DNA of 64,000 nucleotides from Anaeramoeba ignava BMAN (lineage: Eukaryota > Protista > Anaeramoebae), in NCBI GenBank assembly GCA_028826165.1, contig JAPDFW010000097.1, positions 181,531-245,530 of the forward strand. Direction: 5' to 3'. A program made the position numbers and the translations under genes. Each line of letters opens with the position of its first letter. The stretch's first letter is position 1. Positions 1 to 64,000 of this stretch are shown here, piece after piece. The notes under the pieces are model-generated. The model was not told the DNA's origin, made no database searches, and was given only the letters and a program-made list of their open reading frames with translations.

Positions 1-1062
1 ATAAACATATTCCCGAAATTTGATAGTGTAGTTATAATTGAACCACCAATCCAAGTTGAAATTGATCTTTCTGGAGGAGCAGTAACTTTTAATGACATTG
101 TAAGAGGAGCTAAATATTGAATCTCTTTTCGAAGTCTATCCGCAAATCCTGGAAACTGTGATGAACCACCTGATAAAATAATATTTCCATATAGAAACCT
201 TCTTATATCAACATCACATTTGCTAATTGATTCATAAATAATTTCATGAATCCCTTTTTCTTCAATTCCATTTAAAGAAGGGTTGAACAACATTTCAGGA
301 CATTTCAATCTTTCATTTCCTATTGTAAAAAAATCTCCATTCATTGATTCATATTTTTTCTCAATCGATTTTTTTTCGTTTGCATTTTTCATTTCTTCTT
401 CGAAATCATAGGCAATATAACAAAGTTTTTCTTTGATATCACTGGCGATTTTCCTATCAGAAATCGAAACAAATGAATGTCCTCTTTCATTGAGCAATCT
501 CATCAAATATTCAGTCAAATCTCTTCCTCCAATATCCATTTTTTTGGTATGAATTGGGATATTAAACCCTTCATAAATAGGAACAATATAAGAAACTGTT
601 TCTCCAATATCAGCAACAATTCCTGTTGTTCTTCCTGATGCATAAATTGCCAAAATCGAAGAATTTTCCAGAAACAATGAAGGAAATCCATATTTTTCAA
701 ACATTATTTCAGCCATTTTTTCTCTTTTTGATTTTGGATTTAAAGGTGAATCACTTATTAACAGTGTGTGATCTTTTGGATCAATTTTCATTTCCTCATA
801 AAAACAATAATCCCATATTTTTTCCATATAATCAAAATTTGTGATGATTCCTTGGTTTATTGGATATTCCATATTTAGATTTTCTCTTTTTTTTTCTGCT
901 TCTTTGCCAATATAATATTTTTTTTCTTCTTTTCTCATTTTTTGTAATCCCAATTTTTGTTGCGAAAATTGTTTTTGGTTGCTCTTCTCCTCCAATGCCT
1001 ATTTGTATATTTCTTGATCCGTGATGCAAAACAATTGGCAAATTTAAATCAGAATCATCCAT
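1..1062 (-). CDS. Divergent actin / actin-related protein (3' end runs off the window; one apparent homopolymer frameshift near 920)
   Basis: Manual minus-strand translation gives actin-fold motifs: PIVLHHGS..IGIGGEEQPK, YPINQGIITNFDYMEKIW, PLNPKSKREKMAEIMFE, AIYASGRTTGIV.DIG, DIGGRDLTEYL, DIKEKLCYIAYDFEEEM, ILSGGSSQFPGFADRL, APPERSISTWIGGSI. Confidence 0.9.
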
Positions 1063-1114
1063 TTTTTTGATATTTTGTAAAGGAAAAAAATGAAAAAAAA
1101 AAATTCAATTTTTT

Positions 1115-2212
1115 CAGATTTCTAATTAAATTTTATTTATATTTAAGTAATATTTTCAATTTTGAAACCTATTTTTGAAATAAAATATAAATAATTTATA
1201 AATAATTTATATTTTAAATTTTGGAAATAAATTTAATTAAAATATTTAATAATAAAAATATTAATTTCTAATTCAATTTTATTTATGTTTTAAGTAATAT
1301 TTTCAATTTTAAAATCTATTTTTGAAATAAATTATAAATAATTTATAAATAATTTATATTTTAAATTTTGGAAATAAAATTAATTAAAATATTTAATAAT
1401 GAAAATATTAATTTCTAATTAAATTTTATTTATATTTTAATAATATTTTCAATTTTAAAACCTATTTTTAAAATAAATTATAAATAAATTTATAAATAAT
1501 TTATATTTTAAATTTTGGAAATAAAATTTAATTAAAATATTTAATAATGAAAATATTAATTTCTAATTAAATTTTATTTATATTTTAGTAATATTTTCAA
1601 TTTTGAAACCTATTTTTAAAATAAAATATAAATAATTTATAATTAATTTATATTTTAAATTTTGGAAATAAAATTAATTAAAATATTTAATAATAAAAAT
1701 ATTAATTTCTAATTCAATTTTATTTATATTTTAAGTAATATTTTCAATTTTAAAATCTATTTTTGAAATAAAATTATAAATAATTTATAAATTAATTTAT
1801 ATTTTAAATTTTGGAAATAAAATTAATTAAAATATTTAATAATTAAAAATATTAATTTCTAATTCAATTTTATTTATATTTTAATAATATTTTCAATTTT
1901 AAAATCTATTTTTAAAATAAATTATAAATAAATTATAAATAATTTATATTTTAAATTTTGGAAATAAATTTAATTAAAATATTTAATAATAAAAATATCA
2001 ATTTCTAATTAAATTTTATTTATATTTAAGTAATATTTTCAATTTTAAATCTATTTTTAAAATAAGTTATAAATAAATTATAATTAATTTATATTTTAAA
2101 TTTTGGAAATAAAATTAATTAAAATATTTAATAATAAAAATATTAATTTCTAATTCAATTTTATTTATATTTTAATAATATTTTCAATTTTAAAATCTAT
2201 TTTTGAAATAAA
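1115..2212. repeat. AT-rich tandem array, ~147-149-bp unit, ~7.5 copies
   Basis: The landmark TTTTGGAAATAAA recurs at ~1219, 1365, 1513, 1660, 1809, 1957 and 2101 with conserved flanks. Confidence 0.9.
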
Positions 2213-2307
2213 TTAGCCAAAATCCTTTTTTCAAATATTTTTTGCTTTTTGAAATTTTTAGATCAAAAAAGAAAAATTTTTTTTTCATTTTTTTTTCATT
2301 TTCTAAA

Positions 2308-5300
2308 ATGGATCTTTTCACAATTATTGAACAAAATCAAATTGAAAAATTAAAAGAAATTAAATTTATTGAAGAAAAAGAACCACAAACAAAACAAATT
2401 CAAGTTCAAAATTCAAAAAAAGAAAAAGAAAAAGAAATCATATTAAATTTTGCTATTATAAAAAAATCATCAAAAGAAATGATTGAATTATTAATTGCCA
2501 AAGGAGTCAAAACACATTTACAAGATCAAAACGGAAGAAATTCATTGCATATTGCAATTATAAATAATTCACCAATTGAAATACTTGATTTATTAATTCA
2601 AAAGGGAATTTCAGTCAATTCAACAGATAAACAAAATCAAACATGTTTACATTTTGCTTGTCAAAATAATTCATCAATAAAAGTGATTAAATATTTAATT
2701 TCAAAAGGAGGTGATATCAATGCAAGAACAAGACAAAATCAAACCATTTTGCATTATGCTTGCAGGAATCAATCACTTGAAATAATCAAATACCTTGTTT
2801 CCAAAAAACTGAATATTCATTCAAAAACAAACTACAATGAAACATTGTTGCATTATGCTTGCCAACATAATTCGATTGAAGTGATTGAATATTTGCTTGA
2901 AAAAGGACTTGATGTTAATGCAAAAACATTTGGAAAAGAAACAGCTTTGCATTATGCTTGCCAACATAATTCGATTGAAGTGATTGAATATTTGCTTGAA
3001 AAAGGACTTGATATTAATGAAAAAACAAATTTTAATCAATCAACATTGCATTTGGCATGTCAATATAGTTCATCAATAGAAGTGATTAAATATTTGATTC
3101 AAGAAGGAGTTGATATCAATGCAACAACAAACTCAAACCAAACAGCTTTGCATTATGCTTGTCAAAAAAATTCCTCCATCGAAATTCTTAAATATCTTGT
3201 TGAGAAGGGAATTGATATTAATGCAAAAACAGCAACTAATCAAAATGCTCTGTTTTATGCTTGTCAAAGCAAATTATCAATTGAAATAATCAAATTTTTA
3301 GTTGAAAAAGGAATTGATGTAAATGCGAAAACAAATTTAAATGAAACCGTTTTGCATATTGCTTGTCAACATAAATTACCATTTGAAACAATCAAATTTT
3401 TAGTTGAAAAAGGAATAGATATCAATGCACAAACAAATCAACAAAAAACAGCTTTACATTTTGCTTGTCAATATAATGCATCTTTTGAAATTATTAAATT
3501 TTTAGTTGAAAAAGGAATAGATATCAATGCACAAACTCGAACAGAACAAACAGCTTTACATTTTGCTTGTCAATATAATTCATCTTTTGAAATTATTAAA
3601 TTTTTAATTGAAAAGGGAATAGATATCAAATGCAAAAGCAAGACAAAATCAAACTGTTTTACATTATCTTTGTCAAAACCCAAATCTCTCATTTGAAGCA
3701 ATCAAGTTTTTAGTTGAAAAGGGAATTGATATAAATTGCAAAACCAATCAAAATCAAACTGTTTTACATTATCTTTGTCAAAATCCAAATGCTCCATTTG
3801 AAGTAATCAAATTTTTAGTTGAAAAAGGAATTGATGTAAATGCGAAAACAAATGAAAATGAAACCGTTTTGCATATTGCTTGTCAACATAAATTACCATT
3901 TGAAACAATCAAATTTTTAGTTGAAAAAGGAATAGATATCAATGCACAAACATCTTTCAAACAAACAGCTTTACATTTTGCTTGTCAATATAATGCATCT
4001 TTTGAAATTATCAAATTTTTAATTGAAAAGGGAATAGATATCAATGCAGAAAGCAATTTAAAATACACAGCTTTACATTTAGCCTTTCAAAACGATTCTT
4101 CATTTGAAATTATTAAATTATTACTTTACAAAGGAATTGATATTAATGCAAAAGCATTTCACGAAGAAAGTGTTCTTCATTTTGCATGTCAATTTAATGC
4201 TTCAATTGAGATAATCAAGTATTTAGTTGAGAATGGAGTTGATATTAATGCAAAAACAGCAAGTGGAGAAACTGCTTTAGATTATCTTTGCTCAAAGAAA
4301 CCATCCTTTGAAATTATTCAGTATTTAGTTGAGAAAGGAATTGATCTTCATTCAAAATCAAATCACAATCATACATCTTTACATCTAGTTTGCCTTAGCA
4401 ATCCATCATTTGAAATAATTCGTTATTTGATAGAAAAAGGAGTTGATGTAAATACAAAAACAGAAAGAAATGAAACAGCTCTTCATTTCGCATGCCAAAG
4501 CAATCCATCATTAGATACTATTAAACTCTTGGTTGGAAAAGCGGTTGATATCAATGCAAAAGCATATCACAATGAGACAGCTCTTCATTTCGCTTGCCAT
4601 TATAAACTCTCTTTTGAAATCATCAAATATCTAATTGAAAGTGGAATCGATATTCATGCCAAAACAGACGCAAATCAAACTGCTCTCCATTATGCTTGCC
4701 AAATTAATCCATCATTTGCAGTCGTTGAATATTTAATTTCAAAAGGAATTGATATTAACCTCAAAACAGCATCAAATGAAACACCTTTATCCATTTCAAT
4801 TCAAAATGGAAATCAGAAACTCGTTCAAATTCTATTAAATAACCAAGCCAATTTTTATGATTTACAAGAAAAAGAAATCTCAAAAGAATTTCTTGAATCC
4901 TTTTTACAAGTTTATTCAATCAATGAAGATTTCAGCAATTTCTTCATTTCAGATGATAATTTTCCTGATTATAAAATTGAATCAAATGATTTCTTCAAAT
5001 TTAATGTTCATAAATTAATTCTATTAACAAGATTTGATAATGATGAAACAATTTTACAAAAATTTATTGATATTTGCAAAACAAAATCAAAAGAAGAAGT
5101 TCAAATTATCCTAAATTTCCTTTACACAGGCTTTCCCAATTTTGGAGAAATTATTGAAAAATTCCAACATCAAATTGAAAAAAATTCCCAAAATGATTCA
5201 AAATCAAGTTATTTTTGGGGAGGAAGACAATTTGAAGAGCAAAAAACAATTTTGAGAGAAATTGAACAAAACCAAACTAGAATTGAAGATTTTTTCAAAC

Positions 5301-5686
5301 AAATGGGATTTGATTCAAATTGGATTGAATCCAAAAAAGGAAGAAAAGGAATAATAAAAGATCTTCATCAATTATATCAAAATGAATCAACAAAAGATTT
5401 TACGATAATTGTTGAGGAAAAAGAAATTAAAGCTCATAAATTGATATTAATAATAAGAAGTGAATTATTCAAAGGAATGTTTCTAAGTGTTCAAGATTCA
5501 TCAAATCAAGTTCATGATTATTCAAAGAAATCATTTGAAACAATTAATCAATTAATTTATTTCTTCTATCACAATGAATTTGATGAAACAAAAGAAATTA
5601 CAAAAGAAATTATTCAAGAATTTAAAGGTTTAAAAGATTATTTCCAATTAAATCAACATTCCAAAATTGATTTTTCAAAATTTTAA
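2308..5686 (+). CDS. Ankyrin-repeat protein with C-terminal BTB/POZ domains (one apparent +1 frameshift at ~3628-3630)
   Basis: More than 20 ankyrin repeats (TALHYACQ...EIIKFLVEKGIDINA). C-terminal BTB (DFTIIVEEKEIKAHKLILIIRSELF). ORFs 2242-3696 and 3869-5686 join if one A is removed from GATATCAAATGCA. The ATG at 2308 follows a TTTCATTT motif. Confidence 0.88.
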
Positions 5687-5753
5687 TTTTGATTAATAAA
5701 AAATTTTGGATTGAAAATGTTTTTTTTCATTTTTTTACTTACAAAAGAAAATT

Positions 5754-8708
5754 ATGAAAGCTTATTCAATAAATAAACCACTATTTATTGCATGTGAAGA
5801 TAATTCATTAGAGGACTTAAAAAAAGCGATTGAAGATGAATTGAATGTTAATGGAGAAAATTATGGATCTGAAACACCTTTGCATGTTTGTTGTAAACAA
5901 AAAGATCCAAGTATAATTGAATTGATGAAATATCTTATTGAAAAGGGAGCATTTCCAACAAATCTAACTTCCCAACAAGAAACCCTTTTGCACTATTCTT
6001 GTCAATATCAAAATTCAATTGAAATTATCAAGTTTCTTGTTGAAAAAGGTGTTGATTTAAAACAATCAACAAAAGAAAGCAAAGAGACAGTTTTGCATTA
6101 TGCTTGCAAATTCCAAAAAGAAAATCTTCTTGAAGTGATCCAATTTCTTGTTTCAAAAGGAGCTGATGTGAATGCAAAAACAAAAGATAATGAAACTGTT
6201 TTGCATTTTGTTTGTCGATATCAAAATACAATTGAGGCCGTTAAATTTTTGGTTTCCAAAAAAGCAGATTTGAAAACAAAAACAACCTCTCAAGAATCCA
6301 TTTTGCATTATGCTTGTAAATATGGCAATTCCTCAGAGATTATCCAATTTCTTATTGAAAAGAAACTTGATGTGAATGCAAAAACAAAGGAGAATGAAAC
6401 TGCTTTGCATTTTGTTTGCCAAAAAGAGAATTCAAGTAAACTTGTCTCTTTACTTCTTGCAAAAAAAGCCAAAATCAAAATTGCAAATAATTTAAAACAA
6501 ACCCCTTTGCATCTTGCTTGTCAACTTCAGGATTCTTTTGAAATTGTCAATCTTCTTATTCAAAAAGGTGCGAATGTCAAAGTCAAAGATGATCACGAAC
6601 AAACACCATTGCATTTAGTTTGCCAAAAAAAACCAAATAATTTTCTTCAGGTTGTCAAAAGTCTTGTTGAGAAAAAAGCAGATGTAAATGCCAAAAACGA
6701 TGAGCTTCAAACACCTTTGCATTATGTTTGCCATATCAAAAGAAGAACACTTCAGGAAATTATTGACTCTATTGGTGACAAACAAGAAGATAACGAAAAT
6801 GGATTAAAAGACTTGCTGGAGGTTGTCAAATTTCTTGTTTCAAAAGGAGCTGATGTTAATGCAAAAAACGAAAATCAACAACTTCCTTTACATTATGCTT
6901 GCCAAGAAAAAAATTCAATTGAAATTGTGGAATTTCTTGTTTCAAAAGGAGCTGATGTGAATGCAAAAACAAATGAGAATGAAACTGCTTTTCATTATGC
7001 TTGCCGAACAAGTTTAATTGAAGTAATCAAGTTTTTATTCGAGAGAGAAGTTGATATTAATGAATCAAACGATGAAAATGAAACACCTTTACATTTAGCT
7101 TGCAGATTTAGAGATAATAACTCACTTGAAGTAATTAAATTCCTTGTTGAAAAAGGAGCTGATGTTAATCGAGTCACAAACAAACAAATGACTCCCTTGT
7201 TACTCATTGCGAAATACCACAGTTCATTTGAAATTCTTAAATATCTTGTTGACAAAGGAGCAAATATTCATGCAAAAACAGCACAAGAAGAATCAGTTTT
7301 GCATTTTTGTGTTTCTGGAAATGAAAATCCATTTGAAGTGGTCAAATATTTTGTTGAAAAAGGGGTTGATGTCAACAGTTTAACAAGTGATTCAAAAGAA
7401 TCCCCATTGCATATGGCTTGTGAATTCTCAACTAAGTTATCTCTTGAAGTGATTCAATTTCTTGTTTCAAAAGGATCTGATGTGAATGCAAAAACAAAAG
7501 ATAATGAAACTCCTTTGCATTTTGCTTGTCAATATCAAAAATCGCTTGAAGTGATTCAATTTCTTGTTTCAAAAGGAGCTGATGTGAATGCAAAAACAAA
7601 AGGGAATGAAACTCCTTTGCATTTTGCTTGTTCTAATAAAGAGATGGAGAGTTGTCACAAAATTATCAAATTTATTGCTGAGAAATGTGATAATTTGAAT
7701 GCGAAATCCAAATATGGAATAACACCTCTTTCCACTTTAAAGAAAAACAAAAATTCATTTGGAATTCAAATTCTATTAATGAATGATTTAGCTCTTACTC
7801 TTTTGGAACAAAAAGGGAGAATTTCTGGAAAATTGAAAAATCTTTTACCCAAAGTTTATTCAATCAATGAAGATTTCAACAAAATCTTAAAATCAAATGA
7901 TAATTTTCCTGATTACAAAATTGAATCAAGTGATTTCTTCAAATTTAATGTTCATAAATTAATTCTATTAACAAGATTTGATAATGATGAAACAATTTTA
8001 CAAAAATTTATTGATATTTGCAAAACAAAATCAAAAGAAGAAGTTCAAATTATGCTAAATTTCCTTTACACAGGCTTTCCCAATTTTGAAGAATTTACCA
8101 AATTATTTTCTTTTGAATTAGATCAAAGTGAAAGTGAAAGTGAAGATGAGATTCAAAAAGAAAAAGAAAGAAAAAGGGAAGAAGAAGAAAAAAAATATGT
8201 TTTCCAAAGAAATTTAAGTTTTTCAGATGTTTCTTCAGAAGATGAAAAGCAAAGTAAAAATTATTTCAATGGATTCAAACAAGAAATGAAGAGAATTGAA
8301 GATTTTTTCAAACAAATGGGATTTGATTCAAATTGGATTGAATCCAAAAAAGGAAGAAAAGGAATAATAAAAGATCTTCATCAATTATATCAAAATGAAT
8401 CAACAAAAGATTTTACGATAATTGTTGAGGAAAAAGAAATTAAAGCTCATAAATTGATATTAATGATAAGAAGTGAATTATTCAAAGGAATGTTTCTAAG
8501 TGTTCAAGATTCATCAAATCAAGTTCATGATTATTCAAAGAAATCATTTGAAACAATTAATCAATTAATTTATTTCTTCTATCACAATGAATTTGATGAA
8601 ACAAAAGAAATTACAAAAGAAATTATTCAAGAATTTAAAGGTTTAAAAGATTATTTCCAATTAAATCAACATTCCAAAATTGATTTTTCAAAATTTTCAA
8701 AAATTTAA
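5754..8708 (+). CDS. Ankyrin-repeat protein with C-terminal BTB/POZ domains (paralog of the upstream gene)
   Basis: Intact 984-aa ORF with ETPLH.AC ankyrin repeats. C-terminal BTB region is nearly identical to the upstream gene. Confidence 0.92.
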   Translation: MKAYSINKPLFIACEDNSLEDLKKAIEDELNVNGENYGSETPLHVCCKQKDPSIIELMKYLIEKGAFPTNLTSQQETLLHYSCQYQNSIEIIKFLVEKGVDLKQSTKESKETVLHYACKFQKENLLEVIQFLVSKGADVNAKTKDNETVLHFVCRYQNTIEAVKFLVSKKADLKTKTTSQESILHYACKYGNSSEIIQFLIEKKLDVNAKTKENETALHFVCQKENSSKLVSLLLAKKAKIKIANNLKQTPLHLACQLQDSFEIVNLLIQKGANVKVKDDHEQTPLHLVCQKKPNNFLQVVKSLVEKKADVNAKNDELQTPLHYVCHIKRRTLQEIIDSIGDKQEDNENGLKDLLEVVKFLVSKGADVNAKNENQQLPLHYACQEKNSIEIVEFLVSKGADVNAKTNENETAFHYACRTSLIEVIKFLFEREVDINESNDENETPLHLACRFRDNNSLEVIKFLVEKGADVNRVTNKQMTPLLLIAKYHSSFEILKYLVDKGANIHAKTAQEESVLHFCVSGNENPFEVVKYFVEKGVDVNSLTSDSKESPLHMACEFSTKLSLEVIQFLVSKGSDVNAKTKDNETPLHFACQYQKSLEVIQFLVSKGADVNAKTKGNETPLHFACSNKEMESCHKIIKFIAEKCDNLNAKSKYGITPLSTLKKNKNSFGIQILLMNDLALTLLEQKGRISGKLKNLLPKVYSINEDFNKILKSNDNFPDYKIESSDFFKFNVHKLILLTRFDNDETILQKFIDICKTKSKEEVQIMLNFLYTGFPNFEEFTKLFSFELDQSESESEDEIQKEKERKREEEEKKYVFQRNLSFSDVSSEDEKQSKNYFNGFKQEMKRIEDFFKQMGFDSNWIESKKGRKGIIKDLHQLYQNESTKDFTIIVEEKEIKAHKLILMIRSELFKGMFLSVQDSSNQVHDYSKKSFETINQLIYFFYHNEFDETKEITKEIIQEFKGLKDYFQLNQHSKIDFSKFSKI

Positions 8709-8734
8709 AAATTTAATTGATTTAAAATGTTCTT

Positions 8735-9530
8735 TTATTGATTTTTTTTTGATTCTTTAATTGAATAGTTTTGGATTTTTTTTGCAAGTAAAGGAGTTAA
8801 AATTAAAGCTAAAATGGCAAGAATAACTGCTGTTATAATAACAGGATAACAAGAAACAGGAATATTAATTGGATCTAAATTTTCCAAAACTAAAAAGAAA
8901 AATAAAAGAAAAATTAAAATTAAAATTAAAATTAAAATTTTTTCAAAATATAAAATACTAATATTGATAGGAATTAATCTTTTTTCATAATTTTCAAGAT
9001 GAGAAAATCCATCATATAAAGGTAAAACATTTAAAAAAGGATGACAAATTGAATTTACTGTTCCACAACAATTGGTTTCATCAATTAATTCTTCAATTTG
9101 CAAAATTGAATTAACAGAAAAAATAACTTTTTCTGCATTTAATAATTTTCTTTGACCATTTTTTGGAATTTTTTCATTAACACAAGTAAAAGATTCCTTT
9201 TCATTTGGATAACATTGACATTCTGTAAATAATTCCATTTTAAAATTTGTTGGATTCTTTTTAGGATTTAAAAAGAAAAATATATAAAAAATAAAAAATT
9301 TTTTTTTGATAAAATATTATTTAATTATTTATTTTTACTGAAGATGAATATGATATTTTAATTTCATATTTTGTATTTTGAGTTAAATTGTTTAAATAAA
9401 ATTTATGAGAAACATCTGGTAAAATTTCTAAGTTATTTAAAGGTAAATTTGGAGATAAATTTGTTTCTAATTCATTTGTAAATTGAATTATAAGTAAATA
9501 TAATAATAAAAAATAAAGGAAATTTTTCAT
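8735..9530 (-). CDS. Hypothetical single-pass membrane protein with signal peptide; 3 exons (9530-9339, 9256-8959, 8889-8735)
   Basis: Hydrophobic N-terminus (MKNFLYFLLLYLLII) and C-terminal TM (VIITAVILAILALIL). GT-AG introns at 9338-9257 and 8958-8890 keep the reading frame. Confidence 0.7.
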
Positions 9531-9604
9531 TTGAATTTTAAATAAAAAAAAAAATGAAAAAATTTTTTTTAATTTTTTTTTTTCATTTTTTTTTTCTTTT
9601 TTTA
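9531..9604. promoter_or_regulatory. Putative 74-bp bidirectional core promoter with back-to-back TTTCATTT initiator-like motifs
   Basis: AAAATGAAAA at 9551-9560 (minus-strand TTTTCATTTT) and TTTCATTTTT at 9581-9590 lie between two divergent ATGs. Confidence 0.55.
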
Positions 9605-9905
9605 ATGGAAGAATTTATTGTTAATGAAATTATAGCACCTTTAAGGAAATTTTTTAAACAAAGTTATCAATTTCTTGTGAGATGCACAAAACCTGATAAA
9701 AAAGGTTTTTAAAAACAAAATTTTTTTGGAAAATAAAATAATTAAAAAAAATTTTTAAATTATATTCTTTTTTCTATTTAAATAATTAGAATTTTCTAAA
9801 ACAGCTCTTGCTACTTTAATTGGATTTGCTATTATGGGAACTATTGGTTTTGTTATTAAATTAATTTTTATGGTTATTAATAATATTCTTATTGGAAGTG
9901 GATAA
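9605..9905 (+). CDS. SEC61G: Protein translocon subunit Sec61-gamma (SSS1/SecE); exons 9605-9704 and 9790-9905; absent from the ORF track
   Basis: Spliced translation [71 protein letters not shown] contains the family signature RCTKPD.KEF..A.A..IGF.IMG.IGF.IKLI. GT-AG intron at 9705-9789. Confidence 0.95.
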
Positions 9906-10143
9906 AATAAGAAAAATAAACAAAAAAAAAATAAATAAAAAGAAAAGAAAAAAATTTTTTTTTAAAAAGAAAGAATAATAATAATAATAATAATAAAGAA
10001 AAAACAAATTCAACATTTAAATTAAATTTCAAATGTTTTTTCTTTTTCTATTATATTTTTTAAAACAAATTAACGTAATTTTTTAATTTTTTTTTAATTT
10101 TTTTTTTCATTTTTTTTCTTTTTTTTTTTTTCTAAAATTTTTT

Positions 10144-13100
10144 ATGCAACCTCATTATCTTAATAAACATATTGCTTCCAGTCCATTATTTCAAGCAAAA
10201 ACATTTGAAGATAAATCTAAAGCATGGGTTGGAATTAATAATAAGAAATATAGAAAACAAAATCAAGTTTCATATACAACAGCACAAAAACTTGATATGC
10301 CCCCAGAACATTTAAGAAAATTAGTCAGAGATCATGTAGATTTAACAGAAAAAAAATTTAGAACTGATAAAAGAATATAACTTCTTTTTAAAATTTTAAA
10401 ATATATAAAATTATATATAAAATTATTTAAATTATTTATAAAATTAATTATAAAATTAAATATAAAATTATTTTAAATTATTTATTAACTTTTATATAAA
10501 ATTATTTATAAAATTATTAAATATATAAAATTATTTATAAAATTATAATATATAAAATTATTAATAAAATTATTTATAAAATTAAATATAAAATTAAATA
10601 TAAAATTATTTATAAAATTATTATAAAATTATTTTAAAATTAAATATAAAATTAATTATTTATAAAATTATTTATAAAATTATTAAAATAAAATTATTTA
10701 TAAAATTATTAATAAAATTATTAATAAAATTAAATATAAAATTAAATTATTTATAAAATTATTTATAAAATTATTTATAAAATTAAATATTAAAAAATTA
10801 AATATAAAATTATTTATAAAATTATTTATAAAATTAAATATAAAATTATTTATAAAATTAATTATAAAATTATTTATAAAATTAAATATAAAATTATTTA
10901 TAAAATTATTTATAAAATTATTTATAAAATTATTTATAAAATTATTTATAAAATTATTTATAAAATTATTTATAAAATTATTTATAAAATTAAATATAAA
11001 ATTATTTTATTTATTTTTATTATATTTAATAAAATTATTTTGGGAATATATTAAAGGCCTTGGGAAGATGTTAGAGATGTTCCAGTTATTTATCACGTAA
11101 ATGGTGCAATCACTTTTATAAATAAAGTTCCACGAGTTATTGAACCAATATATAGATCACAATGGGGAACAATGTGGATCATGATGAGAAGAGAAAAAAG
11201 AGATCGAAAACACTTTAAAAGAATGAGATTTCCTCCTTTTGATGACGAAGAACCACCATTAGATTATACAGATAACATCATAGATTTAGAACCACTTGAA
11301 CCAATACAAATCGAATTGGATGATGAAGAAGATGAAGAAGTTTATCATTGGTTTTATGATTACGAACCACTTAAAGACACAAAATTTGTCAAAGGAACAG
11401 CATACAGAATTTGGAATTTAACAGCACCAATCATGGCGACTTTATACAGATTAGGATCTCAAATTGTCAGCGATTTAAGCGATCGAAATTATTTTTTCCT
11501 TTTCGATCCACCAAGTTTTTTAACCGCAAAGGCTCTCAATTTGGCAATTCCATCGGGTCCTAAATTTGAACCTCTTTATAGAGATTATGATGAAACAAAA
11601 GAAGATTGGAATGAATTTAACGATATCAACAAAATTATAATAAGAAGACAAATACGAACAGAATATAGAATTTTTTATCCCCATCTTTATAACAACAGAC
11701 CTCGTTCTGTGGAAATTAGTCATTACCATTATCCTTGCAATGCATATTTTAAAACAAAAGATCCAACTTTACCTCCATTTTATTTTGATTCCATTATCAA
11801 TCCCATTTCATTCCGAAATGTCGATCCTGTTCCTTCTGAATATGAATCAAAGAAATCTAAATCAAACAAAAAACAATTCAATTCACGCGATGAAATTCTA
11901 TCAGAAGAGGATTTTTTCGACGATGATTTTGTGCTTCCTCAAGATATCGAACCTTTTCTTGAAGATACACCTTTATTCACATCAAACACAACGGATGGAA
12001 TTTCATTATTTTTCGCACCTTTCCCTTTCAATCAGAGATCAGGACGAATGATTCGATGCCAAGACATTCCACTTGTGAAAACTTGGTATCAAGAACGATG
12101 CCCACCAAATCAACCTGTGAAAGTCCGAGTTTCTTATCAAAAACTATTGAAAACTTGGGTTCTCAACATGGTTCATCATCATCACGGGAAACCAAGAAAG
12201 AAAGTCAGTCTTTTGAAGACTTTTCGACAAACAAAATTCTTTCAAACAACAGAAATCGATTGGCTTGAAGCCGGATTGCAAGTTTGCAGACAAGGATATA
12301 ATATGCTTCATTTATTAATCCACAGAAAAAATGTTAATTATCTTCATTTGGATTATAATTTTAATCTAAAACCTGTCAAAACTCTTACAACAAAGGAAAG
12401 AAAGAAATCCCGATTTGGAAACGCATTTCATTTATGCAGAGAAATTCTTCGTCTTACAAAATTAATTGTTGATTGTAATGCACAATATCGTCTTGGTAAT
12501 TTTGATGCATTTCAACTTGCAGATGGGATTCAATATGTATTTTCACATGTTGGTCATTTAACAGGGATGTATCGATATAAATATCGTTTAATGAGACAAG
12601 TAAGTTTCTTTTTTTTTTCTTTCAAAAAACAAATCAAAATTTATTCATTCATTTTTTTTTAATTTTTTAGATAAGAATGTGCAAAGATTTAAAACATTTG
12701 ATATATTACAGATTTAATACAGGTCCTGTTGGTAAAGGTCCTGGTTGCGGATTTTGGGCTCCAATGTGGAGAGTTTGGATTTTCTTTCTTCGTGGAATTG
12801 TTCCTTTATTAGAAAGATGGCTCGGTAATTTATTAGCAAGACAATTTGAAGGAAGAGTCACAAAAGGAATTGCAAAAACAGTTACAAAACAAAGAGTAGA
12901 AAGTCATTTTGATTTGGAACTTCGTGCAGGTGTTATGCACAATATTTTGGATATGATGCCAAAAGGTGTTCGCACAAATAAATCCCGAATTATTGCTCAA
13001 CATCTTTCTGAAGCTTGGAGATGTTGGGGAAAAGGAACCAAAATTATGATGTCAAATGGATTTTATAAAAAAGTTGAAAATATTAAATTGGGTGATTCTG

Positions 13101-16100
13101 TTTTGGGTGATGATAACACTCCAAGAAAAGTTGTTGAGTTAATGGGAGGCAAAGATTTACTTTATAGAATCAAAACAATCATCCCAAATTCAAATTCAAA
13201 TTCAAATTCAAATTCAAATTCAAAAAATGATAGCTTTGTTTGCAATAGCAACCATTATTTGGTTTTAACAACAAATCATAAACCTTCATTAAAAACAAAA
13301 AAGCATTCTATAAAAGTTAAATTTCCACAAGTTTCAGAAGATAATAACTTAGGTTTTAAATGTTTGAAGATTCAATCTAAATGTTTTAAATGGAATTCCC
13401 ATTGGTTTACAAATATGCAAAATTCAAAAACAAAAGCAAAAAAACAAGCTCAAAAAATACTTCAAAGCTTATTAAAAAGAAAAATTTCCGCTCAATTAGT
13501 TCATTTGAAATCAAAAAAGAAATATCAAATTAGAATTTCCAAAAGTCAAAACCAAAAAACAGAACATTTAAATTATGTTTATGGTTATTCAAAAAATTCA
13601 AAATATGAAATGTACAACTCTCAAAATTTAGCAAAATTAGCAGCAGAAAAATTCTTTTTAGAAAAATCAAAAGAAAATATAATTTGGGAAATTTCCGTTA
13701 AAGATTTCTTGAAGTTTCAAAAGAAAAACCCAAAGTTAACTTCATCTATAAGATTATTCCGTTCAAATGAGATTACTTGTTTCCCTCAAAAATCTTATGA
13801 TATGACACAAGTTATTGATTCTCTTTACGAGAAGATGAATATTTCTTTTGTTGATAAGATCAATGAAAATGAAATGGCTTGGTTAATTGGAGTTTGGTTA
13901 GCAAATGGAAAGACAAAAAAGCCTCTCATTTATGCTACTAAAAATATTCAAAGTTCTTTTATTAATCGATTAAGAATTCTTTCAGAAAAAATGGGATTGA
14001 AAATTGTATTTTGTGATGAAGAAATTGAAAATCAAAAAGATGATTATTATCCTTTATTATTATCAACTTGTTCTGGAGATATTATCCAAAACGGAAAAGA
14101 AAGAGCAAATGAAAATTCAAAAAATATATTCACTTCTATTCTAAAGGAATTACAAATTTGGAAGAATAAGAATGTTTCTGAAATTACCATTTCCAATTTA
14201 ACAAATCAATCAAAAGATTTTAGATTGAATTTATTGGCAGGATTTGCTGATAGTTCTGGATATGTATCAGGAAATTTATATCAATTCAAACAAAATTCAA
14301 TATTTCATTTCCAGAAAACAATTTTCTCATTATGTCAGAATGTTGCACGCTCACTTGGAATGACTTCTAATTTAGAAATTAATGAAGAAAAGAAATGGAA
14401 ATCATATAAAGTTTTGAAAAATTTAGAAATGAATATTAGTGAGTTTGGAGTTTGGAGCATTCCTTGTGTTATTTCTTCTAAAAGAATTCACAAATATGAA
14501 TTAAAAGAAAGAACAAATTTATTAGAATTTGAAGTTATTCCTGAAGGATATGGAGATTATTATGGATTTCAAATTGACGGGAAAAATGAAAGATTTATTT
14601 TATATGATTCTTTTATTGTGGCACATAATTGTTGGAAAGCGAATATACCATGGAAAGTTCCAGGTAAATATTTTTTTAATTTTATTTTAATTTTATTTTA
14701 ATTAATTTTATTTTAATTTTATTTTAATTTTTATTTTAATTAGGTCTTCCATCAGCTATTGAAAATATGATATTAAGATATGTTAGATTAAAAGCAGATT
14801 GGTGGACAAGTGTTTCACATTATAATAGAGAACGTGTACAAAGAGGAGCAACAGTTGATAAAACAGTTATTCGTAAAAATCTTGGCAGATTAACAAGACT
14901 TTGGTTAAAAAGAGAACAAGAAAGACAACATAATTATTTAAAAGATGGGCCATATATTTCATCAGAAGAAGGAATTGCAATTTATACAACAACAGTACAT
15001 TGGTTAGAAAGTCGAAAATTTTCACCAATTCCTTTCCCACCACTTTCATATAAAAATGATACTAAAATATTGGTAAGTTAATTAATTATTTAAATATTTA
15101 TTCGATTTTATATTGATTTTACATTTATTTAAAAAAAATTTTTTTTAAAGGTTTTGGCGCTTGAAAGACTTAAAGAAGCTTATAATGTTAAAAATAGATT
15201 AAATCAATCTCAAAGAGAAGAACTTGGATTAATTGAGCAAGCTTATGATAATCCTCACGAAGCGTTAAATAGAATCAAAAGACACTTACTAACACAAAGA
15301 ACATTCAAAGAAGTCGGAATTGAATTTCTTGATTTATATTCACATTTAATCCCTGTTTATGATATCGAACCACTTGAAAAAATCACAGATGCCTATCTGG
15401 ATCAATATTTATGGTATGAAGCAGAAAGACGCAATCTTTTCCCGAATTGGATCAAACCTGGAGATACAGAACCACCACCACTTTTGGTTTATAAATTTTG
15501 TCAAGGAATTAACAATCTCACAAATGTATGGGAAACATCACAAGGAGAATGCCTTGTTCTTTTACAAACTCATTATGAGGATTTTTACGAGAAAATCGAT
15601 TTAACTTTATTGAATAGATTGCTGAGATTAATTGTTGATCCAAATATTGCTGATTATATGACAGCTAAATGCAACGTGACAATATCTTTCAAAGATATGA
15701 GCCATGTTAATTCATATTCTCTTCCAAGAGGATTGCAATTTGCGCCTTTTATTGCTCAATTTTATGGTCTTGTGCTTGATCTGCTTGTTATTGGCCTGAA
15801 AAGATCAAGCGAATTAGCAGGACCACCACAACTCCCAAACGATTTCATGACATTCCCAGACTACAAAATTGAAACAAAAGCATCCTCTCAGAATTTATAT
15901 GAGATATATTGAGAAATTTTACATGCTCTTCAGATTTACAAAGGAAGAAGCAAAGGATTTAATCCAAAGATACTTAACAGAACATCCAGATCCAAACAAC
16001 GAAAATATTGCAGGTTTTAATAACAAGAAATGCTGGCCACGAGATTGCAGAATGAGACTTATGAAACATGATGTCAATTTGGCACGCGCAGTGTTCTGGG

Positions 16101-19100
16101 AAATCAAGAATCGTTTACCACGTTCAATAACAACAATCGAATTCTCAAACTCGTTTATTAGCGTTTATAGCAAAGACAATCCCAATCTTCTCTTTAATTT
16201 ATGCGGATTTGAAGTACGAATTCTACCCAAAATTCGTGCACCAAATGAAGAGCTTATTAGTCAGGAAGGTGTTTGGAACTTACAAAATGAAAGTACAAAA
16301 GAAAGAACTGCTCAAGCTTTTCTCAAGATTGACGAAGGAGCAATTAAAAGATTTGAAAATAAAATACGTATGCTTTTAATGAGCTCAGGATCAACAACTT
16401 TCACCAAAATTGTGAATAAATGGAATACTGTTCTTATTGGTTTAATGACTTATTTCCGAGAAGCAACAATCCACACACAAGAATTACTAGATCTTCTTGT
16501 CAAATGCGAAAACAGAATACAAACAAGAGTCAAAATTGGACTTAATTCTAAAATGCCCAGTCGATTTCCTCCTGTTGTGTTTTATTGTAATGGGAAAGGA
16601 ACAAAAATAAGAATGGCAGATGGTTCAAGAAAACTTGTTGAAGATATTATTATTGGAGATCGGGTTATGGGAGATAATGGAATAGCTAGAGATATTGATT
16701 CTTTGATGTCAGGAAAATCAAAGTTATATCGTGTTTTTCCAAGAGTTAGTAGAGAAGGTGAAAAAAGTGAATCACATTTAAAAAATCCCAATACGTTCAG
16801 ATATTTCGATAGCGGAATAGTTTGCAATCCAAATCATATTCTAGTCGTACATGTACCTCCAAAATCTGAGATTAAGGAAATAGATATATCATCTCCTGAA
16901 AGAAAACAAGGTTCTTTTTGTGTAAGATATTATGAATTAAAACAGAAAAATGGTATATTGAGACCTGTTGAAGTTGAAAAAAGAATAGGATACGATTCCC
17001 ACAATCAATGCGAAATGTACCACACAAGAGAAGAAGCTTTGAAAAGAGCAAATGAAATTTATTTACGTAGTAATTTAGTGTGGGAAGTTTCAGTCTCAGA
17101 TTATTTGAAATATCAAAAATCTGTTAAAAATCCTGTTCCTTTGAAAATGAGTTACTCAAATCAAATTGCGCATTTCCCTGATTCTCCCAAAATATCCAAA
17201 TTTAAATTAATTGTCAAAAATTGTTTTTCTCTTTGCAGCAAAAATGGAGATGAAGTTACAGATGAAATACTTGAAAATATTTTATGGATAATAGGTTTAT
17301 GGTTGGCAAACGGTGATTGGGAAAAAACTATATTTTCTTTTAATATACAAGAAGTTGAATTGATTAAAAAATTGGAGAAAAGCGCCAAACAAATTTATCT
17401 CAATACAAATACACACAAAAAAGAGGGATTTGGAATTGGAGTTTCTTTGAGCAACTTCCAAAGAAAAAATATTTTGAGAACGATCATAAAGAAATTGGGA
17501 TTAATGAATAAAAACAAATTGGTTGAGGAAAATATAATAACAATGTTTTTACAAGAATCTGTAAGAAATCGTCTAGCTTTATTAGCAGGAATTATCGATG
17601 GAGATGGAAGTCGAAAGGAGAAAGAAGCAATTGTTGTAACTCAATCAGTTCAACATAAGGATATTTTAAGATTAGTTTTTTATCTTTCTCGATCTTTAGG
17701 TTTTCGCACTTTTGATAATCGTTATGTTAAGAAAGATAAGACATACTTACTTAATAAAAAACAAAATTCAAGCATCCCAGTACTAAATGAAATTGGAGAA
17801 GTATATATTTCTGGTGATGTCCACGAAATACCTTGTTCTCTTTCAAAGAAACAAAATATTAATTCAATCACATCGAATAGAAATTTATTTTTGTTTGATA
17901 TTGTTGAAGAAGGATATGGAGAATATTATGGTTTCTCAGTCAAAGAAAATCAATCACCATTATTTTTATACGATAATTTTTTAATTGGTCATAACTGTCC
18001 TAAAGAACTTGGTGGTCTTGGAATGCTTTCCATGGGACATGTATTGATTCCTCAATCAGATTTGAGATTTGCAAGCATGGTTTCACAAGAAACAACACAT
18101 TTCAGATCAGGTATGAGCCATGATGAAGGACAAATGATCCCCAATTTGTTCCGTTATATCCAATCTTGGGAATCTGAATTCATTGATTCTCATCGTGTAT
18201 GGGCTGAATACGCTTTGAAAAGACAAGAAGCACGCAACCAGAACAGAAGATTAACATTAGAGGATTTGGAGGATTCTTGGGATCGCGGAATACCTAGAAT
18301 CAATACACTTTTCCAAAGAGATCGCCACACTTTGGCTTATGATAAGGGATGGCGACTCCGCACAGATTTCAAGCAATATAATGTTTTAAAACAGAACCCG
18401 TTTTGGTGGACTTCTCAAAGACATGATGGAAAACTTTGGAATTTGAATAATTACAGAACAGATGTTATTCAATCACTTGGAGGAGTTGAAGGAATTCTTG
18501 AGCATACACTTTTCAAAGGCACTTATTTCCCGACATGGGAAGGTTTGTTTTGGGAGCGATGCTGTTTGAAAAAAGATACACTTATTCTTTCCTCAAATGG
18601 TTCAAAAAAGGCTGTTCAAGATGTTGTTTGTGGAGATTATTTAATGGGAGATGATTTTCTTCCTCGAAAAGTACTTCGTTTGATTCATGGATTTTCTCAA
18701 CTATATTCTATAAATCCTCAAAATGCAAAACCATATACAGTCACACCAGAACATGTACTTTGTATTGCTGTTTCATCGCAATCTCCCTTTATTTCTTGGA
18801 ATCCTTATTCACGTGTTTGCCGTGTTTCTTGGTTAGAAAATCACTGTGTTAAACAAAAACAATTCAAATTTTTCAATCGCGAAATTGCATTAAATTCTGC
18901 TTATAATTTTGTTGAAGAATTAAAATTCAATCCCAAAGTTAATTTATCAGGTGAAGTTCTGGAAATTACTGTTGAAAAATATGTTTCAATGAGCAAAGAA
19001 TGGAAAAAACATTATGTTGGATATCGTAATTTACCTTCTTCTTCTTCTTCTGAAAATGATATAGATTTAGAATCAATAGAAAATATTAAAATACAAAAAA

Positions 19101-22100
19101 CTATTGAAACACCATTTGAAGTTAGAAAAGCAGGATTTGGAGAATATTTTGGATTTCAATTAGATGGAAATTCTAGATTTTTACTTGCAGATTATACTGT
19201 TACACACAATTCTGGGTTTGAAGAAAGTATGAAATATAAGAAATTAACAAATGCACAACGAACAGGATTAAACCAGATTCCGAATCGAAGATTTACATTG
19301 TGGTGGTCACCAACAATCAATAGGGCTAATGTATATGTTGGATTCCAAGTTCAATTGGATTTAACAGGAATATTTATGCATGGAAAAATTCCAACTTTGA
19401 AAATATCACTAATCCAAATTTTCCGCGCTCATTTGTGGCAGAAAATTCATGAGAGTGTAGTTATGGATCTTTGTCTCCGTGATGATCAAAAGGTTTTATT
19501 AGCTGATGGAAGAAGAGAAAAAGCAGAAAATATTGTAATTGGTTCAAAACTTGTTGGTGATGATGGAAATGTTTGCACTGTTACTGCTATAAACAAAGGA
19601 GTTGCGCCCTTATATAAATTCTCACCAAATCACGATGGTGGTAGCACTGCTCCTGGATTTAGAGAGGAAGATGAGATTGTTTGTACACCAAATCATATAT
19701 TGTGTATTCTTCTTCCTTCACCTTCCATAACTAAAACATCAAATGGCTTCAATGTTAGTTGGGCAGAAATTGATAAAAATTCTGTAGTTATTAAGAAAAA
19801 ATTAGTTAGAGTAGATCCTCAACAATTTGGACTTCTTCCTGATGCTTATGAAAGATGCAAACACTCTGTTGAGAATTATTTTAATTCATTAAAGGAAGCA
19901 AATTGCGCAACCAGTTTAGTACATCTTAAATCTCAAGAGAAATACCAAATCAAAATTACTGCTGTTCCTGAAGGTTCAAAATATAAAATTAGCACTCTAG
20001 ATTTCTCATATGGAAATCATGATAGAGCAGGTGTTCCAACAATGAAAGACTCAAAACTTGAAGCAGAAAAATTATTAGAGAGTAAAAACAAAATGGATTT
20101 GGTATGGGAAGTTTCAGCTAAAGAATTTTATAATTTTTCAAAGATCAAACCATTGATAGCTTCTCAGTGCTCTATGTATCGTTTGCCTCTGTGTTGTAAC
20201 TCATGGAATAATACGAAAAATATGTCAAGCCCTCTTGTTAATTTAGCTCATAAATATTCTCTTCCTTTATCTGATATGGGATGGATAATTGGATTGTGTT
20301 TGAGCGAAGGAAATGTTGTTGACACAAAAATTACTGTAAATCTAAAAAAGGATCAAACAATATTTAAGAGATTGAAGAGAATTACTGAAAAATTAGATCT
20401 TCAAATGATTATCAATGATTTTAAATCTTCTGTGTTACTCTCTATTTTTTCAAAAGGAAAAAACAAATTCAATGAAAAGAAATTTAACAAATTTTGGGAA
20501 ATGATAACTTCTATTGTTTTGAATAGTAACTCAGAGAGATATATTTCTGAAAAGGATATATCATTATTACTCACTACACCAGAAGAATTTAAACTTGGAT
20601 TTCTTGGTGGTTTGATTGACTCTGATGGAGCACTTGTTAAAACAGAACAGAGAAATATATATTACTCAATTTGTCAAGCTGAAAATCATAGTTACATTAT
20701 CAAAATTGCTCAATTAATGGCTAGAAGTGTTGGTTTCCAAGCAAATGTTTCTCAATTTGTCGATAAAAATAAACAATTCCAAAATAATCTGGAATTGCTT
20801 ATTGGAGGATCTACTAAAATATTTGAAATTGATTGTGTTCTTCCAAATAATAGAATAAAAAATTTCCACAAGATCCAACCTTTCAGCAAAAATCCAATGA
20901 GATGGGGATTTAAAATCACACTTTTAGAACCAGGATCTTTCACAGGCTTTCAATGCAACAATAAGAGCAAAAGATTTTTAATGGCTAACGGAACTGTAAC
21001 ACATAATTGTCAAGTCTTCGATCAACAACTCGATGTTCTTGAGATTGAAACTGTTCAGAAGGAAACAATTCATCCACGAAAATCTTATAAAATGAACAGT
21101 AGTTGTGCGGATATCCTTTTATTTGCAGCATATAAATGGCAGGTTTCTCGACCGTCGTTGATGACTGACAAGAATGATTATTACGATGGAACAACATCTG
21201 TGAAATATTGGCTGGATGTGCAATTGCGATGGGGTGATTTCGATTCCCACGATTGCGATCGATATGCAAGAACAAAATTTCTGGATTATACAACAGATAA
21301 CGTTTCTCTTTATCCCTCTCCAGTAGGATGTTTAATTGCGATAGATTTAGCATACAATCTGCATTCAGCATACGGAAACTGGTTTTATGGATTGAAATCG
21401 CTAGTTTCCCAAGCTATGGCCAAAATTATGAAGGCCAATCCTGCTCTTTATGCTCTTAGAGAAAGAATTCGAAAAGGATTGCAATTATATTCTTCAGAAC
21501 CAACTGAACCCTATTTATCTTCCCAAAATTACGGCGAGTTGTTTTCAAACCAGATCATTTGGTTTGTTGATGATACAAATGTTTATCGAGTGACAATTCA
21601 TAAAACATTTGAAGGAAATTTAACAACAAAACCGATAAACGGCGCCATTTTTATTTTCAATCCTCGAACTGGACAATTATTTTTGAAGATTATTCACACA
21701 AGCGTTTGGAAGGCTCAGAAACGTTTAGCTCAACTTGCCAAATGGAAGTGTCTTGGGAAAGATACTCCTGTTATGATGAATGATGGATCAATTAAAAAAG
21801 TGCAAGATGTTATTTGTGGAGATTATTTAATGGGAGATTCCTCAGAGCCTCGCGTTGTTCTTTCAACATCTTCGAATTCAGGATATTTGTTCAAAGTGAA
21901 AACTTTGGTAGATCTTAAATTGCATGGTTTTGGACATTTTGAAACTGAGGAATTTGTTGTGAACCAGAACCATATTTTATCACTTAAATTTGCGAGAACT
22001 TCTGTTGCCAAACCTGTTTATATTCCAGAGGATAATATGCTTGTTCTGAAATATGTTCCTCGTAATAAGAAATTGTTTTATCACCGCGAAGATAATTTGG

Positions 22101-24289
22101 TTGATTCTCTTCAAGAGGTTGAAGAGTGTTTCTGTGTTTCTGGATTTTATTCGCAAAGAGATGATTTGAAAATGCAATTTTACAATTCAATTCCAGAAGC
22201 AAGAATTGCAGCTGAAGAAAAATATCACAGTTTAATTTCTTCTCAAGAAGTTTATCAATATGGAGATGTGATTGATATTGCTTTGGACGATTATTTAGAG
22301 CTTTCTGATGAAGTTAAGGAATATTTACGAGGATATCGAGTTGGAGTTAATTTTGGATCTTTTGCATCAGAAAACGAAAGTTTAATTTATGAAGAAATAA
22401 TTGAGAATTCAAAAGGAGCTTCTGATGAAAAATTAGTTGAAGTTTTGAAGAAATACAAAACAAGTTCACAAACAATTCGCAAGCAAGTTTTATCAGGATT
22501 TGTTAAATTTTTTGGGAAGAAAATTGGAGATTACATAATCTTTGAGAATTTAACAAATGAGATGAATGAAGAAATGATTTACGTTGCAAGATCATTAGGA
22601 ATATTTGCAGCATATGAATTAGATGAAGGAAAACAGAAAAATAAGAAGCGAGTTATAATTGAAAATTTGGATGAGAATTTAAAACAAAAATCGATTCTCT
22701 ATAAATTCGAAATTGAACAAATTCCCAACGGAGAATTCTTTGGATTCGAACTTGACGGAAACGGACGTTTTCTTCTTGGCGATTTCACAGTTACACACAA
22801 CACAGCAGAAGAAGTTGCAGCGTTAATCCGATCACTCCCAGTTGAAGAGCAACCGAAACAAATCATTGTAACAAGAAAAGGGATGCTTGATCCATTAGAG
22901 GTCCATCTTCTTGACTTCCCGAACATTGTAATCAAAGGGAGCGAGCTTCAACTTCCGTTCCAATCGTGCATGAGACTTGAGAAATTTGGGGATTTGATCC
23001 TGAAAGCAACCGAGCCGAAGATGGTTTTATGCAATTTATATGATGATTGGCTGTCAACAATCAGTTCATACACTGCGTTTTCAAGATTGATTTTAATTCT
23101 TCGAGCTTTGCACGTTAATAACGAAAAAGCACGCATGATTCTGAAGCCAACAAAACTAACAATCACAAAACCTCACCATGTCTGGCCAAGTTTAACCGAC
23201 GAAGAATGGGTCAAAGTTGAGGTTGCATTGAAGGATTTAATTCTCGCCGATTTCGGAAAAAGAAACAACGTCAACATCACAAGTTTGACACAATCCGAAA
23301 TTCGGGACATAATTTTAGGAATGGAAATTGCGCCGCCATCTTTACAAAGACAACAAATGGCGGAGATTGAACAACAAACACGCGAAATCAGCCAACACAC
23401 CCAAGTCACAACAAGAACAACGGACAAAATGGGGAACGAATTACTGACTGTAACAAGAAGCAACTACGAACAGCAGGCTTTCTCTTCGCGCACAGATTGG
23501 AGAGTGCGCGCAATCTCGGCAACAAATCTCCATTTGAGAACAAACAATATTTTCGTGACCTCAGACGATGTTAACGAGGCCGCGAACATGTATGTTTTCC
23601 CCAAAAACATCCTGAACAAGTTCATCTCAATTTCCGATCTTCGCACACAAATTTTCGGGTATCTCTATGGGATAACCCCGCAAGACAACCCCCAAGTCAA
23701 AGAGATCCGCGCGATTGTGATGGTTCCTCAGTGGGGAACGCACCAGAGCATAAACATCCCTAATCAGATCCCTGAGCATGAGTATCTCAATGATCTCGAG
23801 CCTTTGGGATGGATCCATACTCAGCCCAAAGAATTCGGACAACTTCCTGCTCAAGATCTTATTCTTCATTCCAAAATTGTTACTGAAAATCCGTCATGGA
23901 ATATTGACAAATCAATTGTCATCACTTGCGCTTTCACTCCCGGTTCAGTTTGTTTAACATCTTACCGTTTGACCCCTCAGGGGTTTGATTGGGGTCGTAA
24001 GAATCAAGGGAATTCTGATGCTAATCCTCATGGTTATTCTCCTTCTTTTGCTGAAAAAGTCCAGCTTCTTCTCTCGGATCTTTTTCTTGGTTTTTTTATG
24101 ATTCCTGATGATTTTTCTTGGAATTTTAACTTCTTCGGTCATCGTCATTCTCCTTCAATGAAATACGGTCTTGTTTTGGGTAATCCTCTTCCTTTTTATC
24201 ATGAAATTCATCGTCCTGCTCATTTCTTTGATTTTTCTTCAATGGAAGATGATTTGGTTCCTGTTGAAAATGATGATGTTTTCAATTAG
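10144..24289 (+). CDS. PRP8: Pre-mRNA splicing factor PRP8 precursor containing five inteins. Exons ~10144-10376, 11057-12599, 12671-14663, 14744-15072, 15151-24289. Apparent +1 homopolymer frameshift at ~15876-15879.
   Basis: Near-continuous match to PRP8 motifs: [89 protein letters not shown], RNase H region ([12 protein letters not shown]) and the C-terminal Jab1/MPN domain ([10 protein letters not shown]). GT-AG introns at 12600-12670, 14664-14743 and 15073-15150 restore the frame. Confidence 0.98.
10381..11040. repeat. Low-complexity (ATAAAATTATTT)n-type repeat filling PRP8 intron 1
   Basis: Almost pure A/T with a 12-bp periodicity, clearest at 10900-10990. Confidence 0.85.
13022..14629 (+). 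mobile_element. PRP8 intein 1 (536 aa), LAGLIDADG-type endonuclease with degenerate catalytic motifs; inserted at HLSEAWR|CWKANIPW
   Basis: Starts [13 protein letters not shown], block [10 protein letters not shown], ends [24 protein letters not shown], +1 Cys. Removal restores the conserved [12 protein letters not shown]. Endonuclease motifs [10 protein letters not shown] and [10 protein letters not shown]. Confidence 0.96.
16586..17995 (+). mobile_element. PRP8 intein 2 (470 aa) with LAGLIDADG endonuclease; inserted at FPPVVFY|CPKELGGLG
   Basis: Starts [14 protein letters not shown], block [10 protein letters not shown], motifs [10 protein letters not shown] and [10 protein letters not shown], ends YYGFSV...LIGHN, +1 Cys. 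Confidence 0.96.
18563..19210 (+). mobile_element. PRP8 intein 3 (216 aa), mini-intein without endonuclease, at the classical fungal PRP8 intein site LFWERC|SGFEES
   Basis: Starts [14 protein letters not shown], block [11 protein letters not shown], ends [22 protein letters not shown], +1 Ser. No LAGLIDADG motifs seen. Confidence 0.96.
19472..21007 (+). mobile_element. PRP8 intein 4 (512 aa) with LAGLIDADG endonuclease retaining both acidic residues; inserted at HESVVMDL|CQVFDQ
   Basis: Starts [13 protein letters not shown], block [10 protein letters not shown], motifs [10 protein letters not shown] and [10 protein letters not shown], ends FTGFQC...[12 protein letters not shown], +1 Cys. Confidence 0.96.
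21749..22801 (+). mobile_element. PRP8 intein 5 (351 aa) with truncated/decayed endonuclease; inserted in the RNase H-like domain at QLAKWK|TAEEVAAL
   Basis: Starts [14 protein letters not shown], block [11 protein letters not shown], ends [22 protein letters not shown], +1 Thr. Only endonuclease remnants remain ([21 protein letters not shown]). Confidence 0.96.
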
Positions 24290-24374
24290 ATTTTTTTTTT
24301 TACTTCTTTTCTTTCATATTTCCCAAAAGAAAATTACAACTCAATAAAAGCAAACCAACAAAACATTTTAATAA

Positions 24375-24850
24375 TATTTTTATTTTAAATTTTTAATTAT
24401 AATAAAATAATGAAAAAAAGTGGAATAAATATTTTAATAAATATAAATATTTAATTTTAATAATAATTAACAATAATTTAATTTAAATTTGTTTTATTTT
24501 AAATTTAAATAATATTTTTATTTAATTATTATATTAATATTTTCAATTATTTATTAATCTAATTTTAATTATAATAAAATAATGAAAAAAAGTGGAATAA
24601 ATATTTTAATAAAAATAAATATTTAATTTTAATAATATTTAATAATAATTTAATTTAAATTTATTTTATTTTAATTTTAAATAATATTTTTAATTATTAT
24701 AATAATATTTTTAATTATTTATTAATTTAATTTTAATTATAATAAAATAATGAAAAAAAGTGGAATAAATATTTTAATAAATATAAATAATTAATTTTAA
24801 TAATATTTAATAATAATTTAATTTAAATTTATTTTATTTTGATTTTAATT
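24375..24850. repeat. AT-rich tandem array, ~170-bp unit, ~3 copies
   Basis: AATGAAAAAAAGTGGAATAAATATTTT recurs at ~24409, 24581 and 24749. Confidence 0.85.
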
Positions 24851-25087
24851 AATGAATTTAAATTTAATTATTATTAATTTCTATTTTCAATTTTTATTTT
24901 TATTTATTATTTTAAAATTATTTAATTTTTTTCAAAATTTATTAATTAAATTTTTAATAATATTTTTAAATAAAAATTAAATTTTTAAAATTAGATTTGT
25001 TTCTTATTTATTAATTTGAAGAAATTAATTTGATTGAAAGTAAATGAAAATTAAATTGAATTTTGAAAAAGAAAAGGAAATTAATTT

Positions 25088-26518
25088 TTAAATGAAATAA
25101 CTTTCAAGTTCATCAGTAACCCATTTATCAGGAGGACCAGCTAAATAATTTTTAGCTTCATCTGTATCGTGAATCATTCCATCAGGTAGATTATAATTAG
25201 AATCAATATTTGAATAACCAGGTTGTAAATTATGAACTAAATAAAAATCATTCCCATAACCACCACCAAAAACTGGACCATAATAAAAACCAGACCAAGT
25301 TGAACGACCTTGTTTATAAGTGAATCTTTCAGGTTTTCTATCCCCTTTATCATTTCTTAATGAAAAAATAAATGAACTTGAATCATAAATATCTTTTCCA
25401 TTTATTGAATATGTATATCCAACTTCAGTAAATCCTCCAAAAATAAAATTATCTTTGGTTTTGATAATAACTAATGTTTTTCCTTTCCCATCAACTGCTT
25501 TATGCCATTTTTGAGAAGAAAATCCATCTCTTTTTGCTGAAAATCCTTTTTTCATTTTGGAAAAGAATTCATCATCATTTATCCATTCTTTTAATTTCTT
25601 GATATATTCAATTTCTTTAACAATTTCTGAATCAAATTTAATTCTTGATTTGAAAATGAATGAATTTTCTTTTTCAATAAATTCTTTGAATTCTTTTTCA
25701 TCATTTTCATTTTGAAGTTTTTGGAATTGAGTTAATTTTCTGAACATTTCATTTGGAATTAAATCTTCTTTTAAAGTATCTTTAAGTTCTTCACTTGTAA
25801 GATCAATAAATCTGATTTTATCAATAATATTGGAAATTTGATTTTGTAATTTTTCTTTTTCTTCTTTATTCAGTTCTTTTTCTTTATTAATAATTAATTT
25901 ATGTTTTCCCCATTTTATTATTGATTGAAATAGTTCAAATTCGTTTATTGTAAGTGCATCATTTGATAAAATTAAATTTAAATGATTTTCTTCAAGTTCA
26001 AGAAAATGAGAAGTTTTGATAAATTCATCAAAATTTTCAGAAATAAATCGATAAGAAGAATCTAATAATTGATTTAAATTCATTGATTCAGATAATTTAA
26101 GAACATCAACAATAGTTTCAAATTGTAAATTGTTTTTGATAAAATTTGAAGAAAATTCAATTAATTCATCAATTAAATATTTTGATGAAAAAATTAAAAT
26201 TTCAATTGCATTTTCTAAATTAATTTCAATTTTTCCTGAATAAAAATAATTCAAAATTGAAGATAGAATTGAACTTGAAACATCTTGAAGAATCAATTTA
26301 TTTTCTTGAAATTCTTTCATTTTGGATTTGAAAAGAGATTTAAAATAATGACTTCTTGAAGAAAGAGTTGATTTATGAGTTTTAAATGAAGTTTTGTTTT
26401 GTTCACAAATTATTTCAAAATCAAAATAACTTTCTTCTTGGTTTTCTTTTTGGTTTTGATTTTGAAATAAACTTTTTAAATCGTTTGAAAGTTTTTCTAA
26501 ATTTGAATAAGTTTCCAT
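25088..26518 (-). CDS. BTB/POZ-BACK-TLDc domain protein
   Basis: BTB (DFEIIC...FKTHKSTLSSRSHYFKSLF...MKE), BACK (FLELEENHL..ILSNDAL..NEFELF..IIKW) and TLDc (FSAKRDGFSSQKWHKAVDGKGKTLVIIKT..NFIFGGFT...YGPVFGGG). First ATG at 26518. Confidence 0.92.
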   Translation of the reverse strand: METYSNLEKLSNDLKSLFQNQNQKENQEESYFDFEIICEQNKTSFKTHKSTLSSRSHYFKSLFKSKMKEFQENKLILQDVSSSILSSILNYFYSGKIEINLENAIEILIFSSKYLIDELIEFSSNFIKNNLQFETIVDVLKLSESMNLNQLLDSSYRFISENFDEFIKTSHFLELEENHLNLILSNDALTINEFELFQSIIKWGKHKLIINKEKELNKEEKEKLQNQISNIIDKIRFIDLTSEELKDTLKEDLIPNEMFRKLTQFQKLQNENDEKEFKEFIEKENSFIFKSRIKFDSEIVKEIEYIKKLKEWINDDEFFSKMKKGFSAKRDGFSSQKWHKAVDGKGKTLVIIKTKDNFIFGGFTEVGYTYSINGKDIYDSSSFIFSLRNDKGDRKPERFTYKQGRSTWSGFYYGPVFGGGYGNDFYLVHNLQPGYSNIDSNYNLPDGMIHDTDEAKNYLAGPPDKWVTDELESYFI

Positions 26519-26759
26519 TTTATTCAAAAATTTTGAAAAGAAAAAAATGGAAAAAATTAATAAACAGAAAAAAATTTAATAAAGGAAGGCAAAAAAAAAA
26601 TTAATAAAGGAAGGCAAAAAAAAATTTTTTTTATTGATCATTTTAAATTAATTCCAATTTATTTTATTTTAAATTTAAAAACAAATTTCCAAATTAATAT
26701 TAATTCAATTTAATTCAAAAAAAAGATAAAATTTTAATTTCAAAAAAATCAATTTTCAA

Positions 26760-28630
26760 AATATTTTTAAATAATAAATTATTTAAATTTAAAACAATAA
26801 ATTATTATTTTAATAATAAAATTAAATATTAAATTATATTTTTAAATTAATTTATAAATCAAATATTAAATTAAATCTATTCTTATTTTTTATATTTATA
26901 TGTTAAATATTTAAATAATAAAATATTTAAATATAAAACAATAAATTATTATTTTAAACATAAAATTAAATATTAAATTATATTTTTTAAATTAATTTAT
27001 AAATCAAATATTAAATTAAATCTATTCTTATTTTTATATTTATATGTTAAATATTTTTAAATAATAAAATATTTAAATTTAAAAACATTAAATTATTATT
27101 TTAATAATGGAATTAAATATTAAATTATATTTTTAAATTAATTTATAAATTGAATATTAAATTAAATTTATTTTCATTTTTATATTTATATGTTAAATAT
27201 TTAAATAATAAAATATTTAAATCATAAAACAATAAATTATTATTTTAAATATAAAATTAAATATTAAATTATATTTTTAAATTAATTTATAAATCAAATA
27301 TTAAATTAAATCTATTCTCATTTTTTATATTTATATGTTAAATATTTAAATAATAAAATATTTAAATCTAAAACAATAAATTATTATTTTAATAATAAAA
27401 TTAAATATTAAATTATATTTTTAAATTAATTTATAAATCAAATATTAAATTAAATCTATTCTTATTTTTATATTTTTATGTTAAATATTTAAATAATAAA
27501 ATATTTAAATCTAAAACAATAAATTATTATTTTAATAATAAAATTAAATATTAAATTATATTTTTAAATTAATTTATAAATCAAATATTAAATTAAATCT
27601 ATTCTTATTTTTTTATATTTTTATGTTAAATATTTAAATAATAAAATATTTAAATCTAAAAACAATAAATTATTATTTTAATAATGGAATTAAATATTAA
27701 ATTATATTTTTAAATTAATTTATAAATTGAATATTAAATTAAATCTATTCTTATTTTTTATATTTTATGTTAAATATTTAAATAATAAAATATTTTAAAT
27801 CTAAAACAATAAATTAGTATTTTAATAATAAAATTAAATATTAAATTATATTTTTAAATTAATTTATAAATTGAATATTAAATTAAATTTATTCTTATTT
27901 TTTATATTTTTATGTTTAAATATTTTAAATAATAAAATATTTAAATCTAAAACAATAAATTATTATTTTAATAATAAAATTAAATATTAAATTATATTTT
28001 TAAATTAATTTATAAATTAAATATTAAATTAAATCTATTCTTATTTTTTATATTTATATGTTAAATATTTAAATAATAAAATATTTAAATCTAAAACAAT
28101 AAATTATTATTTTAATAATAAAATTAAATAATAAAATATATTTTTAAATTAATTTATTAATTGAATATTAAATTAAACATATTCTCATTTTTTATATTTA
28201 TATGTTAAATATTTAAATAATAAAATATTTAAATCTAAAACAATAAATTATTATTTTAAACATAAAATTAAATAATAAATTATATTTTTAAATTAATTTC
28301 TAAATTAAATATTAAATTAAATCTATTCTTATTTTTTATATTTATATATTAAATATTTAAATAATAAAATATTTAAATTTAAAACAATAAATTATTATTT
28401 TAAACATAAAATTAAATATTAAATTATATTTTTAAATTAATTTATAAATCAAATATTAAATTAAATCTATTTCCATTTTTATATTTTTATGTTAAATATT
28501 TAAATAATAAAATATTTAAATCTAAAACAATAAATTATTATTTTAAACATAAAATTAAATATTAAATTATATTTTTAAATTAATTTATAAATTAAATATT
28601 AAATTAAATCTATTCTTATTTTTTATATTT
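26760..28630. repeat. AT-rich tandem array, ~140-bp unit, ~13 copies
   Basis: AAAACAATAAATTATTATTTT and AAATCTATTCTTATTTT recur about every 140 bp. Confidence 0.92.
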
Positions 28631-28783
28631 TTTGTGATTGAAATTTAGAAAAAAATTTTTTTAATTAAAAAAAAAAAAACGTTTTTTAATCAAACGTTTT
28701 TTAAATTATTTTTTTTTTTTAAAAAAATTTGTTTTTGTTTTTTCATTATTTTATTCTTCTTTTTTTAAATTTTAAATTAAAAA

Positions 28784-29920
28784 ATGGATTCAAATGAAAA
28801 TTTAACTTTTAAAATTATTGTAATTGGAGATTCAAGTAAATTTAAATTTTTAAATTTTTTAATTTTTTAATTTTTAATTTTTAATTTTTTAATTTTTTAA
28901 TTTTTTAATTTTTTAATTTTAAAATAAAATAGATGTTGGAAAAAGTAGTTTAATGGAAAGATTTACTGTAAAAAAAAAATTATTTAAATAAATTTTTTGC
29001 TTTTTTTTTATTAATAAATTTATTCCATTTTTTTTTTTTGGAATTTTTATTTTAAAATAGAATAATGCTTTCCTTGAAAATTTTATTACAACTATTGGAG
29101 TTGATTTTGTAAATTTTTAAATTTTTTAAATTGAAATTTTTTTTTTTTCAAATTTGATTAATTTTTTTCTTTTTTTTTTTATTTAAATTGTTTTTAGAAA
29201 GTTCGAGATTTTCAAAATTTTGGAAAAATATTAAATTACAAATTGTAAGGAAGAATATTTAAAAATGAAATTAAAATTCAAATGGAATTTAAATTAAAAG
29301 TGGAACAAAAAAAAATTTTTTCCTTTTAAAAATTTGATTAGTGGGATACAGCAGGTCAAGAAAGATTCAGAACTGTAACCCGAAGTTTTTATAGGTATAT
29401 TTAAATCATTTACAATTCATTTCAAATACAAAAATTTTTAATTCATTTTATTGATTCCATTTACAAAAAACAATAGAGGAGCAAATGGAGTTGTTATTGT
29501 TTATGATATTACAAACAGAAAATCATTTGAAAATTTACAAAAATGGATTGAAGATGTTAAATTATATTCAAATAATGATCCTCAAATTCTTGTTTTAGGA
29601 AATAAATCAGATCTTACTGAAAGAAAAGTTATTTCAACTGAAGCAGCAAAAGTAAAAAAAAAATATTTTTTTTGTTCCACTTTTTTTTTAATTTAATTTT
29701 AATTTTAATTTTCATTTTAATTTAATTTAATTTAATTTAGAATTTTTCTTCTCAATTTGGTGCTTCTTTTTATGAAACAAGTGCTAAAGATTCAACAAAT
29801 GTTGATAAAGCTTTTTTTTCTCTTGCTTCAAAAATTCAAAAAAAATTATTTCCTTCTTTAAATGAAAAAATAACTTTAACTCTTGAAGAAAATCCAGAAA
29901 GAAGTTCTTGTTGTTTTTAA
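28784..29920 (+). CDS. Rab-family small GTPase (Rab1/8-like); 7 exons: 28784-28835, 28933-28967, 29061-29108, 29198-29244, 29342-29394, 29477-29651, 29741-29920
   Basis: Spliced: [62 protein letters not shown], C-terminal SSCCF* prenylation motif. All introns are GT-AG. One likely homopolymer indel in exon 4. Confidence 0.92.
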
Positions 29921-30035
29921 AAAACAAAATTAAAATTAATGTTTCATTTTCAATTCATTTTCAAATCAATTTATTTTTTAATTTTTTCAAATGAATTTTT
30001 GTTGTTTGTTTTTTTCTTTTTTCAAATAAAAATTT

Positions 30036-33000
30036 TTAAATTTGAAATAAATTAATCTGATTTTCAATGTTTTTCAAAATGATTTTTAAAGTATTAACCC
30101 AAAATTGTTTTTGTTCAACAGAATCACAAACAAAATCAAAAGGATCTTTTTTTGTTGAAATTGAAAAACAAAGTGATTTATCTAAAGAAGAAATTTTTTG
30201 AGCTTTTTTCATAATTTCTGTTTCAATTCCATCAATGATAGTATTTATTAATGAAAAATCCATTCTTTGAATCATTTTGGCACTATTTGTTTGCCAATAA
30301 AAAAATTTCAAGTCTAAACTAATTAAAAATTTTGTTGATTCCAAATTTCCATCTTGTTTTACTTTATTGATTTGAATTCCATTGCAAATGTATCTTTTCA
30401 CTTCCATTAAAAATTGTTTTTCATCTGAAAGGATATTTTCTGTTGAATTAATTGGGTAATTAAGGTTATCAATCAAAATTTTTTTGAAGTATTCCTTCAT
30501 ATTTGGTTGTAAAAATGGGTTATTTGATTGAATTTTTTTAATTTCATTTTTAATTTCATTATTAGATTCATCTTTAATTTCATCTTTTGATTCATTTTTA
30601 ATTTCATCTTTAATTTCATTATTTGATTCATTTTTAATTTCATTATTAGATTCATTTTTAATTTCATTATTTGATTCATCTTTAATTTCATTATTTGATT
30701 CATTATTAGATTCTTTATTTGATTCATCTTTAATTTCATTTTATTTGTTAATTTCATTATTTGATTCATTTTTAATTTCATTATTTGATTCATTATTTGA
30801 TTCATTTTTAATTTCATTATTTGATTCATCTTTAATTTCATTATTTGATTCATTTTTAATTTCATTATTTGATTCATTTTTAATTTCATTATTTGATTCA
30901 TTATTAATTTCATTATTAGATTCATTATTAGATTCTTTATTTGATTCATTTTTAATTTCATCTTTAATTTCATTATTTGATTCATCTTTCATCTTTAATT
31001 TATTAATTTCATTATTTGATTCATCTTTAATTTCATCTTTAATTTCATCTTTAATTTCATTATTTGATTCATTATTTGATTCATCTTTAATTTCATTATT
31101 AGATTCATCTTTAATTTCATCTTTAATTTCATTATTTGATTCATTTTTAATTTCATTATTTGATTCATCTTTAATTTCATTTTTAATTTCATTATTTGAT
31201 TCATTTTAATTTCATCTTTAATTTCATTTTTAATTTCATTTTTAATTTCATCTTTAATTTCATTATTTGATTCATTTTTAATTTCATCTTTAATTTCATT
31301 ATTTGATTCATTTTTAATTTCATCTTTAATTTCATCTTTAATTTCATCTTTAATTTCATTATTTGATTCATTTTTAATTTCATTATTTGATTCATTTTTA
31401 ATTTCATTATTAGATTCATTTTTAATTTCATCTTTAATTTCATCTTTAATTTCATCTTTAATTTCATTTTTTGATTCATTTTTAATTTCATTATTAGATT
31501 CATTTTTAATTTCATCTTTAATTTCATCTTTAATTTCATCTGTTTCATCTTTAAATCCAACTTTTGGTTTTTCTTTTGGTTTTTCTTTTGGTTTTTCTTT
31601 TGATTTTTCTTTTGTTTCAACTTTAATTTCTTCTTTGATTTCAGGTTTTGGTACTCTTCCTGTTTTGATTTCTTGAATTTTTTCATTAATTGCTGAAATC
31701 CACTTTTTTCTTTCTAAATCACTTGTAAAACTAAAACATATTTCTTGTTTGCTATTATTTTTTAAAAACAATCCAAATGGTTCATTTGGAAATTTCTTTT
31801 CTTCAATATTTGTAATTATATCAAGTGGTATTTTTTCTGTTGGATTTTTTTTCTAAATTAATTCATAAAAATGATAAATTTTAGAAAAATTCATTTTTTC
31901 ATTTTTTCAATTTGATTTGATAAATAAATTTACTATTTTTTCATTATTGTAAATATAAAGATGATATTCAGCTTGTGTTTTATCAAATACAAGAATCATG
32001 AAAAATGCTTTCCATTCTTTTTTTCGAAAAAATGATTTTTTCATCTTTTTTTGAATCCATCCTGTTGTTAATTGTTTTAAATCTTCTTGAGGATTTCCTT
32101 GATTTTTTTTTATTGTTGAAGTGTAATGTTCTTTTTTCTATTTTCGAAATTAAAATAATTTTAATAATAATTTTAAATATTATTTTTTTAAATATTTTTT
32201 TTTACTGCTTCTGTAATTGTTTTTTGAATTAAATCTGTCCAAGTTTTTTGAATTTCTTCAGATTCAAATTGAATAAATAGTGATTTTTCATGATTTTCAA
32301 CTGGAGCAAGCCTAAGAGCATAAGTATCTTCTGGAACTTTTGGATCTAAGATTTCACAATCCCATAATTCAATTTTTCCTTTTAAACCACTTAACTATTT
32401 TTTTTAAAATTCAAATTAAATAAGAATTTGGATTTGAATATTGAATTTTAATTTTAATTTTAATTTGAATTTTAATTTTAATTTTAATTTTAATTTTAAA
32501 TTTGAATTTTAATTTTAATTTTAATTTTAATTTTAATTTTAATTTTAATTTTAAATTTTGATTTTGGATTTTAAATTTGATTTTAATTTGAATTTGAATT
32601 TTAATTTTAATTTTAATTTTGAATTTGAATTTTAATTTTAATTTTAATTTTAATTTGAATTTTAATTTTAATTTTAATTTTAATTTTAATTTGAATTTGA
32701 ATTTTAATTTTAATTTTAATTTTAATTTTAATTTTAATTTTAATTTGGATTTGAATTTGAATATTAAATTTAAAATTGAATAAGATTTTGGATTTTAATT
32801 TTAATTTTGAATTTTAATTTGAATTTGGATTTTAATTTGAATATTAAATTTAAAATTGAATAAGATTTTGGATTTGGATTGAGAATTAAAATTAAAAAGA
32901 AAAATAACAAATTGTTAATTTTATGAAAAATTTTTTTGTCTTGTTGTTTTAAAAAAAAAATAAATAAAATACTTTTTCAGAATAATAAAGTAATTCTTTT

Positions 33001-33113
33001 TGAGTTAAAACAAAATAATGAGGAGTCCATTCATTTGGTTCTGTTGAAAATATTGATGACTTTTTATTTTGAAGAAAAAGAAAACCTTCAACGATTGTTT
33101 TTTTATTTGACAT
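30036..33113 (-). CDS. Multi-PH-domain protein: two N-terminal PH domains, acidic IKNESNNE/IKDE repeat linker and C-terminal PLC-type PH domain. Intron-containing, with frameshifts in the repeats.
   Basis: PH-like segments KWTPHYFVL...LKGKIEL...FESEEIQKTWTDLI, CFSFTSDLERKKWISAI and CFSISTKKDPFDFVCDSVEQKQFWVNTLK. ATG at 33113 follows a TTTCATTT motif. Confidence 0.7.
30535..31550 (-). repeat. Coding minisatellite of 12/24-bp units encoding (IKNESNNE/IKDE)n
   Basis: TTAATTTCATTATTTGATTCAT and TTAATTTCATCT repeat throughout. Confidence 0.9.
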
Positions 33114-33369
33114 TTTTTAAGAATTATTTTTTTTTTTCTTTGTTTTTGGAAAATAGAGAAAATAAATCAAAAAAAAATAAAAAGAAAAAAAATGAAAAAG
33201 AAAAAAAATAAGATAAAATTTTTTTTGCTTTTTTTTAATTAAAAAAAATAAATATTATTAATTTTTATTATTTTATTACTAATTTTTATTCTTTATTAAA
33301 ATTAATTACATCATTTTTTTCATTTTTTTATTTTTCATTTTTTTCATTTTTTTCCTTTTATTTTTTATA

Positions 33370-36114
33370 ATGAAAATTCCTTCTATTTTTTTAATTTTTT
33401 TGTTTATAATATTTTTACCATTTTTAGCAAGAAAACTTTTTAATTTAAAAGAGAATTTATTTGAAAAATCAAAAAATTCAATTTTATTTGATGATTTAAA
33501 TTTTGAAAATAAAACTGAAATTATTGAACAAGGTCTTTATTATTTACATAATCCTTTAGAAATTCCTCAAAAAAATACAATTGAAACTGTTAAATTACTT
33601 GAATTTATTGCAGAAAATGGACATTATAAAGCATTTCATAAAATTGGAAAGTTTTATGAAGTAATTTATATTATAAAATCTAAATATAAATCTAAATATA
33701 AATATAAATATAAATATAAATATAAATATAAATATAAATATAAATATAAATATAAATATAAATATAAATATAAATATAAATATAAATATAAATATAAATA
33801 TAAATATAAATATAAATATAAATATAAATAAATAAATATAAATATAAATATAAATATAAAATATAAAAATATAAATATAAATATAAATATAAATATAAAT
33901 ATAAATATAAATATAAATATAAATATAAATATAAATATAAATATAAATATAAATATAAATATAAATATAAATATAAATATAAATATAAATATAAATATAA
34001 ATATAAATATAAATATAAATATAAATATAAATATAAATATAAATATAAATATAAATAATATAAATATAAATATAAATATAAATATAAATATAAATATAAA
34101 TATAATTATAAATATAAATATAATTATAAATATTTTAAATAAATGTAAATATTTTAAATATAAATATTAATTTAAAAATTTGTTTTGATGTTTTTTTTAA
34201 AAAAAAAAGTACGGAGAAGGAGACTTGGAAGTAGATATGTGTTTAGCTAAAAAATATTATCAAAAATCAGCAGATTATGGAATAGCAATTTCACATTTAA
34301 AAATGGGTTTATTCAATTCAATCGGTAAATGTGGAGAACAAAATCAAGCAAAAGCATTAATTCATTTTGAACTAGCAAATCTCAATAAAAGTATTGTAGC
34401 AAAAATGATTCTTGCAAATCGAGCATATCAAGGATATAATTCACACCAAAGTTGCGAGAAAGCCGCACTTTATTATGAAAATATTGCATATCAAATATTC
34501 GAAAATGAAAGCGAAGAATATTCGTTTTCATCAAAAAGTATCAAAAAAATGCATAAAATTACCAGCTTGAAAGAAAAAGAGAAGAAAAAAAAAGATCCGA
34601 ATGTTGTTGAAATAACAAATGAAACTGATCAAAAAACAATACATTATTTCAATTCACTTGCAGAAGAAGGAAATGCAGAGGCGCAAAATGTGATGGGGAA
34701 AATCTATGAAATAGGGACTAAGACAACACCCCAGAACATTGATAAAGCGATGGAATATTATCAGAAGGCAGCGGATCAAGAATATGTTCCAGCGCTAAGA
34801 AATCTTGCGATCCAAAATTTATTTCCGGATAATTCAAAACCACAAAATATCTCCGGACTTTATTTGCTACTCGAGGCAGCATATCGTAACGATACAATAG
34901 CAATGAATATCATCAGTCAAATGTATCGTGAAGGATTATTTGTTGAGCGCAATGTAATGACAGCCCTTTCATGGGCGCAGAAGTCTGCCGAAAGAGGCGA
35001 CAAAGACGGACAGTATATATCCGGGATGATTCTTCTCAAGGAGCCTGAATTAGGCCATGATTACGCAACAGCAATGCTCTATTTTTTGGCAGCAGCTTCT
35101 CAAAAACATCCCTTTTCTATGTACCAAATCGGCAAAATGTATTTGAATGGATTGGGAGTCGAAAGAAAAAGTTGCCAACAAGCTGTTTTTTGGTTCAAAA
35201 AAGTCGCCGAATCTGTTGTTTTGCAAAAGAAAATTATTCCTGTTGAAGAAGATGTTCTTCAAGGAAAAACTATTGCTGCTATTAATCATTATGAGATTCT
35301 GGTTGAAATGGGGTTCTCAAAAGCTCTGTTTAATCTCGGCGCTCTTTATGAGAATCTTGATTTTGATTCGATGCAAAAATTATTCAAAAATTCACCCGAA
35401 TTTCAACAAGAATTTTCAGAGTTTCTAAACAATCAAAAAAATTCCGAAAAGAATTCACACTCAGAATCCGAAGAGGATTTTATCAAGAAAGCAATAGAAA
35501 AACAACGTGATTTGAAAATGCTCAAATATTACACACTTTCTGCTCAACAAGAACATTCTTTGGCAATTAAAAAATTGGGAGACATTTATTTTTATGGAAA
35601 AGCAGTTGAAATAAACTACAATACTGCGCTTAGATATTATCAACTTTCAAGCCAATTTGGAAACTATCAGGGATCATATTCAGTCGGTTATATTTATGAA
35701 AATGGATTTGGAAATATCGAGAAAAATTTTGATCAAGCTCTTAAGTTTTATAATCTTGCAAAGTCTCAAAATCCTAAAGCTTCACTTGCCATTAATTTGA
35801 TAAAAATTCGTTGCTATTTTAAATTCCTGTTTTATAGGCCAAAAAAAGCTATTTCAACCTTTCTCTTTGATGTTATTTTATCCAATCCTTTTAATTCTCC
35901 TCATTTTATTCAAAAAGTTGAACATTTCTCCTCAAGAATCAACGAATTGGGTGATGATATAATGAGTTTTTCACTAGATGGTGAACAAAATGATCCTAAT
36001 TCTAAAATTGATAATTTTGATTTGGATTTTCCTTTCAATTTTAAAATCTTATTTGTTGTTGTTTTGGGTGTTTCCCTCGTTATTATATTGATCTTTTTGA
36101 AACGTTTGGTTTAA
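33370..36114 (+). CDS. SEL1-repeat ER membrane protein (SEL1L/Hrd3-like); exons 33370-33660 and 34210-36114
   Basis: Signal peptide, many Sel1 repeats (AEEGNAEAQNVMGKIYEIG, LGDIYFYGKAVEINYNTALRYY, QSCEKAALYY) and a C-terminal TM. The GT-AG intron 33661-34209 is filled with (TATAAA)n. Confidence 0.88.
33677..34130. repeat. (TATAAA)n microsatellite inside an intron
   Basis: About 75 near-perfect hexamer copies. Confidence 0.95.
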
Positions 36115-36252
36115 AATTAAAATCAAAATTAAAACCAAAATCAAAATCAAAATCAAAATCAAAATTAAAATCAAAATTAAAATTAAAATTAAAATTAGAA
36201 TTAAAATGAATTTATTATTTTTGTTCTTCTTTTTAAAATAAAATTAAATTGA

Positions 36253-38229
36253 TTAATAACCATAAAGACGTCTTCTTCTCACTTCATTAACTTGGTAAAT
36301 GGAAGCAAAAATCAAAATAAAACCAAGTGTAATTATTGAAGGAGTTGAAACAGTTATCCATTCAATAAATATTTTTTGATTTAATTTTAAATAAATTAAT
36401 AATTCTTGAATAAATAAAATTAACATTGGAATTTGATAAATAAATAATGAAATGAAATTAATTTTAAGATAAGAATCGTAAGTAGAAGGTAAATTTCTAA
36501 CACTTTTCCATGAATCAGTATTTTTACGACAATATCTAAGATAAATAGGCCAAAATATAAATAATACTGTTGGAAGTATATCAATAATAAATAATGGAAT
36601 AAACATTGAATTTTGTGTAATTCCTGAAATATTTTGTTTATAAAGAATAAATAATATCATAAAAGTTGTAATTGGTATATTGAATATAAGAATATAAGAA
36701 AGCATAATGTTTTTCAAATAATCATCTTCATCTCTTATTTTCCTATAAGTAGTTACTGGGAAATAAATCCAAGCTCCAAATGAAGTTAAATGAGGAATTA
36801 ATAATATAAACCATGGAAATGAATTTGAATATTCTAATTTAATACTTAATAATATTAAAAATATTATTGTACTTATAACTGATATTATCATTGAAATTGT
36901 GAAATGATAACCATGTCGGTCATGCTTCTTAAAATAGAAACAAAATCCAATATAAAGTAAACAACAGAAAGATATTTCTAAAGGAAGAAATATATAAACA
37001 CAATTTGTTTCAATAATTAAATCAAGTTTTAACATTGATAATATAATTGCAATAAGGAATGATAATGAAAATAATATTGGAACAACGCCTGCTTCAAATA
37101 TTTTTAATGCTTTATCTATTTTTTCAGGATTTGGAGGATTTGGATGTGAATCAAAAAATTTAAAATCTCTCATTGCAAATTGATAAGAATCTTCAAATTT
37201 ATTGATTTGTTGAGTAAGTAATTTTTTTGGATTATTTTCAATCAATTCAATAATTTCTTGGTTGGTTATGAAGCCTTCTCTAAAATAAATTTGATATTTA
37301 TCATGTTTGATTTCTGGATATAATTTAGATTTTAAATCTTTATTTTGAGGTGTAATATAATATTGATTAGTAGGATCATAATTTGAATTAAATGGATCAT
37401 AAAGTGGATCATAAAGTGGACTATTTGGATCAAGAAGTGGATCATAAAGTGGATCATTTGGATCAAGAATCACTTCTTTTTTTTCTTTTTCTTTTTCAAT
37501 TTCTTTTTCTTTTAAATCAAAATTAATTTCTTCTTCTTTTTTTTGTTTTAATAATCTTTCATATTCTTCTTCAAAATATTTACAAATTCCAATTATTCCT
37601 CTAAAATTAAAATAACATGATTTTGTTGTTTGATATCTATAAGAGTAACTTGATACCATTAAGAAATCCAAGTAAGGAGCAGTTTTTCTTAAAGCATTTT
37701 TCCATAAAATAGGTTCATTTGAAATTCTTTGAAATTGAGAACAAGTTAATTCACAAATACAAAGATGATTTGGTTTATCAAGATATTCAAATATCATTAA
37801 AATAACTATTTTTATATTTAATTTAATTTAATTTAATTTAATTAATTATTTTAATTTATTAATTTTATTAAGTTTACGTTCTTCAGGTAACCAATCAAAA
37901 TAACTTTCATTTTCTTCTTTTCTTTCTTTTTCAATTTCTAAATCAATTTCTTTCTCATTTTCTTTTTCAATAAAATTTAAATTAATATCTGAATATAAAT
38001 CAATATTTTTATCTTCAAATTGCTCATAATTCTTTTTATTATTATTATTATTATTTTGATTATATCCATAATCATAATTATAATCATAAGTATCTTTTTC
38101 AATATAATTAACCATTTTATTTGCTTTGGAAGTTGGATAAATTTCTTTAATAAAAGCTTTGTAATCATTTTGTAAATAAATTTGTATAATTTGATAATAA
38201 GGTAATGGTTTATTTGGATTTAAATTCAT
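36253..38229 (-). CDS. F-box protein with C-terminal multipass (TMEM185-like) membrane domain, copy 1; intron 37806-37877
   Basis: The splice junction builds the F-box FDWLPEE|LILMIFEYLD..HLCICELTCSQFQRISNEPILWK. About 7 TM helices with LKLD/IFLPL/WITVSTP motifs. Confidence 0.85.
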
Positions 38230-38324
38230 TTTTTATTTTTTTTGAAAAGAAAAAAATGAAAAAAATATTTTTGAAATTTAAATTTATTATTTTTGTTCTT
38301 CTTTTTAAAATAAAATTAAATTGA

Positions 38325-40329
38325 TTAATAAAAATAATTTCTTTTAAGATAATCAATTTCGAAAATCAAACCCAAAATAAAAATAATTCCAAATGAAATT
38401 ATTGAAGGAGTTGAAACAGTTATCCATTCAATAAATATTTTTTGATTTAATTTTAAATAAATTAATAATTCTTGAATAAATAAAATTAACATTGGAATTT
38501 GATAAATAAATAATGAAATGAAATTGATTTTAAGATAAGAATTATAAGTAGAAGGTAAATTTCTAACACTTTTCCATGAATCAGTATTTTTACGACAATA
38601 TCTAAGATAAATAGGCCAAAATATAAATAATACTGTTGGAAGTATATCAATAATAAATAATGGAATAAAAATTGAATTTTGTGTAATTCCTGAAATATTT
38701 TGTTTATAAAGAATAAATAATATCATAAAAGTTGTAATTGGTATATTAAATATAAGAATATAAGAAAGCATAATATTTTTTAAATAATCATCTTCTTCTC
38801 TTATTTTCCTATAAGTAGTTACTGGGAAATAAATCCAAGCTCCAAATGAAATTAGATGAGGAATTAATAATATAAACCATGGAAATGAATTTGAATATTC
38901 TAATTTAATACTTAATAATATTAAAAATATTATTGTACTTATAACTGATGTTATCATTGAAATTGCGAAATGATGAATATGCCGATTATCCTCCATGAAA
39001 TATAAACAAAATCCAATATAAAGTAAACAACATAGAAATATTTCTACAGGAAGAAATATATAAACACAATTTGTTTCAATAATTAAATCAAGTTTTAACA
39101 TTGATAATATAATTGCAATCAGGAATGATAATGAAAATAATATTGGAAGAGTGCCTGCTTCAAATATTTTTAATGCTTTATTAATTTTTTCAGAACTTAT
39201 ATTTGGATGTGAATCGAAAAATTTATAATCTCTCATTGCAAATTGATAAGAATCTTCAAATTTATTGATTTGTTGAGTAAGTAATTTTTTTGGATTATTT
39301 TCAATCAATTCAATAATTTCTTGGTTGGTTATGAAATCTTCTCTAAAATAGATTTGATATCTATCATGTTTGATTTCTGGATATAATTTAGATTTTAAAT
39401 CTCTATTTTGAGGTGTAATATAATATTGATTAGTAGGATCATAATTTGAATTAAGTGGATCATAAAGTGGATCATAAATTGGACTATTTGGATCAAGAAG
39501 TGGATCATAATTTGGACTATTTGGATCAAAACGTGGATCATAAAGTGGATCATTTGGATCAAGAATTACTTCTTTTTTTTCTTTTTCTTTTTCTTTTTCT
39601 TTTTCTTTTTCAATTTCTTTTTCTTTTAAATCAAAATTAATTTCTTCTTCTTTTTTTTGTTTTAATAATCTTTCATGTTCTTCTTCAAAATATTTACAAA
39701 TTCCAATTATTCCTCTAAAACTAAAATAACATGATCTTGTGTTATTATATCTATAACTTGAACCTGCTACCATTAAGAAATCCAAATAAGGAGCAGTTTT
39801 TCTTAAAGCATTTTTCCATAAAATAGGTTCATTTGAAATTCTTTGAAATTGAGAACAAGTTAATTCACAAATACAAAGATGATTTGGTTTATCAAGATAT
39901 TCAAATATCATTAAAATAACTATTTTTATATTTAATTTAATTTAATTAATTTTATTTTAATTTATATTAATTTTTAAATTTATTAAGTTTACGTTCTTCA
40001 GGTAACCAATCAAAATAACTTTCATTTTCTTCTTTTCTTTCAATTTCTAAATCAATTTCTTTCTCATTTTCTTTTTCAATAAAATTTAAATTAATATCTG
40101 AATATAAATCAATATTTTTATCTTCAAATTGCTCATAATTCTTTTTATTATTATTTTGATTATATCCATAATCATAATTATAATCATAAGTATCTTTTTC
40201 AATATAATTAATCATTTTATTTGCTTTGGAAGTTGGATAAATTTCTTTAATAAAAGCTTTGTAATCAGATGGTAAATAAATTTGAATAATTTCATAATAA
40301 GGTAATGGTTTATTTGGATTTAAATTCAT
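38325..40329 (-). CDS. F-box multipass membrane protein, copy 2
   Basis: Same two-exon structure as copy 1 and highly similar sequence. Confidence 0.85.
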
Positions 40330-40413
40330 TTTTTATTTTTAAAAAGAAAAATGAAAAAAATATTTTTGGAATTTATTATTTTTGTTCTTCTTTTTAAAAT
40401 AAAATTAAATTGA

Positions 40414-42359
40414 TTAATAAAAATAATTTCTTTTGAAGATAATCAATTTCGAAAATCAAACCCAAAATAAAAATAATTCCAAATGAAATTATTGAAGGAG
40501 TTGAAACAGTTATCCATTCAATAAATATTTTTTGATTTAATTTTAAATAAATTAATAATTCTTGAATAAATAAAATTAACATTGGAATTTGATAAATAAA
40601 TAATGAAATGAAATTGATTTTAAGATAAGAATCGTAACTAGAAGGTAAATTTCTAACACTTTTCCATGAATCAGTATGTTTACGACAATATCTAAGATAA
40701 ATAGGCCAAAATATAAATAATACTGTTGGAAGTATATCAATAATAAATAATGGAATAAAAATTGAATTTTGTGTAATTCCTGGAATATTTTGTTTATAAA
40801 GAATAAATAATATCATAAAAGTTGTAATTGGTATATTGAATATAAGAATATAAGAAAGCATAATATTTGTCAAATAATCATCTTCTTTTCTTATTTTCCT
40901 ATAAGTAGTTACTGGGAAATAAATCCAAGCTCCAAATGAAATTAGATGAGGAATTAATAATATAAACCATGGAAATGAATTTGAATATTCTAATTTAATA
41001 CTTAATAATATTAAAAATATTATTGTACTTATAACTGATATTATCATTGAAATTGCAAAACGATAAGTATGCCGATTTATTTTCTTAAAATAGAAACAAA
41101 ATCCAATATAAAGTAAACAACAGAAAGATATTTCTAAAGGAAGAAATATATAAACACAATTTGTTTCAATAATTAAATCAAGTTTTAACATTGATAATAT
41201 AATTGTAATCAAGAATGATAATGAAAATAATATTGGAACAACTCCTCCTTCAAATATTTTTAATGCTTTATCTATTTTTTCAGAACTTATATTTGGATGT
41301 GAATCAAAAAATTTATAATCTCTCATTGCAAATTGATAAGAATCTTCAAATTTATTGATTTGTTGAGTAAGTAATTTTTTTGGATTATTTTCAATCAATT
41401 CAATAATTTCTTGGTTGGTTATGAAACCTTCTTTGAAATAAATTTGATATTTATCATGTTTGATTTCTGGATATAATTTAGATTTTAAATCTCTATTTTG
41501 AGGTGTAATATAATATTGATTAGTAGGATCATAATTTGAATTAAATGGATCATAAAGTGGATCATAAAGTGGATCATTTGGATCAAAAAGTGGATCATAA
41601 AGTGGATCATTTGGATCAAGAATCACTTTTTCTTTTTCTTTTTCTTTTTCTTTTTCAATTTCTTTTTCTTTTAAATCAAAATTAATTTCTTCTTCTTTTT
41701 TTTGTTTTAATAATCTTTCATGTTCTTCTTCAAAATATTTACAAATTCCAATTATTCCTTTAAAATTAAAATAACATGATCTTGTGTTATTATATCTATA
41801 AGCATAATTTGATACCACAAAGAAATCCAAATAAGGAGCAATTTTTCTTAAAACATTTTTCCATAAAATAGGTTCATTTGAAATTCTTTGAAATTGAGAA
41901 CAAGTTAATTCACAAATACAAAGATAATTTGGTTTATCAAGATATTCAAATATCATTAAAATAACTATTTTTATATTTAATTTAATTTAATTAATTTTAT
42001 TTTATTTTAATTTATTAAATTTATTAAATTTACGTTCTTCAGGTAACCAATCAAAATAACTTTCATTTTCATTTTCAATTTCTAAATCAATTTCTTTTTC
42101 TTTTTCTTTTTGTATAAAATTTAAATTAATATCTGAATATAAATCAATATTTTTATCTTCAAATTGCTCATAATTCTTTTTATTATTATTATTATTTTGA
42201 TTATAAGTATAATCATAAGTATCTTTTTCAATATAATTAATCCATTTTATTTGCTTTGGAAGTTGGATAAATTTCTTTAATAAAATCTTTGTAATTAGTT
42301 TGTAAATAAATTTGAATAATTTCATAATAAGGTAATGGTTTATTTGGATTTAAATTCAT
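40414..42359 (-). CDS. F-box multipass membrane protein, copy 3 (apparent indels near both ends)
   Basis: Paralogous ORFs 42002-42325 and 40394-41956. Start and stop inferred by alignment with copy 2. Confidence 0.8.
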
Positions 42360-42451
42360 TTTTTATTTTTTTTAAAAAGAAAAAAATGAAAAAAATATTT
42401 TTGAAATTTAAATTTATTTTTGTTCTTCTTTTTAAAATAAAATTAAATTGA

Positions 42452-44332
42452 TTAATAACCATAAAGACGTCTTCTTCTAATTAGTTTAATTTCGAAAATC
42501 AAACCAAAAATCAAAAATAAATCCAAATGAAATTATTGAAGGAGTTGAAACAGTTATCCATTCAATAAATATTTTTTGATTTAATTTTAAATAAATTAAT
42601 AATTCTTGAATAAATAAAATTAACATTGGAATTTGATAAATAAATAATGAAATGAAATTGATTTTAAGATAAGAATTATAAGTAGAAGGTAAATTTCTAA
42701 CACTTTTCCATGAATCAGTATGTTTACGACAATATCTAAGATAAATAGGCCAAAATATAAATAATACTGTTGGAAGTATATCAATAATAAATAATGGAAT
42801 AAAAATTGAATTTTGTGTAATTCCTGAAATATTTTGTTTATAAAGAATAAATAATATCATAAAAGTTGTAATTGGTATATTGAATATAAGAATATAAGAA
42901 AGCATAATATTTTTCAAATAATCATCTTCTTCTCTTATTTTCCTATAAGTAGTTACTGGGAAATAAATCCAAGCTCCAAATGAAATTAGATGAGGAATTA
43001 ATAATATAAACCATGGAAATGAATTTGAATATTCTAATTTAATACTTAATAATATTAAAAATATTATTGTACTTATAACTGATATTATCATTGAAATTGT
43101 GAAATGATAAAAATCCCGACTATCTCTAGTCATATAGAAACAAAATCCAATATAAAGTAAACAACAGAAAGATATTTCTACAGGAAGAAATATATAAACA
43201 CAATTTGTTTCAATAATTAAATCAAGTTTTAACATTGATAATATAATTGCAATAAGGAATGATAATGAAAATAATATTGGAACAACTCCTCCTTCAAATA
43301 TTTTTAATGCTTTATCTATTTTTTGAGGATTTGGAGGATATGGATGTGAATCAAAAAATTTATAATCTCTCTTTATTACTCTATAAGCATCTTCAAATTT
43401 ATTGATTTGTTGAGTAATTAATTTTTTTGGATTATTTTCAATCAATTTAATAATTTCTTTTTTGATTTCTAAATTTCCAACAAATGGAATTAAATTGATC
43501 ATAAGGAAGATGTTGATATAATTTATTTTTTGAATTTTGATTTGGGTAATAATTTGTATCATAATATGAATCATCAAAAAGTAAATCAATATGATTATCA
43601 ACCAATTCATTGATTTTATTATTTAATGGATTTTCTTTTTCTTTTTCTTTTCCATCATAATTAATTTTTTCTTCTTCTTTTTGTTTTAATAATCTTTCAT
43701 GTTCTTCTTCAAAATATTTACAAATTCCAATTACTCCTTTAAATGAAAAATAAAATGATCTTGTTTGATATCTATAAGCATAGCCTGCTGCCATTAAGAA
43801 ATCCAAATAAGGAGCAGTTTTTCTTAAAGCATTTTTCCATAAAATAGGTTCATTTGAAATTCTTTGAAATTGAGAACAAGTTGCTTCACAAATACAAAGA
43901 TGAATTGGTTTATCAAGATATTCAAATATCATTAAAATAACTATTTTTATATTTAATTTATTTAATTAATTTTATTTTATATTAATTTATTAATTTATTA
44001 AGTTTACGTTCTTCAGGTAACCAATCAAAATAACTTTCATTTTCTTCTTTTCTTTCAATTTCTAAATCAATTTCTTTTTCTTTTTCTTTTTCTTTTTGAA
44101 TAAAATTTAAATTAATATCTGAATATAAATCAATATTTTTATCTGAAAAATCTTCATAGTTATTATTTTGTTGATTATAAGTATAATTATAAGTATCTTT
44201 TTCAATATAATTAAGTATTTTATTTGCTTTGGAAGTTGGATATATTTCTTTAATAAAATTTGTATAAGTTATATTTGAATAAATTTGTATAATTTCATAA
44301 TAAGGTGTTTTTTTATTTTTATTTAAATTCAT
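42452..44332 (-). CDS. F-box multipass membrane protein, copy 4 (frameshifted in this sequence)
   Basis: ORFs 43982-44332, 43447-43932 and 42486-43610 align with the other copies. Confidence 0.75.
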
Positions 44333-44448
44333 TTTTGATATTTTAAATGAAAAAAAATGAAAAAAATGATTTTCGAAATTTTTTTAATTTTGATTTTAAA
44401 AAAAAAAAAAGAATTCAATTTGGGAATTTCATTTTCAATTTGCTTATT

Positions 44449-46352
44449 TTAATAATAATGGTAACGATATCTTCTTCTAATTTCATTAATTTCAAGCGAT
44501 ATTCCAAAAATCAAAAAACCACCAAGTGTAATTATTGAAGGAGTTGAAACAGTTATCCATTCAATAAATATTTTTTGATTTAATTTTAAATAAATTAATA
44601 ATTCTTGAATAAATAGAATTAACATTGGAATTTGATAAATAAATAATGAAATGAAATTGATTTTAAGATAAGAATTATAAGTAGAAGGTAAATTTCTAAC
44701 ACTTTTCCATGAATCAATATATTTACGACAATATCTAAGATAAATAGGCCAAAATATAAATAATACTGTTGGAAGTATATCAATAATGAATAATGGAATA
44801 AAAATTGAATTTTGTGTAATTCCTGAAATATTTTGTTTATAAAGAATAAATAATATCATAAAAGTTGTAATTGGTATATGAAATATAAGAATATATGAAA
44901 GCATAATGTTTATTAAATAATCATCTTCTTCTTTTCTTATTTTCCTATAAGTTGTTACTGGGAAATAAATCCAAGCTCCAAATGAAATTAAATGAGGAAT
45001 TAATAATATAAACCATGGAAATGAATTTGGATATTCTAATTTAATACTTAATAATATTAAAAATATTATTGTACTTATAACTGATGTTATCATTGAAATT
45101 GTGAAATGATAAGAAGATCTACCATTTTTCTTAAAATAGAAACAAAATCCAATATAAAGTAAACAACATAGAAATATTTCTACAGGAAGAAATATATAAA
45201 CACAATTTGTTTCAATAATTAAATCAAGTTTTAACATTGATAATATAATTGTAATCAAAAATGATAATGAAAATAATATTGGAACAACTCCTCCTTCAAA
45301 TATTTTCAATGCTTTATCTATTTTTCGAGGGTTTGAAGGTAATGGATGTGAATCAAAAAATTTATAATCTTTCTTTATTAATCTATAAGCATGTTCAAAT
45401 TTATTGATTTGTTGAGTAACTAATTTTTTTGGATTATTTTCAATCAATTTAATAATTTCTTTTTTGATTTGTAAATTTTCTTGGAAATAAAGTTGATATT
45501 TATCATCTTTAATTTCTGGATATAATTTAGATAACGAAGATATGTTTTGATAAATTAAATGATCAGCAAACTGATCCATAATATCGAGTGGATCTTCAGC
45601 AATATTTTCAATTATACGCCCTGAATCAAGAATTAGATCATAATTTGGATCATTTGGATCAAGAATTAGTTTGTTATTTTCTTTTTCTTTTTCTTTATAA
45701 TAAATTTCTTCTTCTTCTTTTTGTTTTAATAATCTTTCATATTCTTCTTCAAAATATTTACAAATTCCAATTACTCCTCTAAAACTAAAATGACATGATC
45801 TTGTTGTTGGATATCTTGAAGTATAACTTGATATAAATAAGAAATCCAAATAAGGAGCAGTTTTTCTTAAAGCATTTTTCCATAAAATAGGTTCATTTGA
45901 AATTCTTTTAAATTGAGAACAAGTTGCTTCACAAATACAAAGATGACTTGGTTTATCAAGATATTCAAATATCATTAAAATAACTATTTTTATATTTAAT
46001 TTATTAATTTTATTTTATATTAATTTATTAAATTATTAAGTTTACGTTCTTCAGGTAACCAATCAAAATAATTTTCATTTTCTTTTTCTTTTTCTTTTTT
46101 TTCTTCTTCTTTTTTTCTTTTTTCTTTTCTTTTAAAATTTAAACTCATCTCTGAATATAAATCAATATTTTGATCTTCAAATTCTTCTTCAATTAAATAT
46201 GTAATAGCATTATTATTTGGTTGTAAAAAATTAATCATTTTATTTGTTTTGGAAATTGGATAAATTTCTTTAATAAAATTTTTATAATCAATTTCTAAGT
46301 AAATTTGAATATTTTCATAATAAGGTAATGGTTTATTTTCATTTGATTTCAT
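44449..46352 (-). CDS. F-box multipass membrane protein, copy 5 (most divergent N-terminus)
   Basis: ORFs 46020-46352 and 44449-45975 are joined by the conserved F-box intron. Confidence 0.85.
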
Positions 46353-46434
46353 TTTGTTTTGAAAAAAAAATTTGAGAAAAATGAAAAAAAAATTTAAAAA
46401 AGCAAAAATATTTTTGGATTTTCTTTTCTTTTCA

Positions 46435-47095
46435 AATTTAATAAAATAAATTCAAAATTAAATTAAATTATTATTTAATATTATTTAATTTTTATTTAAA
46501 TTTATTATTAAAAATATTTTATTCCACTTTTTTTCATTTAAATTTTTAATAAATATTTTTAAATTAAAATTATATTTTAAATAATAAATTTATTTCTAAA
46601 TATAAAATAAATTCAAAATTAAATTAAATTATTATTTAATATTATTTAATTTTTATTTAAATTTATTATTAAAAATATTTTATTCCACTTTTTTTCATTT
46701 AAATTTTTAATAAATATTTTTAAATTAAAAATATATTTTAAATAATAAATTTATTTCTAAATATAGAATAAATTCAAAATTAAATTAAATTATTATTTAA
46801 TATTATTTAATTTTTATTTAAATTTATTATTAAAAATATTTTATTCCACTTTTTCATTTTAAATTTTTAATAAATATTTTTAAATTAAAAATATTTTAAA
46901 TAATAAAATTATTTCTAAATATAAAATAAATTTAAAATCCAATTAATTTATTATTTAATATTATTTAATTTTTATTTAATTTTATTATTAAAAATATTTT
47001 ATTCCACTTTTTCATTTAAATTTTTAATAAATATTTTTAAATTAAAATAATATTTTAAATAATAAATTTATTTCTAAATATAAAATAAATTCAAA
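46435..47095. repeat. AT-rich tandem array, ~160-bp unit, ~4 copies
   Basis: TATTCCACTTTTT(TT)CATTT recurs at ~46520, 46681, 46842 and 47000. Confidence 0.88.
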
Positions 47096-47555
47096 ATCAA
47101 ATTAAATATTAAATTAAACTTATTCTTATTTTTATATTTATATGTTAAATATTTAAATAATAAAATATTTAAATTTAAAACAATAAATTATTATTTTAAT
47201 AATGGAATTAAATATTAAATTATATTTTTAAATTGATTTATAAATTAAATATTAAATTAAACTTATTCTTATTTTTTATATTTTTATGTTAAATATTTAA
47301 ATAATAAAATATTTAAATCTAAAACAATAAATTAATATTTTAATAATAAAATTAAATAATAAATTATATTTTTAAATTGATTTATAAATTAAATATTAAA
47401 TTAAACTTATTCTTATTTTTTATATTTTTATGTTAAATATTTAAATAATAAAATATTTAAATCTAAAACAATAAATTATTATTTAAATAATAAAATTAAA
47501 TATTAAATTATATTTTTAAATTAATTTATTAATTAAATATTAAATTAAACTTATC
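47096..47555. repeat. ~140-bp-unit array, ~3 copies, same family as 26760-28630
   Basis: Shares TATGTTAAATATTTAAATAATAAAATATTTAAATCTAAAACAATAAATT with that array. Confidence 0.88.
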
Positions 47556-47639
47556 TCAGTTTTTTCAAAAGTTTTTCAAAAGTTTTTCAAAATTGTTTTT
47601 TCATTTTTCATTTTTCATTTTTTTTCTTTTAAAAAGAAA

Positions 47640-49840
47640 ATGGAGTGTCTTAAATGGAATTACACACCTGAACAAATAACAACAAAAACAGATGAAATAA
47701 TAGCAAAAAGTCAAAAAACACATGATGAAATAGCAAAACTAAAAAAAGGAGAAAACACATATACAAACACACTATTAGCACTAATAGAAGAAGAAAGAGA
47801 AGGAACAAATTGGGGGTGCATAGTAGGACTTTTAAGCGAAACATATCCTGATGCAAAAGTACGGGACGCATCACGAGAAGCCGATGAAAAACTAAGCAAA
47901 TTTTGGATTGATATGAGCATGAGAGAAGATGTTTTTATTTCCGTTAAAAATTATCAAGAAACACTTACTGAAGAATTGGATCATGAACAGAAACGCTTTC
48001 TTGAAAGATTGATCCGCGATTTTAAAAGAAACGGTCTTGATTTGGAAAAAGAAAAACGGGAAGAAATGAAAAGCAAAAAAAAGAAAATAACGGAAAATTC
48101 AATCAAATATTCAAAAAATTTAAATGAAGATAAAACGAAACTTTTATTTGACAAGCAAGAGCTCGAAGGATTGAATGAAGACTTGATAAACGAGCTTGAA
48201 AAGCAAGAAGAGAAATATGTGATTACATTGAAATATCCGCACGTTTTCCCAATTCTCGAGAAATGCAAAGTGGGAAATACACGAAAAAAAGTTTTATTCG
48301 AATTCAATTCAAGATCAAAAGAAGAAAACACGAAATTATTTGAGGAAACACTTGAGCTTCGGCATCAAATCGCGAAGCTACTTGGATTCCAAAACCACGC
48401 CGAGTTCGCACTTGATATACGGATGGCGAAAAAGCCAGAGACGGTGATGAATTTTCTTGACAGTTTGTGTGAAAAACTTCCAGGAGAAAGTGAACTTGAA
48501 GTTTTAAGAAAACTTAAAAGAGAAGAATTGAAAATTCCCGATGATCAAGAGGTTGTTATTGAGGATTGGGACTTTAGATATTATCATAAATTACTATTGG
48601 AAACAAAATATCAAGTCGATGATAATGTTATTTCTCAGTATTTTCCGTTGGAAAAAGTAATTGAAGGAATGCTTGAAATTTATCAACAAGTTTTGGGATT
48701 GGATTTTAAACAAGTTGCTATTGATTTTAATAATCCCGAAGAAAAAATGAAAGTTTGGCATGAAGAAGTGAAACTATTTGAAATTTACGATTCAGAAAAA
48801 AAGGATTTTGTTGGACATTTTTATCTAGATTTATTTCCACGTGAAGGAAAATATGGACATGCAGCTGAATTTTCGATCAGACATTCATGCAAAAAACCCG
48901 ATGGAACAAGACAATATCCAATTGCAGCAATGGTTTGCAACTTTACGAAACCAACCAAGGACAAACCGTCGCTGCTTCAGCATTCAGAAGTGGAAACAAT
49001 GTTTCACGAATTTGGGCACTTAATGCATGAGTTGTGCTCAACAGTCGATATTATACGTTTTTCTGGAACAAATGTTGATCTCGACTTCGTTGAAACTCCT
49101 TCGCAAATGTGTGAGAATTGGGTTTGGCAGGAAGACTCTCTTAAAAAGATTTCTCTTCATTATAAATCAAATGATCCACTTCCTATTGAGTTGATTCAGA
49201 AAATGACTAATGCTAAGAATGTTGATGCTGGTTTGTTTTATAGAAGACAACTTTTCTTCGGTATTTTTGACCAAAATGTTCATTCTCAAGAGAAAAGTGA
49301 TACTTATAAATTGACAAGAGAAATTCGTAAAAAGATTTGTTTGATTGAACAAATTGAAGGAACAACACTTGCTAATACATTTGGTCATTTGATGTCTATG
49401 TGAATTTAAATTCAATATAAAATTCATTTATAAAATTCAATATTAATTAAAATTCAAATTCAAATTTAAAATTCAATATAAAATTCAATATAAAATTCAA
49501 TATAAAATTAAAATTTAAAATTAAAATTAAAATTTAATATTAAAATTAAAATTAAAATTCAATATAAAATTCATTTATAAAATTAATACTAATATTAAAA
49601 TTAAAATTAAAAAGGTATGATGCTGGTTATTATAGTTATCTTTGGTCAGAAGTTTTTAGTCATGATATTTTCCAACGTTTTAAAAAAGAAGGTTTATTAT
49701 CTTCTGTTGTTGGTAAACAATTAAGACAAACAATTTTATCTCAAGGCGCTAAAAGAGATGCAATGGAATTATTAAAAGAATTTTTAGGAAGAGAACCAAA
49801 TGAAGAAGCATTTCTTGAATCAATTTTTGGAAAGAAATGA
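47640..49840 (+). CDS. M3A metallopeptidase (thimet oligopeptidase/neurolysin-like); exons 47640-49399 and 49615-49840
   Basis: FYLDLFPREGKYGHAA, zinc motif FHEFGHLMH, DFVETPSQMCENW. Exon 2 supplies YDAGYYSYLWSEVFSHDIF...FLGREPNEEAFL. Confidence 0.95.
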
Positions 49841-50267
49841 ATTAAAAAAAAAGAAATTTCTTTAATCAATTTTTGGAAAGAAATGAATTAAAACAACAAA
49901 TTTCTTGAATCAATTTTTGGAAAGAAATGAATTAAAAAAAAAGAAATTTCTTGAATCAATTTTTGGAAAGAAATGAATTAAAACAAACAAATTTCTTCTT
50001 TTTTCTTTTTTTTTCAATTTCAATTCCACTTTTTTCTTTTCAAAAATAAAAATTCCAAAAAATAAAAAATAAGAACAAAAATTATTCCATTTTTTTTTTT
50101 TTGCTTTTTTTTATTCATTTTTTTTAATATTTTTTTTTTGAAAAGTAAAATGATTAAAAAAAACAAAAAAAAAATTATAGAAAACTTGTGTTTTTTTTTT
50201 TGAAAATTATTTTAAGAGATCTATCATAAAAGAAAATAGAAAATTGAATAAAATAGAAAATATTTTT

Positions 50268-53200
50268 TTAACCACAACAACCTTGAGAATTTTGTTTTTT
50301 AGTTTTCTTTTTTTTAGGAGTTGAAACAGGAACAGTTTGAGGTTTTTCTTCTACAACTTGATGACTAAAAAATTAAAATTAAAATTAAAATTAAAATTAA
50401 AATTAAAATTAAAATTAAAATTAAAATTAAAATTAAAATTAAAATTAAAATTAAAATTAAAATTTAAATTAAAAATTAAAATTAAAATTTAAATTAAAAT
50501 TCAAATTAAAATTAAAATTAAAAATTAATATTAAAATTTAAATTAAAATTAAAATTAAAATTAAATTTAAATTAAAATCAAATTTTAAATTAAAATTAAA
50601 AATTAAAATTAAAAATTAAAATTAAAATTAAAATTAAAATCAATATTAAAATTAAAATTAAAATTAAAATTAAAATTAAAATTAAAATTAAAATTAAAAT
50701 CAAAATTAAAATTAAAATTAAAATCAAAATTAAAATTAAAATTAAAATTAAAATTAATATTAAAATTTAAATTAAAATTCAAATTAAAATTAAAATTTAA
50801 ATTAAAATTAAAATTAAAATTAAAATTAAATTTAAAATTAAAATTAAAAATTTAAAATTAAATTAAAATTAAAATTAAAATTAAAATTAAAATTAATATT
50901 AAAATTAAATTTAAATTAAAATACTCTTTTAAAATTTCTGTTGCTAAAGTTTGAAAAGCATCAAAAATATTTTCACCAGATTTGGCACTAACTTCAAAAA
51001 ATAAAGCACCATATTGATTAGCAAGTTTTCTACCAGATTTTTCATTAACAACACGTTTAAAAGCCAAATCTTTTTTATTTCCCATTAACATTCTTTTTGC
51101 TTTTTGAGGAGCTTTTTCAGCTAAATTATCAAACCATTCTTCGACACATTTAAAACTATTTTCATTAGTAATATCATAAACAACAATAACTCCATCTGCA
51201 TTTCGATAATAATTATGTGTTATTGATCGAAAAACTTCTTGTCCTAAAATATTTTGTTTGTCGTTTAAAAATTTTCATTATAAAAGAAATTGTTGATTCT
51301 CATTTTTCTTTTGTAATTTTTTTTTAAATTTACCAGCTGTATCCCACTTTATTTTTGTTTATAAATTAAATTGAAATTATAAATTAAATTGGAATTATAA
51401 ATTAAATTGAAATAATAAATTAAATTAAATTGAAATTATAAATTAAATTGAAATTATAAATTAAATTGGAATTATAAATTAAATTGAAATTAAATTGTAA
51501 TTATAAATTAAATTGAAATTATAAATTAAATTAAAATTATAAATTAAATTGAAATTATAAATTAAATTGAAATTATAAATTAAATTGAAATTATAAATTA
51601 AATTGAAATTATAAATTAAATTGGAATTATAAATTAAATTGAAATTATAAATTAAATTGAAATTAAATTAAATTAAATTGAAATTATAAATTAAATTGAA
51701 ATTATAAACTAAATTGAAATTATAAATTAAATTGAAATTATAAAATTAAATTGGAATAATAAATTAAATTGGAATTATAAATTAAATTGGAATTATAAAT
51801 TAAAATTGAAATTATAAATTAAAGAATTGAAATTATAAATTAAATTTGAAATTAAATTGAAAAATTATAAATTAAATTGAAATTATAAATTAAATTGAAA
51901 TTATAAATTAAAATTGAAATTAAGTTAATAAATTAAATTGAAATTATAAATTAAAATTAAAAATTGAAATTAAATTGTTAATAAATTAAATTGAAATTAT
52001 AAAATGAAATTGAAATTATAAATTAAGTTGGAATAATAAATTAAATTGAAATTATAAATTAAAATTGAAATTATAAATTAAATTGAAATTAAAATTAAAT
52101 TGAAATTATAAATTAAATTAAAATTATAAATTAAATTGAAATTATAAATTTAAATTGAAATTATAAATTAAATTGAAATAATAAAATTAAATTAAAATTA
52201 TAAATTAAATTGAAATAATAAATTAAATTGAAATTAATTAAAATGAAATTGAAATTAAATTGAAATTATAAATTAAAATTGAAATTATAAATTAAATTGA
52301 AATTACCAAATTAAATTGAAATTATAAATTAAAATTGAAAATAATAAATTAAATTGAAATTAAAATAAATTAAATTGAAATAAAATTAAAAATGAAAAAA
52401 TAGAAATTAAATTGAAATTAAAATTAAATTGAAATAATAAATTAAATTGAAATAATAAATTAAATTGAAATTAAATTAAATTAAATTGGAATTATAAATT
52501 AAAATTGGAATTATAAATTAAATTGAAATTATAAATTAAATTGAAATAATAAATTAAATTGAAATAATAAATTAAATTGAAAATTATAAATTAAATTGAA
52601 ATTATAAATTAAATTGAAATTATAAATTAAATTGAAATTGGAATTATAAATTAAATTGAAATTAAATTCAAAATTATAAATTAAATTGAAATAATAAATT
52701 AAATTGAAATTATAAATTAAATTGAAATTATAAATTAAATTGAAATTTAGTTTAAAAATAAAAATGAAATTATAAATTAAATTGAAATTATAAATTGAAA
52801 TTGAAATTATAAATTAAATTGAAATTATAAATTAAATTGAAATAATAAATTAAATTGAAAAATTAATAAATTAAATTGAAATTATAAATTAAATTGAAAT
52901 TATAAATTAAATTGAAATTATAAATTAAATTGAAATTATAAAAATTAAATTAAATTGAAATAATAAATTAAATTGAAATTATAAATTAAATTGAAATTAT
53001 AAATTAAATTAAATTGAAATTGAAATTATAAATTAAATTGAAATTATAAATTAAATTGAAATTATAAATTAAATTGAAATTATAAAATTAAATTGAAATT
53101 ATAAATTAAATTGAAATTATAAATTAAATTGAAATTATAAATTAAATTGAAATTATAAATTAAATTGAAATTAAATTGAAATTATAAATTAAATTGAAAT

Positions 53201-54883
53201 TATAAATTAAATTAAAAATTATAAATTAAATTAAAATTAAATAAATTAAAATTATAAAATGAAATTATAAATTGAAATTAAATTAAATAAATTGAAATTA
53301 TAAACGAAATTGAAATTATAAATTAAATTGAAATTATAAATTAAATTGAAATTATAAATTAAATTGAAATTATAAATTAAATTGAAATTATAAATTAAAT
53401 TGAAATTATAAATTAAATTGAAATTATAAATTAAATTGAAATTATAAATTAAATTGAAATTATAAATTAAATTGAAATTATAAATTAAATTAAATTGAAA
53501 TTATAAATTAAATTGAAATTATAAATTAAATTGAAATTATAAAATTAAATTGAAATAAATTAAATTAAATTGAAATTATAAATTAAATTGAAATTATAAA
53601 TTAAATTGAAATTATAAATTAAATTGAAATTATAAATGAAATTGAAATTAAATTGAAATTATAAATTAAATTGAAATTATAAATTAAATTGGAATTATAA
53701 ATTAAATTGGAATTATAAATTGAAATTGAAATTAAATTGAAATTATAAATTAAATTGAAATAATAAATTAAATTGAAATTATAAATTAAATTATAAATTA
53801 AATTGAAAATTATAAATTAAATTGAAAATAAATTGAAATTGAAATTATAAATTAAATTGAAATAAATAAATTAAATTATAAATTAAATTGAAATTATAAT
53901 AAATTAAATTGAAATTATAAATTAAATTGAAATTATAAATTAAATTGAAATAATAAATTAAATTGAAATTATAAATTAAATTGAAATTATAAATTAAATT
54001 GAAATTATAAATTAAATTGAAATTATAAATTAAATTGAAATTATAAATTAAATTGAAATTATAAATTAAATTGAAATTATAAATTAAATTGAAATTATAA
54101 ATTAAATTGAAATTATAAATTAAATTAAAATTATAAATTAAATTGAAATTATAAATTAAATTGAAATTATAAATTAAATTGAAATTTATTATAAATTAAA
54201 TTGAAATTATAAATTAAATTGAAATTGAAATTAAATTGAAATTATAAATTAAATTGAAATTATAAATTAAATTGAAAATTATAAATTAAATTGAAATTAT
54301 AAATTAAATTGAAATTATAAATTAAATTGAAAATTAAATTGAAATAATAAATTAAATTAAAATTATAAATTAAATTGAAATTAAAAATTAAATTAAATTA
54401 TGTTTATAAATTAAATTGAAATAATAAATTAAATTAAAATTATAAATTAAATTGAAATTAAATTAAAATAATAATTTAAATTGAAATTATAAATTAAATT
54501 GAAATTATAAATTAAATTGAAATTATAAATTAAATTGAAATTATAAATTAAATTAAAATAATAAATTAAATTGAAATTATAAATTAAATTGAAATTATAA
54601 ATTAAATTGAAATTGTAAATTGAAATTGAAATTGAAATTGAAATTAAAATGCTTTTATAATTTTTTTTTTGCTTTGCTTGTTTAAATAATATACAATTTG
54701 AAGTTGTGTTGTTTTCCCTTTTATTTTAATTGTTTGAAAACGGAAATCAACACCAATTGTATTTGGGACATCAGGATCAAAATCATTATCACAAAATTGT
54801 TTTAAAATACAAGTTTTTCCAACAACAGAATCACCAATTAAAACAATTTTAGTTATAGAATCAGTTGGTTTTGGAATTGACAT
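50268..54883 (-). CDS. Rab-family small GTPase; exons 54883-54695, 51346-51334 (13 nt), 51243-50925, 50364-50268
   Basis: KIVLIGDSVVGKTC, TIGVDF, QLQI|WDTAG|QEVFRSITHNYYRNADG, MGNKKDL, FEVSAK, C-terminal GCCG*. All introns are GT-AG. Confidence 0.92.
50366..50920. repeat. (AAAATT)n microsatellite inside the last Rab intron
   Basis: Visible hexamer run. Confidence 0.93.
51355..54645. repeat. ~3.3-kb 18-bp satellite (TATAAATTAAATTGAAAT)n inside Rab intron 1
   Basis: The repeat is directly visible, with degenerate stretches. Confidence 0.95.
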
Positions 54884-54949
54884 ATTTAAAAGAAAAAAAG
54901 AAAGAAAGAAAAAAAAATGAAATTTTTAATAAAAAAAATTTTTTTTTGT

Positions 54950-55996
54950 TTATTTTATTAAAATTCCTATTCCAAATTCTTTTGGTTTTGTCTTGCTAAA
55001 AATAGAATTTAAATTTGTATTTAATATCATCTTTTCGTGAATTTGTTTTGAAATGAAAATATCTAATCCTTCTTCAGAATGGAAATTCAATTTACAAACA
55101 AAATTATGATCAAATCCTTTAAAATTTTCAATTAAAGATTTTGATTCTTGATTTTTTTCATTTGAATCTGACGAATTTTTCACAATTGAAGAATCGCTTT
55201 GATTGGGTTTGAAAAAAGGAAATTTCTTCCCCATATTCTTTCTGATCAAACCCAGCAATTTTGGTGGAGAAAATTGAGTCCCAATACTGAAATTAGATTG
55301 ACGAGAAAAAATATTAACATCGAAAGAAGTGCTCAAAAAACAATCAGAACTTAAACGTATTGAATAACTTGAAACCAAATTTCCAATCAATGAAAAAATT
55401 GTTGTGAATTCTCTCTCTCGATTTTTAAACCCAAATGCTGTTGAAAGTTGCACAGATTTTGCTGCAGAATTGTAATAGTAAATTTCACTTCCTGCATAAA
55501 TTGATTTTCCAAATTTATGAAGATAATTCATTCCAAAAATATTATTCCAAGTGGAGTATTTGAATTGAAATGAGTTTGTTTCATTTCGAAGCAAAATATT
55601 TCCGATCCAAGCTGTATTTTCAAGTTGTTTGGGAGTGAATATGATCGAATTTGAAATTTTGAGTTTTCCAAAAAGAATATTTTTCATCATCATTTGAAAA
55701 TCAAAATGTGAATCTGTTTGCTCAAGTTTTGTATTTATTGATGTTGATATTTTTGTTTTGATATCGTTGTTTGTATTTCTATCATCATATTTTTTTGTTT
55801 TGTATTCATGTAAAAAGCTACTTGCAAATTTTTGAGGTTTGTTAAATATAGAATCAATTGAAAAAATTATATCAAATTTATTTTGTAAATTAGGTTTCAA
55901 ATTCTTGATTTTGAGATTTGATCCTTTTGGAAAAGTTTCAGTTAAAATTTTTTGAGATATTTTATTAATATTTTTATATTTAAAAAGAAATGACAT
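54950..55996 (-). CDS. MDM10: Mitochondrial-porin-superfamily beta-barrel protein, Mdm10-like
   Basis: Alternating beta-strand pattern. YSTWNNIFGMNYLH, AGSEIYY, LIGNLVSSYSIRLS and LSTSFDVNIFSRQSNFSIG resemble, from memory, fungal Mdm10 segments (YST..ALLG, AGGELYY, LMGNLSSTYAVK, CSRFDFNVYSYES.L.LG). Confidence 0.65.
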   Translation of the reverse strand: MSFLFKYKNINKISQKILTETFPKGSNLKIKNLKPNLQNKFDIIFSIDSIFNKPQKFASSFLHEYKTKKYDDRNTNNDIKTKISTSINTKLEQTDSHFDFQMMMKNILFGKLKISNSIIFTPKQLENTAWIGNILLRNETNSFQFKYSTWNNIFGMNYLHKFGKSIYAGSEIYYYNSAAKSVQLSTAFGFKNREREFTTIFSLIGNLVSSYSIRLSSDCFLSTSFDVNIFSRQSNFSIGTQFSPPKLLGLIRKNMGKKFPFFKPNQSDSSIVKNSSDSNEKNQESKSLIENFKGFDHNFVCKLNFHSEEGLDIFISKQIHEKMILNTNLNSIFSKTKPKEFGIGILIK

Positions 55997-56029
55997 TTTT
56001 GATTAAAAAAATGAAAATCGAAAATTTAA

Positions 56030-56710
56030 AATCAAAATCAAAAATCAAAAATCAAAATCAAAATGAAAATCAAAATCAAAATCAAAATCAAAATCAAAAT
56101 CAAAATCAAAATCAAAATCAAAATCAAAATCAAAATCAAAATCAAAAATCAAAATCAAAATCAAAATCAAAATCAAAAATCAAAATCAAAATTAAAATCA
56201 AAAAAATCAAAAATTAAAATAAAATCAAAAAATCAAAAAAATCAAAATCAAAATTAAAAATCAAAATCAAAATCAAAATCAAAATCAAAATCAAAATCAA
56301 AATCAAAATCAAAATTAAAATCAAAATCAAAATCAAAATCAAAATCAAAAATCAAAATCAAAATTAAAATCAAAATCAAAATCAAAATTAAAATCAAAAT
56401 CAAAATCAAAATCAAAATCAAAATCAAAATCAAAATTAAAATCAAAATCAAAATCAAAATCAAAATTAAAATCAAAATCAAAATTAAAATCAAAATTCAA
56501 AATCAAAATCAAAATCAAAATTAAATTCAAAATAAAATTCAAAATCAAAATCAAAATCAAAATCAAAATTCAAAATCAAAATCAAAATCAAAATTAAAAT
56601 CAAAATCAAAATCAAAATCAAAATCAAAATCAAAATTAAAATCAAAATCAAATTCAAATTTAAAATCAAAATCAAAATCAAATTCAAATTCCAAATCCAA
56701 ATCAAAATTA
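56030..56710. repeat. (AAAATC)n microsatellite between divergent genes
   Basis: Visible hexamer run. Confidence 0.93.
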
Positions 56711-56802
56711 AAAAAAGAAAGAAAGAAAAAAGGAAAAATTTTTAATTTAATTTTGCTTTTTATTTTTTTTTTTTCATTTTTTTCATTTTTCATTTTTAAA
56801 AA

Positions 56803-59800
56803 ATGTCTCAAAACAATTTAAAACCTCAACTTTTCATTTATTACAAACAAAGAAAAAAAGATAAAAATCAAATAACTTTTAAATGCAATGAAAAAAAAAT
56901 GATTCAATCTAATCAAAATCAAAATATTTGGAGTTTTAAAGATGAATCAAATGAAAAAACTGTTAAAGAATGGTCAATCGAAATGAAAAAACCAAAATCA
57001 AAAACAAAAACAAAATCAAAATCAAAACATCAAAAGAGATCACAATCAATCAAAAAAACTTTTCCTTTTGAAAAAACTCAATCAAATTTAAATTTTTTCA
57101 TTTTTACAGAAGATCAAAATGAAAAAGAAAAAGAAAATGAAAAAGAAAAAGAAATAATTGCATCAGAATTTCTAACTGCTTTTATAACTCAAATTGAAGA
57201 AAAAATTTTTGGAAATCAAAATCAAATTGAAATCCAATCAAGTTTTACTCAAATTATTAAAGTGCATGAAACTATAATGGAACAATTTCTCAAATCAAAA
57301 AATAATGAAAAATATCTTGAAAACCTATTTTCTTCAATAGTTTATAATTTAATCAAAAACCAATATCAAAAATTTCCATTATTTAGAACTTTTCTTATTA
57401 TTTTCTTTCAGTATTCTGCTAATCTTGAAATGCAAAATTATTTTTCAGAAATTCTTTTTTTTCCAACAACACAAATTACAAATATTGGAGATTTAGTTCA
57501 TTTTTATGAAGTTATTTATCATTTAATTCAAATACCTTCTCTTAACACTTTTATATCAAAAATAAAAGAAAATTTACTTTTAATTTCAAAAAGTTTAGTA
57601 AAAAATTACAGATTTAAACTTTTATGGTTTATCCCAATTTTTGAAGCTCTTCAAATATCTGAATCAATTTTTGATATTATTAAACTCAAATCTGAAGAAC
57701 TTAACAAAAAAGAAGTTAACAAGAAATTTATTAAAGAATCTATTTTCATGCTCAAAATTTGTTTTAATTCTCAAATTTTCAAGAATACTATCACTCCAAA
57801 AATGATAAATACCCTTTTTTACTCAGAAAATCTTAAATATTCTTTATTTGAAATTCTTTTTAAAAAAAAAGAATCTGATCAACTTTTCGAAATTATTCTT
57901 GATTCTATTAACCAAAATGGATTGTATGAAATTATTCAAAATATTATTTGCCCTACATTTTTAGAATGGGTTAAATTTTGGAAAAACTTGGAAAATCAAA
58001 CAAAGGAATATTTTAGCAAAAGAATAGAAAAAATCAAAAAGGATATTATGAAAAATATTGGAGATTTTGATCAAAATAAATTTTATTCAATTCGAGAAAA
58101 TAATTTTGAAATACAACCTTTCAACCAAAAATTATCTCAAGAAAAAATTAATGAAATTATTGAATTGAAAAAGTTTGAAAATGAATTAGATTTGGATTTA
58201 GAACTTAAAAACAAAATTGAAAATTTGACTATTAACGAGTTACTTTCAATAAAACCAATAAATATGATTGATAATAAGGATATTATTATTCATATACCTC
58301 TTAATCATCAATTACATTATTGGGAAAAACATCTTTCTTTAAATGAAAATTTTGAAATTAAATCAAATATTTTCAAATTAATTAAAACTGTCAATGAAAC
58401 TCAAATACAAAAGATTGAAACAACTTTGAAATGGTTTAAAAATTATGAAAATTTCAATAAGAAAGATGATAATAATAATAGTGATAATGATAGTGATAAT
58501 GATAATGATAATAATGATAATGATAATAATAATAATAATGATAATAATAATAATAATGATAATATCCAAAAAGAATCAGAAAATTCACAAAGTTTCTTAA
58601 TTATACTAAAAGGATGGAAAACACAAATTTTACAAAAAATACAAAAATTAAAAGATCCAGATCAATGTTTAATTTATGATTTTTATGATTATTCCAATAA
58701 TAGAAAGTTATATTCTCCTTTTTTTCTTATATTCAATGAAAATTATTCTTCTGAAATTCAAAATACATGGACACTTATTGATAATTTTCACGAAAAAGAA
58801 AACATTTTAAATTCATTTGATTCTCATTTTCTATCATATTCAAAACTTAAATGTCCAGAAATTTTTAAAATATTGGATAAAATAAAAAAAGAGAGATCAA
58901 TAACAAATGATGAAATTCAAATTCAAAATCAAAATCAAAATTCTGAGCATATTACAGTTACTAAAACTCAAACAATATTTGATCATTTAGGATTTGATTT
59001 TAATATTTTATCTTCTTTTCAATCATTGAACCAAAACAAAATGTTCAGACGTTTTTGGATATTAGAAGTTCAAAACTTTTTCAATACAAAAGAAAAAGAA
59101 AAGAAAAAGAAAAAGATAAAAAACAAAAAGATATTAAATTAAACGAATTGAAAAATCAAATCATTCCAAATGTTATAAATAAATGGAAAGAATTTAGAAA
59201 CAAAATAATACAATCTACTATAACTTTTAAAGAATTGGATTATTACTTCCCTATTGGAAATAGTGATGAATTAAACAACTCTCAAATTCAACAACTTTCT
59301 TTTTATGATTTTGAAGAGAAAAATGAAGAAAAAGAACAAAAAGAGCAATTATCTGTGAATAAAATTAAACAGTTTCTCAAATGCCGCAAACTTATTACTT
59401 CTAGAGATTCTTTTATTTTTCTATGCAAATCCAAATTCAAACAAAACCCAAAATTTTATTTAGATTGGAAATCAGTCGAAAAATATAATATATCTCAAGT
59501 AGAAGAAGTTTTAAAAGAAGCACTCATTTTGGGATTAAAAGAAGAAACAATTGAATTTTTTGGTGATTTATTTCCTAAAACTGTTGTTCATCCAATGAAA
59601 AAAAACAAAACAAAAAACAAAGTTAATGAAAACTTTAATTCAGATATTTTTGATTGGCTCAAGGATAATAATCTTAGGGATTTTGAATTTAATCAAAAAG
59701 TTGATCCAAATCAATTTAATGATCAACAATTGTCACAAGCAGCAATATATTTACGTTCTGTTCGCGAAAGAATAAAAAGATATTTATATCAACAATTTTC

Positions 59801-62800
59801 CAGTTTGCAAAATCTTATAAATGAAATTTCTAAAAGTGAAGATGAATTTCTCAAAAATTCATCAAAAAATCCTCTTAATACTCGATTTTTACAAAAAGTG
59901 TTTATTGAATTAAAAGAAAAAATTGAAAAAACTCAAGCATCTCCACAACAAAAAGCACAAAGAATTATTACCAAAATATTTACTGAAAAATCTAAATTTG
60001 TATTTAGATTTGCTCAAAATTTAAATGATGAAAATGTTGAATGCCAAATTGAAAATTCAGATCCTATTCCTTTTGAAGATTTATTGCAAGTTTATTATAC
60101 AATTCAAGATTCAGATAATTTTGTTATTTCTCCTAATTATATAACTTTTGAAAATGATCAAGAACTCAATTTAAAAGCGTTTTATTCTAAATTTTTGGAA
60201 ATATTCCCAATTATTGAAGAATGTTCATCAACTCTTACTAAACTTAGAAATTTTGGGCATTGGGATTATTTTTCAGATTTCAACAACCAAAAAGACAACA
60301 AAATTTTTATCAAAGATGTTCTAATTTCTCAGAATAATGATTGGGAACAAGAAATACAAAATCTTAATATTAAATTTCACAAGATTTAAAAGAATGGAAA
60401 GATAAAATTTTAGAAGTTTATAAAGTTTATCCGTTCATCTCAATGTTTTCTTATAAACAATTTATCAGTATTGTTTATTATTTGAAAAACCAAAAAAATT
60501 CAAATATTGATATTCTTCGTTACTTTTTCCAATATCTTGATGAAAAAGATTCCCAATCGTTAATTGAAGCAGTTTCAGATCCATTAAACAAAAAACAATC
60601 AGATATTGATATTTCTTCTGAAGCTTCAATAATGAATAAATTATTTGATCTTTACAAATATATTAAATTACGTTTAATCCTAATTAAAGAAAATCAAAAT
60701 GAACTCACTAAAGCCTCACAAATTAATCAAGATAAATTTACAAATGTTCTCAAACAAAATCACAAAAAAATTGCTCAAAAAAATATTTTTTATTATGAAA
60801 CAACAGAAAATGAAGAAAAATCAAATATTTATGATTTGTTAACATCAATTTATTTTACTTATTCTCATCATTTTCCTTTGAGAGAACATGTTCTTATTTG
60901 TGATAAATATACAAGCAAAATGGATATTAGAAACTTTTTGAGGATTTACAAACTTTATAATTTTTATTCAGATTCAAATGAAGAAAACAAAAACAAAAAG
61001 AAAAAGAAAAACAAAAGAGAAAAAGAAACAAAATTTTTGAAGCAACAAAAGTTTTTGTTTACAATAATGTTTTTCCAAAAATTGAAAAAAAGAGAATCTA
61101 ATTGTTTAATCAAAGAATTAAATCAAATTGATTATTTTGCAAAATATCCTCTTTTAATCTTATTTTCAGGAGATTCTCCTCAAATTTACAATTTAAAACA
61201 AGCAACTCAAAACCAAAAAATTGAAAATTTTGAAATATTATCAAGACAAAATATCCAATTAATTTTTGATAAATATCATCCTAAATCAAATAATATGAAA
61301 GTTTTCACTTCTGAATTCTCTGGATGTGGAAAGACTTATCAAATTAGAAAATATTTCACACAAAAAACCAAAAAAGATTCTTTATTTCCTTATTCACACA
61401 TTATACTTACAAGTGGAACATCTTTTGAAATTATTAACAAAATTTATGCATTTCTTGATAATTCAAATCTACAAAATCAAAATCAAAATCAAAATCAAAA
61501 TGCATTTATAAATAATAACAGTAATATGGTTAATTATATACATTTCGAATTTCCAATATATCCAAAAAAGGAAACATTAAATTTAATTTGGAAATTCTTA
61601 ATGTGGGGAGTAATCGAACAAAAAGATCAATATCAAATGCTCAATTACTATTTTGGAAATTTGAAGATAATTTTGATATTTCATTTGAAATTCCAAGTAA
61701 TAGAGGTGCAAATTCAGAAAGTGGTTTGAGACAATTTACTCCATTAAAATTTATTCAAGAATTTCAATGTGAACTTAAAGAAGAAGCTTTTGAATTTATT
61801 GAATATGAAATTAATGAAAATTTTGAAATTGAAAGAAAAGAAGATCAAAAACTTAAGAAAGTTGCAAGATTTATTGAAATAGCAGAAAATAACTTTGTTG
61901 AAATTGATAAACCAAATTTACAAAATAATCAAGAGGAAACATATAAAGAACTAGATAAAAACAAATTTTGGAAATTTTTATTAAATACTTTTACTGAAGA
62001 ATCAAAAGAAAAAGAAAAAAAAGAACAATTAACTTTCAGGCTTCTTTCTAATTTTTGGAAAATTTTGAAAAGTCATATTGATTATCTCTTTCGTTATATG
62101 TTTTTCAGTAACCAAATAACTCGAAATATTATGAATTTTAAAAGTGATGATGAAGCAAAGAAATTTACAAAAGAATTTTTTTATGGATATATTTATTCAA
62201 TGAAAAAATTAGTTTCACGTTCATTTAATTGGACTTTCCATACAGAAAGTGAAGATTCTAATGATATAATAGAGTTATCAAAAATTTATAACAATAGAAA
62301 TGAATGGGATACCAAAATAGATTGTTTTCTTATTCCAATTTTCTCAAACAATTCAACTAACTTTAGTTTATTTGAAAATAAAAATACAAATCTTTTAAAA
62401 GATAAAAAAATTCGAAGAATATTACAAAAAAATGGATTCAACTTTTTTCAAGAAATCACAAATAAAAAAAAACCAACATTTAATTTAAGTGAAGCACTTA
62501 AAATATTAACAGCATCTAATACTAAAGAAAGTAATGCAAAAGTAGAAAAGAAACGAATGACTGAAGTATATCAAAATTCAAGATATGTTTTAACATCAGA
62601 TAACTTTATGAAAATGATTTATATTCGACTAAAACTTTTCAGGTCTTCCTGTAATTTTATTGGGAGAAACTGGATGTGGAAAAACATCACTAATACAATT
62701 TTTAATTGAAAAAATGATGAATAAAAAACTATTAATTCAAAATATTCATGGAGGAACAACACAAGAAGATATTGTAAGATATGTTAAAGAAGCAGAAGAA

Positions 62801-64000
62801 ATTATCCAAAAACAAAAAAATAACGATGTTTATCTTTTTTTTGATGAATTCAATACATCTTCAAATGAATGCATTACTTTATTCAAAGAAATTATAATTG
62901 GTCATTCATTGAATGGAAAACCACTTTCAAAAAAATTACATTTATTAGCAGCTGCAAATCCTTATAGACTTAGATCTTCTCAACAGAATAAAAATAATAA
63001 AAATGAAGATAATAAAAATGAAAATAATAATAATCAAAATAATAATGGAAATGATGAACAAGATTTCTTAACAAATGCTGGTTTAGATTTTGATACAAAA
63101 TTAAAAAATAATAAAAAAAGAGATATTCAAAAAGCTGTTTATCGTGTTCATCCAATTCAAGATTCATTTTTTGAAGATATTTTTGATTTTGGAAATTTAA
63201 GTGAAGAAGCTGAAAAAAAATATATCACAGAAATGGTACAAAATGTAACGAAAGAATATGGACAATTTATGATCAAAATCAAGAACCAAGATATCAATAA
63301 TTTCACAGAGATAATTTGTTATTCACATGATTTTATTCGAAAAAATTCAAATGATCCAAAAAGTTCAGTTTCTTTAAGGGATGTTTCAAGAATTTTACGA
63401 ATTTGGAAATGGACTTTAGAATCTTCTATAAATGAACCTCTTTTTGAAAATATAATTATTGAAAGATCACTCTGTTCTTTTTTATTATCAATTTATATTT
63501 GTTATGCAATACGTTTTACTGATGATAATAGAAAAAATTATATTCAATACATTAACCAAAATTTGTTGAAAAAGAAAACAAGCAAAAGAATTTAACATTA
63601 AATATGATTATTGGTAAAATTCAGGATAATTTAGTTAATTATTTAAGAGTTCGAGAATATGATAATTTAATTGCAGTTAATCAAATTTTGAAAGAGAATT
63701 TATTATTAGTATTCATTTCTTGTTATGTTCAAATTCCTTTATTTATTGTTGGAAAACCAGGTATTTATATTTTTTATATTTTTTTGTAAATAGAAAACAA
63801 AAAAATAAAATATAAAATTATTATCATTTTTTTAGGAACATCAAAAACTTTATCTATTGAAATTATATTACATCGTTTACGCCAAGGAAGTGATAATTTA
63901 TTAATTCAAAAATTCAAATTATCTCCTTTAGTTCCTTTTTATCTTCAATGCTCCAAAATATTATCATCAAAAGGAATATCAAGAATATTTAAATTAGCAA
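56803..64000 (+). CDS. Giant RNF213/mysterin-like multi-AAA+ ATPase, partial (continues past the window). Several apparent frameshifts; intron 63761-63835.
   Basis: FTSEFSGCGKT, IGETGCGKTSLI, IHGGTT, YLFFDEFNT, LAAANPY, YRVHPI, SVSLRDV, LKENL...IPLFIVGKPG|TSKTLS follow the motif order of RNF213-family AAA modules. Confidence 0.8.

What the first reader, a model, noticed from the sequence alone, without database searches (positions are those of the whole stretch)
13022..22801. One PRP8 gene carrying five inteins at five different sites (~2085 aa of intein in a ~4400-aa precursor)
Seen: five in-frame insertions (13022-14629, 16586-17995, 18563-19210, 19472-21007, 21749-22801). Each begins with Cys, has a block-B His, ends in His-Asn and is followed by Cys, Ser or Thr. 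Excising them restores conserved PRP8 sequence exactly. Known: nuclear inteins are rare in eukaryotes; PRP8 inteins are known mainly from fungi, usually one per gene at the FWEKA|SGFEE site (intein 3 here). Intein-rich genomes have been reported in Anaeramoeba, so this locus may already be partly described. Inference: the core spliceosome scaffold must finish five protein-splicing reactions, spread over its N-terminal, RT/thumb, linker, endonuclease-like and RNase H-like regions. RNA splicing here depends on a protein-splicing chain, a possible metal- or redox-sensitive control point in an anaerobe.
Basis: partly seen in the sequence, partly recalled or inferred. Interest (0 to 1): 0.95.

Follow-up and report, generated by a model that had tools for sequence, protein, structure and literature searches.

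The report
Known five-intein Anaeramoeba PRP8 gene
The single gene for the core RNA-splicing protein PRP8 in this anaerobic amoeba really does carry five self-removing protein inserts (inteins), but this gene was described in 2023, and some fungi in public databases carry even more.

Summary
Observation confirmed, already published. Five in-frame inserts (536, 470, 216, 512, 351 aa; 2085 in all) sit at the stated coordinates in the genome's only PRP8 gene. All are Hom_end-type Hint inteins (Cys1, block-B His, His-Asn, +1 Cys/Ser/Thr), and the flanks abut exactly on intein-free PRP8. Public contigs that lack the gene's three GT-AG introns keep both intein 1 junctions and the start of intein 2, so these are not removed as RNA. 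Gallot-Lavallee et al. 2023 (PMC10710043) report this gene in Anaeramoeba ignava BMAN: five inteins, sites a, b, d, e and AKWK/TAEE. Added here: endonuclease decay series (intein 4 keeps both catalytic motifs, 2 one, 1 none, 5 a remnant, 3 deleted); inteins 2 and 4 group with same-site inteins of other organisms, so the five were not copied from one another; a frameshift and a garbled 5' stretch are assembly errors; precursor about 4,430 aa. Five is no record: Dispira simplex PRP8 has seven intact inteins and a broken eighth, a lead for which I found no paper. The metal/redox control idea is untested and borrowed from Cryptococcus. The scan's earlier notes on this are on the same stretch, not other DNA.

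The parts
10144..10377 (+). PRP8 5' coding stretch (Met to ...RTDKRI, 78 codons), start of PRO8NT
   Evidence: PF08082 positions 1-40 match here; translation
10404..11040 (.). AT-only 12-bp tandem array standing where about 21 conserved PRP8 codons should be; most likely an assembly fault (or an AT-rich intron with a lost small exon)
   Evidence: TRF; a spliced contig continues before 11057 with coding letters absent from the assembly and has 301 letters left, as 99 codons need; missing piece not found elsewhere in the genome
11057..12599 (+). PRP8 exon (PRO8NT end, PROCN)
   Evidence: 69.5% identical to intein-free PRP8 99-597; covered by spliced contig
12600..12670 (+). spliceosomal intron 1, GT-AG, 71 nt
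   Evidence: absent from contig record 1, whose pieces abut
13022..14629 (+). intein 1, site d, 536 aa; +1 = human Cys719; LAGLIDADG domain present but both catalytic acidic positions lost (WLANG, FADSSG)
   Evidence: both junctions kept in spliced contigs; site name from PMC10710043
14664..14743 (+). spliceosomal intron 2, GT-AG, 80 nt, 34 nt after intein 1
15073..15150 (+). spliceosomal intron 3, GT-AG, 78 nt
15880..15880 (+). one extra base in an A run that shifts the frame in the assembly; not in the transcript contig
   Evidence: table 4 (one letter left out, depth 128.6 of 128.6); frames
16586..17995 (+). intein 2, site e (by elimination), 470 aa; +1 = human 1318; block C acidic residue lost (WLANG), block E kept (IIDGDG)
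   Evidence: 5' junction in spliced contig, colinear to about 17931; groups with same-site inteins
18563..19210 (+). intein 3, site a, 216 aa mini-intein without endonuclease; +1 = human Ser1507; Cys at -1 next to Cys1
19472..21007 (+). intein 4, site b, 512 aa; +1 = human Cys1594; both LAGLIDADG motifs keep an acidic residue (CLSEG, LIDSDG); PI-SceI-like architecture
   Evidence: model pLDDT 88.6, Foldseek PI-SceI E 6.6e-26; groups with same-site inteins
21749..22801 (+). intein 5, RNase H-like site AKWK|TAEE ('f' of the 2023 paper), 351 aa; +1 = human Thr1841; first endonuclease half deleted, second degenerate
   Evidence: no other occupant of this site in 172 other sequences covering it
22802..24289 (+). 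PRP8 C-terminal extein (RNase H-like end, Jab1/MPN) and stop
   Evidence: matches human PRP8 1841-2333; single copy in the genome

Best explanation
This is the single, essential PRP8 gene of Anaeramoeba ignava (very probably strain BMAN). It has been invaded one site at a time by five selfish class 1 inteins of the VMA1/PI-SceI type. The mRNA loses its three GT-AG introns but keeps the intein sequence (shown for intein 1 and the start of intein 2; inferred for 3-5). The roughly 4,430-aa precursor is then trimmed by five self-catalysed reactions (Cys1 N-S shift, attack by the +1 Cys/Ser/Thr, His-Asn cyclisation), giving a normal PRP8 of about 2,350 aa (inferred from motifs and from PRP8 being single-copy; not shown by experiment for this protein). 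The inteins persist because they sit in conserved sites where only exact deletion is tolerated; their homing endonucleases are at different stages of decay. Splicing is most likely constitutive, with no selected regulatory role.
For: Exact boundaries and motifs; Pfam Hint for all five, LAGLIDADG for 1, 2, 4; exteins abut on intein-free PRP8; one PRP8 locus in the genome; spliced contigs keep intein 1 and 2 junctions, six of six extein differences are silent; run X1 holds 0.96 of the words of 16000-22900, two thirds of which is intein; intein 4 folds like PI-SceI; inteins 2 and 4 group with same-site inteins, SH-aLRT 96 and 99; at least 41 Hom_end_hint matches in the genome, among them two in VMA1, as published for BMAN; the paper names the same five sites.
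Against: No tool named the organism; the identification rests on the matching five-site pattern, the AKWK/TAEE motif and other BMAN-only features. No ligated-junction peptide or splicing assay exists for these five inteins (the paper tested RPB2 and ASCC3 inteins only). Run X1 is not on record as RNA; it is taken as RNA because its contigs lack the introns.
Confidence: 0.9

Rival explanations
1. The inteins have been kept as a conditional gate: metals, oxygen or thiol oxidation stall one or more of the five reactions and so throttle spliceosome assembly in this anaerobe.
For: Cu and Zn inhibit the Cryptococcus Prp8 intein in vitro, Cu also in vivo (PMC6805012); Zn was tested on another A. ignava intein. 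All five use Cys1, three have Cys+1, and intein 3 has a Cys at -1 found in none of 118 other sequences covering that site.
Against: Metal and oxidant inhibition is a general property of Cys-inteins (established knowledge), not a sign of selection. The genome holds dozens of inteins in unrelated proteins. A. flamelloides shares only two Prp8 sites. Other eukaryotes carry different sets of sites, which fits turnover better than a kept switch.
Confidence: 0.08
2. The five inteins arose by one founder hopping from site to site inside the gene (non-allelic, intragenic homing).
For: Inteins 1, 2 and 4 align end to end (23-29% identity, E 1e-21 to 1e-43) and intein 1 is the closest match of intein 4 within the genome; inteins 3 and 5 share a 37/39-nt patch; the paper proposes one b/d intragenic move in A. 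flamelloides.
Against: Inteins 2 and 4 score far higher against same-site inteins of other organisms (258 and 336 bits) than against any neighbour (143, 125) and group with them in the tree; the five need three changes on that tree (quick tree, 134 columns, weak backbone). The 3/5 patch is what codon bias gives on a conserved motif (11 of 12 codons shared, 8.4 expected, p about 0.06). An older intragenic origin of inteins 1, 3 or 5 is not excluded.
Confidence: 0.1
3. The locus is a decaying pseudogene (frameshift at 15880, missing 5' codons) or the inserts are removed as RNA, so no five-fold protein splicing takes place.
For: The assembly has a frame break and lacks about 21 conserved codons near the 5' end.
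Against: A contig without introns lacks the extra base and supplies coding letters before 11057; extein differences are all silent; no other PRP8 in the genome; the inserts are open frames without GT-AG ends and stay in the spliced contigs.
Confidence: 0.02

Closest known systems
Anaeramoeba ignava BMAN Prp8 with five inteins (Gallot-Lavallee et al. 2023, PMC10710043)
   Same: Five inteins; sites a, b, d, e and the RNase H site AKWK/TAEE; sizes inside the published 160-550 aa range; intein-rich genome with two VMA1 inteins.
   Different: Nothing found. The paper's main text gives no per-intein endonuclease status or transcript check for Prp8; its supplement was not available.
Fungal and protist Prp8 inteins, sites a-g (Green et al. 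2018 PMC5784728, 2019 PMC6805012; Monier et al. 2013 PMC3749507)
   Same: Same host protein, Cys1/His-Asn class 1 chemistry; site a is the common fungal site; b and e occur together in Capsaspora.
   Different: Usually one or two per gene. The letter f was already in use for a sixth site in 2018, so the 2023 'novel site f' label clashes; I could not tell from the texts where the older f lies.
S. cerevisiae VMA1 intein PI-SceI (Hom_end_hint plus LAGLIDADG)
   Same: Same Pfam families; model of intein 4 matches 1vde at E 6.6e-26, TM 0.63/0.74.
   Different: About 17% identity; different host site; intein 4 has a longer insert between block B and the endonuclease, with two predicted strand-strand-strand-helix units.
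Multi-intein PRP8 of zoopagomycete fungi (Dispira, Tieghemiomyces, Coemansia; public sequences, annotated only as hypothetical or PRP8)
   Same: One PRP8 with 5 to 7 in-frame Hint inserts, sharing sites a, b, d or e.
   Different: Different site sets (542, 600, 872, 926, 1419, 1621 in Acanthamoeba numbering), none at AKWK|TAEE; no paper found.

Membership tests
Class 1 cis-splicing intein | In-frame insertion in a conserved host whose flanks abut on intein-free homologues | tested here: met
Class 1 cis-splicing intein | Hint domain homology | tested here: met
   PF05203 over cut-off in all five; Hint fold in the intein 4 model
Class 1 cis-splicing intein | Cys/Ser at 1, block-B His, terminal His-Asn, Cys/Ser/Thr at +1 | tested here: met
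Class 1 cis-splicing intein | Insert retained in the mature mRNA | tested here: met
   Met for both junctions of intein 1 and the 5' junction of intein 2 in intron-free contigs; for inteins 3-5 only indirect
Class 1 cis-splicing intein | Self-excision with extein ligation | not testable with these tools
   needs proteomics or a reporter assay; not reported for these five
Homing-competent LAGLIDADG intein | Two LAGLIDADG motifs each with the catalytic acidic residue | tested here: inconclusive
   Met by intein 4 only; one motif in intein 2; neither in 1; remnant in 5; absent in 3. Motifs do not prove activity.
Homing-competent LAGLIDADG intein | Cleavage of the empty allele | not testable with these tools
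   needs an endonuclease assay
PRP8 | PRO8NT, PROCN, RT/linker, endonuclease-like, RNase H-like and MPN parts in order, single copy | tested here: met
A. ignava BMAN Prp8 (published gene) | Five inteins at a, b, d, e and AKWK/TAEE | tested here: met
A. ignava BMAN Prp8 (published gene) | Sequence identity with the deposited record | not testable with these tools
   the window's own protein is listed without name or source; organism names are coded
Conditional (sensor) intein | Splicing changes with a physiological signal in the native host | not testable with these tools
   no data for this locus

The most novel reading that the evidence does not exclude
One or more of the five inteins, most plausibly intein 3 with its unusual Cys(-1)-Cys1 junction in the 1585-loop region, has been kept as a thiol- or metal-sensitive switch, so that oxygen or metal stress stalls PRP8 maturation and thereby all intron removal in this anaerobe.
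Probability: 0.08. Interest if true: 0.7.

Novelty: already known. Interest (0 to 1): 0.17.

Why it matters
As a discovery it adds little: the gene, the count and the sites are in print. It remains a good natural test object: nearly half of the precursor of the spliceosome's core protein is intein, and one gene holds five stages of endonuclease decay. The more useful outcome is the by-product: public PRP8 sequences show at least 14 occupied sites against 7 or 8 in the papers I could read, and a fungus (Dispira simplex) with seven intact inteins in one protein, above the five called remarkable in 2023. That deserves its own follow-up.

Tried and rejected
Pseudogene or RNA-level removal: rejected. 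Second intein-free PRP8 copy: none. Further inteins at other sites in the large 3' ORF: none. Gene conversion between inteins 3 and 5: not significant against codon bias. One clade of all five: not favoured (the careful tree did not finish). A same-site relative of intein 5: none by two searches; its nearest matches are 26-31% identical inteins in thymidine kinases, AAA ATPases and helicases from metagenomes, which I did not assign to taxa. Intein 1 homologue search gave only three hits because of the length filter; the Bathycoccus site-d intein was not in my set, so that published link was not tested. The AT array 10404-11040 was not sent to the reads tool, which states that it turns long repeats away, and the loose-end letters were not used as a query.
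Full report
Observation. Translation of the window shows a PRP8 gene on the + strand from 10144 to 24289. Each begins with Cys, ends in His-Asn and is followed by Cys, Cys, Ser, Cys and Thr. All five pass the curated cut-off of Pfam Hom_end_hint; inteins 1, 2 and 4 also pass Hom_end. Cys1, the block-B His and the terminal His-Asn are invariant among them. Extein pieces, each aligned by itself to an intein-free PRP8, abut across all five sites. In human numbering the +1 residues are 719, 1318, 1507, 1594 and 1841; in yeast about 792, then 1390, 1579, 1666 and 1913. This is far beyond chance.

Is the gene alive? It is the only PRP8 locus of the 42.8-Mb genome. One public run holds the stretch. 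Laid on 11045-17030, its contigs lack three GT-AG introns (12600-12670, 14664-14743, 15073-15150), so they are spliced RNA, although the run's kind is not on record. The same contigs run through both junctions of intein 1 and the 5' junction of intein 2, and are colinear to about 17931; a microsatellite at 13178-13232 was skipped, so no single contig spans intein 1. They lack one base at 15880, which removes the frame break, and continue before 11057 with coding letters that the assembly lacks; the 301 letters left fit 99 codons. Nine base differences from the assembly are all transitions; six of six in exteins are silent, two of three in inteins change a residue. I searched the model piece by piece and left the joined step out.

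Anatomy. Intein 4 keeps an acidic residue in both LAGLIDADG motifs; intein 2 keeps it in the second only; intein 1 in neither; intein 5 has lost the first half of the endonuclease and keeps a degenerate second; intein 3 is a mini-intein. A confident model of intein 4 (pLDDT 88.6) matches PI-SceI over its length (E 6.6e-26). Only intein 4 is a candidate for active homing; that is an inference from motifs.

Origins. The five are only 23-31% alike over long stretches. Inteins 2 and 4 score best against inteins at the same PRP8 site in other organisms (258 and 336 bits) and group with them in a quick tree of the splicing domains (SH-aLRT 96 and 99). Intein 1 is nearest, among the sequences I held, to glomeromycete inteins at another PRP8 site; inteins 3 and 5 are nearest to metagenomic inteins in thymidine kinases, ATPases and helicases. 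Their places in the tree are unresolved. No second occupant of the intein 5 site was found among 172 other sequences covering it. The picture is separate arrivals by homing, not serial copying within the gene.

Mechanism. Shown: open frames, motifs, exact flanks, single copy, retention of intein 1 and part of 2 in spliced RNA. Inferred from established intein chemistry: each Hint domain excises itself and ligates its flanks, and since PRP8 is essential and single-copy all five reactions must finish. Not shown by anyone: ligated junction peptides for this protein. Persistence needs no benefit, because only an exact deletion is tolerated at such sites. The regulatory reading is possible but unsupported: Cu and Zn inhibition is published for the Cryptococcus intein (PMC6805012); here the only specific hint is a Cys at -1 of intein 3, seen in none of 118 other sequences.

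What is known. [quoted passage not shown] That is this gene: intein 1 = d, 3 = a, 4 = b, 5 = the new site, 2 = e by elimination. The genome fits BMAN in other ways: at least 41 Hom_end_hint matches and two inteins in VMA1, which the paper reports for BMAN only; earlier scan notes mention a three-intein dynein and an RtcB intein (not checked by me), also in the paper. No tool named the organism, so a small doubt about the strain remains. Seven Prp8 sites a-g were listed by 2019 and a-f in 2018, so the 2023 label f is reused.

Five is not a record. Among 120 listed homologues, PRP8 of Dispira simplex has seven in-frame inserts with Cys...His-Asn ends, all over the Hom_end_hint cut-off, and an eighth that spans a frame break upstream. 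D. parvispora (partial) has six, Tieghemiomyces and several Coemansia five, Entrophospora four. Fourteen distinct sites are occupied in the sequences I saw. Searches of the paper library found nothing on these, but the library is incomplete.

Verdict. Real, correctly read, and already published for what is almost certainly the same gene. Novelty: already known. Interest 0.17: the checks add transcript support and an endonuclease decay series, and the side lead on fungal PRP8 is worth a separate look.

Noticed in passing
L032:1616-15154 (P0009, Dispira simplex, GCA_027478255.1) and L032:10-1500: PRP8 with seven intact Hint inteins (Acanthamoeba positions 600, 714, 926, 1419, 1502, 1589, 1621) and an eighth at 542 that starts in the upstream ORF and ends in P0009 across a frame break (intron, assembly error or decay not decided). 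More than the published five; no paper found.
   Followed up: partly
P0011, P0037, P0043, P0046, P0066, P0070, P0008, P0021, P0014, P0241, P0256: Other PRP8s with 2 to 6 inteins; further occupied sites at 872, 1453, 1540 and 1794 (the last just before the intein 5 site). Fourteen sites in all against 7 or 8 in the papers read. Coemansia site-872 inteins end in Arg-Asn and site-e inteins in Ser-Asn; Coemansia extein sequence at site a is diverged (FWQQQ).
   Followed up: partly
window 18560-18565: Cys at -1 directly before Cys1 of intein 3; none of 118 other PRP8 sequences covering the site has Cys there.
   Followed up: partly
window 19715-20095 (intein 4 residues 82-208) and the matching part of intein 1: Two predicted three-strand-plus-helix units between block B and the endonuclease, with sequence shared by inteins 1 and 4; possibly a doubled DNA-recognition region. 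Not identified.
   Followed up: partly
window 10404-11040 and 15880: Probable assembly faults in the gene: an AT-only tandem array in place of about 21 codons, and one extra A. Gene callers will split this PRP8 (the database protein P0001 is only the 3' 2788 aa).
   Followed up: yes
window 11213-16673: Nine transition differences between the run's contigs and the assembly (allele or culture difference); 16673 changes Asp30 of intein 2, a column invariant among the five inteins, to Asn.
   Followed up: partly
window 14664-14743: A spliceosomal intron lies 34 nt after the end of intein 1, so intron and intein coexist close together here; the 2023 paper proposes introns near empty sites as barriers to homing.
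   Followed up: no
window 9606-9902: A short intron-split gene just upstream whose translation by eye looks like the Sec61 gamma subunit; not tested.
   Followed up: no
window 2242-8708, 25088-26527, 34225-36114, 36253-46352, 47640-49403, 54950-55996: Neighbours: ankyrin(-BTB) array, BTB-BACK-TLDc protein, Sel1-repeat protein, a tandem array of F-box-like genes alternating with short ORFs, an M3 peptidase, and an ORF with a weak MDM10 match below cut-off for its best reading (35.6 bits, cut-off 25, E 6.5e-9).
   Followed up: no
L002, L003, L008, L009 (G000:C18 and C112): VMA1 gene with two inteins (VYVG|CGER and GGDF|SDPV), present on two contigs as near-identical copies; agrees with the 2023 paper's two VMA inteins.
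   Followed up: partly
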